IMG/VR virus record: IMGVR_UViG_3300024259_001623
Length of the DNA stretch: 64,000 nucleotides
Strand: one strand, 5' to 3'
DNA from: a virus
Lineage: Duplodnaviria; Caudoviricetes
Shown one piece after another: positions 1 through 64,000 of this stretch (the stretch's first letter is position 1; each line of letters starts with the position of its first letter). Made by a program: the position numbers and the translations under genes. The notes under the pieces are model-generated. The model did no database searches and was not told where the DNA came from. It was given only the letters and a program-made list of their open reading frames with translations.

Positions 1-405
1 TAATATCTTATCTCCTGCAAAATTATGATAAGTTTTAAGGTTATACAGATAAATCTTCATCATCTGCTTATCCAATCTTGCAGCACGAACATAGGACTCT
101 CTATAACTTCTTAATAAAAAAACCATCTTAGAAAAAACTTGACGCCCCTTTTCATCATAAAAATTACATCCCTCATAATATAGTTTTTTTGTAAATTTCA
201 AATGTTCTTTATACAAATGTTTATCAAAACGATCAACATTGTGAGTTCTCTGTATAATAGGTTCTCCATATTTTACTAAACGAGATTTACCTGGAGTTCT
301 CTGCCCAGAAAATAATTCTATGCAATATCTAACCCAATTAAGACCAGAATTTGGGAAAGACACAAAAACTACTCTATCATCATACATGTCGCTCAGATCA
401 TTCAT
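1..405 (-). CDS. Partial sulfotransferase-like protein (runs off window start)
   Basis: Manual translation from ATG 405 (ATGA overlap with the stop of 402..950) is open to position 1: MNDLSDMYDDRVVFVSFPNSGLNWVRYCIE...MVFLLRSYRES. SFPxSGxNW resembles the 5'-phosphosulfate loop and LLR the 3'-phosphate motif. Absent from the ORF track. Confidence 0.5.
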   Translation of the reverse strand, partial: MNDLSDMYDDRVVFVSFPNSGLNWVRYCIELFSGQRTPGKSRLVKYGEPIIQRTHNVDRFDKHLYKEHLKFTKKLYYEGCNFYDEKGRQVFSKMVFLLRSYRESYVRAARLDKQMMKIYLYNLKTYHNFAGDKIL

Positions 406-950
406 ATTTTCTTAAATTGTTGTTCCAATAGCAAATCTACAAAATCTTTAATAGTTTTATATGCCCTGCCTTGAGGAGACATATCATACTTAGGGACCGC
501 CTTGTCTTTAATCCAAGCTCTCAAATCAGTTCCGAACTCTGTCGATCTAGCAAACCAATCACAAACCATTTCAGCTATATATATTTTAGGCATATTATTG
601 ATACCGCCCCAACATTCAGGATGATGCTCATTAGTATCAACATGTTGATGCAGAGACTCTTTAAGTTTTTCATTATCATCATCGGGGATAAGGCTTTTCC
701 ACTCAACTCCGCTGAATTTGGAATGATCATGCAGATAACTGTTCGCTATTAGCTTTCTGCCGTTAAATTCATCTCCATTCCCCCTTTCTATCAACCTCTT
801 GCCTAAAATCTCACACGCGTCGATTACGAGCTTTTTGTGCCTTATTATAGCCTCTAACTGTTTGTACTTTTTAAGTTCTTCTGATATAGGAGCTATATCT
901 TCAGATTTGTCAGATTTTTGGCTTTTAGCATTTTTCTCTTTATCGCTCAT
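402..950 (-). CDS. DUF5662-like HD-type putative phosphohydrolase
   Basis: HDHSK...HQHVDTNEHHPECW...MPKIYIAEMVCDW motif set; paralog at 28078..28533. Confidence 0.6.
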   Translation of the reverse strand: MSDKEKNAKSQKSDKSEDIAPISEELKKYKQLEAIIRHKKLVIDACEILGKRLIERGNGDEFNGRKLIANSYLHDHSKFSGVEWKSLIPDDDNEKLKESLHQHVDTNEHHPECWGGINNMPKIYIAEMVCDWFARSTEFGTDLRAWIKDKAVPKYDMSPQGRAYKTIKDFVDLLLEQQFKKI

Positions 951-1091
951 TTATTTTATCCTTAAAAGAACAATGAAAAATTTATTTTAAAATAAATCAT
1001 TCTATCAAGATTATAAGATACCTTGTCTAAAAATGAAATATATTTAAAATAAATTTTTCATTACATTTTCCTTTTATAATGTTTTATACCA

Positions 1092-1517
1092 TTATAAAAT
1101 GATCGTTTGCCCATCACCTTGAGCAGCCTGTTCTATTGCTGCTAAGTCTTGTTGTGTCGCTGGCATGATCTTTCCTTTATTTTCTTCCATCATTCTCCTC
1201 ATAGCTTCTTTTTGTTCGTTAATAAATTTATTAACAGACATCTCTGCATATTTATAAAATAATTCAAAAGCTTCCTCTAAAGTATTGGCTTCAGCAATCT
1301 CAAATTCTATCTCTACATTGTGCCCAGATTGCATAACTATATTAGTAGCCCCAATATATAAATCCTTTTTGGTGTTAAAATTAATTTGTGATTCATCAAT
1401 CTTCCCGGCAAGCTGGGGATTAGGAATATAATCAACTTCAACAAATGTGCTTCTAACTTCTATTCTTCTGCCTGCATCTCCCAAAAATGTTTTTATCTCT
1501 CTAATCGGCTCTTTCAT
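1092..1517 (-). CDS. Hypothetical protein
   Basis: 141-aa ORF packed in the minus-strand operon. Confidence 0.7.
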   Translation of the reverse strand: MKEPIREIKTFLGDAGRRIEVRSTFVEVDYIPNPQLAGKIDESQINFNTKKDLYIGATNIVMQSGHNVEIEFEIAEANTLEEAFELFYKYAEMSVNKFINEQKEAMRRMMEENKGKIMPATQQDLAAIEQAAQGDGQTIIL

Positions 1518-1518
1518 T

Positions 1519-2100
1519 TTAATCTTCCTTTATTTCTAAAAAAATATATCTCTTTGTTTTTATACTTTCTTTCAATGCCTCAGCTTTCGCTGCCTCTCTC
1601 GCTTTTTCTTTAGCCGCTTTTTCCTTAGCTTTGATTTTTTTCATTTTATCTTTGGCAATATTTTTCATAAGTTTATCTTGTTTGGCTTGCACTTTAGCTT
1701 CTTTCATTTTGGCGTCAGCTTCTTTGTCTTTTTGCTCTTTATCTTTTTTATTCATTTTATTATAGGACATAACAACTCCTGTTTTAAAATCAGAAGATAC
1801 AGTAGATACTGCTACCTCTGTTTTAAAATCAACAGTATTCGAAACAGCAATCCTAAATACATCAGATTTTATTTTTACAACTTTTTTCTCAACATGAGAA
1901 ACGTCTATATACAAATATATAGTATCATCTTGAAAAAAATCGATATAATCCTCTAATTTGTCATAACAAAAAGTCATATCTGTTATTCTTAAAGGGATTC
2001 CGCATGTCTTATCGATCCCAGAAATATGACTAGTCATATTTGACGTTATATCTATCTCTTTCCCATCTCTATATAATGTTACTTTTTCCATACGACTCAC
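1519..2100 (-). CDS. Hypothetical protein with Lys/Ala-rich coiled coil
   Basis: 193 aa; C-terminus IKTKRYIFLEI resembles that of 2106..2480. Confidence 0.7.
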   Translation of the reverse strand: MSRMEKVTLYRDGKEIDITSNMTSHISGIDKTCGIPLRITDMTFCYDKLEDYIDFFQDDTIYLYIDVSHVEKKVVKIKSDVFRIAVSNTVDFKTEVAVSTVSSDFKTGVVMSYNKMNKKDKEQKDKEADAKMKEAKVQAKQDKLMKNIAKDKMKKIKAKEKAAKEKAREAAKAEALKESIKTKRYIFLEIKED

Positions 2101-2105
2101 AATTT

Positions 2106-2480
2106 TTATATATCCAAAAATATATACTTCTTGAGTTTGATATTATCTTCTTTTTCTATTTTATTTGTTTTATCTTTTCCCAAAACTCGATGAGTTTTCA
2201 TTGTTATCTCATGATACATATTTTGATCATCAGAAACATTATAAGTATATCCTGAGACAAGTGCTTTTATTTTTTTACCAGAAAGATAGATATATACCGA
2301 ATCTCCCATCAAACGATTAGCAACATCCGTAATATCAGCAAAACTAACAATAAACGTTATGTTAAACACTTCAACTTCGGCCCCAAATGCATCAAATACT
2401 AAACAATCATAAGATAATATATTACTAGAAACTAATTCTTCTTTTTCTCCATAATTTAATCTTGTTATCTTCTCTACCAT
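2106..2480 (-). CDS. Hypothetical protein, probable diverged paralog of 1519..2100
   Basis: 124 aa; DSVYIY and IKLKKYIFLDI match DTIYLY and IKTKRYIFLEI. Confidence 0.65.
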   Translation of the reverse strand: MVEKITRLNYGEKEELVSSNILSYDCLVFDAFGAEVEVFNITFIVSFADITDVANRLMGDSVYIYLSGKKIKALVSGYTYNVSDDQNMYHEITMKTHRVLGKDKTNKIEKEDNIKLKKYIFLDI

Positions 2481-2568
2481 ATTGTGATAATATCCCCAAA
2501 GTGTTCCACAAAATAGAAAAAGAGGTCAACGTATTGATTATTACGCTGTGATCCTCTAGAAATGCAAA

Positions 2569-2657
2569 CGGAACGAGAAGGATTCGAACCTTCGGGACGA
2601 TTTGCACCGCCCACGGGTTTAGCAAACCCGCGCATTAAGCCACTCTGCCATCGCTCC
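2569..2657 (-). tRNA. tRNA-Ser(GCT), long variable arm, no encoded CCA
   Basis: GGAGCGA acceptor, GGCAGAGTGG D region, anticodon loop TT-GCT-AA within a GGGT/ACCC stem, GGTTCGAATCC T-arm, discriminator G. Confidence 0.93.
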
Positions 2658-2703
2658 TTCTAATACATTATAGTTATACTATCGCCAAAAAGCTATTATA
2701 TTC

Positions 2704-3588
2704 TTATTTTTTTATTTTTCTATTTATATCCCATAAATCAGGCAGAAATTTAGGCTTCATGTGTTTGACAAAATGCTTTCGCCACTTAATAATAAACTCA
2801 TCCAAATCGTCAATATTGTCAATAACATACTTATATTTATCTTTATCTTTTTTTTCTTCTTCATTTAGAAAATCATTAATCAATTGGTCTTTCAAACTAG
2901 TTGCTTTTGATTCGTACTGCTCATGATGTTTTTGACACACTAAAACAATATCATGGTCCGAATGAGTTTTGATTTCATCAGAAAGATATCTTCTAAAACA
3001 GGTTGGCATAACATGATGCTTTGTCAAATTTCTTTTATATCCACAGACCACGCAAATATCTTTTCTTTCTTTCAGATAGAACTCATCTCCGCTATGTCCT
3101 CTTCCTTTAGGCTCAAAATTCAACTTGATAGTCATAGGGTCTTTAGATACCAAAGTAGCCAAATCTCTCTCTAAATACCACTCTATTTTATTCTTGCTAA
3201 TACGACACATTGGTTCTCCGTCTGGAGCAACCATTAGCCCATTTGTATATATATCTTTCTCATCTTCTCCATGAGCTAGAACATCACATAAATGTATTGC
3301 ACTATCCCAACCTTCTTCTGAATAGATAAACGCTCCTATCAGTCCATCAGAATTATTGCTAAGATTTAAATCAAATATGTTTTTCTTTTTTATATTGCCT
3401 TTTTCGACTCTATAAACTAAGATTTTTTTGATAATATCTTTACTATTTATAGATAGTAAAATATCCATAGCAACATAGTTTTTATTCTTATGAATCCTAT
3501 TGATTTTTTTCTTTCTACACTTTAAAGAAAAAACATTTTTTACCGCTTCGTCTAACTGACTTTTTATACTTTTTATATATTCTTCCAT
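2704..3588 (-). CDS. HNH endonuclease-like protein (EXD2 C-terminal-like domain)
   Basis: APDGEPMC...IEWYL...KLNFEPKGRG...CVVCG...LTKHHVMP...DHDIVLVCQKHH. The likely start is ATG 3588 (MEEYIK); the longer track ORF overlaps the upstream gene. Confidence 0.7.
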   Translation of the reverse strand: MEEYIKSIKSQLDEAVKNVFSLKCRKKKINRIHKNKNYVAMDILLSINSKDIIKKILVYRVEKGNIKKKNIFDLNLSNNSDGLIGAFIYSEEGWDSAIHLCDVLAHGEDEKDIYTNGLMVAPDGEPMCRISKNKIEWYLERDLATLVSKDPMTIKLNFEPKGRGHSGDEFYLKERKDICVVCGYKRNLTKHHVMPTCFRRYLSDEIKTHSDHDIVLVCQKHHEQYESKATSLKDQLINDFLNEEEKKDKDKYKYVIDNIDDLDEFIIKWRKHFVKHMKPKFLPDLWDINRKIKK

Positions 3589-3589
3589 A

Positions 3590-4399
3590 TTAGTCCTTAT
3601 AAGGATTATAATTAAAAATTCTCTCAGAGTAATCCTCAACTCTTTTATCGGATCTTGCCCAACGACGAACATTAAATGCCACATGGGGCTTAGAGTTCCA
3701 TCTCCCCATAACGTCCATTTTTCTTCCAGAACCAGAAAGGGATTGCCCATCAAAAGAAGAGCCAGATCCATGATGAGAAACAAAATCGATATATTTATCT
3801 TTGTTCTTAAAACCTAAATCATTTGCTATTTTATCTCGATATGATCTATCTAAAAACCACTGATTATATTTGATTAATATAATATTCTTATCAATTTTAT
3901 TTAGGAAAAAGTTTTCTGCGTAATTAAACCATAGTTTTTTTTGATTCTCGACATGACGCATATATTTTTGGTACAAAACCCTATCTGTTCTTTCTGTATT
4001 ATTATTATATCTTTTTTCTTTTTTTCTAATTTTTTTATATTCTTCGAACTGTTGATAAACACTAGCGAACCAGTTAAAAGGATCTCTTAGGATTATAACA
4101 ACTTTATTATTGCATTCTTGATTATCATAAATAAATTTAGTATCTTTATTTATATCCCAAGATTCATGTATTAATAATTGGATTTTACTTTCATCTGGCA
4201 TCGGTTGTATTTTTATTTCAGGTATATTATTAACCAAAATATTTTTATCAAGATATTCTTGTGAATCTTTATAATAATTTATATTAGATACAATCCAATA
4301 TGATATAGCATGTATACCAGTTCGCATTATGCCATAGAAGTATATTCTCTTAACAAAATCGCCTTTGTAACTAATATTTATTGAATGTTTTCTTTTCAT
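3590..4399 (-). CDS. Sulfotransferase-family protein
   Basis: YGIMRTGIHAI (PSB-like loop), ILRDPFNWFAS (3'-PB motif), KYNQWF, GSGSSFD. Confidence 0.6.
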   Translation of the reverse strand: MKRKHSINISYKGDFVKRIYFYGIMRTGIHAISYWIVSNINYYKDSQEYLDKNILVNNIPEIKIQPMPDESKIQLLIHESWDINKDTKFIYDNQECNNKVVIILRDPFNWFASVYQQFEEYKKIRKKEKRYNNNTERTDRVLYQKYMRHVENQKKLWFNYAENFFLNKIDKNIILIKYNQWFLDRSYRDKIANDLGFKNKDKYIDFVSHHGSGSSFDGQSLSGSGRKMDVMGRWNSKPHVAFNVRRWARSDKRVEDYSERIFNYNPYKD

Positions 4400-5109
4400 A
4401 GTGGATTATAATTAAAAATTTTCTCTGAGTATCTTATAACTTTTTTGTTTGCTTTAGCCCAAGCACGAACTTTAGATTCTATATACTTATCTCTGTTCCA
4501 TCTATTGACCACATCCATTTTATTACCTCTTCCCAGATATTTTCTTTTATCAAAAGAAGAGCCAGATGCGTCTTTCGGCACAAAATTTATATAATTATCC
4601 TTGTTTACAAAGCCTATTTTAGCTGCTATTTTATTCCTATATCTTTTATCTAAAAACCATTTATTGTATTTCACCAAAATAACATCTTTTTTTTCACACT
4701 CGTCAAGGAAAAAATTTTCTGCATATTTAATCCACATGCTTTTCCTTATTCCAATGTTCCTCTCAAATTTTTTGCAAAAACTGGCAAACCAGTTAAAAGG
4801 ATCTCTTAACATTATAACAATTTTATTCTTACATCTTTCTTGACTTGGATTATAAATAAGTTGACTTTGTTTATTTATGTCCCAAGATTCATGAATCAAT
4901 AGCTGAACTTTTCCTTCATCAGGTTTTGGTTGATTTTTTTTCACACGAATGTCATTAATCAGAATCTTTTTATCAACATATGCTTGTGAATCTTCGTAAT
5001 AATTCATATTAGAAACAATCCAATATGATATAGCATGTATACCAGATCGTCTTATACCATAGAAATATATCCTATTAAAAGAATTGTCTTTATAACTAAT
5101 ATTTATCAT
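4396..5109 (-). CDS. Sulfotransferase-family protein, tandem paralog of 3590..4399
   Basis: YGIRRSGIHAISYWIVSN, MLRDPFNWFAS, SGSSFD; alignable end to end with its neighbour. Confidence 0.6.
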   Translation of the reverse strand: MINISYKDNSFNRIYFYGIRRSGIHAISYWIVSNMNYYEDSQAYVDKKILINDIRVKKNQPKPDEGKVQLLIHESWDINKQSQLIYNPSQERCKNKIVIMLRDPFNWFASFCKKFERNIGIRKSMWIKYAENFFLDECEKKDVILVKYNKWFLDKRYRNKIAAKIGFVNKDNYINFVPKDASGSSFDKRKYLGRGNKMDVVNRWNRDKYIESKVRAWAKANKKVIRYSEKIFNYNPL

Positions 5110-5909
5110 ATACTTATATTCTTTTTAAAATTGACATTAACAATCGCTTTTCCCCAATGCCTATTCAAATTAGCTACAAAACCATTAGACCTAATATATC
5201 TTAATAATTTTTTGTTTGTGTGTCTGGCAAGGAAACTTGGATTTTTATAATTTTTATCTATATCATAATTCTCAAATCTTATTTTATGATTATGGCATAT
5301 AGAAGACAAAAATGATGAATAAATAGGCTTCTTTTTACAACCACTCATTGCCAATCTTCTTATAAAATCGTGATCATCATTTCCCCAAACACCGCATATT
5401 TCATTATATCCTTTTACACAATAAAAATCTTCTTTCCTAACAACAATTCTGCCTTTGACTCCACCGATCAAATCTTTTTTGTTTTTGATAAATGAATCCA
5501 TAATACACAAAACTATTCTGGATTTATTATTAAAAACTTTATTGACATAATCTACAAAACTACTGTATACAAAATTATCAGCATCTAAATTACACAGGAT
5601 ATCTCCAGTTGCTAATTTATGAGCTACATTTTTAGCGTGAGCCATTTTAAAATATTCAGGTTCAGTTGTCTTGCAATATCGCAAAATGCCTGTAGATATA
5701 AAATCTCTAAAATTGTCATATATCCAGCGATCTAATCCGTCTTTGCTATTATAATCTAATAATACAAATTCTACATTCTTATGAGATATGCTATTATTGA
5801 TATTCTTTAATAAAGTTTTTTCTAAATGATTTTTTCTTCCCATGCAGGTAATGCAAAAAGATATCTTATATTTTTTCTTCTTCTTTTTCTTTTTACTTAT
5901 TTCAATCAT
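5106..5909 (-). CDS. Glycosyltransferase family 2 (GT-A fold)
   Basis: ISFCITCMGR, VLLDYNSKDG, AHAKNVA, NLDAD (DxD), GYNE..GVWGNDDHDF. Confidence 0.85.
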   Translation of the reverse strand: MIEISKKKKKKKKYKISFCITCMGRKNHLEKTLLKNINNSISHKNVEFVLLDYNSKDGLDRWIYDNFRDFISTGILRYCKTTEPEYFKMAHAKNVAHKLATGDILCNLDADNFVYSSFVDYVNKVFNNKSRIVLCIMDSFIKNKKDLIGGVKGRIVVRKEDFYCVKGYNEICGVWGNDDHDFIRRLAMSGCKKKPIYSSFLSSICHNHKIRFENYDIDKNYKNPSFLARHTNKKLLRYIRSNGFVANLNRHWGKAIVNVNFKKNISI

Positions 5910-6286
5910 GACAAAATATCTATTTCCTCAACATCAACGGAAAATCTATCAGCAATTGCTTCAGAAATGTTTTTTCTATGACACTTATTATAATCTTTAC
6001 ATGAACAAAACAAAATTATATTTTTATCCATTATAGATCCCAGTTGCTCTAATCCAGAATTTATATTATAGATTTTTATATCCTTACTCTTATAATTTAC
6101 ATTACCAAGTTCTTTTATATGTATATATCTTTCTCCAAAAATACTAGATAAATAATCTTTATTCCAAAAAACTCTCATTTTAGAATATGGTTGATATCTT
6201 ATATCGACAACTACAGCATCACTACTCTCAGAAAATGTTTTTAGATCAGAGAGAGTTATATTCATATATCCAACAGAATATATCAT
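5906..6286 (-). CDS. DUF488 family protein
   Basis: IYSVGY...VVVDIRYQPYS...ELGN...LFCSCKDYNKCHR. Confidence 0.75.
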   Translation of the reverse strand: MIYSVGYMNITLSDLKTFSESSDAVVVDIRYQPYSKMRVFWNKDYLSSIFGERYIHIKELGNVNYKSKDIKIYNINSGLEQLGSIMDKNIILFCSCKDYNKCHRKNISEAIADRFSVDVEEIDILS

Positions 6287-7923
6287 TTTTTATCTTCCTG
6301 AGACAATACTTTTAAGATATTTTCACAAATACTCTCATAGTTGAAATATTTATTATATACTATTTTAATTTTGTCTTGCATTCTTTGTATATCTTCTTTG
6401 CTATATTTTTTAATCACATTCTCTAAATTACCTATATCTTTCAAATTCAACGACACAATAATGTCATTCCAATTTATCTCATCTTTATATGGCAACCATT
6501 CTTTATCAGTCCACAGATACACAGGAATAGATCCCATACTTAAAGCCTCATACATACGAAAAGAAGTTCTACCATGTCCTCTAGGGCATAATGAGAAAAT
6601 AGATCTAGACATAATATCTTCCCAACTATCCCCTATATGATATGAAGCTTTGCTGTTTTTTACCTTATTGAGTATATCCCTTTTTTCTCCAATCTCATCC
6701 CTACTAGCGAATGATACCAAAATATCTTTATTTGGATTATTAGAAAATTGTCTATCTCCTTTTAACAAAGGAATTGGGATATTCCCCTTACCGCCAGCCG
6801 CAAAAGTAAGCAAATTACTAGGAACATTATCTCTTATGCCGCTATCCAACTGGACTACGGTAAAATATTTGTTCTCAGGATTTAGTCTATTTAAAACAGA
6901 CTGTCTCTTTCGCTTGATCCTTCTGCTTCCACCATACTTGACAAATAAATCAGTCCAAAATACTGGAACATAAATTCTATCAGTTTTAGATTCGTCTTTA
7001 TGAGATCGCCAATATTTATAGAAATAATCCTCGATCCAGGGGCCTTTATGGCCAGAATATTCAAACGGGACTTTTTGCCTCAAGATTTCCCGAGTATTGA
7101 GAATCTTATTCGTATTGATGATTTCTTCATCTGAAAACCAATGTCCAAAATCAACCATTTTCGCTAATTTTTTCGCATATCCCAAAGTATAATTGTAATG
7201 TACTATATAACAACTATTTTTGATTTGCTCATGTCTTGAATACCAAAATTTCCCATTAGGGAATAATTCTACTGGTAGGCATGTCCATGCAAGACCTTCT
7301 TTATTGTTCCATATTCTGACATTAACCAATTCTTGATCACATATGAAATCATGAATGTCTTTTTTATCCATATCAAAAAGATCTAAGCTTTTTTCGGTTG
7401 GTTTTACAAAAAAGAATCCTGAACATAACGTATAAGGGAATCGAAACTCATTTATTTTTCTAGCCTTTTTCCTTTTGGAGAATTCTTTCTGTATGATTAT
7501 GTCGTTTTCTTTTATATACTCCTTTAGATAAGAGATAGGATCTATATTGAAAACTATATCAGAATCAGAAAATAATACATGATACCCCTTTTTAAGTAAA
7601 CTACGAACGATCTCTAATTTTTGATAAACTAAACCAGACCAACCTTCCCTTCTAAATTTTATAAAGTCTTCGTCAGCTTTGAATCTTTTACTTTTCCACC
7701 TGACACAATTGATATTCAATTCTTTTAGCTTTGTATAGGATCTATCATCAGTGCAGTAAACACATGTTATAGATTCTAAGTTCACTCGTCTAATAGACTC
7801 GAACCAATTAATAGTAAAATCTAAATACCCACTATTGCATACAGTGATTATTTTCACTTTATCAATAGGTTCATTAACTTTAACTTTCGTTTTTTCTTTA
7901 CTTTTTATTTTTATTTCTTTCAT
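6283..7923 (-). CDS. Two-domain glycosyltransferase: nucleotide-diphospho-sugar transferase (GT77-like) plus exostosin (GT47-like)
   Basis: N-terminal LFSDSDIVF, CSGFFF, DQELVN, FPNG, VHYNY; C-terminal SIFSLCPRGHGRTSFRMYEALSMGSIPV. Confidence 0.8.
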   Translation of the reverse strand: MKEIKIKSKEKTKVKVNEPIDKVKIITVCNSGYLDFTINWFESIRRVNLESITCVYCTDDRSYTKLKELNINCVRWKSKRFKADEDFIKFRREGWSGLVYQKLEIVRSLLKKGYHVLFSDSDIVFNIDPISYLKEYIKENDIIIQKEFSKRKKARKINEFRFPYTLCSGFFFVKPTEKSLDLFDMDKKDIHDFICDQELVNVRIWNNKEGLAWTCLPVELFPNGKFWYSRHEQIKNSCYIVHYNYTLGYAKKLAKMVDFGHWFSDEEIINTNKILNTREILRQKVPFEYSGHKGPWIEDYFYKYWRSHKDESKTDRIYVPVFWTDLFVKYGGSRRIKRKRQSVLNRLNPENKYFTVVQLDSGIRDNVPSNLLTFAAGGKGNIPIPLLKGDRQFSNNPNKDILVSFASRDEIGEKRDILNKVKNSKASYHIGDSWEDIMSRSIFSLCPRGHGRTSFRMYEALSMGSIPVYLWTDKEWLPYKDEINWNDIIVSLNLKDIGNLENVIKKYSKEDIQRMQDKIKIVYNKYFNYESICENILKVLSQEDKK

Positions 7924-7925
7924 AA

Positions 7926-8810
7926 TTATTTCTTATCTATCAAAACCCATTCTTTAATATTAATATCTTCTGTTTTTGTCCCAATCTTATCAGAATACCA
8001 TTTCCTAGGACTCATAACCTTTCCTTTATTTTTATGGTGATTCATATATCCAGCCCACCAAGAAAAAGTAGAATCACATAATATCTTATCTTCACAACGA
8101 TTCAACATATACATGTCTTCATAATCTGGTCTATTCTCAGAAAAAACTACTTCTCTGTCTCCGTAGTTTATCCTTGAAAATATCTCTTTCGCCAAGGTTA
8201 TATTATCAGAAAAAACTATCACCTTTTCACATTCCGTGATCTTGAACGCCTTATTGTAATAATTATCGCTGCATAATCCCCCCCTTCTTCTCAACAATCT
8301 TTTATTTTTAAGAATATCTCCCAATCTTAAATGAACTCCCACACATCTTTTGTTTTGAAATATCTTATCCTTTATAATATCTAAAACATATGATCCTCTA
8401 AATTTAAACCAAGAGCAAGATCTTTTAGAATAATATTTATATGACTGAAATGTGCCAGAATACATGGCATTATCGAGAATATTAGGAAAGTCTAAACCTA
8501 TATGATATTGACCATAAGGTTTACCAAAATCAGATTCAGTAATGTTTCTTTTAAGATCAGTCTCAGCCAATCCGGCGACATACTTAATTCTATTATCTCT
8601 CAATACGAAAATATCATCCAGACCATGATAATATTTCGTTCTCATATTTTTCTTATTGTAATAGAAATTAGGAATGCTGAATCTAGTATTCAACTTTTCT
8701 GACATAGACCGCATATATGCGTATTGATGCATCCAGTTGCCTAATCTACCTGAGAAATATTTTAATGCAATATAATTATTCACTCTTAGAAGTTCCTTTA
8801 TGGAACCCAT
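7926..8810 (-). CDS. Alpha-1,2-fucosyltransferase family (GT11)
   Basis: GRLGNWMHQY, GTFQSYKY, VGVHLRLGD, VFSDN, DSTFSWWAGY. Confidence 0.88.
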   Translation of the reverse strand: MGSIKELLRVNNYIALKYFSGRLGNWMHQYAYMRSMSEKLNTRFSIPNFYYNKKNMRTKYYHGLDDIFVLRDNRIKYVAGLAETDLKRNITESDFGKPYGQYHIGLDFPNILDNAMYSGTFQSYKYYSKRSCSWFKFRGSYVLDIIKDKIFQNKRCVGVHLRLGDILKNKRLLRRRGGLCSDNYYNKAFKITECEKVIVFSDNITLAKEIFSRINYGDREVVFSENRPDYEDMYMLNRCEDKILCDSTFSWWAGYMNHHKNKGKVMSPRKWYSDKIGTKTEDINIKEWVLIDKK

Positions 8811-8967
8811 GATCGTGAGCTACTTGAAAAATATTACATAATGGATATTTCAAAATTGTCTTGTTGTCAGCCAACTCGACACACAATAATCCGCCTTTAG
8901 TATAAACAGCACACGCATCTACAATTTTTGGGGTAGAGCTAGTATGAAATAAAATTTCTACTTCCAT
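8776..8967 (-). CDS. Small hypothetical protein
   Basis: 63 aa with GGAGG RBS; fills the operon gap. Confidence 0.5.
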   Translation of the reverse strand: MEVEILFHTSSTPKIVDACAVYTKGGLLCVELADNKTILKYPLCNIFQVAHDHGFHKGTSKSE

Positions 8968-8980
8968 TATTCATCCTCCG

Positions 8981-10045
8981 TTATTTACCATATATAAATC
9001 TAACTGGAATTTCTTCTATACCTAATTTTCTAGCTATTGATAATCTGTGATGACCATCCCATAGCCTAGATTTTCTATTTGTTCTTATCTTAAAAACAGC
9101 AGGATTCTCTTTAGACCAACCATTATCATCCATGTCGTCATATAAAAGATCCCACTTCACTGTTCCACTATAATATTCGCCGGGAAAATGTTTCTTAAAA
9201 GTCTTTTTCTTTCTGGAATCGTATTCTGGTCTTACGCCACCTGGTCTAGAATTTTTTCTACTCTTGGTTTGTATTCTATGAACCCATAGTTCATCTATAG
9301 GAATCATATAAATTTGATCTGTTTCTACTAATCTTTCGCCCTTTTTAATGTAATCTGAAACAGCGTTATTTATAAGATTTTTTGATCTTTTATTAACTAT
9401 ATATTCACTATTCTTGAAGATTTTCTTAATATTTGTATCTATTCTACTACTCATCATTTTTCTGCCTTCTACTTTAGGAAGATAATTATGCTCCTGAACT
9501 AAATGCAAATGATATATTTTTAACTCTTCATAACAATTATATAATTCATATCCTCTCTTCCATATGATATGATTTAATCTTTGATCACAAGCAAGAGAAC
9601 CAACTACAAAATTCACACAATCAAGACCGACAGGAGACTTAAAAAACCATGCGTCAATACCTCCACCACGTTTTTTAGGTTTATAAAACGACCCATCCTC
9701 TCTTACATTATACCTGCATGGAGTCAAAAAAGCACTTGTTAAATCCAGTTTGTCAATGAAATTTAAAGAATCATCAAAATATATATCTGAATTAGAGACT
9801 ATACATATCTCTCCTTTATAGTCATTAGAAATTATAAACATATCGCCAAATGTAGATCTTGAGCTTTTTGCTATTACACTGACTTTATTATGACACAACT
9901 CTACAGGGAGACTTGTCTCTGCTAACAAAACTATTTTGTCTATATTCTTGTTGAGAATATTCTGTTTAAGACAAAAATCTATTTCTTTTTGTCTTTCTTT
10001 AGTTTTGCATTTATAATACTGAGTAATTAAAATTATTTTTTCCAT
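8981..10045 (-). CDS. Glycosyltransferase-like N-terminus fused to a ParB/sulfiredoxin-like C-terminal domain
   Basis: IVSNSDIYFD, GIDAWFF, CDQRL, KIYHLH in the N half; LWDGHHRLSIARKLGIEEIPV in the C half. Confidence 0.6.
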   Translation of the reverse strand: MEKIILITQYYKCKTKERQKEIDFCLKQNILNKNIDKIVLLAETSLPVELCHNKVSVIAKSSRSTFGDMFIISNDYKGEICIVSNSDIYFDDSLNFIDKLDLTSAFLTPCRYNVREDGSFYKPKKRGGGIDAWFFKSPVGLDCVNFVVGSLACDQRLNHIIWKRGYELYNCYEELKIYHLHLVQEHNYLPKVEGRKMMSSRIDTNIKKIFKNSEYIVNKRSKNLINNAVSDYIKKGERLVETDQIYMIPIDELWVHRIQTKSRKNSRPGGVRPEYDSRKKKTFKKHFPGEYYSGTVKWDLLYDDMDDNGWSKENPAVFKIRTNRKSRLWDGHHRLSIARKLGIEEIPVRFIYGK

Positions 10046-11271
10046 ATCGAAAACTTTCTCTTATCTATATCGCCTGTTTTTTCTACTTTCATATTCTGAC
10101 TAGCTAAATATTCACATATTCTCTTATAAGGGAAATTTCTTTTTTTACTTTTTTCCCAAGGCATATTGTGACTTTCCAACAATATTATCCCGCCCTTTTT
10201 AAGATAAGATAAAGTCTTATCACAAAAATCTGTATAATCCATTTGTGCCCATCTATATATAGCTAGTAAAAATATAACATCATATTTATCTTGACCCATA
10301 AACCTAGAGTATGGGGATGAAACAAAAGTTAAATTAGAATTGCCCAAAAACGTAGCCGTTCTCTGAGCGATATCAATAAGAGAACGATTAACATCTAATC
10401 CCATAATAGATTTTACATATTTAGAAACATAGTTGTCGAAAAATCCACAGTTACATCCAACATCCAAAACAGTCTTATCTTTAGATAAAAATTCTTCTAT
10501 TCCATAAATATGAAATCTACTTTCAGTAGCCCGAAAACCTTTTATATTTAATGGCTCATAACTTTGATAAAATATACCATTTCCAAAATCTTGCTTCTCT
10601 TTGGCATATACTTTTCTTATCATGTTTTTGAATTCAAATACATTAGTGTTCTTATCTATGTCATCAACAAAAGTATTTACTTTAGAAACGATATCATCTA
10701 CGCTATCAAACGGGACATATTCTTTCTTAGGATGACATCTTCTCAAGAGCCTCCAGTCTTTCAAAAACACAGGAACGCCTACACTATGACATAAATGAGC
10801 CATACCAGAATCAATACCAATAAATAGATCAGATTCAGATGCTATCTTGATATCTTCTTCCATAGATAATGGATGACCTAACTTCACACACTCAAAAGGC
10901 ATTTTACTCAATATCTCTTCTATCTCAGCATTATCAATCTTCTTTTCATCTCTGCCCTTTGTATCTGTATGCAATTGATAACATATTCTGTTATGCCTTT
11001 TATTCTTCCATCTCACCTTTGTATTAACATAATCATATTTATGTCTTCTTGTTCCATATTTCCTTTGACCTTCAGAATACATCTCATCTACCCATTCTAT
11101 AGATGCGTCAGTAGTATCCAGTACATTTAGTATATCTTTAACAACCTTTGCTCGTATCATTTTATTAGATACAAATACTGTTTCTTTTGAAGTCCTACTT
11201 TTATGAACTAACATACTAGCGAAAGCCCATAAGTTGCCAAAATGGCTTTTTACTTTTCCATATATAAACAT
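10033..11271 (-). CDS. GT9-like domain fused to class I SAM methyltransferase
   Basis: SDLFIGIDSGMAHLCHSVGVP (GT9) and VLDVGCNCGFF...GLDVN (MTase motif I). Confidence 0.75.
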   Translation of the reverse strand: MFIYGKVKSHFGNLWAFASMLVHKSRTSKETVFVSNKMIRAKVVKDILNVLDTTDASIEWVDEMYSEGQRKYGTRRHKYDYVNTKVRWKNKRHNRICYQLHTDTKGRDEKKIDNAEIEEILSKMPFECVKLGHPLSMEEDIKIASESDLFIGIDSGMAHLCHSVGVPVFLKDWRLLRRCHPKKEYVPFDSVDDIVSKVNTFVDDIDKNTNVFEFKNMIRKVYAKEKQDFGNGIFYQSYEPLNIKGFRATESRFHIYGIEEFLSKDKTVLDVGCNCGFFDNYVSKYVKSIMGLDVNRSLIDIAQRTATFLGNSNLTFVSSPYSRFMGQDKYDVIFLLAIYRWAQMDYTDFCDKTLSYLKKGGIILLESHNMPWEKSKKRNFPYKRICEYLASQNMKVEKTGDIDKRKFSIWKK

Positions 11272-11272
11272 T

Positions 11273-12232
11273 TTATTGTAGTCCTAATAGTTTAAATGCT
11301 AATCTATAAGCATTGGGATATTCCACGTTATTTTTATACCATTTTAATGCGTTATCAGAAACATACTTCAAGAAATCTTTATCTCTTATGCAAGACTGGT
11401 ATCTTTCTCTGATAGCCTCTGGCAAATTTTTATCTGTTTCTTCACAATTTACAGATATATAATGATAATTTGGCATTAAAGAATCATAAAACGAATTGAT
11501 AAGTTTAGGCATAATAACAGGAGTGCCTATCCCCATTATCTCAATTTCTCTATGAGAAAAATTACCACCGCCTGGTAATGATAAAAGTATTCTATGTTCA
11601 GACAATTCTCTTAAATATTCACTATATGACAACTTACCTTGAGGAGTCTCACAGATATCAGATAATTTTTCTAAAACAGTCCCTCTTCCAAAATAAAGAC
11701 TTCCTCTAAAAACCATCTTCTTTTTTCTAGTAAGATTATCTCTTAATTTCAATTCATTAATTATTTTATTATATTGTATAGGGAAACATGGGAAATATGT
11801 ATAAGGTAAAAATCTCTTATCATAAGTGCTTTGCTTATTGTATTGGCATTTTAAAATACATTTCAACTGTTCTGACGCCAACATCTTTCTATAAAAAAAT
11901 CTTTGATTATGTTCCCATGTATCCTTCAAGTCTATAATATAAAAATCATCTTCTCCTAATACTCTAAAAGATATCATGTTTTTAAGAGATTGTATCTTTT
12001 CTCCATCAATTAACTTCCTTGCTCTTTTACATCTGACTTCTCCACCATTCTCAACAACATATTGGCTAAAATTGCAAGCCAACTCTTCATAGAGATTGTA
12101 ATTAGTACCTATATTCCATCTTATACTGATGGTCTTTCCATCAATTTTGTTTATCTTATCATCAATTTGATCGGGCTGTTTGGCCGTCTTATGTATAAGA
12201 ATTTTATTTTTTTGGAGATTCTTTTGTTCCAT
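11273..12232 (-). CDS. GT-B type glycosyltransferase-like protein (GT90/CAP10-like)
   Basis: MVFRGS, LSYSEYLRELSEHRILLSLPGGGN..HREIE, LMPNYHYI. Confidence 0.55.
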   Translation of the reverse strand: MEQKNLQKNKILIHKTAKQPDQIDDKINKIDGKTISIRWNIGTNYNLYEELACNFSQYVVENGGEVRCKRARKLIDGEKIQSLKNMISFRVLGEDDFYIIDLKDTWEHNQRFFYRKMLASEQLKCILKCQYNKQSTYDKRFLPYTYFPCFPIQYNKIINELKLRDNLTRKKKMVFRGSLYFGRGTVLEKLSDICETPQGKLSYSEYLRELSEHRILLSLPGGGNFSHREIEIMGIGTPVIMPKLINSFYDSLMPNYHYISVNCEETDKNLPEAIRERYQSCIRDKDFLKYVSDNALKWYKNNVEYPNAYRLAFKLLGLQ

Positions 12233-13505
12233 ACCAAATTATATTTTTCTTTTTCTCTTTTTTCTTAAAAATAGCTCTTTTTTCCACAACATCTCTGTCT
12301 AATCTTTGAAGCATATTGGTAATATCATCACCAACTGTTTCCATACTGTTCATATTTTGTTTGAATTCCTCTACTGACTGTTTAGCCAAATCTAAATTTT
12401 TTCTTGCTATATCCAATTCTTTTTTAACTTTATTTTTAATTTCTTTCTGATCAATCTGCGGCTTAATATTTTCTTTCGGTTTAGTTTTTCCTTCTCTTTG
12501 TTCTTGCTTTAATCGCTTTTGCTCTAGCATCTTTGCTTTATCTGCTTCTTTCTTTTTACTATTTTTGTCGTACATCCCAGAACTTCTTTCTTTACTAAAA
12601 TCGTCTGGGAGTAATTCCGTAGTAACCTTAACTGCTTTATCAAAATCAACAAAATCGAAAACCTTTAACCTAGAATCTGGATTACAATTATAAATATACA
12701 AATCATTTTCTTCAAAAATAGGCTTCAATTGGGTGAATCTTTTTTTCAACTTATTATATGTTCCATTGTTGCCTTTAATAGACGAAGGACTTCTATCTTG
12801 ATCAAAATGATATTTAGTATCCTTATCCATGTTGAAATCGACGCCTAGCAAATATATTGTTCTAATACCTAAAAAGAATAAAATTCTTATGGCAGGCAAC
12901 ATCACAGAACGACCACCGCCCCATTTAGAATGATCTCCCCAATTTATAGAATCTTCAATCAAAAAGTTATCTGCTATAAACTTCTCATTTCTTCTGTAAT
13001 AAAAAACATTTGGACAATCGCCGACTTTAATATTGGATTCTTTCCATGTTTCATTATCAAAAATATTTTTTTCGGAGTGGGCCAAAGGACAGAACTTCAT
13101 CATCTTGGGGTCCATCCAAATTGATTTCATAAAATTCTGAGGATTATCAACGCTAATCCACATATTAGTCCTAAAACTTTTAACAGCGTTGTTGATACCC
13201 ATCGACAAAACACCTGGCCGAGCCATCTTCTCCTTGTCTACATCGGCGAAGCTTGGACCACCGGCAACAAGAAAACAAGAGCTTCCTTTATACATATCCC
13301 CCAAAAATATAGGAAGAGCATCTCTATTAAACAAAAGCGGAGATGGCTGAACATAATTGGTAAATTTAAAACCCAAGTTTCTATCTCTTCCGTGTCTAAA
13401 TCTTAAAAAATCTGCCTTATCTCTGCCTGCTCCCCCTGGAGCATTATGTATAATACCACCAGAGACTTTACCTTCTCTAGTCGTTATTCCTACTTTCTTT
13501 TCCAT
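12204..13505 (-). CDS. Maf/DUF115 (MptE-like) domain protein with C-terminal coiled coil
   Basis: SCFLVAGGPSF, GINNA, WISVD, SVMLPAIRILFFLGIRTIYLLGVDF, IYNCNPDS. Confidence 0.65.
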   Translation of the reverse strand: MEKKVGITTREGKVSGGIIHNAPGGAGRDKADFLRFRHGRDRNLGFKFTNYVQPSPLLFNRDALPIFLGDMYKGSSCFLVAGGPSFADVDKEKMARPGVLSMGINNAVKSFRTNMWISVDNPQNFMKSIWMDPKMMKFCPLAHSEKNIFDNETWKESNIKVGDCPNVFYYRRNEKFIADNFLIEDSINWGDHSKWGGGRSVMLPAIRILFFLGIRTIYLLGVDFNMDKDTKYHFDQDRSPSSIKGNNGTYNKLKKRFTQLKPIFEENDLYIYNCNPDSRLKVFDFVDFDKAVKVTTELLPDDFSKERSSGMYDKNSKKKEADKAKMLEQKRLKQEQREGKTKPKENIKPQIDQKEIKNKVKKELDIARKNLDLAKQSVEEFKQNMNSMETVGDDITNMLQRLDRDVVEKRAIFKKKEKKKNIIWYGTKESPKK

Positions 13506-14031
13506 AAATTGTTTCCTGTATTTTATGAAGATAACAATACAAAATAATTATACTAACTAGATATAACACAAGAAATGATGAAATTAAAATGTAAAAATTA
13601 TTATTAAGTTTTTCTACATTGTCGTTTATTTTTTGTATATCATCAACTCCATCATCTTGTCTATCTTTTTCTTTTAGTTTTTCTTTTTCTTTCTCTATTT
13701 CAGATATGCATAAAGCTATCTTTTCTACATCTTCATCAATTTTTACTTCACTATTGACCTTTTTGAGTTTCAACGAGATATTGTATACAGAATCATATAT
13801 ATCCTTAATTTTATCAACAATAACAGAAAGCTCTATGTCAACAGTTTTTGACTTTACCTCTTCTGTGGCCTTGACAGGTAATTCTACAGGCACAGGCTTC
13901 TCTATAGGCTTTTCTGTGTTTTCTGGTACTGTTGTTGGATTAACATCGTTTACCTTGAATATTTCTTTTGCACTACATCCGGCACCAAATAACGTTGTTA
14001 TCAAAATTATACATATAAAGATATTTTTCAT
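13477..14031 (-). CDS. Putative lipoprotein with a C-terminal transmembrane helix
   Basis: Signal peptide with lipobox-like LFGAGC, Pro-rich linker, coiled coil and hydrophobic C-terminal helix. Confidence 0.55.
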   Translation of the reverse strand: MKNIFICIILITTLFGAGCSAKEIFKVNDVNPTTVPENTEKPIEKPVPVELPVKATEEVKSKTVDIELSVIVDKIKDIYDSVYNISLKLKKVNSEVKIDEDVEKIALCISEIEKEKEKLKEKDRQDDGVDDIQKINDNVEKLNNNFYILISSFLVLYLVSIIILYCYLHKIQETIYGKESRNND

Positions 14032-14032
14032 A

Positions 14033-14806
14033 TCATTCTACCATATATCTGTTATTGATCTCTCTTGCTTTTTTATCGACAGCTTCCTTGTTTCCTAAAC
14101 TGAAATCCACAAACAATCCAATTTGACACTGACTTTCATAATATTTCTTTTCATAACCTGATACATACTTATAATCTTGGTCACCAGCATCTTGACTTTC
14201 TTTTATTAATTCATCAAATGTCTTTTCTTCATTATCAATTTTTCTTTCTATTAAGTCTTGAGCAATTCCCTTACTAAAAACATATCCTTCTGGCTGATTC
14301 TTAAAAACCTTCAAAACATAACCGCCTGTATCACCTTCCTGGAAAGAAGGATTCAATTGGAATCTCTTCAAAGAAATATTACTCAACGGGAATAATGTTT
14401 TAAGAAAATCGTCAAGAACTTTAGGAGGTACGTTTTCTGCTTGTCCTTTGTCTATTGGAGTGAACTTTCTCAATTTATATGCCAATCTTTCCCTTCTTCC
14501 GTTAAGCAGTAGTTTTTCTCCTACCTTTTCCTCAAATGATTCTAAAAGGTCATATGCTTCTTTGTCGATATTGTCATCTGAAAATTCGTTTACTAAAACG
14601 CCAAAAAAACTATCTGGAACGGCATTAACACTAAATTTAGTATTAATATCTTCGCTATCAAAAGAACCACCCTTGAATCCACCATCTATCTCAATCTTTT
14701 CATCATTCTCGTTATCTTCAAAACTACATACAAGTTCTTCTGCAAGCGTTTCGGCATTGTCATCACTAAAAATTACTGTAAGTCTGTCTTTCTCTTGTGT
14801 ATCCAT
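14033..14806 (-). CDS. Acidic hypothetical protein
   Basis: 257-aa ORF in the operon. Confidence 0.7.
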   Translation of the reverse strand: MDTQEKDRLTVIFSDDNAETLAEELVCSFEDNENDEKIEIDGGFKGGSFDSEDINTKFSVNAVPDSFFGVLVNEFSDDNIDKEAYDLLESFEEKVGEKLLLNGRRERLAYKLRKFTPIDKGQAENVPPKVLDDFLKTLFPLSNISLKRFQLNPSFQEGDTGGYVLKVFKNQPEGYVFSKGIAQDLIERKIDNEEKTFDELIKESQDAGDQDYKYVSGYEKKYYESQCQIGLFVDFSLGNKEAVDKKAREINNRYMVE

Positions 14807-14897
14807 AATAAAAAATCCTATATTTAAACGATATCTTTATAATTAAATATCGGAAAAATATAGGATTTTTTATATGAATCTTAATAATTTTATATCA

Positions 14898-15746
14898 TTA
14901 AGACAGACATGTGCCACAATTAGGACAGAACTTGGTTCTGGCATTGTATTTGCGACCACAGGTTTCACATGTTATTTTTGTCTTCACTGTAACAGGTTTC
15001 TTGACTATTTTTTTCTCTTTTCCAGTAGAGCCTTTTAAATTGAAGATTATAACATGAGTCTGTTCTTCCATCTGACCCAAATAAGTTCTGTTATAATGCT
15101 GATTCATTTGGCTACCCTTTACAGTTATCCCCTCATCAACTTGATTTTCAAAAGAATTATCAAAAGCATTATTATCAATCAGGCTTTTTGCTTGATCCAT
15201 CCCTCTATCAAAATTACTAGATTGCATACGAATATCACCACCGCAGGTTCTAGTTTCTCTACTTCTTAAAACATTACCACTTCCTATTGGTGGCAAACCA
15301 TCCTTGTAATAAATCTCATTTCCCCAAGATCCCCCAATAGTATCATGCAACCAAAACTTATCGTACCTAGGAGCATACTGGGTTGGAGGTTTTTCAAATT
15401 GATACTCAATTCTCAAAAGACCATCATCAATTTTATCTCCCCGATGATCAGATATTTCATCTGTTTTTTGAATAAACCTGAATTTATTCCTTACAGACGA
15501 CCCTTTCATAAAACCTTCCAAGTCTGTTGTTTCGTTAGCGTCAACAACAAGACGATGACCATCCAGAACGTCTTCTCCATCAATAGATACAGAAATTGCC
15601 GCTCTAGTACTATTGAGATTTTTGAATCTTATAGAATATTCCGATCCAAAAGGTAAACGAACGTCATCAGAACCTGGATTTCTGATTTCTCTGAGGATTT
15701 GACCATTGCACATTACGACAGCGACTAGTTTTTCATTGTAGACCAT
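14898..15746 (-). CDS. Hypothetical protein with C-terminal zinc ribbon
   Basis: Ends CETCGRKYNARTKFCPNCG; AGGAG RBS. Confidence 0.75.
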   Translation of the reverse strand: MVYNEKLVAVVMCNGQILREIRNPGSDDVRLPFGSEYSIRFKNLNSTRAAISVSIDGEDVLDGHRLVVDANETTDLEGFMKGSSVRNKFRFIQKTDEISDHRGDKIDDGLLRIEYQFEKPPTQYAPRYDKFWLHDTIGGSWGNEIYYKDGLPPIGSGNVLRSRETRTCGGDIRMQSSNFDRGMDQAKSLIDNNAFDNSFENQVDEGITVKGSQMNQHYNRTYLGQMEEQTHVIIFNLKGSTGKEKKIVKKPVTVKTKITCETCGRKYNARTKFCPNCGTCLS

Positions 15747-15821
15747 GATTAGTCTCCTATTCTGTAAGCGCTTCGGCTAGACGCTTGATCCTATTTAAAG
15801 CCGAATTAGGACATCTACTCA

Positions 15822-15850
15822 ATTATACATCGTCAAATAGCAGAAAGCAA
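15822..15850 (-). promoter_or_regulatory. Sigma70-type promoter for 14898..15746
   Basis: Minus strand TTGCTT-N17-TATAAT, with TG immediately before the -10 box. Confidence 0.65.
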
Positions 15851-15906
15851 GTTAAATTTTGGAAGGATATTAACTTTTTTATTACTATTTTAATTAAAGG
15901 TGATAT

Positions 15907-16984
15907 ATGAATTGGTACAAAATAATCAAAATATCTCAGATATGGAATATAGATGAAGATTCTCATTTCCATAAACTTGTATATTCTCTATACGAGATGG
16001 AATATAAACTCCATATGTTGAAAAACCCATAACATAAGAGGAATGGAAGGATCATCCTCTTTTTCACCTAGGCATATAAATATAATAGAAAACGTAGAAG
16101 AATCATTACAAAAAATAATTTCTAAAATAAAACCTGTTCTTACGACCGTTTTTAGTACTTGGCTTAGAGGTCATGCCTTAACTGATCCAGAAATATGGGC
16201 AGAGAGAAGAGTAGAAGAAGCGGCTCAGTATAACGAATCATCAAGAGAAAAAATATCCGCAGCATTAGTAGAATATAAAGACTATTTGCATAATAGACAA
16301 CAATGGCTACAATATGGTCAAAAAGTGGATTGGCCTTCAATATTGCGAGAACTATTCAACTCTGCTGGAGATTTAAATTCCATTCCATCATTACAAGAAA
16401 TAAAAAACAGATATCAAGATGATTGGAGAGAAAGCTTAGAAGTGGAATTAGAAGATAGTGGACTAGAAGATTTCAACGATCAACAAGGAACTGATTTTGA
16501 GACAGAAGAAGCAGCTATGGAATATGTAAATAATTATGAAGTAGACGATTATATGTTTTTTGATTTATATTCAAACGAAGATTCATTAATAGGCGAATTA
16601 GAAATGTTCGGGAATGTAGATAATTTTACAAAAGAAATATATCAAAATTTCGTTTTCCCTCAGTGGTACAGATATTGGAGAGCAAAAGGAATAGATGAAA
16701 CAAGAAAAAATGTTGAAGCATCTTATAAAATGATGTTAGAAGCCTCATCTATAAAAGAAAATATAACCGCTATCAATGTAGCAATTAATACCTATCATCA
16801 GAGCGGAAGTATGATGGACAAACTAACCGAATATGGTGCAGTCAGCGAGGGTGGAGATTTTGAAGATGATCTTGAATCTGAATTAGCATATACAGAAATT
16901 ATGTCTTTGTTATCAAATCTCAGTAAAGGCAAATACACAGAAGAATGGAACAAAGAACTAAAAGATATTGGTCTTAATATATAA
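15907..16984 (+). pseudogene. MNWYK-leader gene split by a one-base frameshift (or an assembly indel)
   Basis: ATG 15907 gives MNWYKIIKISQ...MLKNP*, with TAA at 16030. The next frame is open from 16022 into the 313-aa ORF 16043..16984. Removing one A from TTG-AAAAA-CCC fuses the two. Confidence 0.6.
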
Positions 16985-17014
16985 AAGACGATAATAAAAG
17001 AAAAAGGATATACT

Positions 17015-18058
17015 ATGATAGATATTTTTGTACCGGGAAGACTTTGTATCGTTGGAGAACACTCTGATTGGGCAAGCAAATATAGAAAACAAAATCCCAG
17101 TATAGAAAAAGGATATGCTATAGTCCTACCAACAAATCAAGGAAATAAGGCGTCAGTAACACAAATAGACCAAAATATTCTACGTTTCCGTAATCCAGAT
17201 AACAAAATAAAAGAAATCTCCCTAGATGATAATAGCTCATCACTGGTAGCCAAAAGAAGTAAGTATTTTTGCTATGTAGGCGGAACATTAAATGTAATAT
17301 TACAAAGATATAAAGACAAAATAAATCACGGTATAGAAATCAATAACTATTTTTCAGACCTTCCTATCAAAAAAGGGTTATCAAGTTCAGCTTCTATATG
17401 TGTTCTTGTAGCAAAGTCGTTTAACCAGCTATTCAATCTTAATATGACTATTGATGAAGAAGTAGAAATAGCATATCTAGGAGAACTAATGACATCTTCT
17501 AGGTGCGGAAGAATGGATCAATGCTGTGCATATAATAAACCAATAATGATAGAGTTCGATGGAGATCAAATACAAGTCAAAGATATTAATATTAAAACAG
17601 ATTTTCATTTCATAATTGTAGATCTAAAAAAAACCAAAAATACCAAAAAGATATTAACTAAATTAAATACTGGCTTTCCTTTCCCAATAAATAAACTAGA
17701 TGAAGAAAAACAAAACTTTCTCGGCAAATTCAATAAGCTTTTAGTAGAGTTCTCAAAAAAATATTTTGAAAATAATTGCCATGAAGTCCTAGGACAACTA
17801 ATGACAAAACATCAAGATATGTTTGACAAAATTCTATGCCCATATTGTGAGAAAGAACTAAAAGAACCTAAACTACATGAAATAATGAAATACGAAGATA
17901 TACAGGATCTAATGTATGGAATAAAAGGAGTAGGAAGTCATGGAGATGGAACAGCACAAATACTGGCTAAAAATAAAGAAGCCCAAGACAAAATAATCGA
18001 GTTACTAGAAAATAACTTTGATGTATCTTGTCTTGAGCTAACTTTAGAATCAAACTAA
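17015..18058 (+). CDS. GHMP-family sugar kinase (galactokinase-like)
   Basis: PGRLCIVGEHSD, LPIKKGLSSSAS, CGRMDQ, KGVGSHGDG. Confidence 0.85.
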   Translation: MIDIFVPGRLCIVGEHSDWASKYRKQNPSIEKGYAIVLPTNQGNKASVTQIDQNILRFRNPDNKIKEISLDDNSSSLVAKRSKYFCYVGGTLNVILQRYKDKINHGIEINNYFSDLPIKKGLSSSASICVLVAKSFNQLFNLNMTIDEEVEIAYLGELMTSSRCGRMDQCCAYNKPIMIEFDGDQIQVKDINIKTDFHFIIVDLKKTKNTKKILTKLNTGFPFPINKLDEEKQNFLGKFNKLLVEFSKKYFENNCHEVLGQLMTKHQDMFDKILCPYCEKELKEPKLHEIMKYEDIQDLMYGIKGVGSHGDGTAQILAKNKEAQDKIIELLENNFDVSCLELTLESN

Positions 18059-18059
18059 A

Positions 18060-18773
18060 TTATATTTTCTTTTTAATCTTCTTGATAAGCTTTTGTATTC
18101 CTTCATCTTGAGCGCTCGTCAAATGAGCAGTAAATCTATTCTTTTCATCTTCTTCAAGTTCATCCCTATATGCTTGAACACCTTTCACTGTTTGTCTCAA
18201 AGGCTTTTCTGCTTTGAACCATGAGAATATCTTTTCTACGACACTTCCGAGTATAGGAACTAAACTGGCTATTCCTCTTAAAATCATAACAGCAAAAGGT
18301 CCAACTACAGGAACGAAAGTCAAAATGATCAGTATCACAAATCCAAATGATATTGTCCAGAATAATGATTTTATTCTAACCCATAGTTGTTCAGCCCACC
18401 CATATCCTTTCATTTGTCCTATAGCTATACCATCTTCATTATAGTTTATTCCTTGGTCTTTTGAAGCTGCTTCTGTTGCTCCTAAACCAAACCAACTCAT
18501 AACCCTGAGGTAGTTTTTATCTGATGTAGCTTTTACACCTTGACCAGATGATTTATGACTACCTTCGCTTTCCATCTCTTCTGTGGTTATAACAACGGAG
18601 TCTCCTTCTTCTAGGTTGTCTATAATTTCTCTCAATTCGCTGTACTCGCTTGTGGGAGCAGAACTATTGCTTGGAGACACTTTATACCCAATTAAAAAAG
18701 AAGCCGCACACAACAAGAATACGACAACCCCAACTTTTATCTTACCAGTAGTAATTGTAAAAACTGTACTCAT
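18060..18773 (-). CDS. Membrane protein
   Basis: N-terminal and internal hydrophobic helices. Confidence 0.7.
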   Translation of the reverse strand: MSTVFTITTGKIKVGVVVFLLCAASFLIGYKVSPSNSSAPTSEYSELREIIDNLEEGDSVVITTEEMESEGSHKSSGQGVKATSDKNYLRVMSWFGLGATEAASKDQGINYNEDGIAIGQMKGYGWAEQLWVRIKSLFWTISFGFVILIILTFVPVVGPFAVMILRGIASLVPILGSVVEKIFSWFKAEKPLRQTVKGVQAYRDELEEDEKNRFTAHLTSAQDEGIQKLIKKIKKKI

Positions 18774-19024
18774 TATATTACCTCCACAATTATTTTACCA
18801 TTCTTTTTCGTGAACTTGTATTTCTTTTTGCCTTTTTCTTTTATATCGATTTTTACATCTTGACCTGGATGATATTTTCTTATTTCTATTATCTTCTTAC
18901 TACTACTTGAGGGACCAATAGTTTCTGTGTAAGGAGCAGTCTTCTCAAGAGTATTAGAACTCATTGCATGAGAACATCCAGACATTAACGCACATAATAA
19001 TACAATAATAAATATTTTTTTCAT
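18773..19024 (-). CDS. Small putative lipoprotein
   Basis: MKKIFIIVLLCALMSGC lipobox. Confidence 0.65.
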   Translation of the reverse strand: MKKIFIIVLLCALMSGCSHAMSSNTLEKTAPYTETIGPSSSSKKIIEIRKYHPGQDVKIDIKEKGKKKYKFTKKNGKIIVEVI

Positions 19025-19221
19025 TGATAAACCTCCAAAAAACTACCTATACATATATCCCTTCATTTATGATTCAAAATAATCCTTTAAAATACGCATA
19101 ACTGTTTTTCCTGACTTATTACGATTTATAATCATTTTTATAGACTTATAATTGTTTTTGAAGTATTTGTTGCATTTGTATCGAAATAAAAATATAATTC
19201 AATATACAAACGGAGATATTT

Positions 19222-19710
19222 ATGAGTATTTATAAAACAATTGTTGAGGAAAAAATAGAAGATTGGCCTAGAGATTGGGATCTTAACTTAATAAAAGCCT
19301 TTACTTCTTATTTCGATTTAAAAGATGATAATGATAACATTATGATCATAGAAGCAAAACCACATTTCCACAAACTATCTTTCTCAAATCATGAAGATAT
19401 AGATCTGAGCAAAGTACATTTCATTCTATCATACAAAACACATTTGTATAAGGTTGTAGTAAACAAAGACGATTTTATGTTTTTTAATATTAATTATATT
19501 AAAAATATGTCAGAAGATAATGAGCATAGACTTGTATTGCAATTAGAGAACATATATGAATCTTGTGAGTCAGAGGTATATGAGTTAATTAAGACTATAG
19601 AAGAAGAAATACTCAATGATTATTGGAAAAGAAACAATGGTGGAGATGATGATAAAGATGACTCTCCTACTATTTATGATCCTTCCGGTAAAAACTTAGT
19701 TCTTACATAA
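19222..19710 (+). CDS. Hypothetical protein
   Basis: 162 aa with GGAG RBS. Confidence 0.7.
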   Translation: MSIYKTIVEEKIEDWPRDWDLNLIKAFTSYFDLKDDNDNIMIIEAKPHFHKLSFSNHEDIDLSKVHFILSYKTHLYKVVVNKDDFMFFNINYIKNMSEDNEHRLVLQLENIYESCESEVYELIKTIEEEILNDYWKRNNGGDDDKDDSPTIYDPSGKNLVLT

Positions 19711-19793
19711 AAATATAAAAAGGAAAACAGTTTTTATTGTTATATCTACAAAATATTACTTATGTTTTTTATATGTATCAAGTGGATGTATAA

Positions 19794-20159
19794 ATGAAAA
19801 CATTAACAATATGTAAAAACAAAGTTGGGTATTGGATTTCTCCTAAAGGTGAAATTTTTGAATCAGAGTTTGAAGACCACGCCATTGTAGTAGCTAAAAT
19901 TTTTGATATTACTTATAAAAAAGACAATTCAATTTTATATTACAGAATTGCTTTTGAAAACAATTTTGTAAGAGTATGTTTATCAAAAGATGAATTAAAT
20001 GTTCAACTAACAAAACCAGCTACTAAAGATCAAGTAAGAATATTACGAGATTTACATGAACATTCAGAAAGAAGTCTAGTAGTCTTTGGTTGTAATGAAA
20101 ATTACACAGATGATAGAATTACCTTTAATAAGGCTATACAGGGGAATACTTTAGAATAA
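19794..20159 (+). CDS. Hypothetical protein (GYWIxPxG...H motif)
   Basis: 121 aa; N-terminus resembles GEYWIDDSG...NHEAY of 40434..41243. Confidence 0.65.
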   Translation: MKTLTICKNKVGYWISPKGEIFESEFEDHAIVVAKIFDITYKKDNSILYYRIAFENNFVRVCLSKDELNVQLTKPATKDQVRILRDLHEHSERSLVVFGCNENYTDDRITFNKAIQGNTLE

Positions 20160-20716
20160 CGAGTTATGCTTTTGCTCGTTTCACTCGCAAAAACCGTTCT
20201 TCTACGAAGAACAGTTAGTTTCTTTCTGTCGTTATCTTTTAGATTTTTTCTATTATTCTTATTAATATCTATGTACTTAGAGTACAGGAATGTAGTACAC
20301 TAAAAAAGTACATAAAAAGATTATTACAGATATGTAAGTTTGATCAGTTGTAGGATATTACCAATTTAATATCTTTGTATTTACTTTGATCTTGGTAACG
20401 CTATTCCTTGCCTACTTGTAAGTTAAGGTATCCCTGCTAGACAACGCCTATAGTTTCAGAGATATTCATTTTATTACTTTTATAGTTACCTTTGTAATAA
20501 AACATTAATAGCTTCTGGATTTTCACTTTCATTGACTTCTACTAAAGTCAACTTATAGTACGAGAAAAACCAAAGTAAACAGTGACAACCTGCTTATAAT
20601 TATACTTCTCGGCAGTTTATTTTACCGACATTAACTAAGAATAAAATTCTTATTTAGATATGATATTATTGTCTTCTATTTTGCCACTATGTGAAAGCAG
20701 GCTAAATAATTTTGAA

Positions 20717-22540
20717 TTATGGCAATCTAGAATTGACATCTCTGTAGGATTCTCGATATTCTTCAATTCTAGCATTATAGGAGGATTCATCTGGACATTC
20801 TACTCCTCCAGGCCAACCAACCAATCCAGCACATTTGTACATCCAATCAGGGGATAAGGGGTACAAATACGTCATTAGCCAATCATAAGTTTGATTAATC
20901 GCAATCCCTCCATCGCACCAATAACCAGATGACTGATTGCCAACCTCGTAATTATGATAATTAAATGATTCAAGAGGGAGAGGCTGCTCAGGAGGAGAAG
21001 TAGTAGTTCTAGCTTCAAAACTATAGGCGTTTGGCACAAAACCACCTACATAAAAACCATAAATCGGTTTGCCATAAAGATTTTCCATAGCATAATAAGT
21101 CATATTATTATAAGTGCCATAGGGGATTAACTCTGGCAATAAATCTACTCCAATCGTTCCTGCTTCTATTTGAGATGCATAAGGTATATACATTTCCGTT
21201 CCCCAAACAATAATTGGTTCACTGGTAGTACTATATCCACTAGCAATTGGGGCGTCATAATAGTTCCGTCTAGGTTTTTGATAAACTCCAATAACGAAAC
21301 TAGGATCAATTGCTTTTACTCTCTCTCTCACGTTATTTGATAAAGCTTGAATGTTATCTTCTAAAAATAGATAATATTCATCTAATGATGTATTAGCGCT
21401 AAGCCAGTCTCTTCTGTCAGTACCATTTTGTGGAACAACAGCCACGCTCCCGATGGAATCCAAATATTGTTGCCAGATACCATCAGCATAGCCCCAAGCA
21501 GTCCGTCTTAACAACACGTGGGTAACATCCTCGCCATAGATTTCATGATCCATAAAGACTCCATCGGCCCGATACTCGTCAGAGTCCTTAACAAGGGTTA
21601 CTAGCTCAACAAGAAAGTCTCCAAGATAGTCCCAGTATTCCACGCTCCAGGGGCTGACGTGATTGCTCTGGTGGCCCCACTCATCCCATCCCTGTTCAAA
21701 ACCTCTACCATATTTAGTAACATCGTAACTAAAAGAAACAGTTGGAAAAAACATCATATTCCGGCTTTTTGCCCAAGCAGTATAATCTCGTATACTGTTC
21801 CACATGACGGTTGTATCTTGCAAATCAGTCTGTAAACCGTGAACAATTAAAGTATTAAAACCATCATCAACAAAAACATCACTATTTTCGGGGGTATCTC
21901 CCTGATTAGGGTAGTAGCCGACATGATAAGCTTTTATTGTATCTGGCCAACTAGCTACATAAATGTCATCAATATCAAAGCCGACTTCTGAACTTAACGA
22001 TTGCCAAGTTGTATCTACAATAATAGGTGTATCAGTCGTAGTTGTTGCAGAAATGGATACTTCGTCCATATCACTTGTAGTAATTGGTTCTTCATCCATA
22101 TCTTCTGCGGCGAGAAAAATTTCTCCCATCTCGATAGGTTCTTCTTCTTCCATCTCGATTTCAATGGCAAGAGGTCCACCTAGACCACTTATAACGACAG
22201 GGGTACCAGCTTCATGACATTCAGAAAAATAATCATCTATTTCATCATAATTTCCTCTATTAAGAACATGCCTATTTAACGATCTAACAGCGTCTAATAA
22301 AAAAGTAGTAGAAGCAGACTGTGCAGTACTTAGATTATATGAATTCCAAAAAGATTCTAAAAGATCTATCTTTACAATACATCCATTTAACATGATTATT
22401 TGATAAACAGCGTCTAATAAATCTTGATTAGCGTCTAATTGTCTATCTCTAGCCTGAGAATATAAATTAGCTAGGCATTGATAATCCTCGCAACTAATTA
22501 TTCCACTGTCTAAATCACATGATCCCGTATTGCAAGTCAT
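20717..22540 (-). CDS. Acidic protein with a possible glycoside-hydrolase-like barrel domain
   Basis: 607 aa; FFPTVSFSYD, DGVFMDHEIYG, FVIGVY; acidic Thr-rich linker after a Cys-containing N-terminal domain. Confidence 0.5.
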   Translation of the reverse strand: MTCNTGSCDLDSGIISCEDYQCLANLYSQARDRQLDANQDLLDAVYQIIMLNGCIVKIDLLESFWNSYNLSTAQSASTTFLLDAVRSLNRHVLNRGNYDEIDDYFSECHEAGTPVVISGLGGPLAIEIEMEEEEPIEMGEIFLAAEDMDEEPITTSDMDEVSISATTTTDTPIIVDTTWQSLSSEVGFDIDDIYVASWPDTIKAYHVGYYPNQGDTPENSDVFVDDGFNTLIVHGLQTDLQDTTVMWNSIRDYTAWAKSRNMMFFPTVSFSYDVTKYGRGFEQGWDEWGHQSNHVSPWSVEYWDYLGDFLVELVTLVKDSDEYRADGVFMDHEIYGEDVTHVLLRRTAWGYADGIWQQYLDSIGSVAVVPQNGTDRRDWLSANTSLDEYYLFLEDNIQALSNNVRERVKAIDPSFVIGVYQKPRRNYYDAPIASGYSTTSEPIIVWGTEMYIPYASQIEAGTIGVDLLPELIPYGTYNNMTYYAMENLYGKPIYGFYVGGFVPNAYSFEARTTTSPPEQPLPLESFNYHNYEVGNQSSGYWCDGGIAINQTYDWLMTYLYPLSPDWMYKCAGLVGWPGGVECPDESSYNARIEEYRESYRDVNSRLP

Positions 22541-22549
22541 TTTTTCTCC

Positions 22550-24670
22550 TTATTGTCTTCTCTTCCACCATTCTGTGCAGCATTTAGCACAATAATTCGG
22601 ATCAGACAATAAATCTGTATAATCCTCAATCTTAGGCTCGTCTGGCAAATCTTCTTTGCATAGCAAACCTTGCTGATACAATTTCAAAGATGCTAACCAA
22701 GCTCTATGTAAACAATTAAAATCTGCCCAAACTTTAGGAGGTATCTTTGCATTATCTTCATCAACAGTTTTTGTAACTTCATTAGCAAAAGCTTCAGGCA
22801 AAGTCTTTTCCGGATAAATTTCGCATTGGCAATCATTATACTGGAAAGTAATTTCAAATTTAAATTTATCGCTAGTTATCGATATAATAGTCAACAGGAA
22901 CGAAACAGATCCCTTCGATTGTAATAATATACAATCAGAAGTAGAATCGAATACAAAGTATAAATCTTCATTGTTCTCATTTGCTTTTGCCACAAAAAGA
23001 AGTGAAGATTCATCTTGTATAAGTTGATATACAGATTCTCCTATAATAATTGTGGCTTCATCTCCATCTTCTGAGTCAAACAATATTTTATCTTCATCTG
23101 CTACTGTATATAAGTCCCCATCATTCAATATAATAGTAACCTCAGACGAACTAGATGAACTAGACGAGCTAATCGCAGCAGAACTTGAACTACTGGACGA
23201 AGTAGAGCTACTCGATGACGAACTAGACGAACTAGAACTGAATAGGCTAGAACTAGACGAAGAACTTGAACTACTACTAGATGAACTACTAGAAGAACTA
23301 CTAGATGAGCTTTCAGAACTAGATGAGCTAGACGAACTGCTTGAGCTTGAGCTACTAGACGAACTAGAGCTTTTAGAACTACTTGAACTCTCAGAACTAC
23401 TCGATGAACTTACAGAACTACTCGATGAACTACTACTAGATGAGCTTTTAGAGCTTGAAGAACTACTTGATAAACTACTGCTAGATGAACTCTCAGAGCT
23501 ACTAGACGAGCTACTGCTAGACGAACTAGAGCTTTCTGAACTGCTGCTAGACGAACTACTACTAGAACTTATTCCTAAAGATTGAGAACTACTACTTGAG
23601 CTAGAAGAACTAAACAGACTACTAGAACTGCTACTAGAACTAGAACTAGAACTACTACTAGACGGGCTACTGGACGAACTAGAACTGCTGCTAGAACTTT
23701 CAGAACTTGACGAGCTGCTAGATGAACTAGAACTGGAAGAACTTCCTGAACTAGAACTGCTTGGAGAACTACTAGATGAACTACTACTGGACGAACTAGA
23801 ACTGCTGCTAGAACTCTCAGAGCTAGATGAACTGCTAGACGAACTACTAGAAGAACTGCTAGATGAACTACTAGAAGAACTACTAGATGAACTACTAGAA
23901 GAACTACTAGATGAACTTTCTGAGCTAGATGAGCTAGATGAGCTAGATGAACTACTTGAAGAGCTATTTGAAGAACTACTTGAACTAGAAGAACTTTCAG
24001 AGCTAGAGCTACTAGATGAACTTTCTGAACTTGACGAGCTACTACTAGACGAACTAGAACTTTCAGAACTTGACGAACTGCTAGATGAACTAGAACTGGA
24101 AGAACTTCCTGAACTAGAACTGCTTGGAGAACTACTAGATGAACTGCTACTGGACGAACTAGAACTGCTGCTAGAACTCTCAGAGCTAGATGAACTGCTA
24201 GACGAACTACTAGAAGAACTACTAGATGAACTGCTACTCGATGAACTCGAAGAACTAGAAGAACTAGAAGAACTAGAAGAACTGCTAGATGAGCTAGAAC
24301 TTTCAGAGCTACTACTTGAACTGCTACTAGATGAGCTTCCAGAACTAGAAGAACTAGAAGAACTAGAGCTACTAGAGCTACTTGAACTACTACTAGATGA
24401 GCTTTCAGAACTAGATGAACTAGAAGAACTAGAGCTACTAAATAAACTACTACTAGAACTTGAACTACTACTAGAACTTGAACTACTACTAGAACTTGAA
24501 CTACTACTAGAACTTGAACTACTACTAGAACTTGAACTACTAGAGGCATCAGCGTCTTGAACCGTCGGTGGTAATCCAGCACTGATATAAACAGTATTGA
24601 CACCGCTCGGATCTTGTCCACTGCCTTTGGCAACGGGAAGGCCCGCTGATATATGGTATTTATTTGCCAT
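22550..24670 (-). CDS. Poly-serine protein, probably virion-associated
   Basis: 706 aa; ISAGLP occurs twice at the N-terminus, followed by a ~467-codon Ser tract and a Cys-containing C-terminal domain. Confidence 0.8.
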   Translation of the reverse strand: MANKYHISAGLPVAKGSGQDPSGVNTVYISAGLPPTVQDADASSSSSSSSSSSSSSSSSSSSSSSSSSSSSSSSSLFSSSSSSSSSSSESSSSSSSSSSSSSSSSSSSSSGSSSSSSSSSSSESSSSSSSSSSSSSSSSSSSSSSSSSSSSSSSSSSSSSSSSESSSSSSSSSSSSSSSSSPSSSSSGSSSSSSSSSSSSSSESSSSSSSSSSSSESSSSSSSSESSSSSSSSSNSSSSSSSSSSSSSSSESSSSSSSSSSSSSSSSSSSSSSSSSSSSSSSSSESSSSSSSSSSSSSSSSSPSSSSSGSSSSSSSSSSSSSSESSSSSSSSSSSPSSSSSSSSSSSSSSSLFSSSSSSSSSQSLGISSSSSSSSSSSESSSSSSSSSSSSSESSSSSSLSSSSSSSKSSSSSSSSSSSVSSSSSSESSSSSKSSSSSSSSSSSSSSSSSSSESSSSSSSSSSSSSSSSSSSSSSLFSSSSSSSSSSSSTSSSSSSSAAISSSSSSSSSEVTIILNDGDLYTVADEDKILFDSEDGDEATIIIGESVYQLIQDESSLLFVAKANENNEDLYFVFDSTSDCILLQSKGSVSFLLTIISITSDKFKFEITFQYNDCQCEIYPEKTLPEAFANEVTKTVDEDNAKIPPKVWADFNCLHRAWLASLKLYQQGLLCKEDLPDEPKIEDYTDLLSDPNYCAKCCTEWWKRRQ
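23144..24544 (-). repeat. Poly-Ser coding tract with internal tandem and dispersed DNA repeats
   Basis: Mixed AGY/TCN codons; five perfect 18-nt units CTACTACTAGAACTTGAA at 24447-24536; a near-identical block near 23700 recurs about 363 nt away near 24064. Confidence 0.95.
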
Positions 24671-25956
24671 TATGAATCAAGGTCTATCTCGACAGAGTAG
24701 CCAGCCGCCTTATCACTATCCAAATTATAATCATCAGCAGCGGGATTTACATAGCCGTGGTCGGTTTCGCTGCCGTCGAACGTATTACCGACAATACTAT
24801 TATATTGCTGGCCCTCAACATCATTGACAGTGGAAGCACCCGCTCCCTTATTGCCGCCGAAATAGGTCCACGCTGCCTGCACGATGTTGTTAGCACTGGA
24901 AAGTTCAATGCCGTATTCTAAATCAGTATTGCCGTTGTTTGTAATTCTACAACCGATAACACGGATGATCGTGGCACCTAGCTGGTCAATGCCGTCTGAC
25001 GTTGCACCATCCACGACACAGTTGAAGAAAGATGCCTCATCGCATTGGAAGTTGTCTGCATTTTCGTACGACAAGCAACCATAAAATGCAAGACGCGAGG
25101 ATTGACCACCCAATCCTAGACCGCCGTTGCCGAACGCGGTACACATGATGTATACAGCGTCGTACCCGAATTGCCCCTCCCGCATGCCATCGAGGTCGTT
25201 TTCCTCGGCACGGAACCGAATGCAGGTATTGCTAATGGTCCTATAGAAATATGTCCCGTAGTTGCACAGGTCAGCCATGTTGTGATACATAACCCAGAAG
25301 TTTGCACCATTGGCCGGGTCTACCCACCACCCACGATCCTCGCAACGAGTTATACGTATATTTTCAAACCACAGGTAGTTAGCCGCGATTGCCCCGCTAA
25401 TTGTGATGCCGCGATCCGCGTCATCTTCCCCATCAAGAACAGCGTATGTCTCGTCATTAGTCCATCCACTCCCCTCTACACCGATGAACTTAATATAGCC
25501 ACCAGCCACCGTACCGGACAAGGACGGGAATTCAACGCCGTTGCACGTCGAGGTCATTGTAGCGTCGGCACCGCCGCTGTCATTAGTGATACCGTCAGCA
25601 TCATCAATATTTGTAAAGAGGTATGCTACATCGAGCCAGACCCAGAACGTAGTGGTCGTCGCTTGCCAAATAATAGTACCTTGCCAATCAGGAGTCGCAG
25701 GCGTATCGTGCACCACGTCGCCCGGCACCCAACCAGCGTGCGTAGAACCTGTTACGATTTTCACAAGTCGTCCATGAAGTCCGGTGCCAGAAAGATAAAG
25801 AGTTTCACCAACGCCAATTACCGATCCGCTACCGAAACCATGTAACGCTTGGAGAAAACCACCAGGACCAGTGTATACTTGCGTAGGTCCAGTGCCAGTT
25901 CCGACCTGATCTACAAAATCTGATCGGCTTAGATCGCAGTAGTAAGGGCCAGCCAT
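24670..25956 (-). CDS. Right-handed beta-helix (pectin lyase-like) protein, putative tail or receptor-binding component
   Basis: Parallel beta-helix signatures (NIRITRCEDRG, CTAFGNG, CLSYENADN, CRITNNG); ends YVNPAADDYNL; visibly GC-richer than flanks. Confidence 0.65.
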   Translation of the reverse strand: MAGPYYCDLSRSDFVDQVGTGTGPTQVYTGPGGFLQALHGFGSGSVIGVGETLYLSGTGLHGRLVKIVTGSTHAGWVPGDVVHDTPATPDWQGTIIWQATTTTFWVWLDVAYLFTNIDDADGITNDSGGADATMTSTCNGVEFPSLSGTVAGGYIKFIGVEGSGWTNDETYAVLDGEDDADRGITISGAIAANYLWFENIRITRCEDRGWWVDPANGANFWVMYHNMADLCNYGTYFYRTISNTCIRFRAEENDLDGMREGQFGYDAVYIMCTAFGNGGLGLGGQSSRLAFYGCLSYENADNFQCDEASFFNCVVDGATSDGIDQLGATIIRVIGCRITNNGNTDLEYGIELSSANNIVQAAWTYFGGNKGAGASTVNDVEGQQYNSIVGNTFDGSETDHGYVNPAADDYNLDSDKAAGYSVEIDLDS

Positions 25957-26423
25957 TACTTAATCCTCCCAAGACGGTTATCTGCATATACCCACACCCG
26001 TTTCGTAAAAACGTGGACAGTAATCCCGTCAGCATCGACCTCCTTTGTCACGTTGAGTGCGGGCTTATCGGGGTCGGTTGATCGCTTTACACGACGAAAC
26101 TCTTTCTCGTCTATCTCCACCCATTGCTTCGTACTGCCGACGCGGTGCTGGCAAAGAGGGCCTTCTGCTGTCAAGCCATGCTTTTTGAATTTAGGGTGAA
26201 GGTTTTCGCAGAATTCCACCCTAGAACGTCGGCATTGGTCAAACTTAGCATCAGCAGGCAGAGCGGCATTAGTGAGATTGCACCGGATAAAATTAAGCCC
26301 AGTCTTACCTTCGCAGATTTTTGTGCCTGGAGTTATCTGCATGATATTACATCGCTCGAAAATGTCGCGGTCTTCACACGGTGGATTTTGGAACTGAAAA
26401 TTTTTTAATCTATGAATAGCCAT
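25956..26423 (-). CDS. Hypothetical protein
   Basis: 155 aa, coupled to the next gene, GC-richer. Confidence 0.65.
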   Translation of the reverse strand: MAIHRLKNFQFQNPPCEDRDIFERCNIMQITPGTKICEGKTGLNFIRCNLTNAALPADAKFDQCRRSRVEFCENLHPKFKKHGLTAEGPLCQHRVGSTKQWVEIDEKEFRRVKRSTDPDKPALNVTKEVDADGITVHVFTKRVWVYADNRLGRIK

Positions 26424-26425
26424 TA

Positions 26426-27094
26426 CTAACCGCCTTCTTTTATTTGGATGTTTAACGCTTTTTTATAAGTAACGCTTTTTATTTTATCATAATTTACTTT
26501 ATAGTTGTGTCTGGGATAAAATTTAACTTTTTTGTCTTCTATACTAACTAATGTCTCTCCGGAAATTCCTATATCATCTTTATAATTTATTTGATATTTA
26601 GATGTTGTTATAACAGTCCCGTCATAGTTTTCTTCTACAGGACCGCATAGTTCTTCTCCTTCTGGAACGGTTTCATCATCTATATCTATAACCGCGTATC
26701 TTTTTAATTCTTTTTTTGACCAGCACCATGTATCTACTAAAGGTAGATTTTTATGAAAATCTAACCCGCAAGTAGCTATAACGGCCCCGCTCTTAGATAT
26801 ATCATTCCATGCAGTGATCCAGTCTGTTTCTTTATTATCAGCCGCTTTAAATATATCATACCAAGATTTTTGCCATAATCCTATTAAAGATTGGAAATAA
26901 ACGGGTTTAGGTTCAGGGTATTTATATCTATATGCAGGACTCGCATGGTATCCAATCCTGGTAACCCAGGCCATTCTTAACCTCGACTCATTGATCGCAG
27001 AAATAATAGATCCTTTTGGCCTATATAAAATCATCTTATTATTTTTTTGATTCAAAAAATTTTCTGTTGTTAATGCGACTTCTATTTTGCCCAT
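26426..27094 (-). CDS. Hypothetical protein
   Basis: Likely start ATG 27094 (MGKIEV), after GGAG. Confidence 0.65.
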   Translation of the reverse strand: MGKIEVALTTENFLNQKNNKMILYRPKGSIISAINESRLRMAWVTRIGYHASPAYRYKYPEPKPVYFQSLIGLWQKSWYDIFKAADNKETDWITAWNDISKSGAVIATCGLDFHKNLPLVDTWCWSKKELKRYAVIDIDDETVPEGEELCGPVEENYDGTVITTSKYQINYKDDIGISGETLVSIEDKKVKFYPRHNYKVNYDKIKSVTYKKALNIQIKEGG

Positions 27095-27098
27095 TTTA

Positions 27099-27719
27099 TT
27101 ACTCCTGTTCCATTTTATAAGATTCATCTAATATCTTATTAGCATTATAACTTGATCTATACCAGCCATTTGGCATATCAGATAAAATATTTTTTATATA
27201 TTTATCATGAGTATATACCCATTCTTTTATATCGTGAGAAGAGACTTTAGACAATTTCGCTCTATCTACTCCTGTTATATTTGTAGCATTATCTTCAGCC
27301 TCTTTTTTTATTTCGTCCCATTCGTCTTTATCTTCTATCATTGCTCCCCAATGAAGCAAAAAATTATCTTCTGATATAGCCCAATGATCTATATTGTTTA
27401 TTCCAATAAAATCTTTTGTAAATTCTATCGCATTAGGATCATATCCCTCTTCTTCTAAACTTAAAGACTTCAAATTAAATAACGAAGGATTATAGTCTGT
27501 TATAGATAATAAATCCTCAGAATGTAAATTATTTATTGCAATTATATCAATATCCCTTAATCTGAATGAAGGATTATTCAAATTTTTAGATAATGAGCCG
27601 CATACATATACATTTGTAACGCCATTTATTTTAGATACTTTTGCATAAATATCTTTCAGGTAAGGTTTAACATCCCTTACCATAGGCATCGACTTTTTGT
27701 ACCAAGAAGTATTACTCAT
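27099..27719 (-). CDS. Pol-beta superfamily nucleotidyltransferase-like protein with SWYKK leader
   Basis: VYVCGSLSK...RDIDII (GS...DxD motif); starts MSNTSWYKKS. Confidence 0.6.
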   Translation of the reverse strand: MSNTSWYKKSMPMVRDVKPYLKDIYAKVSKINGVTNVYVCGSLSKNLNNPSFRLRDIDIIAINNLHSEDLLSITDYNPSLFNLKSLSLEEEGYDPNAIEFTKDFIGINNIDHWAISEDNFLLHWGAMIEDKDEWDEIKKEAEDNATNITGVDRAKLSKVSSHDIKEWVYTHDKYIKNILSDMPNGWYRSSYNANKILDESYKMEQE

Positions 27720-27763
27720 AAAATTATATTATATTTTTTTTAAAAAAATCTTTTAAAAAATAC

Positions 27764-27792
27764 TTGCACTTATCAAATAAACTATGTATAAT
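27764..27792 (+). promoter_or_regulatory. Sigma70-type promoter of the tRNA cluster
   Basis: TTGCAC-N17-TATAAT with extended TG, 7 nt before the first tRNA. Confidence 0.75.
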
Positions 27793-27799
27793 ATTACAT

Positions 27800-27870
27800 C
27801 GCAGGTAAGTGAACTGGTGTCACGTTGGCCTCATAAGCCAAAAAGTTTGGTTCGATTCCTTAACCTGCTA
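27800..27870 (+). tRNA. tRNA-CAT (Met-type), degenerate T-stem
   Basis: GCAGGT/ACCTGC acceptor with a C1:T72 mismatch, TTGGC-CTCATAA-GCCAA anticodon arm, TTCGATT loop; T-stem has two T:T mismatches. Confidence 0.7.
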
Positions 27871-27898
27871 TTATTATATCGTCTTTAATGTGATATAA

Positions 27899-27970
27899 CC
27901 TCGGGTCATCTAGCGGCTAGGATACAGCACTGTCTATGCTGGTACCAGAGTTCGATTCTCTGTCCGGGGG
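27899..27970 (+). tRNA. tRNA-Asp(GTC)
   Basis: CCTCGGG/TCCGGGG acceptor, CAGCA-CTGTCTA-TGCTG, CAGAG-TTCGATT-CTCTG; no CCA. Confidence 0.88.
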
Positions 27971-27977
27971 TTTATAA

Positions 27978-28053
27978 CGGGATGTAGCTCAGTTTGGCTT
28001 AGAGTGCTGCGTTTGGGACGCAGATGTCGCAGGTTCGAGTCCTGTCATCCCGA
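27978..28053 (+). tRNA. tRNA-Pro(TGG)
   Basis: CGGGATG/CATCCCG, GCTCAGTTTGGCTTAGAGT, CTGCG-TTTGGGA-CGCAG, GCAGG-TTCGAGT-CCTGT; no CCA. Confidence 0.95.
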
Positions 28054-28077
28054 TTTAGAAGTAATAAAAGGATCATA

Positions 28078-28533
28078 ATGGAAGAAGAAACAAAAGAAGT
28101 ATTAAGAATTATAGATCATAAAGAAAGAGTTGCAAATTATATTGTCCATATCGCCCATGAATTACTAAATAGATCAGTAAATCATGATAGCACTAAACTT
28201 CAAAAAGAAAATATAGGTCCAAGTCTTGAAGGTACTAAGCTTCTCCACGGCGTAGAATATGGATCTGAACAGTATAAAGAAACACTAAAAAAAATCAAAC
28301 CAAATATAGATAATCATTATGCTCATAATTCACATCATCCTGAGCATTATCCTAATGGCATAAACGATATGTCTATTATAGATATTATAGAAATGTTATG
28401 TGATTGGAAAGCTGCTACGGCTAGACACCCAAATGGGAATATGCCAGAATCTTTTGAAATCAATCAAAAACGTTTTAATATATCTCCTCAGTTAATAAAA
28501 ATATTTAAAAATACTTTAAAATACATAGAATAA
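28078..28533 (+). CDS. DUF5662-like HD-type protein
   Basis: HDSTK...HYAHNSHHPEHY...DMSIIDIIEMLCDWKAA; start ATG 28078 after AAGGA. Confidence 0.7.
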   Translation: MEEETKEVLRIIDHKERVANYIVHIAHELLNRSVNHDSTKLQKENIGPSLEGTKLLHGVEYGSEQYKETLKKIKPNIDNHYAHNSHHPEHYPNGINDMSIIDIIEMLCDWKAATARHPNGNMPESFEINQKRFNISPQLIKIFKNTLKYIE

Positions 28534-28582
28534 AGTGAAAAGATCACAGCATAAGATGTAAAAAACAATTAAGGAGAAAAAG

Positions 28583-29467
28583 ATGAGAATTATACATATC
28601 GAAGAAGATAATCTGCCGATGGCTTGGGAAAAAGCAGTACTAAGAACCTGGAACGAAGGAGATGAATTCTCTACTCAATACGATAAGCCAGGTGATCCCA
28701 AAAGTAAAGATGTTTTTGCGGTTATTCATATTAAAAACCCTCTTAGTAATCCTAGAATTCATAGAGCTTTTCCTGGCGGCTTAGATGATCTAGAGAAATA
28801 TAGATCAGAAGTTCTTCATGGAGTTCACGATCATTGGGTCAATCCATCAGAAGGAAAATGGGAATACACATATCATGAAAGACTTTTTGAATATGATATT
28901 GTGGAAAAGAAAGAAGATATTGAATATGGCGAATTTTCAGGTACTTATAGTGCTGTCGCAAAAAAAATTAACCAAATTGATGAGTGTATCAGAATGTTAA
29001 AAGAATGTGGGCACACAAGGCGGGCACAAGCTGTAACATGGAAGTGTTGGGAAGATTTGAATATATCTGACCCCTCATGTTTGCAAAGACTTTGGTTTAG
29101 AGTCCAAGATGGAAAATTGAATATGGTTATCCATATTAGAAGCAACGATGCTTTTAAGGCATCATTTATGAATATGTATGCGTTCACAGAATTGCAAGCG
29201 ATGGTCGCAGAAGCAGTAGGAGTAGAAGTAGGAGAGTACATCCATGTAGCAGATTCGTTCCATATTTACGGTTCTTACTTTGAAGAATTCGAAGGATTCT
29301 TAAAGACTGTAGAGCAACGGGAACCAGAAGATCGAGTATATACAAAAGAGTTTGCCAAAGATTTCTTTATTGATGGATGTAATGTTCTGTTGGGAGAAGA
29401 AGATATGCCAGCAGATAAAAGAAAACTAGTAGAAGAAAGGAAAGAATATTTAAATTCTTTAGAGTAA
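28583..29467 (+). CDS. thyA: Thymidylate synthase (ThyA family)
   Basis: YTYHERL, TRRAQAVTW, DPSCLQ (catalytic Cys), HIRSND, FMN (Asn associated with dUMP specificity), DSFHIY. Confidence 0.88.
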   Translation: MRIIHIEEDNLPMAWEKAVLRTWNEGDEFSTQYDKPGDPKSKDVFAVIHIKNPLSNPRIHRAFPGGLDDLEKYRSEVLHGVHDHWVNPSEGKWEYTYHERLFEYDIVEKKEDIEYGEFSGTYSAVAKKINQIDECIRMLKECGHTRRAQAVTWKCWEDLNISDPSCLQRLWFRVQDGKLNMVIHIRSNDAFKASFMNMYAFTELQAMVAEAVGVEVGEYIHVADSFHIYGSYFEEFEGFLKTVEQREPEDRVYTKEFAKDFFIDGCNVLLGEEDMPADKRKLVEERKEYLNSLE

Positions 29468-29468
29468 A

Positions 29469-30125
29469 ATGAAGACATATTGGAAAATATCTGGACCGAA
29501 TAAAGCTCCTAAATCTTATTGCACAGCTTTTTATAAGTATGATGGATCAAATATACGTATTGAATGGTCTAAAAAGAAAGGTTGGCATAAATTTGGAAGT
29601 AGAAATGTATTGATAGATGAAACTAGCTTTTTGGGTGAATCTATTTCGTTATTCCAAAATACATATGCAGAAGATTTGAGCAAAATTATAAAAGATAATA
29701 AAATTTTCAGGGGAGCAGATAGCGTAACTGCTTTTTGCGAATTTTATGGAGAAAAGTCTTTTGCAGGATACCACGAACCCGGCGACGAAATGAAAATTAT
29801 TTTGTTTGATATGAATATAAACAAAAAAGGTATAATGCCTCCAAGAGATTTTATAAAAACTTTTGGGAAACTAGAAATACCAGAAGTAATTTATGAAGGA
29901 ATATTTGGTCCAGCTTTTGTACAAGATATAAAGGATGGCAAATATACAGTTAAAGAAGGCGTAGTAGCAAAAGGTGTTAACCAAAATAAGAAGAAATCTC
30001 AACATTCTTTATGGATGGCAAAAGTAAAAACTAAGTGGTGGATAGATGAGCTAAAAAATAAAGCTTTGAAAGATGCGAAATTAAGTTCGGTTTTACAAGA
30101 TAATATGCAAGAACAGAGAGGGTAA
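29469..30125 (+). CDS. ATP-dependent RNA ligase (Rnl2-like nucleotidyltransferase)
   Basis: KYDGSN (motif I), FGSRN, CEFYG (III), LFD (IIIa), EGVV (IV), KVK (V); lacks DNA-ligase OB/BRCT domains. Confidence 0.75.
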   Translation: MKTYWKISGPNKAPKSYCTAFYKYDGSNIRIEWSKKKGWHKFGSRNVLIDETSFLGESISLFQNTYAEDLSKIIKDNKIFRGADSVTAFCEFYGEKSFAGYHEPGDEMKIILFDMNINKKGIMPPRDFIKTFGKLEIPEVIYEGIFGPAFVQDIKDGKYTVKEGVVAKGVNQNKKKSQHSLWMAKVKTKWWIDELKNKALKDAKLSSVLQDNMQEQRG

Positions 30126-30127
30126 CA

Positions 30128-30697
30128 ATGAGAGAGTCTTGTTTAAATTGCGTTAGAAAACACTTGTCTACAGCCAGAGTTTTTTCTATTTTACTTAAAA
30201 GAAAAGATTATACATTAGACATTCTTAGAGAACTAGGTCAGGCAAAAATTCTATTAGAAGAATTTAGCACTGGTGATTATGATATGCATTTTTGGTATGC
30301 TTTAGGACACATGAGCGTAGCAGAAGAAATAGCATTAAGAATGGATAAAATAGACTTGTTTTCTTTTATCAGGGAAGAAAGAAGCAAAAGCATGGGAGAA
30401 AAAGAAGAAGAAGAATATTATATCCCTGATATTATTGCATGTATAGAAGCCGTAGTAGAAGAAAAGATATCTAAAATTATTAAAATCAACAGAAAAGAAC
30501 TTGTAGCTTGTATACAGGGGCATATCTGTGAAGCAATGGAAGAAAGTATGAAAGATTTTTCAGGGCTATATGAAGATATTAATGATTCATACCAATCTGT
30601 TATGAAAAAGAAAAAATCATGGGATGATATTGAGTTTGATAATTTAATAGATATAGCAACGGATAATGCGGAGGCAACAAAATATGAGAAGTCTTAA
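30128..30697 (+). CDS. Hypothetical protein
   Basis: 189 aa; N-terminal CLNC; internally repeated helical segments. Confidence 0.7.
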   Translation: MRESCLNCVRKHLSTARVFSILLKRKDYTLDILRELGQAKILLEEFSTGDYDMHFWYALGHMSVAEEIALRMDKIDLFSFIREERSKSMGEKEEEEYYIPDIIACIEAVVEEKISKIIKINRKELVACIQGHICEAMEESMKDFSGLYEDINDSYQSVMKKKKSWDDIEFDNLIDIATDNAEATKYEKS

Positions 30698-31067
30698 ATA
30701 TATCTTATTTAATGAACCTACAAATATGCATGATTGCTTAGATAAATTCAATAATAATGTGTCAAGAATACTAGCAAGCGTACAAATTAATGAAGAAAAT
30801 GGAATATCTGAAGATATAACCTTCTATAGAAAAATTTTATCAGTTAATTATGTTTGGTATTTTTATGACAAAGCAGTTTTATATAATAAAAAATATGGAT
30901 CATGTTTTTTGCATGAAGATAAAGAAAGACAAAATGAAAGCATTAAAAACGCTAATGCAAGATTTATAAAAGATATACAAAAAATAAAAAAAGAAACTGG
31001 TCTTATTGTGGATGTTTATGACAAATTCGGCGATCATTGTTTATATTATAAAGAAGATAACGAATGA
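30684..31067 (+). CDS. Hypothetical protein
   Basis: ATG 30684 (MRSLK), in frame with the track ORF. Confidence 0.65.
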   Translation: MRSLKYILFNEPTNMHDCLDKFNNNVSRILASVQINEENGISEDITFYRKILSVNYVWYFYDKAVLYNKKYGSCFLHEDKERQNESIKNANARFIKDIQKIKKETGLIVDVYDKFGDHCLYYKEDNE

Positions 31068-31542
31068 AGTATATATATATATAATCTGCCCTGCCGAAAA
31101 AGAATTAACAACAAATGAACTTCAAAGAGTTCAAGATTATATAGGTGATGAAAAAGAGTTTATTAGTTCTGGCAATGATTTCGGTTCTGTGTTTTGTAAG
31201 ATCAATAATGATTTTCTTGCATATGATGAGATATGTGATCTTATGGTGGGGGCAGATGAAATACATGTATGGAAAAAAGAAAGTAATACAGTATTCTTCG
31301 AATTAGGAATATTGCAGATGTTAGTATACGCTGGTTTGATAAAAACCATCGTTGTAGCAAATAAAAATAAAAAAGTTAGTCCCAGGATGACAGACATAAT
31401 CAAAAATATTAAAAAAGATTATGACACCCCAGAAAACAAACATGATATAGATCCAAAGAAGGAAGAAAAATACGCTACAAATTCTTATAACAATAGTTAT
31501 TCATCTTCTGATGACGAAGATCCTTACGAAATACCCTTCTAA
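31064..31542 (+). pseudogene. Nucleoside 2-deoxyribosyltransferase-like gene put out of frame by a (TA)7 tract
   Basis: ATG 31064 overlaps the upstream stop (ATGA). (TA)7 at 31070-31083 gives an immediate TAA, whereas (TA)6 gives MKYIYIICPAE...ADEIHVW...FFELG. Confidence 0.5.
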
Positions 31543-31543
31543 G

Positions 31544-34500
31544 CTATTCGCCACTACTAGAAGAACTAGAAGAACTAGAAGAACTGCTGGACGATCCATA
31601 TCTTGCATAATTATGTTCATATGCACCCATATCAATAGCAGAACCTTGCATTCTATCTACGCCTGCTATATCTCTACTGATATCTTCTCCATATAAGTAA
31701 TAATACAAGTCAATAAAAGTTTGTAAATAATCATTATCACCCGTATCAATACCTGGGCTTATTTGTGATTCATAAGATAAGCGGAAATCATCACTATCTT
31801 GATCGATAAACAATGGATCATCAGCAGAACAATCAACACCTTTACCAGTAGCGGCTTGGAATCCAGCAAGATCGGTCCAGGCTCCCAAGTCCCATTTTAT
31901 ACGCTCTGGCCTATCACTTTGATATGTGATATTATTTTGCATATCTGAAGCCAGGGCTGTATTAGCTCCTTCAATTATTATATGAGGACCATCTGGTTGA
32001 GTTATTTCACTAATAATATTATTTACCATATGAGCATATTGATTTTCTACTGCGATTGTTATACCCCCATCACAATTATGAATAGTATTATTAATAATAT
32101 ATCTATGCAGCCCGCCAGGTAAATTGATTCCAGAAGAAGACCATATGTTCAACGGATCATAAACATCATATGAATCATGAATATCATATATCAAATTACC
32201 TATATAATATGATTCTGTCCCGAATCCTCCGCTACCCCCACCTACTCTGATCCCTACTTCTGCGTCGAATATCTCATTGTATAAGAACCACATACGTTCT
32301 GGAGAATATTGCATACCAGTAGCAGAACCAGTAGCTCCAGCCTCAACATCATGAAAACCATACATAATATTTTCAGTAAATATAACATCGACAGCCTGTT
32401 TAGACCATAATCCGGCTTGGTGATTGTTATGAGATATATTTCTACCGACGAAAATATGGTGACAAGTAGCTTGCGCTGCTGTTCCCGCATTAATCTGCAA
32501 ACCATCACCGCTATTATGATACATTTCATTATCAACAAGAGTCAAATAACTAACTCTAGCCCCAGTAGCAATGCCATGTGCATCATCATCAAATTCTGGC
32601 TTATCCCAATCTCCATTATCGTGTATAATATTATTATATGCAACGCCATTTGTATTATATGTATCAGTAACCCAGCTTAAAAAGCCTGTACCTCCGCCGG
32701 TAAGGTTGCCGCTTACATCGCAATGACGGAACACACCATGATCTACTGGAGATAAAATAAAGATACCGCCCCTGAAACCACCGGATAGATCTCCATCTTG
32801 GTCCCTGAAATCAATATTTTCTACAATAAAATAAGCACCTTTGAATTGGAATGCGACAGTTAATTCTGCCGGAACCGCTTTACTTCCGCCTCTAATAAAA
32901 ACAGGATTCTCAAAAGTCCCAGTAAACGTTCTTACAAGAGATAGATGAAAATGATATACTCCTTTTATTTCTAATACAGATCCTTCCCCAGGATCCCCAA
33001 AAGGTATAGTCAATCTAGGAACAGATGGAGTTCCATAATCATTACCTGAATCAGTAGCACTAGGGTGATCAGGCTCAATATAATGAGTATAAGGTCCATT
33101 TGGTCCTATTTTATAAACTTCTGGTCCCGAACCATAGTCATATGTATAAGAAGGATCAGCATACATTAAATGACTCTCTTCTATACCAAAAGTAGGAGTC
33201 GGAACGCCTAAAGGAGCTACCCATGTTCCTATCTGTTCTATCATTACATCATCACCAGAAAAATCATCACCATATAAACGAACTGTCAACGTTCTGCCTC
33301 TTATTAATACTGGTTCTCCAATATTTTCCCAATTTATTCCAGTATCTTCAAAATCATTAGGATCTTGAGTCCTATCGATAATAGTAGTAGATAAGGTTCT
33401 TGTTATATCATCATTCATTTCATTATTCAGTGAATATACTGCATCCGTTGCATTACCAGGTGCAGAAGTCCAAGTAGCTGATACTTGATACATATAACCA
33501 GGATCTAAATCAGTAAATTGTCCTAAGAATAAATTAGTCGAACTACTAGAACTACTCACCGATGGGCTACTTGTTGAACTACTAGAAGAAGAACTATACA
33601 GGCTAGAGCTACTTGAACTGCTACTGCTGTATAAACTAGAACTACTAGAGCTAGAACTACTAGAGGAGCTAGAACTATACAAACTTGAACTACTAGATGA
33701 ACTACTAGATGAAGAGCTTGAACTATATAAGCTACTAGAACTAGAACTACTAGCTACAGGGGAGCTAGACGAACTGGATGAGCTACTAGATGAACTAGAA
33801 CTAGATGAACTGCTGTATCTGCTACTAGATGAACTAGAATCTCCAACTTCTATAAACTCATTAATACCAACATCATATCTATCTCCAGGAATAGCTCCGG
33901 CGATATCAAAATCTATATTATAATTGTCATTATTCTCAGAGAAGGGATCTTCAAGATCAGAATTAGTCTTGAGATAATAATTTTCGCTACCTAGATTTAT
34001 AGACACAAATTGGTTAGAAGCAGCTTTATTTTGCAAATTATTAGTAAAAATAGAAGCTGAAGTGTCATCAGATATATTATAATCACCTACTGTGTTAGGA
34101 TGAAAACCTTCATCTCCGTCAGCGCTGCAACCGCCAGAATAGCAATTATAACAATACATAGATCCAGCAGTAGTCCCGAAGAATGAATATGCGTCATCGG
34201 CTCCAGATGCGTCTAGATTATGAACAGTACAGTTATAACATTCCATACTGGCACTGGTATTGGCCTTAAATCCAACAGTATCTCCGAAACCAGTAGGAAC
34301 ATAAAGATCATATACTAAACAATTTTTAAATATAGTGTTTCCGGTTCCATCATGGTAAAATCCATATGCATTACTAGATCCTGTATAATTATATATAATT
34401 ATTTGTTGTATTAAAACATCAGAAGCATTGATTATTTCCACTCCGTAAGCATTTATTAAAGAACCAGAAATTCTAGTTATTCCAATTGAGCCAGTGCTAG

Positions 34501-36457
34501 TTCCATTATCATGTCCTCCAAGACGCATATAATCATCTATGATTCTAACTGCATAATATCCTGTTCCAGATTCTGATATTCTAGCTCCTGTCAAGTCAGT
34601 GTGATCAAATTCATTACCAGCTTCTGCTCTTAACCATAAGAATTTTTCATCAGTAGTTGTAAAACCATCAATATAAACTGTTTCATCATGAATTTCATCT
34701 AAAACTAATTCTCCAACCTGTGCTATTGATAAAACAGCAGATTGATCAGCAATCCAACCTTGTATGGATGTGTAATCTCCATTTCCGTCAGTTCTGATTT
34801 TGCTTACATTGGTTGGTAACGTGCCAGGCGAACTTGATGAACTACTGCTAGAACTGCTAGAACTACTAGAACTACTGCTAAATTTGCTAGAGGAGCTACT
34901 ACTAGATTGATTATTAGATGAACTAGAGCTAGAAGAACTAGAACTACTAGATGAGCTTTCTGAGCTACTAGAGCTTTCTGAGCTAGACGAACTAGAACTA
35001 CTAGATGAGCTTTCTGAGCTACTAGAGCTTCCAGAACTACTAGAGCTTCCAGAACTAGATGAGCTTGGGGAACTGCTGCTAGAACTGCTAGATGAGCTTT
35101 CAGAACTAGATGAGCTTTCAGAACTAGATGAGCTTTCAGAACTAGATGAGCTTTCAGAACTAGATGAGCTTTCAGAACTAGATGAGCTAGACGAACTGCT
35201 AGACGAGCTACTAGAGCCGCTAGATGAACTTGAACTGAGAGAACTACTCGATGAACTAGAACTAGACGAACTAGAACTTACTGAACTGGATGAGCTTGGA
35301 GAGCTACTAGATGAACTACTAGAGCTACTCGAACTACTGCTATATAGGCTACTAGAACTGGAGCTAGAGCGATCACCAGCAGAACTACTAGATGAAGGAC
35401 TAGACGAACTAGAGCTAGATGAACTAGATGAACTTCCAGAACTGGAACTGCTTGGAGAACTGGAACTGCTAGATGAACTAGAACTAGATGAACTACTAGA
35501 GCCGCTAGATGAACTTGAACTGCTTATAGAGCTTGAACTACTAGATGAGCTAGACGAGCTTTCAGAACTAGAGCTACTCCATGAACTTGATGAACTAAGA
35601 CTGCTAGAGCTGCTAGAACTGCTAGATGAGCTGCTTGAACTTTCCGAGCTTGAAGAGCTTGGGCTGCTTGAGCTACTTATGGAACTCGATGAGCTTGTAG
35701 AACTCTCTGAACTACTTGACTCGCTAGAAGAGCTAACAGCGGGAGAACTAGAACTGCTGCTAGACTCGCTGCTACTGCTTGATGAACTATAATTTAGTAA
35801 ACTACTACTGCTCGATGAGCTATATGCTGGTTGACTATACGAGAATGGGAAGATATCATCAAACCATGCTGTGTAGAAATACATTGATGAATATTCATCA
35901 ATATTGTCTATAACTAAATTATCAATATTATTTATTTTTGATAAAGTAAGCTCAAAATTATTATAGACTAAAGCTGCATAATTTTTATCAGTAACTCTAA
36001 AAATAAATTTCCAAGAAGCATCCTTAACAACGTTATCTCCGACAGTAGTTTTATCATATCCTAATAAATTTATAGCATTTACAAAAGTAGGATATCCTGC
36101 CAATATGCTATAAATGTCTAATCCTTGACCTTCAAACTCTGATGCATCTTCTGAATAACCGTCATTGGTACTATATTGAACTGAATACGCAAGAGATTTA
36201 TTCCCAACTATCATTTGAGATAAAAACGAAAACTCAAAATAGTCACTGAGAGTTTTATCCAAGAATATTACATCATCATTTATTTCAAGTCTTAAATTCC
36301 TGGGAGAAACGGTTTTAGAGACTGATTTAGTTGGGTAGTAACGAGTATTGAGCATTCGCACTCTAACTTTATTGGTTATAAACTTGTTGAGTACGATGCT
36401 ACTCTTTATCTCTGTACCTTCTCTATCTATGATTAAATTAGGATTATATATATCCAC
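31544..36457 (-). CDS. 1637-aa multidomain poly-Ser protein with two beta-helix domains and a Golvesin/Xly-CBD-like module
   Basis: GTG start; Ser tracts at 34829-35821, 33539-33838 and 31553-31594; YQVSATWTSAPGNATDAVY module; beta-helix repeats and a terminal IDMGAYE. Confidence 0.85.
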   Translation of the reverse strand: MDIYNPNLIIDREGTEIKSSIVLNKFITNKVRVRMLNTRYYPTKSVSKTVSPRNLRLEINDDVIFLDKTLSDYFEFSFLSQMIVGNKSLAYSVQYSTNDGYSEDASEFEGQGLDIYSILAGYPTFVNAINLLGYDKTTVGDNVVKDASWKFIFRVTDKNYAALVYNNFELTLSKINNIDNLVIDNIDEYSSMYFYTAWFDDIFPFSYSQPAYSSSSSSSLLNYSSSSSSSESSSSSSSPAVSSSSESSSSESSTSSSSSISSSSSPSSSSSESSSSSSSSSSSSSSLSSSSSWSSSSSESSSSSSSSSSSISSSSSSSGSSSSSSSSSSSSSSSPSSSSSGSSSSSSSSSSSSPSSSSSAGDRSSSSSSSLYSSSSSSSSSSSSSSPSSSSSVSSSSSSSSSSSSSLSSSSSSGSSSSSSSSSSSSSSESSSSSESSSSSESSSSSESSSSSESSSSSSSSSSPSSSSSGSSSSSGSSSSSESSSSSSSSSSSESSSSSESSSSSSSSSSSSSSNNQSSSSSSSKFSSSSSSSSSSSSSSSSSPGTLPTNVSKIRTDGNGDYTSIQGWIADQSAVLSIAQVGELVLDEIHDETVYIDGFTTTDEKFLWLRAEAGNEFDHTDLTGARISESGTGYYAVRIIDDYMRLGGHDNGTSTGSIGITRISGSLINAYGVEIINASDVLIQQIIIYNYTGSSNAYGFYHDGTGNTIFKNCLVYDLYVPTGFGDTVGFKANTSASMECYNCTVHNLDASGADDAYSFFGTTAGSMYCYNCYSGGCSADGDEGFHPNTVGDYNISDDTSASIFTNNLQNKAASNQFVSINLGSENYYLKTNSDLEDPFSENNDNYNIDFDIAGAIPGDRYDVGINEFIEVGDSSSSSSRYSSSSSSSSSSSSSSSSSSPVASSSSSSSLYSSSSSSSSSSSSSSLYSSSSSSSSSSSSSSLYSSSSSSSSSLYSSSSSSSTSSPSVSSSSSSTNLFLGQFTDLDPGYMYQVSATWTSAPGNATDAVYSLNNEMNDDITRTLSTTIIDRTQDPNDFEDTGINWENIGEPVLIRGRTLTVRLYGDDFSGDDVMIEQIGTWVAPLGVPTPTFGIEESHLMYADPSYTYDYGSGPEVYKIGPNGPYTHYIEPDHPSATDSGNDYGTPSVPRLTIPFGDPGEGSVLEIKGVYHFHLSLVRTFTGTFENPVFIRGGSKAVPAELTVAFQFKGAYFIVENIDFRDQDGDLSGGFRGGIFILSPVDHGVFRHCDVSGNLTGGGTGFLSWVTDTYNTNGVAYNNIIHDNGDWDKPEFDDDAHGIATGARVSYLTLVDNEMYHNSGDGLQINAGTAAQATCHHIFVGRNISHNNHQAGLWSKQAVDVIFTENIMYGFHDVEAGATGSATGMQYSPERMWFLYNEIFDAEVGIRVGGGSGGFGTESYYIGNLIYDIHDSYDVYDPLNIWSSSGINLPGGLHRYIINNTIHNCDGGITIAVENQYAHMVNNIISEITQPDGPHIIIEGANTALASDMQNNITYQSDRPERIKWDLGAWTDLAGFQAATGKGVDCSADDPLFIDQDSDDFRLSYESQISPGIDTGDNDYLQTFIDLYYYLYGEDISRDIAGVDRMQGSAIDMGAYEHNYARYGSSSSSSSSSSSSSSGE
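34829..35821 (-). repeat. Poly-Ser coding tract (~331 codons)
   Basis: Includes five perfect 18-nt units GATGAGCTTTCAGAACTA at 35091-35180 (SSSSES). Confidence 0.95.
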
Positions 36458-36541
36458 TGTAAAAACCTTATCTATTTTTATTAAAAATACAAGCTATTTG
36501 AGCTTTTTCCTCTTAATTATATTGTGTTTATAATAAAAGAT

Positions 36542-36757
36542 TTATAAAGCCCCACAAAAACTAAAAAATAGTTGGTTTTTGTTTTGTTTGCTGTCTTTTA
36601 AACAAAATTCTAATTGATCAGCAGTTTCCCTATAAAGGGCAATTAAGTCTTCTGGTGAGTCGCAAGTCCCGCTTACCAAATTACCTAAAGTGTTATGAAC
36701 GATAACTCGTCCTTTTTTGCTTGAAAGCAGCTTAGTTATATTTTCAGATTTTCCCAT
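36542..36757 (-). CDS. Hypothetical protein
   Basis: 71-aa ORF. Confidence 0.55.
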   Translation of the reverse strand: MGKSENITKLLSSKKGRVIVHNTLGNLVSGTCDSPEDLIALYRETADQLEFCLKDSKQNKNQLFFSFCGAL

Positions 36758-36767
36758 TATATATTCC

Positions 36768-37010
36768 TTATTTTAAAAATATTTCTAAATCAGAGTTTTT
36801 ATTTTCAACGCGATTTTTTAACATTTTAATCATAATTTCTTTAAAAGATATTGTTGTTTTTATTTTTATTTCTTGTGAACAATTATTATAGACGAGCCTC
36901 AATTCATAATCAAAAGAATCGTTTGTATCTGATATATCATGTACAAGGATACAATCTCCATTCTCAGATTGATAAACTTCTTCGTCAGATTTTATTCTCC
37001 ACCACTTCAT
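36768..37010 (-). CDS. Hypothetical protein
   Basis: 80-aa ORF. Confidence 0.6.
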   Translation of the reverse strand: MKWWRIKSDEEVYQSENGDCILVHDISDTNDSFDYELRLVYNNCSQEIKIKTTISFKEIMIKMLKNRVENKNSDLEIFLK

Positions 37011-37013
37011 TTT

Positions 37014-37547
37014 CTATTCCACTAAAATAACTAATGTATTATTCAAACCACACAAAATTTCATATAATTCTTCTAATTTAGACGTAGACATCAAAGACGC
37101 ACAATTGACTATAACATAATCAACATCTCTTATCCCCCTAATGTTATCCAAATTACCAGAACTAAAAGATAATATTCTCTGATTGTCTAAAGCTATTTGT
37201 TCTTTTGATCTAGATTCTGCATATCGAATCTTTTCTAAACTTTTTTCCATGTCTAATACGTTATTGAGTCTTCTCCTCATATTTCGCTTCATTTCTACTG
37301 TTTTTGCAATTATAGCAAATCTTTTATCCGGACTATTCTTAATTAATTTGTATATAGCATAGTCATGACCAGATTGTCTAGGACACCGTAACGCTATAGT
37401 ACAAAACTCTTTAAGCCAAGATTTTTTTGAGATTGAACTTCTAACATCGGTCGGGATTTTGTTTTGAGAATGATGAGCTATAACGATTAGATCTTTTAGG
37501 CAGTTGTACAGCATTTCTCCGGTATAAAGCATTTCTTCTGTTTCCAT
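37014..37547 (-). CDS. Hypothetical protein with a degenerate P-loop ATPase-like fold
   Basis: ALRCPRQSGH resembles the RQxGK Walker A of terminase-type ATPases but lacks the Lys; RGIRDVDYVIVN is Walker B-like. Confidence 0.45.
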   Translation of the reverse strand: METEEMLYTGEMLYNCLKDLIVIAHHSQNKIPTDVRSSISKKSWLKEFCTIALRCPRQSGHDYAIYKLIKNSPDKRFAIIAKTVEMKRNMRRRLNNVLDMEKSLEKIRYAESRSKEQIALDNQRILSFSSGNLDNIRGIRDVDYVIVNCASLMSTSKLEELYEILCGLNNTLVILVE

Positions 37548-37606
37548 AGGAACAACTCCTTTCCAGCTTGACAGGCTGATTTAATACATACTTTTATATC
37601 GGAAAA

Positions 37607-37963
37607 TTATAGACATGTTGAGAGATTGGCGACTAGCCCCAATAATTTATTATTGATATGATGGATATCACTTGCATCTAAAGAGTTAACAAAATTTATT
37701 GAATGTTGAATTATTTCTTTATCGCAGCCTGTGCTTTTGATATTGCCATCTCTTAATTTATATGTATACACTTTTAAAACATTTGCTAATGAATGCATTT
37801 GATTCATTACTTTTAATACTTTTGGATAATCATTATTTGTATTTGCATCACCATACGCATCTGTCAATTCCATAATCCGCTTGGCTGTTGATATTATCCA
37901 CTTTTCTGCTGAGGGGATATTAGCATCCTGTGCCGTTTTATACCATGATATTATTTTTCTCAA
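37607..37963 (-). CDS. Hypothetical protein with SWYKTAQ leader
   Basis: MRKIISWYKTAQ start. Confidence 0.7.
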   Translation of the reverse strand: MRKIISWYKTAQDANIPSAEKWIISTAKRIMELTDAYGDANTNNDYPKVLKVMNQMHSLANVLKVYTYKLRDGNIKSTGCDKEIIQHSINFVNSLDASDIHHINNKLLGLVANLSTCL

Positions 37964-38004
37964 ATTTATTTTTCCAATAGTGAGAATGCGTTATCTCTTT
38001 TTAT

Positions 38005-38349
38005 TTAATCGTTATATTCAAAAGTTTCGCCAGCACCAGCACGACCTAACAGGTCAACTAATTTCTCGGACAGGCCGGGATATTCCATGATCTCATTAGT
38101 TATATCTAGCCTAGCTCCATCAGAGGCTCTTAACCAAATTATATTATCTATCTCATAATTGGCAGTTTCAGTAGGATTCTCCCAAGTATCTTTGAAACCA
38201 GGATTGAAAGTTCCATTGACCTCTACTTCGATATAATCTTCATGAGTCATTTCTTCAAACATAAAATCATTAGCGTTGATGTTTAATGTCTCAGAAAAAG
38301 TTTGACCATAAGATAATTTGCTAAAAGATGCAGTCTTTATTTTTTTCAT
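38005..38349 (-). CDS. Acidic hypothetical protein
   Basis: MKKIKTAS start (leader-like KxA). Confidence 0.7.
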   Translation of the reverse strand: MKKIKTASFSKLSYGQTFSETLNINANDFMFEEMTHEDYIEVEVNGTFNPGFKDTWENPTETANYEIDNIIWLRASDGARLDITNEIMEYPGLSEKLVDLLGRAGAGETFEYND

Positions 38350-38361
38350 TACAAGCTCCTA

Positions 38362-38982
38362 TTAATTTCTTATATATAAGTAAACCGCATCATGTATTCC
38401 ATCCCATTTAGGTATATCAATACGTTCTACTTGCGACCATTCATTCTCAAGAGTGCAATGAAGGTCGTCATCTCCAGTGCATCCCCACCCTCCTTCTCCA
38501 ACATAAACTAGCTTATTTCCTTTAAAATTCTTTATAGCTTCATTCGCCATTGAATCAGCATATGGAGGCCAAACTGTCATCAAAACTCCATAACCACCAT
38601 ATTTCTCTAAAGCTTTTAAAGCATCTAAACTCTCTACATGAGTAAAAGACTTAGAAGAAGGATTAAATTTTTCTCCATAATAATCTGAATGTGCATCAGT
38701 AGCGGCAATATCTGCTCCTTCATCCTGTAGCAACTTGGCCCATAAACCATAACCAGCACCAATCTCTAATATTTTTTCGCCGGCAATAAAATCATTTATT
38801 TTTGATATGGCTTCTCTATTGGGAACAGACCAACCATAATCTTTTATATATTTATCTCTTCTATACCAATCCATCAAAGATTTATGCTTTTTATCTTGTA
38901 ATTCGTCAAGATAACCTTCACCGCCAGGCCCATAATGCTCCAAATCCTCATATAGCCCCATTGATGTTTTGTACCAATTCAT
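38362..38982 (-). CDS. Class I SAM-dependent methyltransferase with MNWYK leader
   Basis: WSVPN...ILEIGAGYGLWAKLL...ATD...WPPY...YVGEG..GCTG. Confidence 0.8.
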   Translation of the reverse strand: MNWYKTSMGLYEDLEHYGPGGEGYLDELQDKKHKSLMDWYRRDKYIKDYGWSVPNREAISKINDFIAGEKILEIGAGYGLWAKLLQDEGADIAATDAHSDYYGEKFNPSSKSFTHVESLDALKALEKYGGYGVLMTVWPPYADSMANEAIKNFKGNKLVYVGEGGWGCTGDDDLHCTLENEWSQVERIDIPKWDGIHDAVYLYIRN

Positions 38983-39356
38983 TAATTATACTCAAATATT
39001 CTAGGATTTCCAAATGCCCTATCTAACTCTTTTATAACCCTCTTTTTAGCAAAATCCATTCTGCTGATCGGGCCATCATAAACTATCGCAGGAAAATATA
39101 CCACACTGGCTGTATGCCTTTTAGCTTCATATCTGCCTCTAGCAAACATTTCATTCTTGTCTGGCCATAAGTCCAAATGAGTCAAAGTTTTACCTTCTTC
39201 ATTATATAAGTCTTTTATATCTAAACTAAAATCTTTATACATAACCCATATCTTATCGCCAGGAGCATCCTTATGTCCTACACTTAAATAGAAAGGATTC
39301 TCATATCTAGAATCATCAACAGGCAGGGCTATTTTTATTTGTTTATACCAGTTCAT
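38982..39356 (-). CDS. MNWYK-leader paralog family protein
   Basis: MNWYKQIKIALP...YLSVGH...W...H...ARGRY...FGNPRI. Confidence 0.85.
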   Translation of the reverse strand: MNWYKQIKIALPVDDSRYENPFYLSVGHKDAPGDKIWVMYKDFSLDIKDLYNEEGKTLTHLDLWPDKNEMFARGRYEAKRHTASVVYFPAIVYDGPISRMDFAKKRVIKELDRAFGNPRIFEYN

Positions 39357-39739
39357 TATCTATACTCAATTATTGTAGGATTATTAAATTGTTTATCCAA
39401 AACAGATATAATTTTTTCTCTCATTTTTTCTCTTCTAGGAGGAAATCGAACCATACTATATTTTTGTTCATAAACTAAACTTATTCTATGATTAAAATCT
39501 TCATATCTTCCTCTCGCTAACATATCAGACCGATCTGGCCATAAATCTTCATGAGTGAGTACAATACCATCTTCATTATATAAATCATAAACATCTAGAT
39601 AATAATCACTAAATAATGCCCATATCTGGTCCAAAGGTTTGTCCTGATGTCCTACACTTAAATACGAAGGGCGACGATGACCTCGTTCGTATCTTGTATC
39701 GACAGGCAATGCTATTTTTATTTTTTTATACCAGTTCAT
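39356..39739 (-). CDS. MNWYK-leader paralog family protein
   Basis: MNWYKKIKIALP...YLSVGH...LARGRY...FNNPTI; closest to its neighbour 38982..39356. Confidence 0.85.
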   Translation of the reverse strand: MNWYKKIKIALPVDTRYERGHRRPSYLSVGHQDKPLDQIWALFSDYYLDVYDLYNEDGIVLTHEDLWPDRSDMLARGRYEDFNHRISLVYEQKYSMVRFPPRREKMREKIISVLDKQFNNPTIIEYR

Positions 39740-40437
39740 TCTGCTTCCCTCAAATATCTAGCAGGAATGTCATTATAAAATATTACTGTACCATGACTTA
39801 ATCCATCCGAACTGTCCACTTCATAATAAAAATCCTCTAAACCAATCTTATGAGCTAATGTCTCTATCAATTCGGCCTCTTCTAAAGGCCCTTCTTTGCC
39901 CACAGTTGGCATGTAACCATCTCTTTTCATCTGTCCGACGTTAATCTCAATCACCTTATCATAATGGTTCCTGGGGGTTCCTGGGTCATCAGAAGTAAAC
40001 ACAGCAGACCCAGTTCCTCTGTTAGAAATCCCTCTAGTCTCATCTCTAGATTCAAGACCATTTCTTATTATATCATCAAACCTCTCTTCGCCAGTTCCAT
40101 GATATAACATAAATCCATCAGAAACGTCATCCCAAAATTCTTTATTAAAATCTCTTTCGTCTACATAACGATAAGCATTTCCGCTGTTCGCTATATTCTG
40201 GATCCAGTCTACAGGCTCTTGAACTTCATAATATCCACCTAATTCAATTATCACATGAGTACCATTAATAATGGCAGATATTATTCTATCACCATCGAAA
40301 TCAATGATCTCGAAGTCTTTAGTTAATCTCTGTATAAGATTTATAACTTCTTCATCGCTATTACTATCTTCAATATAAGATTCGTAATCTGCGATTAAGT
40401 CTGCTTGCTCAATTTGTGCTTGCTTATACCAGTTCAT
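39736..40437 (-). CDS. ADP-ribosyltransferase-fold (Tpt1/PARP-like HxT) protein with MNWYK leader
   Basis: MLYHGT...IIRNGLES...SAVFTSDD...VIEIN...IPARYL. Confidence 0.6.
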   Translation of the reverse strand: MNWYKQAQIEQADLIADYESYIEDSNSDEEVINLIQRLTKDFEIIDFDGDRIISAIINGTHVIIELGGYYEVQEPVDWIQNIANSGNAYRYVDERDFNKEFWDDVSDGFMLYHGTGEERFDDIIRNGLESRDETRGISNRGTGSAVFTSDDPGTPRNHYDKVIEINVGQMKRDGYMPTVGKEGPLEEAELIETLAHKIGLEDFYYEVDSSDGLSHGTVIFYNDIPARYLREAE

Positions 40438-41243
40438 ATTATATACGGATCTATTTTATCAATTATTCTTTTAAGTTGAGTTCCCCAACCTTTACGGTTG
40501 AAGTCAGTTATTTTATTTCCAATATCTTTTGCACTCCAAGGTAATCTATAATTATATCGTTTACCATTGATGTATAAAGTCATCTCTCCGTAACTGTTGG
40601 CTCCATCAACAATAACAGTAAGAGATTTTTTCTTTTCGGGCACTATTTTTTCTTCAGTCTGTTTTACATTAGGAACTGGTTTATCAAAATCGTATTTAAC
40701 AGGCTCGGCAAATCCGAATTGTCCTTGAGAGGCCCATCTTTCGGCTTTTTGTCCGATAGCAAAACCTCTTATCTTCATCGGATTGGCTTGTTCTATAATG
40801 TGAAATGGAACATTCTCATACCATTTATTATTACTCATCACATATATATTAAACATGTCTCTTTCTGCTTCTTCATTAAAGGCATCATATAAACCATTTG
40901 CTATATTTCTTAAATCTTGAGAGGTTAAAGTATTTGTTTCTACATTATTGCCTTCTAGGCGTTTCCATCCCCACTGAACCATAGCATATTCCCTAAGATC
41001 CGCTTCCCCTAAAATGAGTTTGATATCTTCTTCAGTTACTCCTCTTTCTTTGAGTTCTTCTTCGCTCATTAAAATATAATCAACTTCATTTGGATCAATG
41101 TCATATTTAGCCATAACCTGTTCAGCGACGTAAGCCTCATGATTGTAATCGCTTACGTCGCCATCAGCATATAATGCATTACCAGAATCATCTATCCAAT
41201 ATTCTCCAGAAACGGCTAATTTTATTTGTTTATACCAATTCAT
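40434..41243 (-). CDS. MNWYK-leader hypothetical protein (distinct domain)
   Basis: MNWYKQIKLA, then GEYWIDDSG...NHEAY...WGWKRL. Confidence 0.8.
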   Translation of the reverse strand: MNWYKQIKLAVSGEYWIDDSGNALYADGDVSDYNHEAYVAEQVMAKYDIDPNEVDYILMSEEELKERGVTEEDIKLILGEADLREYAMVQWGWKRLEGNNVETNTLTSQDLRNIANGLYDAFNEEAERDMFNIYVMSNNKWYENVPFHIIEQANPMKIRGFAIGQKAERWASQGQFGFAEPVKYDFDKPVPNVKQTEEKIVPEKKKSLTVIVDGANSYGEMTLYINGKRYNYRLPWSAKDIGNKITDFNRKGWGTQLKRIIDKIDPYII

Positions 41244-41680
41244 TAATCATCCTCGTATATAACAGGATTCCCAAAAGTATCATCTAATATCTGATATATT
41301 TTTTTATTTAAATATTCTTGTCTTTTAGGGTTTTTATCATATGACATATTTGTTAAAGAAACGGCATGTTTTTCTTTATCATATCTTCCTTTTGCCATCG
41401 CGTTATACCCGCTATGAGAATTGAGTCTAACATTACCAAACCTATCTATTGTTAAAGCTGGAAGAACTTTTATAGAAAAATCATAATAAATATACCATAT
41501 TTGATCTTTGTCTATATTTTCTAAAATTTGTTCTTGTATATTTTTTGGCAGAGAAGAAAGTTTTTTGTTTCTGTAATTTTTAGCATCAAAAAAACTACTA
41601 TGTCCTACATCAAAATATCCTACATCAGTAGGAGTATCCATTACAGGTAAAGCAATTTTTATTTGTCTATACCAATTCAT
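41243..41680 (-). CDS. MNWYK-leader paralog family protein
   Basis: MNWYRQIKIALP...YFDVGH...MAKGRY...FGNPVIY. Confidence 0.85.
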   Translation of the reverse strand: MNWYRQIKIALPVMDTPTDVGYFDVGHSSFFDAKNYRNKKLSSLPKNIQEQILENIDKDQIWYIYYDFSIKVLPALTIDRFGNVRLNSHSGYNAMAKGRYDKEKHAVSLTNMSYDKNPKRQEYLNKKIYQILDDTFGNPVIYEDD

Positions 41681-41682
41681 TA

Positions 41683-42132
41683 TTAAAATCCGTATATAGG
41701 AGCATTTTTAAATATATGATCTAATATTCTATAAATCCTTTTTTTAGAATATTCTTGTCTCTTAGGATTGTCAGATGATGGGAAATATCCTACAAATGAA
41801 ACTACATTTTTATTTTTATCATATCTACCCTGAGCTAAAACATCTTTTCCATTTATCGAGTCCCGATGCGTATTTATCATAATAAAGCCATTATCAGCTA
41901 TTTCCATTGCAGGGACTAAAAGAAAATTAAAATCTTTTAAGATATACCATAAAGCTTCTTTATGTTCAAAATCCCGTATGATTTTCTGCTCTTCTTCAGG
42001 ATATTCATTTATATTCGTATTATTATATTTTCTTGCAGAAAAGTTTACATTATGCCCAACGTCGAAATAAGTCATCTTACCAGGGGCTTCTGTAATAGGA
42101 ACAGCTAATTTTATTTGTTTATACCAATTCAT
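41683..42132 (-). CDS. MNWYK-leader paralog family protein
   Basis: MNWYKQIKLAVP...YFDVGH...LAQGRY...FKNAPIY. Confidence 0.85.
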   Translation of the reverse strand: MNWYKQIKLAVPITEAPGKMTYFDVGHNVNFSARKYNNTNINEYPEEEQKIIRDFEHKEALWYILKDFNFLLVPAMEIADNGFIMINTHRDSINGKDVLAQGRYDKNKNVVSFVGYFPSSDNPKRQEYSKKRIYRILDHIFKNAPIYGF

Positions 42133-42503
42133 TATCTGAATACCACTATATCAGGATTATCATAATATTTATCTAACATTTGAGAAGCTCGTTTAATTAT
42201 ATATTCTACTTGATGAGTCTTAGCATCATAAGAAATTTGTAAACTAGCTTTCTTGTTTCCGGATTTATCTATTACGAATCTGCCCGCAGCCAAATGACCT
42301 TGTAATTTGCCTTGAAAACTTCTACCATGTATTGCTTCCCTTCCACCAGGAGCGGTTAAAAAATTCCAATCTTTATCAATTAACCATAATTCTTCTTTTT
42401 GGGACCTGTTGAGATCCCAATCGTGACCAATATCTGTGTATATTAAATCTTGATCACGTTTCATAACAGGTAAAGCTACTTTTATTGTTTTATACCAATT
42501 CAT
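42132..42503 (-). CDS. MNWYK-leader paralog family protein
   Basis: MNWYKTIKVALP...YTDIGH...EELWLI...AAGRF...YDNPDI. Confidence 0.85.
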   Translation of the reverse strand: MNWYKTIKVALPVMKRDQDLIYTDIGHDWDLNRSQKEELWLIDKDWNFLTAPGGREAIHGRSFQGKLQGHLAAGRFVIDKSGNKKASLQISYDAKTHQVEYIIKRASQMLDKYYDNPDIVVFR

Positions 42504-42884
42504 TTAAAACTCATATATTGTGGGATTGCCATAATGTTGATCTAATATTTTAACAACTTTATTTTTTAATGCCCCTTGTTTTGCAATTTCTGAACTACCT
42601 GGGGCATTAATTGTTAAACTAACTTTTTTTTCTCCATTAGGTGTTACTTCATATCTGCCTTTTGCTAGATAAGCATTTGCGACTGTAGCAGAAAACATAG
42701 TATAATGTAAACGATTTTTGTAAGTAGGAACTCCAGTATGCAATTTCCAATGTCTATCTATCATCCATAATTCTTCTTCAATATCCCTGCTCTTATCAAA
42801 ATTATGTCCGACACTGGTATAATGTGATCCAACAGGAGCGTCCATAATAGGTAAAGCTACTTTTATTGTTTTATACCAATTCAT
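42504..42884 (-). CDS. MNWYK-leader paralog family protein
   Basis: MNWYKTIKVALP...YTSVGH...EELWMI...LAKGRY...YGNPTIY. Confidence 0.85.
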   Translation of the reverse strand: MNWYKTIKVALPIMDAPVGSHYTSVGHNFDKSRDIEEELWMIDRHWKLHTGVPTYKNRLHYTMFSATVANAYLAKGRYEVTPNGEKKVSLTINAPGSSEIAKQGALKNKVVKILDQHYGNPTIYEF

Positions 42885-43402
42885 TTCTTAATATCACATT
42901 CTGTCCTAGGTAAAAATAAATCTGTTAAACTAAACAGTACATTTTCGTCCCGTTTCATTTCTTTTATATTTTTTTCCGCATATTCTTTTAAAGAATCCCA
43001 ACATTTTCTCTCATCAATTTTTTTTGTCTCAGTTTCAGAATTATCTGTAGGAGAATAACCTCTTTCAAATTTCTTTAAATTAGAATTTCCCTGTTTCAAT
43101 GTAGGAATAAAAATAAATTTGTCATTTTTATATCTATCTTCTGCTATTTGACAACGAAAATACAATACAGGATTTTGCCAATCACCACCAGCTTCAAATG
43201 CTTCCGCTAAAATACTATAATTTTTGTCAAGATTATTTTTTGCGTCTAATTTTATTCTTTTTATATTACCTTTGGAAGTGTCATTTTCCAAATCAAAATA
43301 TATACCACTCTGCTCTTTTGCCTCATGGATCAACCTTTTCCATAAAACTCTTAATTCATTTTTATAATCAAATTCGTTTTGAGCTACTTTATACCAACTC
43401 AT
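42881..43402 (-). CDS. MSWYKVAQ-leader hypothetical protein (distinct domain)
   Basis: 173 aa; not alignable to the paralog domain. Confidence 0.75.
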   Translation of the reverse strand: MSWYKVAQNEFDYKNELRVLWKRLIHEAKEQSGIYFDLENDTSKGNIKRIKLDAKNNLDKNYSILAEAFEAGGDWQNPVLYFRCQIAEDRYKNDKFIFIPTLKQGNSNLKKFERGYSPTDNSETETKKIDERKCWDSLKEYAEKNIKEMKRDENVLFSLTDLFLPRTECDIKK

Positions 43403-43860
43403 GATTTTTGTACTCCAACAGTTATATGGAATTTATGCCCTTTACCATTGTAACTAGCTGGCAATCCATATCCCTTTCTTATATCCTTCAATTCAGGAGC
43501 CTCAATGGTCAAAAACCAAACTCTTTTCATATCATCCCAACCAGCAGGGTTAGTACTATATAATCCAGTTACTTTAAAACAAATCTCTTTGCCAACTTCT
43601 TTTAATTTTCCAGCCAATTCTTTTTCTTCTGCTTCTTCTGAAGATATAAACGAAACATGCGCTCCAATTCCATCTGCTCCAAAATAAGGAGGCTTAGAAG
43701 CTTCAGGAATCATTGGATAAAACCCCTCAACGATTTTGTCATTTACTTTTATGTAAGAAAAACCATCATCCTGCTGCTTTATCTCTCCTCGTAAGTCCGT
43801 TTCCTTTAATATGTTAGAAGCGACCTTAATTGAAAAGTTTTTGTTATACCAATTATTCAT
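43399..43860 (-). CDS. 2H phosphoesterase superfamily protein (Acb1/T4 gp57B-like) with NWY leader
   Basis: Two HxS/T motifs, GAHVSF and FHITV, about 80 aa apart. Confidence 0.75.
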   Translation of the reverse strand: MNNWYNKNFSIKVASNILKETDLRGEIKQQDDGFSYIKVNDKIVEGFYPMIPEASKPPYFGADGIGAHVSFISSEEAEEKELAGKLKEVGKEICFKVTGLYSTNPAGWDDMKRVWFLTIEAPELKDIRKGYGLPASYNGKGHKFHITVGVQKS

Positions 43861-44649
43861 TTAATTCCACCTGTATATATCCGGATTCCCGTAATAGTTA
43901 TCTAGAAAGCTTTCTACTCTTTTCGTCATATGTTCTAATCTTCTAGGATTTTCTCCTAGAGTATAATCCATTATTAAGCTTGCCTTTTTTTCTCCATCAC
44001 CAAACTCGTCAAATCTTCCTTTTGCTATTGCATCAAATACTTTATCACCAAATATCGAATTATGAGTGTTGCCACCCTTTCTAGGAATAGCTAACATTTC
44101 CCAATTTTTAGTTATTAACCATAATTCAGATTTGACTGGAGATTCTCCTCTTTGATTATAACTATGTTCGTGACCTATATCCAAATAGTCAAGACCATGA
44201 ATGTCTTTCTCCATTACAGGCAACGCAGTCTTTATTTCTTTATTAGCATATCTATAAATATTTGGATTCCCATACTTCTCATCTAAAATCTTTTCGATTC
44301 TGTTCATGAAATATTCTTCTCTGCCTGGATGATGAGCTTGTACTCCATAATCTAATAGAACACTTACATATTTATCTCCATCAGAAGATTCATCATATCT
44401 TCCCCTTGCTATGCCATGCAAAAAAACATCTGCTTGAAATTCAGATACATGAGTATTACTATCTGTTACAGGAACAGAAATAAATTCCCATTTATCATTG
44501 ATATACCATATTTCAGCGTATACAATTTTTCTTCTGTTTAATACACTGTTGTAGTTAGACGGCATCCTATGTCCAATATTTGTATAATGAACAGGAGGAT
44601 CTTTCTCCGTTATAGGTAACGCTATTTTTATTTCTTTATACCAATTCAT
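43861..44649 (-). CDS. MNWYK-leader paralog family protein with two fused domain copies
   Basis: The second unit begins KEIKTALPV...YLDIGH...IAKGRF...YGNPDIY. Confidence 0.85.
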   Translation of the reverse strand: MNWYKEIKIALPITEKDPPVHYTNIGHRMPSNYNSVLNRRKIVYAEIWYINDKWEFISVPVTDSNTHVSEFQADVFLHGIARGRYDESSDGDKYVSVLLDYGVQAHHPGREEYFMNRIEKILDEKYGNPNIYRYANKEIKTALPVMEKDIHGLDYLDIGHEHSYNQRGESPVKSELWLITKNWEMLAIPRKGGNTHNSIFGDKVFDAIAKGRFDEFGDGEKKASLIMDYTLGENPRRLEHMTKRVESFLDNYYGNPDIYRWN

Positions 44650-45116
44650 TAATTAAATACCGATATCTTAGGATTATTAAAATGTTTATCTACAGATCTA
44701 AGCATCATTTTTTCAACATGATTTCTTCTATTAATGGAATATCCTCTTAATGCAGAAGTATATACGAAAGAAACTATATTGTTATCTCCTTCATATCTAC
44801 CTTTGGCTAAAATAGATTGATCTAGAAGCCCCCAGACATCCCAATGAGTATATCTTTTGATAATACCTATATCATTAACACCTATCGCTGGATTCTCAAT
44901 TATCTCATAATTTTTTTGCATTATCCATATAGTTTCTTTATTTTTATCTATTTTTTTCTTGACTGATTTTTGAGCTTCTGGCTCTAGTTTATGAAAAATC
45001 ATACCTTCAACATCTCCAATTTCAAAATATCCTTCATGACCATAATCCATATAATGACTTGATGGAATAGTCTTATCAACTGGAAGAGCTAATTTTATTT
45101 GTTTATACCAATTCAT
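44649..45116 (-). CDS. MNWYK-leader paralog family protein
   Basis: MNWYKQIKLALP...YMDYGH...LAKGRY...FNNPKI. Confidence 0.85.
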   Translation of the reverse strand: MNWYKQIKLALPVDKTIPSSHYMDYGHEGYFEIGDVEGMIFHKLEPEAQKSVKKKIDKNKETIWIMQKNYEIIENPAIGVNDIGIIKRYTHWDVWGLLDQSILAKGRYEGDNNIVSFVYTSALRGYSINRRNHVEKMMLRSVDKHFNNPKISVFN

Positions 45117-45530
45117 TTAAAACTCATATATTGCTGGGTTATTGAATTCTCTATCTAATATATTAGAAACTTGTTTTTTAATATATTCCATCCTTCTAGG
45201 GTTTGTTGTATCTGGATCTACATTAATTGCTACGCTAGTTTTTCCTGAACCATCTCTGTGTTTTATATATCTTCCTGATGCTATAGAATCTTTTGATCTA
45301 TAACTAAAATCTAAATCAAAGGCGTAGTCATGAATCGTTCCGATGTTCATGTCAGTTACGGGGATAGTCTTAATATCAAAATTATAATCTATTGTCCACA
45401 AAATCTCTTGAACAACTTTATCAAATCTAAAATGTTCCATCTTGTCATAATGACCTATATCTGTATAGTCCATCTCTCTTGGAACATTAACTACAGGTAA
45501 TGCTAATTTTATAACTCTATACCAATTCAT
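45117..45530 (-). CDS. MNWYK-leader paralog family protein
   Basis: MNWYRVIKLALP...YTDIGH...IASGRY...FNNPAIY. Confidence 0.85.
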   Translation of the reverse strand: MNWYRVIKLALPVVNVPREMDYTDIGHYDKMEHFRFDKVVQEILWTIDYNFDIKTIPVTDMNIGTIHDYAFDLDFSYRSKDSIASGRYIKHRDGSGKTSVAINVDPDTTNPRRMEYIKKQVSNILDREFNNPAIYEF

Positions 45531-45914
45531 TTAAAACTCATATATAACAGGATTATCAAATTGAATATCTAATATTTTATGTACTTTTTCTTTAATCTTT
45601 TCTAATCTTCTAGGATGTAAATCACCTTGATATGTATTTATAATAAGACTAGTTTTCTTTTTTCCAGCTAAATCTAATATAAATCTACCAGAAGCAATTG
45701 AATCATAATACATTTTGCCAAAAAAATCAAAATGAGCATCTCTCTGCGTTTCCGGAGTTATAGGATAAGATTGGAAATTCCAATTTTCGTCTACTATCCA
45801 TATGATTTCTTGTTGATTAAATTTTTTATCAGTATGCCCTATGTCTGAATATTGCATATAACCAGGCGTATCAACAACAGGCAATGCTAATTTTATTTCT
45901 TTATACCAATTCAT
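45531..45914 (-). CDS. MNWYK-leader paralog family protein
   Basis: MNWYKEIKLALP...YSDIGH...IASGRF...FDNPVIY. Confidence 0.85.
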   Translation of the reverse strand: MNWYKEIKLALPVVDTPGYMQYSDIGHTDKKFNQQEIIWIVDENWNFQSYPITPETQRDAHFDFFGKMYYDSIASGRFILDLAGKKKTSLIINTYQGDLHPRRLEKIKEKVHKILDIQFDNPVIYEF

Positions 45915-46285
45915 TATTCATAATCATATATTGCAGGGTTATCAAATGTCTGATCCAATATTTTCGCAACTCTTTGTTTAATAAATTCTAATCGTTGTGG
46001 AGATGTTTCTCGCAATATAAAATGGGACCAATAAACGCTTACTACTTTTTCTCCATTTTCTTTTTGCATAAATCTACCATAAGCCATTCCGTTTTCTAGC
46101 TCATCTTCTGTAAAAATATTAACATGATTAAGGGCTTCTGTATCCGTTTTTATATTCCAATTTTTATCTATTAACCATAATGTTACATTATTTTTATTCA
46201 GACCATGACCTATATTAACATAATGTTGCGGTTTGTTTCGCTCCGTTATAGGCAATGCGATTTTTATAACTCTATACCAGTTCAT
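45914..46285 (-). CDS. MNWYK-leader paralog family protein
   Basis: MNWYRVIKIALP...YVNIGH...MAYGRF...FDNPAIY. Confidence 0.85.
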   Translation of the reverse strand: MNWYRVIKIALPITERNKPQHYVNIGHGLNKNNVTLWLIDKNWNIKTDTEALNHVNIFTEDELENGMAYGRFMQKENGEKVVSVYWSHFILRETSPQRLEFIKQRVAKILDQTFDNPAIYDYE

Positions 46286-46379
46286 TACTTATCACTCAAA
46301 AAATTTTTCACAGACAATAATGCGCCATTTAAATTATTATTTTTAATACAAAATAAATTTTTTCGCACAACAATATAAA

Positions 46380-47468
46380 TTATACTAATTCATTTATCGC
46401 TTTTTTTACATCTATTAATCCATATCCAGTCTTCTCGTCTTTACCAGCTTTGTCTAAATCAATACTAGCCCACTTCAAATGATCCTTGATCTGAGCAACA
46501 GTATCTACAGGAGTCTTACCACCAATCTTTCTATGCTTCGCTAACATCAATGCAACCACACCAGCTACCCAGGGAGTTGCCATAGATGTACCACTATATG
46601 CAGCATAACTATCTTTAGGAACAGTACTTAAAATGTTAACACCAGGTGCCATAAAATCTAAATTCTCGCCTGTTTGACTAAAACCAGCACGTAAATTGTT
46701 TTTATCTAATGCTCCAATAGCAATAGTCTTTTTGTAATTACCAGGATAATCCAATACGCCCTTATCCCCAGAATTACCAGCAGCACATATAATAGGAACA
46801 TTTCTAGCATATGCCTTATCTACCATTTTACGCATACCAGGATGATCATAAGTCCCGCCCAATGACATACTAATAATATCACAACCTAAACTCAACGCCT
46901 TCTCAATACCACCAGAAACCCAATCATAAGAACCATAACCCTGATCATTTAAAACCTTTATGACCTGAACTCTTGCTCTAGGAGCTACACCTACAATACC
47001 CTCAGCATTATTATTGGCAGTTATAATACCAGTTACATGAGAACCATGACCATGAGCGTCAGATACGTTACTACGAGCAGCCTTAAAACGACGAACAAAG
47101 TAGGTTACTTTTTTTTGCGCACTTTTTAAATTCTTCCTCATTCCGTTTCGTTTCTTAGTATTTCTCGTCCTCTTCAACCTCTTTTGATATAAACGAACTT
47201 GCTTTTTCCAGTATCTGGCCCAACTTAAATAACTGTATGCTTTACGAGCTTGAGTCATGCTGAATTTAAATGCAATTGATCCCTGTAGATCGACATGATC
47301 ATATTGACAGCCAGTATCCAATACAGCTATCTTAATCCCCTCACCCTGAGTCTCATCCCATATCGAAGGTATGTTCTGACGAATCATCTCAGCATTAACA
47401 ACCTGATCAAATGAACTGTTAACACCAGCACTCTTTAAATATGTATCTAATAACGAAACTTTATCCAT
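46380..47468 (-). CDS. Subtilisin-like serine protease (S8) with a basic insertion
   Basis: AVLDTG (Asp), HGHGSHVTG (His), AAGN (oxyanion Asn), GTSMATP (Ser); no signal peptide. Confidence 0.95.
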   Translation of the reverse strand: MDKVSLLDTYLKSAGVNSSFDQVVNAEMIRQNIPSIWDETQGEGIKIAVLDTGCQYDHVDLQGSIAFKFSMTQARKAYSYLSWARYWKKQVRLYQKRLKRTRNTKKRNGMRKNLKSAQKKVTYFVRRFKAARSNVSDAHGHGSHVTGIITANNNAEGIVGVAPRARVQVIKVLNDQGYGSYDWVSGGIEKALSLGCDIISMSLGGTYDHPGMRKMVDKAYARNVPIICAAGNSGDKGVLDYPGNYKKTIAIGALDKNNLRAGFSQTGENLDFMAPGVNILSTVPKDSYAAYSGTSMATPWVAGVVALMLAKHRKIGGKTPVDTVAQIKDHLKWASIDLDKAGKDEKTGYGLIDVKKAINELV

Positions 47469-47596
47469 AATAAAACCTCATTTCAAAAAAACAATATATA
47501 ATTTTATATTACGCGAAAAATAAAAATAACCTCTCATTTTATTTGTTTTATTTCATAATTACCCCAATTACGATATAATATAAAAGGAGATTCTGT

Positions 47597-48829
47597 ATGA
47601 AGAAATTGCCCAAAAATGAAATTGTCTTAGGAGATTGTTTACAAATTATGAAACAATGGGATGATAATAGTATAGATACTGTTATCACCGACCCTCCATA
47701 TGGTCTAAGCTTTATGGGAAAAGATTGGGATCATGGAGTCCCAGGTAAAGTATATTGGGAAGAAGTATTACGTGTTGCAAAACCCGGAACTATACTATTA
47801 GCGTTCGGAGGCACACGTACTTATCATAGATTAACATGCGTTATAGAAGATGCTGGATGGGAAATAAGAGACTGTATGATGTGGTTGTATGGATCAGGAT
47901 TCCCTAAATCACATAATATAAGTAAAGCTATTGATAGAAAAGCAGGAAAAGAAAGAGAAGTAGTTGGAAAAAGAAAACATCCAACCCTTAAAGATATCAA
48001 TAAATTAGAAGAAGATGCACAAGCTGCTCATGGAGACAATAAATGGAATAGAGAATGGGATATTACAAAACCAGCTACAACCTCGGCTGAAAAATGGGAA
48101 GGATATGGAACCGCCCTCAAACCAGCATTTGAACCAATTGTCGTTGCAATGAAACCCATAGAAGAATCATTCGCTAATAACGCAGAAAAATACAATGTAG
48201 CAGGTCTCAATATAAATGAAAGCCGAATAGGTATAGATAAAGAAGATGATATTCATGCAAAAAATCCACATACAACAACGTCAGGAACTAATAAAGTATA
48301 CGGTAAATATGAATCCGGTAATGAATATGAAATACCAAAAGGACGCTGGCCAGCAAACATAATCTTAGATGAAGAGGCAGCAAAACAATTAGATGAACAA
48401 GCCGGCGACGTTGGAAACGGCTGGAAAAAGAACTATGGTAAAGACGACTATAAAGACAGACAAGATAAAGGTGGCGTCTTCGGTGGCGGTAATTATGTAG
48501 ATAATACATATTGCGATCAAGGCGGTCCCGCCAGATTCTTTTACTGCGCTAAAGCCTCAAAATCAGAAAAAACTCATAATAAACAAGTGGATAATATACA
48601 TCCTACCGTTAAACCTATAAAACTTATGGAATATCTCTGCACACTAACGAAAACTCCAACCGGAGGAATTGTACTAGACCCATTCGCCGGTAGCGGATCA
48701 ACACTAATAGCTGCAATCAATACAAATAGAGACTTTATAGGAATAGAAAAAGAAAAAGATTTCTTCAACATAACCCAAAATAGAATTAAAATAACAAAAG
48801 ACTCTCATGAAGAAAGTCTTTTTGAATAA
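47597..48829 (+). CDS. DNA amino-methyltransferase (N4-C/N6-A, beta arrangement)
   Basis: GDCL...TDPPY (motif IV) precedes HPTVKP and VLDPFAGSGST (motif I); large central insertion. Confidence 0.93.
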   Translation: MKKLPKNEIVLGDCLQIMKQWDDNSIDTVITDPPYGLSFMGKDWDHGVPGKVYWEEVLRVAKPGTILLAFGGTRTYHRLTCVIEDAGWEIRDCMMWLYGSGFPKSHNISKAIDRKAGKEREVVGKRKHPTLKDINKLEEDAQAAHGDNKWNREWDITKPATTSAEKWEGYGTALKPAFEPIVVAMKPIEESFANNAEKYNVAGLNINESRIGIDKEDDIHAKNPHTTTSGTNKVYGKYESGNEYEIPKGRWPANIILDEEAAKQLDEQAGDVGNGWKKNYGKDDYKDRQDKGGVFGGGNYVDNTYCDQGGPARFFYCAKASKSEKTHNKQVDNIHPTVKPIKLMEYLCTLTKTPTGGIVLDPFAGSGSTLIAAINTNRDFIGIEKEKDFFNITQNRIKITKDSHEESLFE

Positions 48830-48835
48830 AAAAGG

Positions 48836-49159
48836 ATGATTATGTTTGGAACTAATGATAGAGAATGTGATGGATGGGATGATTATTGCCCACACTGCCA
48901 AAAAGGATATAGCTTCGATGTAGGTATGGGACCGTTTGATTGTAAATACTGCAATAAATCTCTAAGTAAACCCACACCACCAGAAGATCCAGAAGAAGTT
49001 AAAAACAATCTAGCAAGCTCTTTATTATCTCTTGCTGATTCCTTAAATGATACATCAGTAGTTACAAATGATGATATGGTCGATAAAACTATATTACTAC
49101 AAAAAGCACAAATTAAACTAGAATTCTATCAAAAAGTTATTCATGAACTTTGCGATTAA
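48836..49159 (+). CDS. Small zinc-ribbon protein
   Basis: CPHC...CKYC. Confidence 0.65.
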   Translation: MIMFGTNDRECDGWDDYCPHCQKGYSFDVGMGPFDCKYCNKSLSKPTPPEDPEEVKNNLASSLLSLADSLNDTSVVTNDDMVDKTILLQKAQIKLEFYQKVIHELCD

Positions 49160-49174
49160 TAAAGGATCAAAACT

Positions 49175-50047
49175 ATGACAAAACATACTAAAAAAGAACA
49201 TACTTGGGATTATTGCGGCCATTGTAATTATCCTTTCGTTAGATGCGGGACATGCGGTATGAATTGCTGTAGCGGATCAACCGGCGAAATAAACGGTGAA
49301 CCCTGCCCAGATTGTAATGATGCTTACGAAAAACAACACGAAGAACCACCAAACTTCTCCAAAAAATATATTAAACAAAAAGAAAATGAAAATAAAGCTT
49401 TTTGGGATAACTGTACATCCGAACGTTCTCTTAAAATCAAAATCAAAAATCAAATTACATACATAATAAACTATTTTAAATATTATAAGTCCACATATAA
49501 ATGTATTAGAGATAGAGTTGTACTTCCTTTCCTAAGAGGATTAAAGGGAGAATTCTATTGTCGTTGGATACATCATAATAATCAATTCGCTCAATTGTAT
49601 AGTTGGGGAGGACACGATTGGCTACATAGAAAACTTAATAAACATCGTCCTCGCTATTGCCAGACTTGCGGTAATAAATGGAATACAACCAGAAAAACTG
49701 AAGATGATCCCACAGGACCAACTATAGAACAACAATATTGTATACAATGGAAAGCACAGAAAAGCACAGAAAAGCAAAGGAATAAAATGATTAATAAAAA
49801 TTGTAAACATTATCCTTGCCACGAAAAAAATGAATTGGAAAACTGCCTGCTCTGCTTTTGTCCTATCTATCCCTGCGAAAATAATAAACTAGGCCACTTT
49901 ATTAAAAATGAATCACAAACTAAAGTTTGGGACTGCTCTAATTGTACTTTATTTCATAAAGATCATGTAGCTAAGAAAATATTAGAAATAGCTAATATGT
50001 TTAATATGTCGGATGAGTCGGATGAGTCGGATGAGTCGGATAAATAA
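49175..50047 (+). CDS. Cys-rich protein ending in a cysteine-rich small (zf-like) domain
   Basis: N-terminal CxxC clusters; C-terminal CKHYPCH...CLLCFCPIYPC...WDCSNCTLFH; ends in (TCGGATGAG)x3. Confidence 0.6.
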   Translation: MTKHTKKEHTWDYCGHCNYPFVRCGTCGMNCCSGSTGEINGEPCPDCNDAYEKQHEEPPNFSKKYIKQKENENKAFWDNCTSERSLKIKIKNQITYIINYFKYYKSTYKCIRDRVVLPFLRGLKGEFYCRWIHHNNQFAQLYSWGGHDWLHRKLNKHRPRYCQTCGNKWNTTRKTEDDPTGPTIEQQYCIQWKAQKSTEKQRNKMINKNCKHYPCHEKNELENCLLCFCPIYPCENNKLGHFIKNESQTKVWDCSNCTLFHKDHVAKKILEIANMFNMSDESDESDESDK

Positions 50048-50314
50048 AATATTTAATATTTGAATTTGCTGGAAAAAAGTTTGTGTGGTGTGATGGAAAA
50101 TCAAGGTATCCATTAGTATATATGGATGTTACTATATATGAACAGGGTAGGGTAGGGGGGTGGCACACAGGAAAATTTCCCTGAACATATCCCAACTATT
50201 TACCGCTATAGGTATATGTGAAACGAGAAAGGCTATTAACCTTCCTCGCTCTTAGGGTTTTTATTAATTATAATTTTTAACAGTTCGTAAAGTTCTTCGG
50301 CCTACCGCATGGCT

Positions 50315-50533
50315 CTACCCTTTCATTAGGTTCGCTATCGTTCTGTTCTTTTCTTTTGTGACTGTCGTGTCAGGGAGATTCGGTTTGCTCAATTTCGTTC
50401 TGACAAGCCAGGCAATGGCCTTGCTTGTCGATACAGTCAACGCAAACTTCAGCGTGACAGCGTTGGCATTGATACAGCCAAGCTTGCTGTTCTTCTGTGC
50501 CGCATTGATGACAACGCGACTCGTAAGGTTCAT
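50315..50533 (-). CDS. Small basic hypothetical protein
   Basis: 72 aa; on the same strand as all genes in this region. Confidence 0.45.
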   Translation of the reverse strand: MNLTSRVVINAAQKNSKLGCINANAVTLKFALTVSTSKAIAWLVRTKLSKPNLPDTTVTKEKNRTIANLMKG

Positions 50534-50539
50534 TGTTCA

Positions 50540-50785
50540 TTAGGATTTCCCTTGTTCTGCTCTTTTCTTTTGTGCTGCTACCGTCAGGGGATGCTTGCGA
50601 ATGGGGAACCGAGCCTTTTGCCGCTCTGCATACTCTGCCAGATTCCTCTTCATTCTGGCGACGGCTTGTGTTGGCGTCAGTCCCATGATCGAGGCGGTGC
50701 GGACCATACCATTGATCAGTCCGTTATGCTCTATCTTGCTGCCCCAGAGCCGCTCTATTTCTTGTCGCCATTCGCCTTTTGTCAT
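50540..50785 (-). CDS. Small hypothetical protein
   Basis: ATG 50785 (MTKGEW) after AAAGGG, downstream of a TCCCTGA motif. Confidence 0.65.
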   Translation of the reverse strand: MTKGEWRQEIERLWGSKIEHNGLINGMVRTASIMGLTPTQAVARMKRNLAEYAERQKARFPIRKHPLTVAAQKKRAEQGKS

Positions 50786-50980
50786 TGTCTGATCCCTTTC
50801 TGCCCTTAACAATTGCGACTATTTGTTCAGGGATTGCTTGAGTTCATCCAAAAACCTTAACGCTTTGAGTTTCAGAATAAAAACATTTTCCTCAAAATTC
50901 CAATAGACGATAATGATAGCGATGGTTGCCAAGAAGTCCCACATGATTATATCCTTTCTGCCTTTAACAATTGCAGAGGT

Positions 50981-51196
50981 TTATTCAGGGAAAGGGTAAA
51001 CGTCCATTGCCCAAGGGAAGGCTTGGTGTAGGCCAGTCAGTGAGCTTTGGCAGAGCGTATGCCGTTCAGCTTGCCCATAGACCCTTATGGATTCTTTTAC
51101 CGTCCAGACCATCGTGGGCTTGTGCTTATTGCCCATCGTATCCAACAGAGTGAATTGCTGTCCGTTGTCTAGTGTGCAGAGTCCAACTTTAGCCAT
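50981..51196 (-). CDS. Small hypothetical protein
   Basis: 71 aa; AAAGGG RBS; ends across a TCCCTGA motif. Confidence 0.65.
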   Translation of the reverse strand: MAKVGLCTLDNGQQFTLLDTMGNKHKPTMVWTVKESIRVYGQAERHTLCQSSLTGLHQAFPWAMDVYPFPE

Positions 51197-51268
51197 TGTC
51201 TTACCCTTTCTGCCTTCTTTAATTATTGGCTTTATTTCAGGGGGCGAAAAATAAATGCAATAAAAAAA

Positions 51269-51308
51269 GATGTAGCCCCTAGCTTTTGCTAGTCGATTGG
51301 GCTACATC
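51269..51308 (-). terminator. Intrinsic terminator
   Basis: GATGTAGCCC/GGGCTACATC 10-bp stem followed by T7 on the minus strand. Confidence 0.75.
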
Positions 51309-51351
51309 TTCGGGAGGTCAGGGGCGACTTCTCGCCTCTGTGACTATGGTT

Positions 51352-51450
51352 CTAGTCGTCCAGTCCGTCCTCTTCGCTGTCCGTGCAGAGATGGAAGGGG
51401 CAAGTTTCGCAGTCGTCGTGGTCGCAGACAGTCTCGTGTGATTCGGGCAT
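51352..51450 (-). CDS. 32-aa Cys/acidic peptide
   Basis: MPESHETVCDHDDCETCPFHLCTDSEEDGLDD; below the ORF-track cutoff; similar to 62163..62315. Confidence 0.5.
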   Translation of the reverse strand: MPESHETVCDHDDCETCPFHLCTDSEEDGLDD

Positions 51451-51515
51451 TTTCGATTCCTTCTGTAAGAGGTTTGTTTCGCTACCCTTAACAATTGACC
51501 GTTACGCTTCAGGGA

Positions 51516-51854
51516 TCAGGACTTGATCGTCGTATGCCAGCGATTCCGGCAGGATGAGCATTTGCAACTGGCATCGCCAGTCCGGGTATTCAGGGTATAG
51601 AGTACCCGGGTGGACTTGCAAGCGGGGCAGGGGACTTCCGGAAGGGGGTCCGGGACGCTGTTGGTATCCTTCCAGGTCCCCCGGTCGCCGGTGTCGTGGG
51701 CGTTCAGGATTGCATCAGCTTCGGCAAGTTCTTCGCATTTTGTGCAAGTTTTTTCGTTGTGGTCGGCGGTAGAGGCCAGGACTTCGTTCCGGTGGGCTTC
51801 CAAGGCGTCGGCGGTCATGGTTTCAAGGGCGTTCATAATTCGGGAAGTGTTCAT
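51516..51854 (-). CDS. Small zinc-finger protein
   Basis: CTKC, CPAC, CKCSSC; AAAGGAG RBS. Confidence 0.75.
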   Translation of the reverse strand: MNTSRIMNALETMTADALEAHRNEVLASTADHNEKTCTKCEELAEADAILNAHDTGDRGTWKDTNSVPDPLPEVPCPACKSTRVLYTLNTRTGDASCKCSSCRNRWHTTIKS

Positions 51855-52049
51855 TTTGTAGCTCCTTTGTTGCCCTTAACAATTGACCGTTATTTATCAG
51901 GGAGATAGTAGGGAAAGAGAGAAAAGGCGATTCCATATCCTTTTTACAGGCCAATACGGGACAATCCAACTCTCTTTCGCCAGAGCCGATAGTTGACTCT
52001 CGGGAACATAAACCCTTCTCTACTGTCTCTTATGATTGATCGTTATTTA

Positions 52050-52160
52050 TCAGGGAATAAAGAATAGCAGGGCTACGACAACAGCAGCGCCAGCAACAGC
52101 AAAAGACGCAAAGCCTATAACCATGATAAGCTCGATCAACGTGAAAGCTGTTTTCTTCAT
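52050..52160 (-). CDS. 36-aa prepilin-type N-terminal methylation peptide
   Basis: MKKTAFTLIELIMVIGFASFAVAGAAVVVALLFFIP*; the stop codon is the TGA of a TCCCTGA motif. Confidence 0.7.
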   Translation of the reverse strand: MKKTAFTLIELIMVIGFASFAVAGAAVVVALLFFIP

Positions 52161-52205
52161 TGTTGTTCACTTCTCTTTTTGCGATTTTTTATTCTTGTTC
52201 AGGGA

Positions 52206-52367
52206 CTAAAGAAACCAGATAAAATTGCTGATGAAAAGGCAAAGAGCAGTAAGATAGAGAACTATTCCTATTTTTATTCTTGTACGGTTAGCTGTCCAGC
52301 CCATCTTACCGACGATGCAGGCGGTGAACAGTAGGGTAAAAGCTACAATCAGTATTATCAAAGCCAT
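52206..52367 (-). CDS. Small two-TM membrane protein
   Basis: MALIILIVAFTLLF...; AAGGAG RBS. Confidence 0.65.
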   Translation of the reverse strand: MALIILIVAFTLLFTACIVGKMGWTANRTRIKIGIVLYLTALCLFISNFIWFL

Positions 52368-52377
52368 TGTTTTCTCC

Positions 52378-52683
52378 TTATGCCTCATAAACGCATACTT
52401 GGCAGTTATTCAGGGGTTCGATCATGCCTCCAGCAGCGTTGACTTGTTCGATTGCTCTCATTAAGACTGGCTCTTGTGGCATACCGTATCGCCCGGTGTC
52501 GCCAGCCCAGATCGACGTTCCGCCGAAACAGGCGATCCACTCGAAAGGTCCATCCCAACAGAGCGTGGGACGTTCGAAACCCTTTTCTTGGCCGAGGATA
52601 GCGGGTTCGCCGTATTCCTTGGCGATGACGTTAAGGGCTTCAGCGAGAGTCTGTAGGAGTTCTTCTTGCTTCTTGTCGGTCAT
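52378..52683 (-). CDS. Hypothetical protein
   Basis: ATG 52683 (MTDKKQEE) after AAAGGGA. Confidence 0.7.
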   Translation of the reverse strand: MTDKKQEELLQTLAEALNVIAKEYGEPAILGQEKGFERPTLCWDGPFEWIACFGGTSIWAGDTGRYGMPQEPVLMRAIEQVNAAGGMIEPLNNCQVCVYEA

Positions 52684-53018
52684 TGTTATTCCCTTTCGGT
52701 AGTAAACAATAGATAGGGTTATAACAGGGAATTGGCTCGCCGACGATCCATCCATACAGAGAGAATGAGCAAGATCATGCCGCCGGGACCAGCGATGATT
52801 AACAGACTTGCAAGGACAACATCGAGGATTGTCATGAGTTCCATTGTTTGTTCCCTTTCAGTCTATTTCTTTTATGTTTGTTCTTCAGGGATTTAATCGG
52901 CACAAAACATCAAAACAAGCCCAATAACCCACATAACCATATTGCCAGTACATAGACCGACAATCAGAAGAATCAATCCTGCTAGTGCCATCTCTTTATC
53001 CTCTTATTTACAGGGATA

Positions 53019-53216
53019 TTATCCCACTCTGAATTTCTTATCTCTTTCCATAATTCGTTTGACAGTTGGCCAGGCCCACTCATAGCTGGCTCCGCTTTCA
53101 ATATCGACAACATGAGCGAAGTCGTGGAGTCTTCCAGCGATCATAGCTGGTTGATCGTTCAGTAAGCAGCTTTCGCCGGCGTACTGGTCTGCAATTTGTT
53201 GGATTGTTTCGTTCAT
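53019..53216 (-). CDS. Small hypothetical protein
   Basis: 65 aa; leader shared with 53470..53715. Confidence 0.7.
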   Translation of the reverse strand: MNETIQQIADQYAGESCLLNDQPAMIAGRLHDFAHVVDIESGASYEWAWPTVKRIMERDKKFRVG

Positions 53217-53414
53217 ACTCTTTCCCTTTTGTGTTTTTTATTCAGGGAGTCTTTGCTTCATAGCCCGTCGTACTTTTCTTCGGGCAAGGGTTTTCATTTT
53301 CCGGACAGAAGTTCTCCAAGGATTACAACAAGGGCAATGCCAACCACCAGGGCCAGAGTGAATATATCTATGATATATCTTTCCGAGTCCTTTTTTCCTT
53401 CCGGGCATCGTTGC

Positions 53415-53761
53415 CATTGTTTGTCCTTTCTACTCTTTCCCTTTTGAGTTTTTTATTCAGGGACGAAAATCAACCCAGCGGCCCTTGTTCCGGTGTATTG
53501 TAGCTGGGCCGGGGTTGTAAAGCCATGTGTTTATCGAACTTAGAAGTAAGCTGGATGCTGTCTATGGCATCTTTCGCATCTACCCCGGATACGTAACCTA
53601 CGCAGCGACCGGACGGGGTGTGAACAGTCCAGAGCGGGTAAGCGGGCTTGTCGCAATCGGGGCAGCGGAAGTTGTTTGTCAGTGTTCCGCAAGAGCATTC
53701 TCTGAGTTGATCCATTGTTTGTCCTTTCTACTCTTTCCCTTTTGCGTTTTTTATTCAGGGA
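53415..53761. repeat. 49-nt direct repeat (53415-53463 and 53713-53761) flanking one gene
   Basis: CATTGTTTGTCCTTTCTACTCTTTCCCTTTTG[A/C]GTTTTTTATTCAGGGA with one mismatch; partial third copy at 53216-53248. Confidence 0.95.
53470..53715 (-). CDS. Small protein with N-terminal zinc ribbon
   Basis: CSCG...CPDC. Confidence 0.7.
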   Translation of the reverse strand: MDQLRECSCGTLTNNFRCPDCDKPAYPLWTVHTPSGRCVGYVSGVDAKDAIDSIQLTSKFDKHMALQPRPSYNTPEQGPLG

Positions 53762-53896
53762 TTCTTTTTCAACCAGCAAATCAAGTCGATAATCCCTAAA
53801 AAGACAATCGTTAAGGAAATTGCCAGTCCTTTTTCTAGTGGAGTCATTCCCAGATCCTTTCGGCTTTTTTTATTTTGATTTATTTTTCAGGGAACG

Positions 53897-54256
53897 TTAC
53901 TGATTAGCCTTTTCATTGGCCTTTGTTTGTGCTCGGAGTAATTTTTGCATAAGATTCGCTGGCACCGGAGTCTTTCCGAGAGCATTGATAAAATCATCCA
54001 AAGCATCAGAAAGGTTACTAACCGATATCTGCAAGTCGTCGAGGTCTTGCAGTCGGTCGCCGATTCTTGTTTCTCGTTCGATAATATCGGCAAGTTGTGT
54101 TCTACGCCATTCTCTATCTGTTGGAACATCTGGCGAGCCATCAGGGAGCATTTGATCGAAAACAAATTTTTCGACCTTTATTCCTGCAACGTTGGCAAAA
54201 TGTGACTTAAGCATTTTTATCTCCGTTTGTTTTCTTCGCCGGGAATCTTTTGCCAT
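53897..54256 (-). CDS. Hypothetical coiled-coil protein
   Basis: 119 aa; the true start may be MLKSHF. Confidence 0.6.
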   Translation of the reverse strand: MAKDSRRRKQTEIKMLKSHFANVAGIKVEKFVFDQMLPDGSPDVPTDREWRRTQLADIIERETRIGDRLQDLDDLQISVSNLSDALDDFINALGKTPVPANLMQKLLRAQTKANEKANQ

Positions 54257-54389
54257 CTGGATAATACCATCTGGCTTCTTTCCCTACTGAGACAAGATAG
54301 ACAACAGACGGGCAGGGAGAACCGTATCTAGGTTCTGTCTTGACAATTGTTCCTCTCCCATCTTCTGTTCTAAAACGTACATGCTTCAT
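54207..54389 (-). CDS. Small hypothetical protein
   Basis: 60 aa; AAGGAG RBS. Confidence 0.6.
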   Translation of the reverse strand: MKHVRFRTEDGRGTIVKTEPRYGSPCPSVVYLVSVGKEARWYYPDGKRFPAKKTNGDKNA

Positions 54390-54424
54390 CCTGATATGAA
54401 AACTCCTTACTTATTCAGGGATAA

Positions 54425-54516
54425 CTGGGCCGGTAGGAGTCGAACCTACAAACGAAGGATGCGCAACCCTTCAACCGCCTCTCCGGCGGCGCGTCTGCCA
54501 ATTCCGCCACAACCCA
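54425..54516 (-). tRNA. Atypical class II tRNA (Leu/Ser-like) with a 5-nt anticodon loop
   Basis: TGGGTTG/CGGCCCA acceptor, Leu-type D arm GCGGAATTGGCAGACGC, CCGCC-GGAGA-GGCGG, 7-bp variable arm, GTAGG-TTCGACT-CCTAC. Confidence 0.75.
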
Positions 54517-54771
54517 ATAAAAAAGAGGAAAGGGTGAAAGGAACTACTCCGTCACTTTCTGCCCGCTTGCCTTCAGGCCCCTTTCCTTTTCGCAAAAACA
54601 TTTATCTCATGGCCGCAACCAAACGTTGTATGAGATAAAGAGGTCTTTGCTTGGATGCTCAATCCATTCTGTAGCAATTTTATCATTCTGGTCAGGGACT
54701 CTCGGCAACACCAATCCGGGCCGCAACAAGGCCGGGAATCCCTCTAAACCTTGCTGCGACCCTAGATATTG

Positions 54772-55101
54772 TTACGCCGGCGGTTCGACAATTTCGTTCG
54801 GCTGAAGGAAAAACATCTTATTTTCGACCGCGTTCTTTGCATCTCGCAAACTAAGGCCCGTCAAGTGACGGAGATACTTGATTGCCGGAATCTTGCGGCC
54901 GGAACTGACAAGATGCTGCATCTTGGCGTGATCGTCGCGTTCGATGGAAAAATCGGCGATGACGATAAGCGACTGATTGGCAAGATGACCCTCTTCCAAA
55001 ACTCGCAACGCCTGCTCCCGCATATCGCGGGTCATCGACGCCGAAGGGCAAACCAAAATGCTTCGGCTCAAGTCCATCGCTTGTATGGTAAAGCTGTTCA
55101 T
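54772..55101 (-). CDS. Protein with ribosomal protein L7/L12 C-terminal-like domain
   Basis: GRKIPAIKYLRHLTGLSLRDAKNAVE matches the bL12 CTD consensus KIxxIKxxRxxTGLGLKEAKxxVE. Confidence 0.7.
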   Translation of the reverse strand: MNSFTIQAMDLSRSILVCPSASMTRDMREQALRVLEEGHLANQSLIVIADFSIERDDHAKMQHLVSSGRKIPAIKYLRHLTGLSLRDAKNAVENKMFFLQPNEIVEPPA

Positions 55102-55161
55102 TGTTCATTTCCTCTTTGTAAGGGGTTTTCGTTCTTACCCTTTGTTATTGTTTGGGATTGT

Positions 55162-55422
55162 TCAGGGAAACTTTTTCAACAGCCGAAAATAGGCATAATC
55201 GGAAATCATATCGCTATTATGGACCTTACGCACAATTACGTTGTCCAGTTCTGCGTCTGGAAGGTTCGGGTCGTCGCACAAAAACATTTCGACGGCTCCA
55301 GCGGGCACATTCTCGCAATCGTAGGGAATCTGCTTCACGCCGCCGCGCCAAACTTGCTTGCCCCACAGCTTGCCGTCGCAGTTTTCTGGTCGAACGCCAG
55401 TATTGAAGTAAAAAGTTCTCAT
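55162..55422 (-). CDS. Small hypothetical protein
   Basis: 86 aa; AAAGGGA RBS. Confidence 0.7.
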   Translation of the reverse strand: MRTFYFNTGVRPENCDGKLWGKQVWRGGVKQIPYDCENVPAGAVEMFLCDDPNLPDAELDNVIVRKVHNSDMISDYAYFRLLKKFP

Positions 55423-55463
55423 TGTTTATTCCCTTTCTGCCTTTAACGATTGTTGTTATGGTT

Positions 55464-55754
55464 TCAGGGAGAAACTATAGCTTGATCTGAGTTAAACCGA
55501 CCGTCGAAAAGTTCGTCCACATGATGCAAAGAAACAAAATCGAGAGAGACACAACCCTCGAAAATATCGCCATTAGGAAAATGGACCTTAACCCTAAGAA
55601 GCCTGTCAGTCTTGGAATGATAGCCTAAAATATCTATAAAACGATGTTCATTTTTATGATGATTGACAGCAGGCAGTGGAGTATATCGCAGAGCCTCGCC
55701 ATGTTCCCCATTCCAGAGCTTACGAATTTCGTCATCAAGAGTATATCGAATCAT
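55464..55754 (-). CDS. Small hypothetical protein
   Basis: 96 aa; the stop is the TGA of the motif at 55464. Confidence 0.6.
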   Translation of the reverse strand: MIRYTLDDEIRKLWNGEHGEALRYTPLPAVNHHKNEHRFIDILGYHSKTDRLLRVKVHFPNGDIFEGCVSLDFVSLHHVDELFDGRFNSDQAIVSP

Positions 55755-55803
55755 TTTCTTATCCTTTCGATCTTTACAATTGAATATTATTCGTCAGGGA
55801 AAC

Positions 55804-55878
55804 TGGGCCCTGCTGGACTCGAACCAGCAACCGACGCTTTATGAGAACGCTGCTCTAAACCTGTTGAGCTAAGGGCCG
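55804..55878 (-). tRNA. tRNA-CAT, Ile2-like
   Basis: CGGCCCT-TA-GCTC...GAGC, GCGTT-CTCATAA-AGCGT, GCTGG-TTCGAGT-CCAGC, AGGGCCC-A. The body resembles bacterial tRNA-Ile2; C1:C72 mismatch; no CCA. Confidence 0.85.
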
Positions 55879-56109
55879 GTGCGGCTGGAGGGGGGTTAGC
55901 CCCTCCGAGCTTGTTCCTCCTGGATCAGGTCGATAACGTCGGCGAAGTGGTTGTAACCGAGCGACCCCTTGGTATAACGCTTAATCTCGCGTTCGGCATT
56001 CGTCAGATCGTAGCGAAGGGCGGCATCCGTCTTGCTGGTGAGAAGTCCCGATTCCTTGAGTTGCGTTGCGGTCATGGCTTTATCTCCTTTGTTAGCCTAC
56101 CGTTAATAA

Positions 56110-56298
56110 TTATATCGTCGGATTCAGGGAATTATAGACATTGTTCAAGACAGCAAAGGTAAAAAGTGCCGTTGCCATGTTGAAAATACATACTCCCCCA
56201 TTAAACCATGAAGCAGAATGAATAGCAAAAACAGCATTGGCAATGCCGCTGAAAAAATTGAACATACCGAGGAACCACAAAAATACCATACTTTTCAT
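56110..56298 (-). CDS. Small two-TM membrane protein
   Basis: Hydrophobic 62-aa ORF; AAAGGA RBS. Confidence 0.6.
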   Translation of the reverse strand: MKSMVFLWFLGMFNFFSGIANAVFAIHSASWFNGGVCIFNMATALFTFAVLNNVYNSLNPTI

Positions 56299-56516
56299 CG
56301 TTTATTCCTTTCGACCAGAAGAGATTTGTTGTTATTCTTCAGGGGAATTGTTCTCTTTAGCTTGCTTATCAAAAACTTTGTCTAAAGCCTGGAATAACAT
56401 TTTCTCTGAAACATCGCGGCCAAGACAGTAGCCGGCCCACGCTCCAACAGCGAATATGCCGATTAAAGCTCCGATTAGAATAGCAATCGTCATAGCATTA
56501 TTCCTTTGAGAGTATC

Positions 56517-56828
56517 TTAATACCTATCCCAACGCTTTAGTTCTTTTAGGATCAGGGATTCATCATCGGCGTGATTTTCTTTGTTGAGAGATACAGACTT
56601 TCCCCAACAAGAGACAACCAACTTGATTTGGGGGTCGATAATTCCTCTTTCTAATTCTTTTTCTGTTGGGTCTATCTCGCCGGCCATAATACGACAGAAG
56701 CCGGCCGATCTTACTAGGGATTGGTCCCAATTGCTAGGAACCATTGCGGCATGGTTTAAGTCAGCCGAGAAGACAACAACGGAGAATTGATCGGTAAACA
56801 ACTCAACAACAATGTATTTCATATCCAT
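56517..56828 (-). CDS. Hypothetical protein
   Basis: 103 aa; VVFS...H..M...VRSAGFC...CWGKSVSL. Confidence 0.75.
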   Translation of the reverse strand: MDMKYIVVELFTDQFSVVVFSADLNHAAMVPSNWDQSLVRSAGFCRIMAGEIDPTEKELERGIIDPQIKLVVSCWGKSVSLNKENHADDESLILKELKRWDRY

Positions 56829-56863
56829 ACAGATTATCCTTTTTCCGCGTCTTTTCAGGGAAG

Positions 56864-57067
56864 TTACCTATTGCCTAGCTTATAGAGAATAATCATAAAC
56901 AATAGGATTACGACAGCCATAAAAAGGCCACCAAAGCCCCACAGAGGCGACAAAACGACAAACCATGTGAAAGCATGGACACCTGCCAACTTGGTCACCA
57001 GAAGGTAAGCAAACGACAGAATCCAAGCGATAAACATCCAGGCCGGGGCCGTCAAGTCGAATTTCAT
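56864..57067 (-). CDS. Small two-TM membrane protein (WFVVLSPLW motif)
   Basis: ATG 57067 after AAAGGA. Confidence 0.7.
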   Translation of the reverse strand: MKFDLTAPAWMFIAWILSFAYLLVTKLAGVHAFTWFVVLSPLWGFGGLFMAVVILLFMIILYKLGNR

Positions 57068-57069
57068 TT

Positions 57070-57291
57070 TTATTTCCTTTTTCTGAGAACCCAACAGCTT
57101 TTCGCCTTGGGATCTTCATGCACGAACATTTCAACAGCATCGCCGACAGACGGAGCGAACCCCCAGCAACAACTGGTGTGGAATTCTCCCAAGTCATCGA
57201 CTTCCAACAACTTAGCCCCATCACGGTTAATGAAACCAGTGATAGTCCCACAATTGTTCGACGGTCGTTTGTAGAAACTTGTCATTTTCAT
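57070..57291 (-). CDS. Small hypothetical protein
   Basis: ATG 57291 (MKMTSF). Confidence 0.6.
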   Translation of the reverse strand: MKMTSFYKRPSNNCGTITGFINRDGAKLLEVDDLGEFHTSCCWGFAPSVGDAVEMFVHEDPKAKSCWVLRKRK

Positions 57292-57332
57292 ATTACTTCT
57301 CTTTTTTCTTTCTTTGTGCAGGGGAAAAATAC

Positions 57333-57381
57333 GAAGGGAAGCCGGCCGCAATTGCTACCCCGAGGGAGCCGACTTCCCTTC
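57333..57381 (-). terminator. Long hairpin, probable terminator or processing site
   Basis: GAAGGGAAG/CTTCCCTTC stem followed by GTATTTTT on the minus strand. Confidence 0.6.
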
Positions 57382-57590
57382 TCAAAACCATAATTAATCG
57401 CAATCTCTTATTATTTATTTTTTAGAGTTGTCAGAGCATGACTTTTCTCCTCGTGGGTTAGCAAATTATACTTGACATTCTTCTCTATAGTATACTTAGT
57501 AATTTTATGTTAATTGTCAGGGAGGCATAGTTTCCTTTCTACTATCTCTCTTAACCATACTTTACTATACTTGTCACATTTTCAGGGATG

Positions 57591-57818
57591 CTAATTGTTG
57601 TCGATATTGATAGTTACGAGCGTATGCCCGCCATCATGATCGACAGAACTAACAATGTCTGTGACCTTACCAAAAGCCAGCGTGTCACCAGGGAACTGTA
57701 CGATATACGTTTCTCCGATAGCTGGTATCCGAGCAGGGGCAACATCGAACAGATGGAATTGGTCGTTGTCTACTTCTTTGGCAAACTTAACTTGAATATT
57801 GATCGTAGCTTTAGACAT
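57591..57818 (-). CDS. Small hypothetical protein
   Basis: 75 aa between two motif copies. Confidence 0.65.
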   Translation of the reverse strand: MSKATINIQVKFAKEVDNDQFHLFDVAPARIPAIGETYIVQFPGDTLAFGKVTDIVSSVDHDGGHTLVTINIDNN

Positions 57819-57839
57819 TTTGATATCCTCTTCAGGGGT

Positions 57840-58007
57840 TTACCAGTTATTTACTTGATCGTCCGTTATACGATCATTTCTGTGAAGATCGTCAAGAAAA
57901 ATGACCCATGCTTGCCTCATTGCTGGTCTGTCATTTCTGCCATGTTGTTTCAGGATTGAAGGTCTGATTGTTTGGCAGAACTCTGCTTGGGCTTCTTGTC
58001 TTGTCAT
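57840..58007 (-). CDS. Small hypothetical protein
   Basis: MTRQEAQAEF...AMRQAWVIFLDDLHRNDRIT after AAAGGA. Confidence 0.65.
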   Translation of the reverse strand: MTRQEAQAEFCQTIRPSILKQHGRNDRPAMRQAWVIFLDDLHRNDRITDDQVNNW

Positions 58008-58035
58008 GGTTATTTCCTTTTTCGGGCAAAAAACA

Positions 58036-58067
58036 GGGGAAGGCTCAGGTGTTCCCAAGCCTTCCCC
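58036..58067 (-). terminator. Intrinsic terminator
   Basis: GGGGAAGGCT/AGCCTTCCCC stem followed by TGTTTTTT on the minus strand. Confidence 0.7.
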
Positions 58068-58077
58068 TTTGACGTTT

Positions 58078-58254
58078 TTACATAATGCCTTCATGGATAA
58101 GCCAGGAAACGTGGCCGTGTTCGCACCAGCCGTCCGGCTCGACCATGCAACCGTCTGTGGCTTCACAAACGCCGTCAAACATCCATTCTTCCAGTTGGTC
58201 CATACTCGGTTGCTGATCGGTCGGCGTCTTGTAGGGATACTTGGGACGGTCCAT
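58078..58254 (-). CDS. 58-aa putative metal-binding protein
   Basis: MDRPKYPY...GVCEATDGCMVEPDGWCEHGHVSWL; more plausible than the track's alternative frame. Confidence 0.65.
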   Translation of the reverse strand: MDRPKYPYKTPTDQQPSMDQLEEWMFDGVCEATDGCMVEPDGWCEHGHVSWLIHEGIM

Positions 58255-58314
58255 TTTTCGACTCCTGAAAAGGGGTTTCGTTCTCGACTACCTTTTATCA
58301 TTTTGATTGTTGTA

Positions 58315-58620
58315 TCAGGGAGTAATAATCAACTTGGCTTCTTTGACCCAATAGCAGTGGTCTTCTTCATCCCACTTAGACGCCAGGCCAAAAAAGAAAT
58401 GATCAAAACCATGTTTGACTGGTTTGTGCCATCCTTGTTTTCTGGCTTGACTTTTCGACGGGTAAAGTCCAGCAGCCACAAGCAAGTCAGACCAAAAAGC
58501 ATCGCCGACGACAACGAATGTAAACCATTCATCTGTATCAGGGATCGGGCCGAAAAACGCATCTCGGTCTGATTGGTTTACTCCATTGCCGACTAGAAAG
58601 TTTATTGATCTTCTTGGCAT
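58315..58620 (-). CDS. Small protein with S4-like RNA-binding motif
   Basis: DLLVAAGLYPSKSQARKQG resembles the S4 domain of TyrRS (AGLxxSxSEARRLIxQG). Confidence 0.55.
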   Translation of the reverse strand: MPRRSINFLVGNGVNQSDRDAFFGPIPDTDEWFTFVVVGDAFWSDLLVAAGLYPSKSQARKQGWHKPVKHGFDHFFFGLASKWDEEDHCYWVKEAKLIITP

Positions 58621-58676
58621 AACGTTATTTACTATTTTGTTTGATTTGTCAGGGAGATTATTTTAGGCGAAAAAAT

Positions 58677-58704
58677 AAGGGAAGCCAATTTCTCAGCTTC
58701 CCTT
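58677..58704 (-). terminator. Intrinsic terminator
   Basis: AAGGGAAGC/GCTTCCCTT stem followed by ATTTTTT on the minus strand. Confidence 0.7.
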
Positions 58705-58735
58705 ACCCTCCTCCAGCTTGTTTTAAGCCCCCTTG

Positions 58736-59047
58736 TTACAGAACAAGGCGGGTCGCCGCCTCATCAATCATACTGCCCTTAGTCCCTACCAACCGCCGCC
58801 CAAGGCCCTCTACGGCGTATCGGCGTGACGTTGGCGTATCCTCATCCGTTCGGGCGAGCTTGAGGATGGAAAGCCGAGCATTGCCGTCAACAAGAATATT
58901 GATAACGTCAAACGTCTTGCCCTTGGCTTTCGGGCCGTTGAGCTTATGCTTGATAACTCTCAGAGCGGAACGGGGGCAAAAAACTTCCGATATGCCCAAC
59001 TTGATATTGGCGACCTTACGCTTCTTTGCCTTCTTTTGCTTTGCCAT
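58736..59047 (-). CDS. Basic hypothetical protein
   Basis: 103 aa; GGAG RBS. Confidence 0.7.
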   Translation of the reverse strand: MAKQKKAKKRKVANIKLGISEVFCPRSALRVIKHKLNGPKAKGKTFDVINILVDGNARLSILKLARTDEDTPTSRRYAVEGLGRRLVGTKGSMIDEAATRLVL

Positions 59048-59118
59048 TGTCTTTTCTCCCAGAAAAAGGTTTTTGTTGTTGTCCTTTGCGACTACCTTTT
59101 ATGATTTCAATTGTTTTA

Positions 59119-59334
59119 TCAGGGAGATGGAACATCAGCATACGGAGCAAAATCTATCCGTATCGTTCCATTAGTTGCCACAACATGTTGATACACTTCC
59201 CCATCTTTTGTGTACCTATCCAAACGTTCAGGATGAAAACCTTTAACCCTAGTACAGAACCAATTAGCAGCCGAAACGCAGCCCATACGTCTTTTTTTCT
59301 TTTTCCACTCTTTAATCGCTTCTTCTATTCTCAT
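59119..59334 (-). CDS. Small hypothetical protein
   Basis: 71 aa; the stop is the TGA of a motif. Confidence 0.65.
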   Translation of the reverse strand: MRIEEAIKEWKKKKRRMGCVSAANWFCTRVKGFHPERLDRYTKDGEVYQHVVATNGTIRIDFAPYADVPSP

Positions 59335-59516
59335 ACCCTAACCATTTTTGTTTTTCTAATCAGGGAGAATATATAAGATAAGAGAGAACGTTCAGCCCCC
59401 TATCGCAAAAGAGAGGGCCGAACGTTTTTGCAATCAATCGCCCCTAACCTCTATGGTTAGGTAACTCTGCCGACGCTCATAATTGGCCGACAGAGCAACG
59501 ATTGCTCTCCCTTTTA

Positions 59517-59625
59517 GGCTCAAGTATTGGACTTGTCAGCGCTCTGCCAACTGAGCTATATCCCGGCTTTGCCGAGATAGCTGGACTCGAACCAGCGACC
59601 TTTGCATATCCAATAACGACTTGCC
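59517..59625 (-). ncRNA. Circularly permuted tRNA mimic, YrlA-type Y RNA candidate
   Basis: 5' to 3': closing stem, T-arm (GCTGG-TTCGAGT-CCAGC), acceptor stem capped by an AAA loop (TATCTCGGC/GCCGGGATA), D-arm (GCTC-AGTTGGCA-GAGC), closing stem (TATTGGA/TCCAATA; terminal GGC/GCC). Confidence 0.75.
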
Positions 59626-60027
59626 GCAACAGGACTATGCCTGCCCTTGGCCTAAATTCATTTTTAAGAAAAATGCAAGGGCGAGGCTTACTCCGCTGTA
59701 AGCCCCATCAGGAATTTTCCTTAGCCCTTGCTGACATCTTATTACGATTTCTGACTTGTTTTCAGGGAGACAAGGACAAAAATTATTTATCAATTTTCGT
59801 AGAAGATTTTCTCTTGTTTGTTTAGTATTTTAACTTTTTGTTAAAAGTACCAAGATACTTGTCTTTTTAGTCCTTGCTATGTCGGGGAGAGGAAGCTCTA
59901 TGCCGAGGTGTCTAGCTTAACAGGCATCGCTTCCTCTCCCCTAAACTGTACGTCCTTTGCGTCCTCTGCTCTCTTTTAGCATTACCCTTTTCAATTTTCG
60001 CTTGCTGGTCAGGGGAAACGGCTCCCC

Positions 60028-60606
60028 TTACCGCCGAACGATATACGCTTGCTTGTTCATGGTAATCGCTACGATGCTGGCGACCTTATAGTCGCGGAGA
60101 ATGATTTCCTTGTCGGTCTGTTGCGTTGCCGCCCGTCGCGGCTTGCTGAAGAATTCCCTTGCATCGGCCAACGTCGCAGCGTCCAATTCCTTGCCGTCGA
60201 GGCCGATATACTTGGCGTCAAGGGACTTTTCGACCTTCAATTCGACGTAGAATTGTCCCTTATGCTCGATCAGCGGCGTACCGTCGATCCGAGTTCCCCA
60301 TTTTCGAGGCTCGGCGACGAAAACGTCGGTATTGCCTTCTCGCTGGCGTTGGTTGTTGACCGAGTTGGCGTAACTCCAGCCGATCATGCAATTAACGCGA
60401 GAAACCTTAAACATCTTGCCGACAAACGGATTGCCAGTTTTCCGCATTTTCGGATCGGTTTTGGTTACGACCGTTACGAAATTGGCGCCCTTGTTGGCCC
60501 GCAGCATCGCAACCAATTGAGACTCATCAATGGCGATAACCGTCTGCTGGCCAGAAGTGTCGATAAAGAGTTGTTCGCTCGCAGTAATAGTCGCTGTCTT
60601 GCTCAT
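60028..60606 (-). CDS. Hypothetical protein
   Basis: ATG 60606 (MSKTAT) after AAAGG; WSYANSVNNQRQREG...RKWG...LIEHKG. Confidence 0.8.
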   Translation of the reverse strand: MSKTATITASEQLFIDTSGQQTVIAIDESQLVAMLRANKGANFVTVVTKTDPKMRKTGNPFVGKMFKVSRVNCMIGWSYANSVNNQRQREGNTDVFVAEPRKWGTRIDGTPLIEHKGQFYVELKVEKSLDAKYIGLDGKELDAATLADAREFFSKPRRAATQQTDKEIILRDYKVASIVAITMNKQAYIVRR

Positions 60607-60666
60607 TTTGTAACCTTTCTTTGTTAGGACTACCCTATACAATACCAGATTCTTTTTCAGGGAGAA

Positions 60667-60864
60667 TTAGATATTGATAAGTTTCACGCCCCATTGACAG
60701 CCGTAAGTTTTGAGAATTCTATCGTGTTCGTCCACTTCTGCGACATTATCGACAGAGATAGCAAAATCGCAACCTGTCAAATTTTCGAGAATATCGGCTT
60801 GGGCTTCTTCGATAGAATGATATTCTCCCACGCTTTCGTCGCTGTACCAAACCTTAATAATCAC
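60667..60864 (-). CDS. Small acidic hypothetical protein
   Basis: 65 aa; AGGAG RBS. Confidence 0.65.
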   Translation of the reverse strand: MIIKVWYSDESVGEYHSIEEAQADILENLTGCDFAISVDNVAEVDEHDRILKTYGCQWGVKLINI

Positions 60865-61183
60865 AATTCATCTCCTGTTCTTATATCTGACCATTCTGTA
60901 TCTACAATTTTTGTTTTGCCATTGTCAAAGCTGAAATGATAATCAGCATCAGAACCAACATCTCGCCGGGCATCTTCCATATCGCCTTCATGCTCAACAG
61001 TCAATTTGATAATGGCGTAAAAAGTTGATCGCATTGTTATATCCTTTCAAGGATAGGGATTTGTAAAAAATGAGTCAGGGAGATAGAAGTTGGTACTATC
61101 TCCCTCTGCATAATTTTTCGTTGTATCATAGGGTAGGAACGAAAAATTCAATGCAGGAGCTTTATTAAGCTCAACTCGTTATA

Positions 61184-61510
61184 CTACTCTTTATTTTTGT
61201 CGTTTTCTTCAGGGAGTTTCTCGCTTTTTGTCGCGCGATATTTATTTGGCTTACCGTTTGTAGCGTCAGTATGCCCTTCCTCGTAAAAATGTTGTGCAAC
61301 AGGGACCATAGATTTAACTGCATCTGCCTTGCCCGATAAATAAGCCGCCGGCAATACAGAAATCATCAAAACGCTCAAAGCAAGCAACGCCCCAGCGACG
61401 ACGTTTATTCTGAGTTCTTTATTATCAATCATAACCAGACTGCTTACGCATCCAGCCAAGGCTCCCATCGAAATAACCGTACAAGCTGTTAAGAAAAATA
61501 TCAGTCCCAT
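61184..61510 (-). CDS. Two-TM membrane protein (GxxDA family)
   Basis: Two hydrophobic helices, then EEGHTDATNG. Confidence 0.7.
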   Translation of the reverse strand: MGLIFFLTACTVISMGALAGCVSSLVMIDNKELRINVVAGALLALSVLMISVLPAAYLSGKADAVKSMVPVAQHFYEEGHTDATNGKPNKYRATKSEKLPEENDKNKE

Positions 61511-61544
61511 TTTGTTGTCCTTTCGTGTTACCTATCTGTATTTT

Positions 61545-61826
61545 CTACTCTTTTTCAGGGATCAATTCCCACTTCTCTTCGTGGACCTTTTGGTACTTAA
61601 TATCACCTTTGATTGCGTCAATTTGCCCTTGCTTGTAACCTTGTTTGTGGCCGTATTCTTCTCTGGCATTCCCTATGTCATGGCACAACAGAGGGACAAG
61701 TATTAGAAGGGAAAAAATCAAACATCCTCTAATGCTTGTAGAGATAAAGTTGTTATCTAATGACGCCAACAAGCAAAGAATAATTATGAATATCGCAGCC
61801 CAAGCGAATAATGCAATTGATAACAT
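61545..61826 (-). CDS. Two-TM membrane protein (GQIDA family)
   Basis: GYKQGQIDAIKGDIKY. Confidence 0.7.
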   Translation of the reverse strand: MLSIALFAWAAIFIIILCLLASLDNNFISTSIRGCLIFSLLILVPLLCHDIGNAREEYGHKQGYKQGQIDAIKGDIKYQKVHEEKWELIPEKE

Positions 61827-61838
61827 GATAAAACCTTT

Positions 61839-62135
61839 CTAGCCCATTAGTTCCTTTAGGCTCTTCGGTGTCCAATACATATCCCTTTCGACAGGGAGGC
61901 CCATCGGGCCGCGTAACTTCAACAGTTCCGACAACGAGAAATACCCCAATTCTTTCTCGAAACCATCGACCAAGCCGAAAAACCTATCAACTCCGTCGAA
62001 TTCGGTGATATACCAAGTCCAATTCCCATCAGGGGTGAAGAGTTTGACAACTGCCATAGTCTCTTCAAGAGACTTTTTCTCATTGGCATACAGCGGAGGA
62101 ATCTTAACTTTGAGTGCTTTGGTCAAAAGTTTCAT
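61839..62135 (-). CDS. DUF2958 family protein
   Basis: KLFTPDGNWTWYITE...FFGLVDGFEKELGYFSLSEL...ERDMYWTPK. Confidence 0.85.
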   Translation of the reverse strand: MKLLTKALKVKIPPLYANEKKSLEETMAVVKLFTPDGNWTWYITEFDGVDRFFGLVDGFEKELGYFSLSELLKLRGPMGLPVERDMYWTPKSLKELMG

Positions 62136-62162
62136 TGTTGTTCCCTTTCTACTCGTAATGAT

Positions 62163-62315
62163 TTAATCTTCAATATCAGGGAGATCGTGCTGGAACTCCT
62201 GATCCAAGAAAAGGTCAAAAGAATCATAAGAATCTGGCTCCTCCCAAAAGTAGGGGCATCCATCGCAAGTCGGACGGTCACAAGTCATACAAGCATCGTT
62301 TTCGCCATGAGCCAT
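62163..62315 (-). CDS. 50-aa Cys/acidic peptide
   Basis: MAHGENDACMTCDRPTCDGCPYFWEEPDSYDSFDLFLDQEFQHDLPDIED; AAAGGG RBS. Confidence 0.55.
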   Translation of the reverse strand: MAHGENDACMTCDRPTCDGCPYFWEEPDSYDSFDLFLDQEFQHDLPDIED

Positions 62316-62346
62316 TTTCTTACCCTTTATGTTGGTTGTTGATTGC

Positions 62347-62544
62347 CTACAGAAGAGGGTTTATTCCCGCTTTAATCAGGGAAAGATCAGTGATAGCATC
62401 GTTAAGATACTCATATTCGATATAGTCGCCGTCTGGAGCGTGTCGTTTGCTGCTCAGACGGAACATCTTACCGCAACGCTCGAAAGTATAGCCTTGCTTC
62501 CTGGCTCGCTTAGAGAGCCTCTTAAAATCATTGTCCACTTTCAT
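62347..62544 (-). CDS. Small hypothetical protein
   Basis: 65-aa ORF. Confidence 0.6.
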   Translation of the reverse strand: MKVDNDFKRLSKRARKQGYTFERCGKMFRLSSKRHAPDGDYIEYEYLNDAITDLSLIKAGINPLL

Positions 62545-62833
62545 CTTCCTTAGTTGTTTCCGATTTGACTATGCTTCTATAGGCATCTATTTGCCCTTTA
62601 ACGTATCCCTTTTGTTCTGCTAAAATCAGGGAACCATTCTCTTTTTCGCATTTATCATATCCTTCATGCCAGGCGATATTTGTAAAGCATCCAAACGCTC
62701 CAGCAGTAACCATAAGAAAAATAACGAAAAACACAAGTCCCCAACCGTCATCAGACGGAGCAGATACGCATGTCATGGATAACAATACCAGAAGCAACGC
62801 CAAAATGATGAAGAAAATTCCTAGCCCTAACAT
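62528..62833 (-). CDS. Two-TM membrane protein (GQIDA family)
   Basis: GYVKGQIDAYRS. Confidence 0.7.
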   Translation of the reverse strand: MLGLGIFFIILALLLVLLSMTCVSAPSDDGWGLVFFVIFLMVTAGAFGCFTNIAWHEGYDKCEKENGSLILAEQKGYVKGQIDAYRSIVKSETTKEDESGQ

Positions 62834-62862
62834 GGTAAATCCTTTCTATTTTCAGGGAGTTT

Positions 62863-63120
62863 TTAATCCGTCAGTATCTCTTTCTTTTTTTCGATACCTT
62901 CTCTATATCGTTCAATACGCCTAAACTCTATTTTCGAAACTTCTCCATCGTTCAAAGCATCTTCGATTTTTTCTTTGAGTTCAGGGAATTCTGCTTGCCA
63001 TTCTTTCAGAGAATCGTATTGAGACTCGGAAATTTCTTGACCATCCAAAACTGCGCCAACAAGAAGCAACGTGACCAAAGTTACGACAACAAGTGCGCAA
63101 CTCATTGCAAATTCTTCCAT
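62863..63120 (-). CDS. Single-TM membrane protein
   Basis: ATG 63120 (MEEFAM) after AGGAA. Confidence 0.65.
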   Translation of the reverse strand: MEEFAMSCALVVVTLVTLLLVGAVLDGQEISESQYDSLKEWQAEFPELKEKIEDALNDGEVSKIEFRRIERYREGIEKKKEILTD

Positions 63121-63124
63121 TTTA

Positions 63125-63406
63125 TTATTCCTTCTTTTCCCAAGCATCATTGTTAGAGGATTCTTTTTGTTCGTAATAAATCTCGCCATTGAGTGCATCA
63201 ACTTGGCCAGACTTATAACCATTTTCCCATACATGAGTTGTGAGCATTAAGATGGGGGTCACAAAGCACAATACTGCAAACAGGAATGGGACTAATGCCA
63301 GTCCATTCGGCTCTTTTTCATCAAAGAGAATGCAACTCCCGACTGCAAACAGCATACAGCCAAAAAGAAACATGATTGAGTAAACAACAACTGCTATCGT
63401 GAACAT
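63125..63406 (-). CDS. Two-TM membrane protein (GQIDA family)
   Basis: GYKSGQVDALNGEIYY. Confidence 0.7.
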   Translation of the reverse strand: MFTIAVVVYSIMFLFGCMLFAVGSCILFDEKEPNGLALVPFLFAVLCFVTPILMLTTHVWENGYKSGQVDALNGEIYYEQKESSNNDAWEKKE

Positions 63407-63431
63407 TATTTTTCCTTTCAATGTTACGTAA

Positions 63432-63573
63432 TACCCCTGGCAGGACTCGAACCCGAAACTCCACCATCATACATTTTCTTTATTGGAAGGCAGGGAGGTC
63501 CAGTCTCTAGCTTCCCATAATCATTATGTATTCTGGACATACGGTGTTGTTTTGCCAATTAAACTACAGGGGC
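63432..63573 (-). tRNA. tRNA body with 77 nt in place of the 7-nt anticodon loop
   Basis: GCCCCTG/CAGGGGT acceptor, GTTT-AATTGGCA-AAAC D arm, ACACC/GGTGG stem, CGGG-TTCGAGT-CCTG T arm. Confidence 0.7.
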
Positions 63574-63826
63574 GTGTGCTGTCCCATATACCGGCCCTAT
63601 CTCAATCTATTTTCTTTTACTCAGGGACAGCTATGAATAAAAGATCTTACTGAGACAGGGGAGAGTTTCCATTTTGGCCCAGGATTTTCAAACGATACTC
63701 TCCAAACGTATCCTTATCGGGCTGTCCTTAACGCATTATACTAGCTCCTTTCATTATTAGTAGCTTATATTATTGCTCTTACGTTAAGTATTAATTTCGT
63801 GTGTTGTTTCAGGGAGAACTACTTAA

Positions 63827-64000
63827 TCAGGTATAGATTTTCTCACCTTTATCCCAAAGATTCCCCTTGGCTTCTGATTTAATTGCAATAGCTTTAATCC
63901 ATTGTTGACGATGCTCTTCGCCGGAGAAAATCGATGGCATAGATTGTTTATCGCTAATCCGGATTATAGTAGCATGACGACCAATAGACAATGACTCAGT
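63827..64000 (-). CDS. Partial hypothetical protein (3' end)
   Basis: Open frame from the window end to TGA at 63827, followed by a motif at 63809. Confidence 0.5.
   Translation of the reverse strand, partial: TESLSIGRHATIIRISDKQSMPSIFSGEEHRQQWIKAIAIKSEAKGNLWDKGEKIYT

What the first reader, a model, noticed from the sequence alone, without database searches (positions are those of the whole stretch)
59517..59625. Circularly permuted tRNA mimic (YrlA-like Y RNA) with no Ro60 gene in view
Seen: the T-arm precedes the D-arm, the acceptor stem is a 9-bp hairpin closed by AAA, and the RNA ends emerge from an extended anticodon-position stem (TATTGGA/TCCAATA, with terminal GGCAAGTCG...CTTGAGCC). 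Established: bacterial YrlA Y RNAs have this connectivity, bind Ro60/Rsr through the terminal stem, and usually lie next to rsr; some phages encode them. No TROVE/Ro60 ORF is recognisable in this window. Inference: an early-expressed decoy for host Ro60-PNPase, tRNA-targeting nucleases or tRNA-modifying enzymes.
Basis: partly seen in the sequence, partly recalled or inferred. Interest (0 to 1): 0.8.

Follow-up and report, generated by a model that had tools for sequence, protein, structure and literature searches.

The report
Stray tRNA-shaped Y RNA in megaphage
A giant marine phage carries a real "inside-out tRNA" small-RNA gene of the Y RNA (YrlA) type; the phage does encode the partner protein Ro60, about 49 kb away, but this copy has lost most of the usual Ro60-docking sequence, so it is either an eighth Ro60 partner or an off-shoot with a new job.

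Summary
On the minus strand at 59517-59625 the T-arm precedes a 9-bp acceptor hairpin closed by AAA. The D-arm follows, and the two ends pair in a long stem. Rfam YrlA matches it end to end (38.8 bits, E 1e-5 over 16 kb). That is below Rfam's cut-off of 69, but so are phage Y RNAs that lie beside Ro60 (27-45 bits).

"No Ro60" is a window artefact. Walking along metagenome contigs found a full-length Ro60 gene about 48.7 kb upstream on the same strand. Seven Y RNAs precede it; earlier reports of this scan described that array.

This RNA is a diverged duplicate of the sixth array member (85% identity in the tRNA part). All 18 stem pairs are kept across the four tRNA-type paralogs, nine of them through double changes.

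Its terminal stem is rebuilt. It lacks GNCGAA (it has GUCGUU) and GGUUAUC, and its 5' handle scores like background.

In seven other large Ro60 phages, Y RNAs lie 7 to over 100 kb from Ro60, and eight of the ten examined keep the full canonical handle.

Verdict: a real, selected Y RNA paralog, a variant of a known kind. Ro60 binding is uncertain and expression is untested.

The parts
59517..59625 (-). The whole YrlA-type RNA (109 nt as drawn; the Rfam match spans 59513-59626)
59617..59625 (-). 5' strand of the terminal stem, GGCAAGUCG. It holds GUCG followed by UU, not the GNCGAA of Y RNA handles.
59517..59524 (-). 3' strand of the terminal stem, CUUGAGCC. With the preceding A it reads ACUUG, the usual 3' handle word.
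59608..59615 (-). Helix II, 5' strand UAUUGGAU. It pairs with 59525-59532 and corresponds to helix GUAUUGGUU/AACCAUAC of array member Yf.
59525..59538 (-). 3' strands of the 4-bp anticodon-position stem and of helix II
59580..59596 (-). T-arm GCUGG-UUCGAGU-CCAGC, preceded by the variable-loop-like AGGUC
59559..59579 (-). Closed acceptor hairpin: 9 bp with an AAA loop
59541..59556 (-). D-arm GCUC-AGUUGGCA-GAGC, preceded by U8 A9
59672..59731 (-). Branched hairpin just upstream (GCAAGGGC...GCCCUUGC), followed by AUUUUUC. It is a separate structured element and a possible terminator of the preceding unit.
   Evidence: z -4.8
59383..59505 (-). Three further hairpins downstream of the RNA, within the same ORF-free unit
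59762..59768 (-). TCCCTGA motif that opens the roughly 400-nt unit holding the RNA. It is one of 40 co-oriented copies in 50.3-63.8 kb.
59360..59366 (-). TCCCTGA motif that closes the unit, 26 nt before the start codon of the next mini-gene (59334)

Best explanation
This is a functional small RNA gene of the YrlA (tRNA-mimic Y RNA) architecture. It arose by duplication of the sixth member (Yf) of the phage's own seven-gene Y RNA array beside Ro60, and now sits about 49 kb downstream on the same strand, inside an array of mini-genes. Shown here: the fold, the paralogy, selection on the stems, and a Ro60 gene in the genome. Inferred: the RNA is cut out of a longer transcript of its TCCCTGA-bounded unit. 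Its tRNA-like elbow is treated by host tRNA enzymes as in bacterial YrlA. Its paired ends dock, probably more weakly or differently, on the phage Ro60 ring. It would then act as an eighth adaptor that couples Ro60 to a partner such as host PNPase, possibly at a different time of infection from the array.
For: The Rfam YrlA match is full length, and the predicted fold has the same layout as Yf. It is 85.5% identical to Yf over the tRNA-like domain, against 66-68% for all other paralog pairs. Across the four tRNA-type paralogs, 72 of 72 cells pair and 9 of 18 pairs changed on both sides; with partners slid by 1-3 columns only 33-50% pair. Helix II also keeps its pairing through changed bases. 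A full-length Ro60 lies in the same genome on the same strand: TROVE 1e-34, vWA_Ro60 6e-47, E 4e-113 to PDB 1yvp. The 5' GUCG and 3' ACUUG words are retained. GNCG followed by AU, UA or CU also occurs in other phage Y RNAs, and the 5' 12 nt match 10 of 12 with the handle of the G039 Y RNA. Y RNAs far from the single Ro60 gene occur in seven other large phages. Chen et al. 2014 (PMC4201824) note that Ro60 contacts mainly the 5' strand.
Against: There is no GNCGAA or CGAA motif, whereas each of the seven array RNAs has one. There is no GGUUAUC motif. The 5' handle scores -2.3 bits on a weight matrix where 16 true handles score 4.5-25.4 when each is left out, and 122 of 873 random GNCG sites in the window do as well. 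The canonical bulged-C register cannot be drawn. No sigma-70-type promoter or U-run terminator belongs to it. In a longer context the terminal stem competes with upstream sequence. No transcript evidence and no diverged ortholog are available.
Confidence: 0.45

Rival explanations
1. It is a Ro60-independent tRNA mimic. In this reading a Y RNA copy lost its Ro60 handle but kept the tRNA elbow on a closed rod, and now acts alone. It might titrate or recruit a protein that recognises the tRNA elbow or acceptor (RNase P, CCA-adding enzyme, TruB or Dus, or a host defence or phage factor).
For: The handle motifs are lost while every stem of the tRNA part and of the rod stays intact. It lies in a block that also holds tRNAs and another anticodon-less tRNA look-alike. 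One 97%-complete 170-kb phage (G002) has a YrlA-like RNA and no detectable TROVE gene. Of ten dispersed Y RNAs examined in other phages, eight keep all three canonical handle words, so distance from Ro60 alone does not explain the loss here.
Against: No Ro60-independent function is known for any YrlA-type RNA. The ends still pair, and GUCG and ACUUG remain. A Ro60 gene is present in the genome. There is no candidate partner.
Confidence: 0.3
2. It is an RNA processing signal. The tRNA-like fold would serve as an RNase P or RNase Z cut site that punctuates the long mini-gene transcript, as tRNAs do elsewhere. The released RNA would be a by-product.
For: Two true tRNAs in the same block abut TCCCTGA motifs. 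The M. smegmatis YrlA is cut by RNase P in its acceptor hairpin (PMC4201824). No promoter of its own was found.
Against: A plain tRNA would do the job. This reading does not explain the conserved rod and the paired ends. Chen et al. tie RNase P cleavage to a 7-bp acceptor stem, and this stem has 9 bp.
Confidence: 0.1
3. It is a decaying, non-functional duplicate of Yf.
For: Handle motifs are lost. Relatives at 46-60% identity of the neighbouring protein have no such RNA within 4 kb of that gene.
Against: All 18 pairs of the tRNA part are intact. The stem differences from Yf are either compensated on both sides (two pairs) or turn a U-G wobble into a C-G pair. Helix II and the terminal stem still pair.
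Confidence: 0.1
4. It is a circularly permuted tRNA gene whose product is cut and rejoined into a decoding tRNA.
For: The 3' half precedes the 5' half. The phage encodes several RNA ligases.
Against: Joining the ends would close a rod of about 20 bp, not a 5-bp stem with a 7-nt anticodon loop. No bulge-helix-bulge motif is present. The acceptor end is closed by a loop without an encoded CCA. The closest relatives are Y RNAs with Ro60 handles.
Confidence: 0.02

Closest known systems
YrlA, the tRNA-like bacterial and phage Y RNA (Rfam RF02553; Chen et al. 2014, PMC4201824)
   Same: The order is T-arm, closed acceptor stem-loop, D-arm. The tRNA tertiary nucleotides are present (U8, A14, G15:C48, G18G19, U54U55C56, A58). 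The ends pair in a long stem. It is on the same strand as Ro60.
   Different: It lies 48.7 kb from Ro60 instead of within 4 kb. It has no GNCGAAN0-1G motif. It scores 38.8 bits against Rfam's cut-off of 69. The acceptor hairpin has 9 bp.
The phage's own Ro60-linked array of seven Y RNAs, especially member Yf (L021:5796-5926)
   Same: The tRNA-like domain is 85.5% identical, including the same GGCAAAGCC tip of the acceptor hairpin. The overall architecture matches.
   Different: Yf has CUGGGUCGAAUG...GGUUUAUCA...AACUUACCUAG and a U-run after it. The stray copy has GGCAAGUCGUUAUUGG...ACUUGAGCC, is about 20 nt shorter, and has no U-run.
Yrl1 and Yrl2 of Thermus phage phiLo with phage Ro60 (PMC12135203)
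   Same: These are phage-encoded Y-like RNAs that serve a phage Ro60. That paper reports a RYPER-like complex with host PNPase, which is the model for how this RNA could work.
   Different: Those RNAs lie directly upstream of Ro60, carry the CGAA motif in a bulge, and are not described as tRNA mimics.
Dispersed Y RNAs of other large Ro60 phages in IMG/VR
   Same: They are tRNA-mimic modules on paired ends, 7.5 to over 100 kb from the only TROVE gene.
   Different: Eight of the ten examined keep GNCG-N8-10-GGUUAUC (GGUUAAC in one)...ACUUG-type words. The RNA in this window does not.

Membership tests
YrlA / bacterial-phage Y RNA (RF02553; Chen et al. 2014) | tRNA-like domain in the order T-arm, closed acceptor stem-loop, D-arm | tested here: met
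   Covariation among four paralogs: 72 of 72 cells paired, and 9 of 18 pairs changed on both sides.
YrlA / bacterial-phage Y RNA (RF02553; Chen et al. 2014) | Conserved tRNA tertiary nucleotides, including the G15:C48 Levitt pair | tested here: met
   Read from the sequence: U8, A14, G15, G18G19, A21, C48, U54U55C56, A58 are all present.
YrlA / bacterial-phage Y RNA (RF02553; Chen et al. 2014) | 5' and 3' ends pair to form the stem that carries the Ro60 site | tested here: met
   The stem forms in the 109-nt and 124-nt contexts. In 146 nt it competes with upstream sequence.
YrlA / bacterial-phage Y RNA (RF02553; Chen et al. 2014) | GNCGAAN0-1G motif near the 5' end (CGAA motif in PMC12135203) | tested here: not met
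   There are 0 occurrences on the RNA strand of 59335-60027, against 7 in the array, one per RNA. The nearest words are GUCGUU and GGCAAG. Weight-matrix score is -2.3 against 4.5-25.4 for true handles.
YrlA / bacterial-phage Y RNA (RF02553; Chen et al. 2014) | Encoded within about 4 kb of Ro60 on the same strand | tested here: not met
   The strand is the same, but the distance is about 48.7 kb by a chain of overlapping contigs. Seven other phages break the same rule.
YrlA / bacterial-phage Y RNA (RF02553; Chen et al. 2014) | Reaches Rfam's gathering score (69 bits) | tested here: not met
   It scores 38.8 bits. Y RNAs beside Ro60 in this and other phages score 27-45 bits, so the cut-off excludes true phage members too.
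YrlA / bacterial-phage Y RNA (RF02553; Chen et al. 2014) | YUAY at the start of the variable region (GGUUAUC in phage Y RNAs) | tested here: inconclusive
   UUAU follows GUCG directly. At the position equivalent to Yf's GGUUUAUCA the RNA reads GGAUAUGCA.
YrlA / bacterial-phage Y RNA (RF02553; Chen et al. 2014) | Bound by Ro60; carries tRNA modifications | not testable with these tools
   Needs gel shift or RIP, and modification mapping.
Circularly permuted tRNA genes (Cyanidioschyzon type) | Joined ends give a normal anticodon arm, with a processing motif at the junction | tested here: not met
   The ends form a rod of about 20 bp. No 7-nt loop and no bulge-helix-bulge motif is present.
tRNA (RF00005) | Cloverleaf detected by ARAGORN or Rfam | tested here: not met
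   Searches give no tRNA call at this site.

The most novel reading that the evidence does not exclude
A Y RNA copy escaped the Ro60 locus, shed the Ro60-docking words while keeping a perfect tRNA elbow on a closed rod, and now works without Ro60. It would act as a stand-alone tRNA-shaped decoy or adaptor in the phage's mini-gene (host take-over) block. That would be the first Y-RNA-derived RNA with a Ro60-independent role.
Probability: 0.3. Interest if true: 0.65.

Novelty: new variant of a known kind. Interest (0 to 1): 0.42.

Why it matters
Bacterial and phage Y RNAs have been found and defined by two rules: they lie beside Ro60, and they carry GNCGAA. This RNA breaks both rules, yet it is clearly derived from a canonical Y RNA and is kept in shape by selection. 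The small survey done here also shows that large phages often scatter Y RNAs tens of kilobases from Ro60, so searches limited to the Ro60 neighbourhood undercount them. The Yf/stray-copy pair is a natural swap experiment: nearly the same tRNA module on two different handles. It could show which handle features Ro60 really needs.

Tried and rejected
- No whole genome is held for this window. The Ro60 locus was reached by six hops of the look-up of encoding contigs.
- Phage GenBank collection: there is no near match to 48-64 kb. Only tRNA-like 60-nt matches appeared, to mycobacteriophages and to Erwinia phage Cronus.
- IMG/VR exact and semi-degenerate patterns of this RNA gave 0 hits.
- One metagenome-contig scan gave 0 hits. 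That collection evidently lacks these samples.
- The zf-like neighbour protein has no IMG/VR relative. Ro60 as a single query found one fragment.
- Nine contigs that carry the RNA turned out to be 100% identical to the window over 5 kb. My earlier impression of strain variants came from gene-calling differences only. They give no independent conservation evidence.
- Sequencing runs: no RNA holder was listed. Fifteen seawater DNA runs hold the stretch. Laying four of them showed no variant letters.
- Relatives of the adjacent 204-aa protein at 46-60% identity (L147, L149, L150) have no YrlA-like RNA within 4 kb.
- The sigma-70 promoter and terminator scan found nothing that belongs to the RNA.
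- A GGGCCGAACG word at 59417 on the plus strand is part of a hairpin stem. I rejected it as a handle.
- Complex prediction was not used, because it cannot take RNA.

Full report
**What is there.** The reverse complement of 59517-59625 reads, 5' to 3':
- a terminal strand GGCAAGUCG;
- helix II strand UAUUGGAU;
- a 4-bp stem;
- a variable-loop-like AGGUC;
- a T-arm (GCUGG-UUCGAGU-CCAGC);
- a 9-bp hairpin closed by AAA (UAUCUCGGC-AAA-GCCGGGAUA);
- U8 A9 and a D-arm (GCUC-AGUUGGCA-GAGC);
- the returning strands GUCCAAUA and CUUGAGCC.

RNAfold gives exactly this layout (-38.6 kcal/mol, z -2.4). Rfam's YrlA model aligns over its full 114 positions to 59513-59626 on the minus strand at 38.8 bits, with E 5e-7 over 651 nt and 1.3e-5 over 16 kb. 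ARAGORN and the Rfam tRNA model do not call it. The nucleotides that build the tRNA elbow are all in place: U8, A14, G15:C48, G18G19, U54U55C56 and A58.

**Surroundings.** The window is from an uncultured virus; no genome is held and there is no near match among GenBank phages. At about 50.2 kb the composition jumps from about 30% to about 44% G+C. From there to the window's end, small minus-strand genes are punctuated by 40 co-oriented TCCCTGA motifs (6.4 expected in the whole window). These mostly lie 40-55 nt before a start codon.

The RNA lies in a 693-nt ORF-free island (59335-60027) that folds far better than shuffles (z -7.7). It sits inside a roughly 400-nt unit bounded by TCCCTGA at 59762-59768 and 59360-59366. 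A branched hairpin followed by AUUUUUC lies just upstream (59672-59731, z -4.8). No sigma-70-type promoter or U-run terminator belongs to the RNA, so processing from a longer transcript is the likelier route. That is inference.

**Ro60 is in the genome.** Earlier notes of this scan (e1-5379465, e1-5379482) said that Ro60 with seven Y RNAs lies 44 kb beyond the window. I checked this independently by walking along overlapping metagenome contigs with exact protein look-ups. L021:6122-7792 encodes a 556-aa protein with:
- TROVE (1.4e-34) and vWA_Ro60 (6e-47) domains;
- E 4e-113 to Xenopus Ro60 (1yvp) and 1e-103 to Deinococcus Rsr (2nvo).

By the coordinate chain (window = 116135 minus L021 position) it occupies about 108.3-110.0 kb in window numbering. 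It is on the same strand as the RNA, whose 5' end is about 48.7 kb downstream of the Ro60 stop codon. The 1.4-kb island in front of Ro60 holds exactly seven GNCGAA words, each opening a Y RNA. Three of these (here Ye, Yf, Yg) carry the inside-out tRNA.

**Relationship to the array.** Over the tRNA-like domain the stray RNA is 85.5% identical to Yf, while all other paralog pairs are 66-68% identical. The two share the acceptor-hairpin tip GGCAAAGCC.

On the four-sequence alignment, the three helices of the tRNA part pair in 72 of 72 cells. Nine of 18 pairs changed on both sides. Sliding the partners by 1-3 columns gives 33-50% pairing and at most two such pairs. Between the stray copy and Yf, the stem differences are A-U to U-A and U-G to C-G in the T stem, and A-U to C-G in the acceptor. 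Helix II is also kept with changed bases. So this is a duplicate that has stayed under selection for structure, not a decaying copy.

A covariance model of the tRNA-mimic core (R1) finds only this RNA and the three array members in the roughly 116 kb I hold (70-84 bits; next best 25.5 bits).

**The handle is rebuilt.** Chen et al. 2014 (PMC4201824) define bacterial and phage Y RNAs by three things: a GNCGAAN0-1G motif near the 5' end, the tRNA-like domain, and a position within about 4 kb of Ro60 on the same strand. The Thermus phage phiLo study (PMC12135203) also uses the CGAA motif.
- The stray RNA has no GNCGAA. It reads GGCAAGUCGUUAUUGG, that is, GUCG followed by UU.
- It also lacks the GGUUAUC word that follows GNCG by 8-10 nt in 15 of the 16 phage handles I collected (GGUUAAC in the other).
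- On a weight matrix built from those 16 handles, each true handle scores 4.5-25.4 bits when left out. The stray RNA scores -2.3, and 122 of 873 random GNCG sites in the window do as well.
- What remains is GUCG, the 3' word ACUUG, and a closed stem. That stem can be drawn as GGC/GCC plus UCG/UGA, or as GG/CC plus CAAG/CUUG with UCGU bulged.
- The first 12 nt match the handle of one other phage's Y RNA (G039, GGCAAGCCGAUA) at 10 of 12 positions.
- In other phage Y RNAs the two bases after GNCG can be AU, UA or CU, so AA is not obligatory.
- Chen et al. stress that Ro60 contacts mainly the 5' strand.

Binding is therefore possible but not predicted by sequence.

**Are stray Y RNAs unusual?** I aligned 25 Ro60 homologs and found 294 Ro60-encoding IMG/VR stretches. 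I scanned 39 records of at least 60 kb with R1.
- 25 records had hits.
- In 16 records a hit lies within 4 kb of Ro60.
- Ten records had hits farther away.
- After fetching and folding those, some proved to be tandem tRNAs with a visible CCA end.
- Closed-acceptor modules remain in seven records, each with a single TROVE gene: G023 (7.5 kb), G027 (9.8 and 12.4 kb), G026 (55-59 kb), G039 and G040 (57-64 kb), G032 (44-138 kb) and G020 (at least 131 kb).
- Eight of the ten modules I examined carry all three canonical handle words.

So distance from Ro60 is a recurrent feature of large phages, although the 2014 survey found nearly all best matches within 4 kb. Loss of the handle words is what sets this copy apart.

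Separately, a pattern scan found YrlA-like RNAs beside TROVE in two complete phages, at 27-45 bits. It also found one in a 97%-complete 170-kb phage with no detectable TROVE gene.

**What could not be learned.**
- All nine contigs that carry the RNA are 100% identical to the window over 5 kb, and reads from further runs show no variants. There is therefore no orthologous covariation.
- More distant relatives of the neighbouring 204-aa gene lack the RNA within 4 kb.
- No RNA run was listed.

**Verdict.** This is a real, structurally selected YrlA-type RNA. It is the eighth such gene of a megaphage that does encode Ro60. I rate the rival readings as follows:

| Reading | Probability |
|---|---|
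| Works with Ro60 | about 0.45 |
| Ro60-independent tRNA mimic | about 0.30 |
| Processing signal | 0.10 |
| Relic | 0.10 |
| Permuted tRNA gene | 0.02 |

It is a new variant of a known kind. Interest is moderate.

Noticed in passing
window 50200-64000: G+C jumps sharply from about 30% to about 44%. The block holds mini-genes and RNA genes on the minus strand, with 40 co-oriented TCCCTGA motifs. These mostly lie 40-55 nt before a start codon, and two directly abut the 3' ends of tRNA genes (55794-55800 and 54415-54421).
   Followed up: partly
window 63432-63573 (-): A tRNA-shaped gene with a 77-nt insertion in place of the anticodon loop (Rfam tRNA 36.2 bits).
   Followed up: no
window 59672-59731 (-): A branched hairpin of about 60 nt (z -4.8), followed by AUUUUUC, lies 45 nt upstream of the Y-like RNA. 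It could be a terminator or a separate small RNA.
   Followed up: partly
L021:4763-6075 and loci L231-L246: Phage Y RNAs from unrelated large phages share GGUUAUC 8-10 nt after GNCG, and ACUUG on the 3' side. From my own knowledge, the same words occur in nematode stem-bulge RNAs and vertebrate Y RNAs. The minimal array members hit Rfam's nematode sbRNA family weakly (21-25 bits).
   Followed up: partly
IMG/VR records G020, G023, G026, G027, G032, G039, G040: Canonical tRNA-mimic Y RNAs lie 7.5 to over 100 kb from the only TROVE gene, some on the opposite strand. This is contrary to the 'within 4 kb, same strand' rule of the 2014 survey.
   Followed up: yes
IMG/VR record G002 (L066:3666-3728): A 170-kb phage record, 97% complete, has a YrlA-like RNA (31 bits on Rfam, 54 bits on R1) on a perfect 9-bp terminal duplex and no detectable TROVE gene.
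   Followed up: partly
L021:4727-4765: The first Y RNA of the Ro60 array is preceded by a near-consensus sigma-70-type promoter (TTGCGT, 17 nt, TATAAT), read by eye. The stray copy has nothing comparable.
   Followed up: no
L017:1109-2236, L018:6059-7222, L021:1071-3567: Between the stray RNA and Ro60 the phage encodes an Rnl2-like ligase, a metallophosphoesterase, a PARP-domain protein, an Rnl1-type ligase, a sigma factor and an intein-split RNA ligase. These come from Pfam tags in the contig look-ups.
   Followed up: no
window 60028-60642 (-): The 204-aa protein next to the RNA has no Pfam or PHROG family but has 82 metagenomic homologs down to 34% identity, so it belongs to a real, unnamed phage protein family.
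   Followed up: partly

Follow-up and report, generated by a model that had tools for sequence, protein, structure and literature searches.

The minus strand of the 64,000-nt stretch of phage DNA analyzed here (the window) carries, from position 63573 to 63432, a 142-nt tRNA-shaped gene that has a foldable extra RNA in its anticodon loop, a promoter-like motif upstream, and an insert core that recurs in a tRNA-like gene of a second phage. The reading we favor, at about even confidence, is that the gene makes a stable tRNA look-alike that does not decode, built from an Ile-type tRNA body with a pseudoknotted domain. The source of the locus is a roughly 434-kb uncultured marine phage, and the 93-aa protein encoded next to the gene is also found on a 434,625-bp contig.

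A tRNA scaffold with an enlarged anticodon loop

The Rfam tRNA model RF00005 aligns to the gene over its full length (model positions 1-71, by cmscan) with a score of 36.2 bits, and since this exceeds the gathering threshold of 29 despite the insert, the cloverleaf is that of a canonical tRNA. In this alignment the anticodon-stem strands ACACC and GGUGG (stem X in Table 1) are separated by 77 nt, that is, the seven loop nucleotides plus a 70-nt insert; the preliminary description of this DNA, which reported intact acceptor, D and T arms around 77 nt in the anticodon loop, was thus correct. The acceptor stem has seven pairs, of which G1-U72 is a wobble pair, the D stem has four pairs that close the loop AAUUGGCA with its G18 and G19, and the T arm has the loop UUCGAGU, four pairs and one mismatch; the discriminator is A, and CCA is not encoded. 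The near-universal features of an anticodon loop are pyrimidine 32, U33 and purine 37, and a canonical 7-nt loop with these features is absent from the gene. An acceptor stem and a T arm together with the lack of a usable anticodon loop, in a phage-encoded RNA, are the marks of a phage non-decoding tRNA-like RNA, and the 142-nt gene has all of them.

ARAGORN with its default settings misses this gene (it reports six tRNA genes and no tmRNA in the window). When introns are allowed (ARAGORN -i), as had been suggested, it calls the gene as a tRNA-Ile(UAU) whose positions 33 and 34 are separated by a 68-nt intron, in an anticodon-stem register that is shifted by one base (CACCG/UGGUG) relative to that of Rfam (ACACC/GGUGG). 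Four copies of the locus are available, one in the window and three in other metagenome contigs; they are 100% identical and so uninformative about selection. The phage is present in the samples ENA ERZ27250163, ENA ERZ27250271 and JGI 3300023210.

Table 1. Positions in the window of the parts of the 142-nt gene, its flanking elements and the phage RNA ligase gene
Feature	Position	Strand	Basis
Whole tRNA-shaped gene	63432..63573	-	Rfam RF00005 36.2 bits, ARAGORN -i
Acceptor stem, 5' strand GCCCCUG	63567..63573	-	cmscan alignment
D arm GUUU / AAUUGGCA / AAAC	63549..63564	-	cmscan alignment
Outer "anticodon" stem X, 5' strand ACACC (ARAGORN CACCG)	63543..63547	-	cmscan, ARAGORN
77 nt between stem strands	63466..63542	-	cmscan alignment
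Outer stem X, 3' strand GGUGG	63461..63465	-	cmscan alignment
T arm UCGGG / UUCGAGU / CCUGC	63440..63456	-	cmscan alignment
Acceptor stem, 3' strand CAGGGGU, and discriminator A	63432..63439	-	cmscan alignment
GUAUG, 5' copy of border direct repeat	63538..63542	-	sequence reading
GUAUG, 3' copy of border direct repeat	63468..63472	-	sequence reading
Pseudoknot stem S1 (Pa), 5' strand GUCCAG	63533..63538	-	perfect 6-bp complement of 63498-63503
13-mer UAGAGACUGGACC; its CUGGAC part is the S1 3' strand	63497..63509	-	exact match in L088/L203 gene
Helix Pb, 5' strand AUACAU	63526..63531	-	helix search, arm folding
Helix Pb, 3' strand AUGUAU	63469..63474	-	helix search, arm folding
Helix S2 (Pc), 5' strand GGAAG	63511..63515	-	helix search, arm folding
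Helix S2 (Pc), 3' strand CUUCC, then A-rich AAUAAAG	63485..63489	-	helix search, arm folding
TCCCTGA promoter-like motif, 47 nt upstream of RNA 5' end	63621..63627	-	motif count, consensus
Second box atagggc, upstream of 142-nt gene	about 63594-63600	-	consensus comparison
93-aa small membrane-protein gene, 26 nt downstream, no TCCCTGA of its own	63125..63406	-	probably co-transcribed
Stand-alone RNA-ligase-type adenylyltransferase P0087, 34 kb from 142-nt gene	29469..30125	+	motifs, fold

The ancestry of the tRNA body can be approached through its two ends. Its 3' 20-mer (T arm and acceptor) is common to many phage tRNAs of several isotypes, and its 5' 23-mer, which is far more specific, has six matches in IMG/VR. 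Five of these six are five-arm tRNA-like genes of 93-99 nt whose loops are of the CUUAUAA type and whose extra arm displays GAU, and the sixth (L039) is a further irregular gene, its stem 8 bp and its loop 12 nt long. Because the 5' 23-mer matches the five-arm genes with UAU loops, the body descends from a phage Ile(UAU)-type tRNA. The four non-anticodon identity elements of E. coli tRNA-Ile (A73, C4-G69, U12-A23 and C29-G41) are all present in the ARAGORN register, a lead only. The five-arm genes (L001, L016, L037, L042 etc.) resemble the 142-nt gene in a near-identical 5' half (acceptor GYCCCUG and D arm UAGUUUAAUUGGYAAAAC) and in similar T-arm and acceptor 3' strands. They differ from it in that they keep a 7-nt CUUAUAA or CUUAUAC loop and have their extra hairpin in the variable region, whereas here the extra RNA is in the anticodon loop and no normal loop is left. 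Inserts of this size are common in such genes: a pattern of D arm, gap and T loop gave 19 matches, 17 of which are tRNA-shaped genes of large phages with central inserts of 50-80 nt, and further insert-bearing tRNA-shaped genes are present in a 488-kb IMG/VR phage. When five huge-phage genomes were scanned with the covariance model R1, the matches were ordinary tRNAs and inserts of another family, marked by an ACGGUUA motif; the insert described here was not among them.

The gene sits at the upstream end of a minus-strand array of mini-genes that have a repeated motif in front of them. TCCCTGA occurs 45 times in the window (6.4 copies are expected), and 40 of the copies are co-oriented within 50.3-63.8 kb; the consensus for each mini-gene is TCCCTGA, followed by an A-rich spacer containing AAT, a box resembling AAgggtag, and then the Shine-Dalgarno sequence and ATG. 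The 142-nt gene has both TCCCTGA and a second box upstream (Table 1). The 93-aa gene downstream has no TCCCTGA and is therefore probably co-transcribed with the tRNA-shaped RNA, which would probably be the first element of a transcript that runs into the 93-aa gene. We considered the TCCCTGC in the insert as an internal promoter for the 93-aa gene and rejected it, as its spacing is unlike that of the motif family.

Pairings in the insert and recurrence of its core

Three pairings had been claimed for the insert, two of them nested and one crossing, and all three are present as perfect Watson-Crick helices: AUACAU/AUGUAU (Pb, insert nt 12-17 and 69-74), GGAAG/CUUCC (S2, also called Pc, nt 28-32 and 54-58) and GUCCAG/CUGGAC (S1, also called Pa, nt 5-10 and 40-45), the last of which crosses both Pb and S2. 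A feature absent from that claim is a 5-nt direct repeat, GUAUG, which we read at both borders of the insert. Statistical support for the helices is weak: when the 77 nt are shuffled with dinucleotides preserved, 4.8% of the shuffles have at least two 6-bp helices and 1.9% have at least five 5-bp helices, and the minimum free energy of the whole 142-nt RNA is unremarkable against shuffles (z-score -0.8); on this sequence alone the pairings go beyond chance only marginally. Stem X and the insert, when folded alone, give an optimum of -18 kcal/mol that contains X, Pb and S2, with pair probabilities of 0.88-0.99 for Pb and 0.77-0.90 for S2. A nested fold in which S1 serves as an anticodon-like stem with an internal hairpin is 5 kcal/mol worse than this optimum and is set aside as an alternative only; for this reason S1 is predicted to be compatible with the optimal arm only as a pseudoknot, which is how the crossing pairing had been interpreted in the preliminary description.

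Is there any other RNA in which this arrangement is found? A contig reached through DUF2958 (JGI Ga0209986_10003708, here L088) holds at 3336-3451 a 116-nt tRNA-like gene (23.9 bits with the Rfam tRNA model and 21.9 bits with model R1), and the central region of that gene includes the exact 13-mer UAGAGACUGGACC that forms nt 34-46 of the insert here. This 13-mer (complement GGUCCAGUCUCUA) is unique in the window. We estimate that an exact 13-mer match would occur by chance about 1-3 times in 1000 over the roughly 23 inserts inspected, and gapped local alignment of the insert with L088 gives P = 0.009 against shuffles. Like the window, L088, which comes from an unrelated phage, has an array of mini-genes and a repeated motif, in its case AGTCCCGA with 21 copies; it has the DUF2958 gene and no other gene in common with the window. 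The elements follow one another identically in the two RNAs. At the 5' side is a stretch able to pair with part of the 13-mer (GUCCAG here, GGUCU(CU) in L088); next comes the 13-mer, flanked by the two strands of a helix, and an A-rich tail ends the series. By sequence reading, the helix around the 13-mer is GGAAG/CUUCC here and GGCU/AGCC in L088, and the tails, AAUAAAG here and AAAUAAG there, lie at an equivalent relative place. The two RNAs appear to have a common H-type pseudoknot topology, in which the S1 pairing draws on different parts of the 13-mer in L088 and here. Two "compensatory" pairs in S2 depend on our hand structural alignment, because MAFFT aligns the S2 region with L088 differently. 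The L088 gene has no outer stem X, and the module occupies the whole anticodon-arm position; therefore the module would there be the anticodon arm itself and not an insertion into one, and this speaks for a resident domain over one destined for removal. L203, a 97%-identical variant of L088 whose gene differs by one D-loop base, adds nothing to the comparison.

Other searches set the range of these relatives. True relatives were reached through the neighboring SprT (63% identity) and DUF2958 (75%) genes (ENA ERZ23498360/61/65 and Logan SRR10072862/63), and a relative has an equal 420-nt gene-free gap ahead of a 93-aa gene; the gap lies at 5567-5987 of a 7,150-nt contig in ERZ23498360 and at 2163-2583 of a 3,626-nt contig in ERZ23498361. 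Contigs reached through the DUF2958 homologue P0106 were tried as a source of relatives of the module and turned out to be unrelated phages. The module has no paralogue in the window and the 10 kb beyond it (74 kb of phage). A pattern of the 13-mer plus CCAA gave >130 matches in metagenomes and IMG/VR, all of them due to chance except the L088 contig and L203; a 10-mer plus T-loop pattern gave only chance matches in IMG/VR, and the 13-mer plus T-loop pattern gave none in GTDB genomes. Exact exon and insert patterns had no match in IMG/VR, and the pattern of D arm, gap and T loop had none in the JGI metagenomes, a search in which the source phage itself was also unrecovered. The 93-aa protein found only itself when its homologues were sought, searches of GenBank phages, by tblastn with three proteins of the window and by blastn with the locus, gave no close relative and no insert match, and none of five huge IMG/VR contigs examined for relatedness by way of a 706-aa protein matched.

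Excision, splicing and the phage RNA ligase

The preliminary description had offered two possibilities, a mini-intron whose flanking halves could be joined by the phage RNA ligase at 29469 or an unspliced tRNA-like RNA. The first would be a protein-dependent intron: 68-70 nt would be cut out at equivalent positions in the GUAUG repeats or at a relaxed bulge-helix-bulge (BHB)-like site, and the halves would be healed and sealed, possibly by the stand-alone ligase of the phage, to give a 72-74-nt tRNA with the anticodon UAU (Ile, AUA codon) or AUG. We consider this unlikely. The ARAGORN -i model with its 68-nt intron, the direct repeat at the insert borders and the match of the 5' half to five-arm genes with CUUAUAA loops (anticodon UAU) all speak for it, but is there any excision that would leave a working anticodon loop? 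Every contiguous excision that leaves a 7-nt loop was enumerated in both the Rfam and the ARAGORN registers. The Rfam register gives the loop GUAUGAU for any cut inside GUAUG and otherwise GUAUGUU or GUAUGUC, all three with the anticodon AUG and G32; the ARAGORN register gives UGUAUGA (anticodon UAU, with G33 and G37) or the A33 loops UAUAUGA, UAUGUGA and UAUGUCA. None of the registers combines pyrimidine 32, U33, purine 37 and a used anticodon, and in every one the loop is defective, through G33 and G37 with the anticodon UAU, A34 and G32 with AUG, and U37 at the BHB site. A decoder of AUA is, moreover, presumably already present: the CAU-anticodon tRNA at 55804-55878 resembles a lysidine-type AUA reader such as E. 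coli ileX.

An archaeal-type BHB has a 4-bp helix between two 3-nt bulges, each of which is closed by a helix (PMC4090602). At this locus one can draw stem X, a bulge of 3 nt (GAU) and a helix of 4 bp that joins the GUAU at loop nt 32-35 to a 3' GUAU, and this bulge and helix have the positions of the 3' bulge and the central helix in an archaeal 37/38 intron (PMC4090602), a point in favor of excision. However, the helix as drawn consists of two Watson-Crick and two G-U pairs, the 5' bulge stays open, with no second helix to close it (sequence reading), and excision at the BHB-defined sites would give the loop GUAUGUU (anticodon AUG, U37), which is not a functional one. The insert thus resembles the protein-spliced introns of archaea and eukaryotes in its place in the anticodon loop and in a length within their 11-129-nt range (PMC4090602), and differs from their BHB introns in the unclosed second bulge, the two G-U pairs among four and the product loop. 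No splicing endonuclease was found in the phage DNA read here, which is the window out of a genome of ~434 kb. Such an enzyme (EndA/Sen) is not known in bacteria. A true intron of 70 nt that is cut by protein at the duplicated GUAUG in a relaxed BHB-like structure and resealed by the phage ligase is, in our judgment, quite unlikely; were it real, it would be protein-catalyzed tRNA splicing outside archaea and eukaryotes.

The closest precedent for an intron is in the Lak megaphages, whose tRNA genes have "enigmatic" short introns with an unexplained mechanism of removal (Devoto et al. 2019, PMC6784885); those introns were defined in part by aligning the genes with alleles that lack the intron, and one of the introns has a tRNA shape of its own (PMC6784885). 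As in Lak, a huge phage here has an insert of tens of nucleotides, with no group I features, in the anticodon loop of a tRNA-like gene, and the small RNA ligase P0087 of this phage, with its RNA-ligase fold, has homologues in Lak; the Lak introns and these homologues favor the intron. In contrast to Lak, excision restores no normal loop, no intron-less allele is on record, and the insert is not tRNA-shaped; neither is it a tRNA top half, either of which would be expected of the Lak Thr(TGT) type.

The identification of the open reading frame at 29469 as an RNA ligase is right, because its motifs, profile match and fold agree. The P0087 motifs KxDG, E, EG and KxK are invariant across 46 homologues (K23, D25, G26, E91, E163, G164, K185 and K187), the profile of the family (709 cluster representatives) matches the Palaeococcus RNA ligase 8uce, and the AlphaFold model built from the alignment (pLDDT 96.3) has REL1, T4 Rnl1, NgrRnl and T4 Rnl2 as its best Foldseek matches (E 3e-7 to 1e-6). 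With motifs I, III, IV and V and a predicted adenylyltransferase fold, P0087 has the features of an ATP-dependent RNA ligase. It has no Pfam, PHROGs or NCBIfam match, and among GenBank phages its homologues are in huge phages only, including Lak and XacN1. The P0087 gene adjoins ordinary tRNA genes, and the RNA ligases of jumbo phages have been explained by the repair of cleaved tRNAs (PMC7824862), which would account for P0087 as well; its candidacy for a sealing role holds only on the intron reading. So, of the mini-intron joined by a ligase, the ligase is confirmed and the splicing is unsupported: no canonical loop is produced, no ribozyme or group I core is present, and tRNA repair suffices to explain the enzyme. 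The homologous core in L088, which is not embedded in a separate anticodon stem, also weighs against an intron.

A different possibility is that a small insertion, through a GTATG target duplication or microhomology, inactivated a tRNA gene and left a pseudogene or a harmless leader, with the pairings and the 13-mer match being products of chance. The 5-bp direct repeat flanks exactly 70 extra nucleotides, the fold statistics are weak, the four identical copies give no sign of selection, and the TCCCTGC of the insert is one base from TCCCTGA, so that the insert may be stray local intergenic DNA. Against this, the T loop, G18 G19 and each of the four tRNA stems are preserved, a consensus promoter-like motif of its own precedes the gene at the customary distance, chance would hardly produce an exact 13-mer match to a second tRNA-like gene, and phage genomes rarely keep dead 200-bp units; we therefore think such a disrupted gene rather improbable.

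Known RNA classes were sought by running cmscan with all 4227 Rfam families on 63300-63750 at E values up to 10, which gave only the tRNA match and one chance hit. Group I introns are roughly 200 nt or more long with a catalytic core, P3-P9, and they occur in cyanobacterial tRNA-Leu and tRNA-fMet and in Azoarcus tRNA-Ile. The insert is like these in its place, the anticodon loop of a tRNA gene of bacterial type, and unlike them in its length of only 70 nt and in the lack of any RF00028 match even with E values up to 10 allowed; the earlier statement that its length is insufficient for a group I intron is borne out. At the same cutoff the locus has no hammerhead, twister, HDV-like, pistol or hatchet match and no second tRNA nested in the insert, which also has no T-loop motif; a preQ1-type or other riboswitch pseudoknot was ruled out by the lack of an Rfam match (cmscan, E up to 10). 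A self-cleaving or self-splicing mini-ribozyme (an RNA-only intron) is brought to mind by the ~70-nt size and pseudoknotted fold and is very improbable, given that no Rfam ribozyme or group I model matches at E up to 10, that self-cleavers religate exons inefficiently and that the anticodon loop would still be defective after excision.

A proposed tRNA look-alike and what it may mean

The unspliced tRNA-like RNA, the second of the two original possibilities, fits better than the spliced one, since a second phage has the insert core again, in a tRNA-like gene without a separate anticodon stem. That such an RNA could be aminoacylated and would be shielded from anticodon nucleases, as was also suggested, is conjecture. 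The look-alike reading has its own difficulties: the 13-mer could instead be a conserved splice site or an intron recognition element, the helix counts are marginal relative to chance, the z-score of the whole RNA is only -0.8, and the compensatory pairs in S2 rest on a hand alignment.

How such an RNA is processed, how stable it is and what it does we infer as follows. Transcription would start at the TCCCTGA-type promoter, and RNase P and 3'-end enzymes would release the tRNA-like body from the downstream mRNA, after which CCA would be added to it. Helices Pb and S2 would form an extended arm, and the S2 loop with UAGAGACUGGACC would pair back to the base of the arm (S1) to make an H-type pseudoknot. 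The knotted domain may bind a protein or form pairs with an RNA; it might serve, for instance, as decoy or adaptor in a tRNA-centered conflict between phage and host.

Several other RNAs combine a tRNA-like part with something else. Like tmRNA and YrlA, the 142-nt RNA would have a tRNA-like body together with a pseudoknot or protein-binding modules. It is not a tmRNA: its pair 3-70 is C-G, unlike the alanine identity pair G3-U70 of tmRNA, and a tmRNA is called neither by Rfam nor by default ARAGORN in the window. It is unlike YrlA in that the topology of YrlA is permuted and the Rfam YrlA model has no match at the gene. A weak match to that model lies 4 kb away.

Small stable tRNA-like RNAs are made by T-even phages and T5, T4 rnaC and rnaD ("species 1 and 2 RNA", NC_000866 70908-71171) among them. 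Like these, the 142-nt RNA is phage-encoded, appears to be non-decoding and has tRNA-like ends. The T4 RNAs lie among tRNA genes and are not recognized by the Rfam tRNA model, giving only a 17.5-bit tRNA-Sec-like partial match, whereas the RNA described here has a full cloverleaf scaffold (36.2 bits) and is encoded in an early-type mini-gene array, not a tRNA cluster. A look-alike that is a variant of these poorly understood phage tRNA-like RNAs is the most likely reading.

Large phages have many tRNA-shaped genes that are missed by annotation pipelines or labeled as intron-bearing tRNAs. Whether such a gene encodes a spliced decoder or a permanent look-alike changes how the tRNA set of a phage is counted, and it bears both on whether protein-dependent tRNA splicing exists in the bacterial world and on the role of the long-known, unexplained tRNA-like stable RNAs of phages. 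The 142-nt RNA is a concrete object on which to test this, and its 13-nt core could be a bait for a protein or RNA partner.

Insert-bearing and aberrant tRNA-like genes in other phages

The 5' half of the tRNA-like gene of L039 (a compared phage sequence; see table below) differs from that of the gene under study by 1 base in 25, and its "anticodon" stem is 8 bp long and closes a 12-nt loop, UACCGAAACUUC. The tRNA-like gene of a second compared sequence, L049, has a 7-bp anticodon stem and an insert of ~70 nt that contains two hairpins; because the loops of these hairpins (GGGAUCA and CUGAUCC) are complementary to one another, a kissing-loop design is possible for this insert. The 488-kb phage G001 has an insert family different from that of the studied gene, and four of its insert-bearing tRNA-like genes carry the motif ACGGUUA(U/A)C in their central region.

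Motifs and small genes of the mini-gene array

The TCCCTGA motifs of the array have an extended consensus in which TCCCTGA is followed by an A-rich spacer, AAT and then AAgggtag, and they probably mark a phage-specific promoter class. An analogous motif, AGTCCCGA, is present in 21 copies in the unrelated phage contig L088. The three predicted small membrane proteins, whose C-termini have the motif GY(K/V)xGQ(I/V)DA in common, are paralogues dispersed along the mini-gene array. The 44-codon open frame is taken as fortuitous.

Locations of features in the window and in the compared sequences
Feature	Location	Strand	Remarks
Predicted small membrane protein, 93 aa	window 63125-63406		
Predicted small membrane protein, 101 aa	window 62528-62833		
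Predicted small membrane protein, 93 aa	L043:4581-4862		
Open frame, 44 codons	window 63424-63558	minus	spans insert and 3' half of tRNA-like gene
TCCCTGA motifs, 40, co-oriented	window 50370-63815	minus	each ~45-60 nt upstream of a mini-gene start
YrlA (Y RNA-like) match	L230:16543-16656 (about window 59.5-59.6 kb)	minus	Rfam
tRNA, anticodon CAU	window 55804-55878	minus	Rfam, 57 bits
"tRNA-Leu(GAG)", 94 nt	window 54424-54517	minus	ARAGORN call
RNA-ligase adenylyltransferase, stand-alone, 218 aa	window 29469-30125		
tRNA-like gene	L039:4416-4497		IMGVR_UViG_3300033463_006796
tRNA-like gene	L049:3202-3345		IMGVR_UViG_3300033067_002132
Insert-bearing tRNA-like genes, 4	G001: 622-748, 76685-76810, 77622-77725, 84654-84773		IMGVR_UViG_3300020429_000539

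RNA ligase and further putative RNA genes in the window

Pfam, PHROGs and NCBIfam do not recognize the family of the RNA ligase. Among GenBank phages, the family was detected solely in those with genome sizes between 385 and 642 kb, such as Lak, XacN1 and LR745206. The YrlA-like match, 4 kb downstream of the studied tRNA-like gene, scores 38.8 bits and so is below the gathering score of 69. The "tRNA-Leu(GAG)", with its 8-bp acceptor stem, a G at position 33 and a below-threshold score with the Rfam tRNA model, may be a further aberrant tRNA-like gene. The CAU tRNA is similar to the lysidine-type tRNA-Ile2 exemplified by E. coli ileX; if it is indeed a tRNA-Ile2, the phage may already be equipped with a reader of AUA codons.
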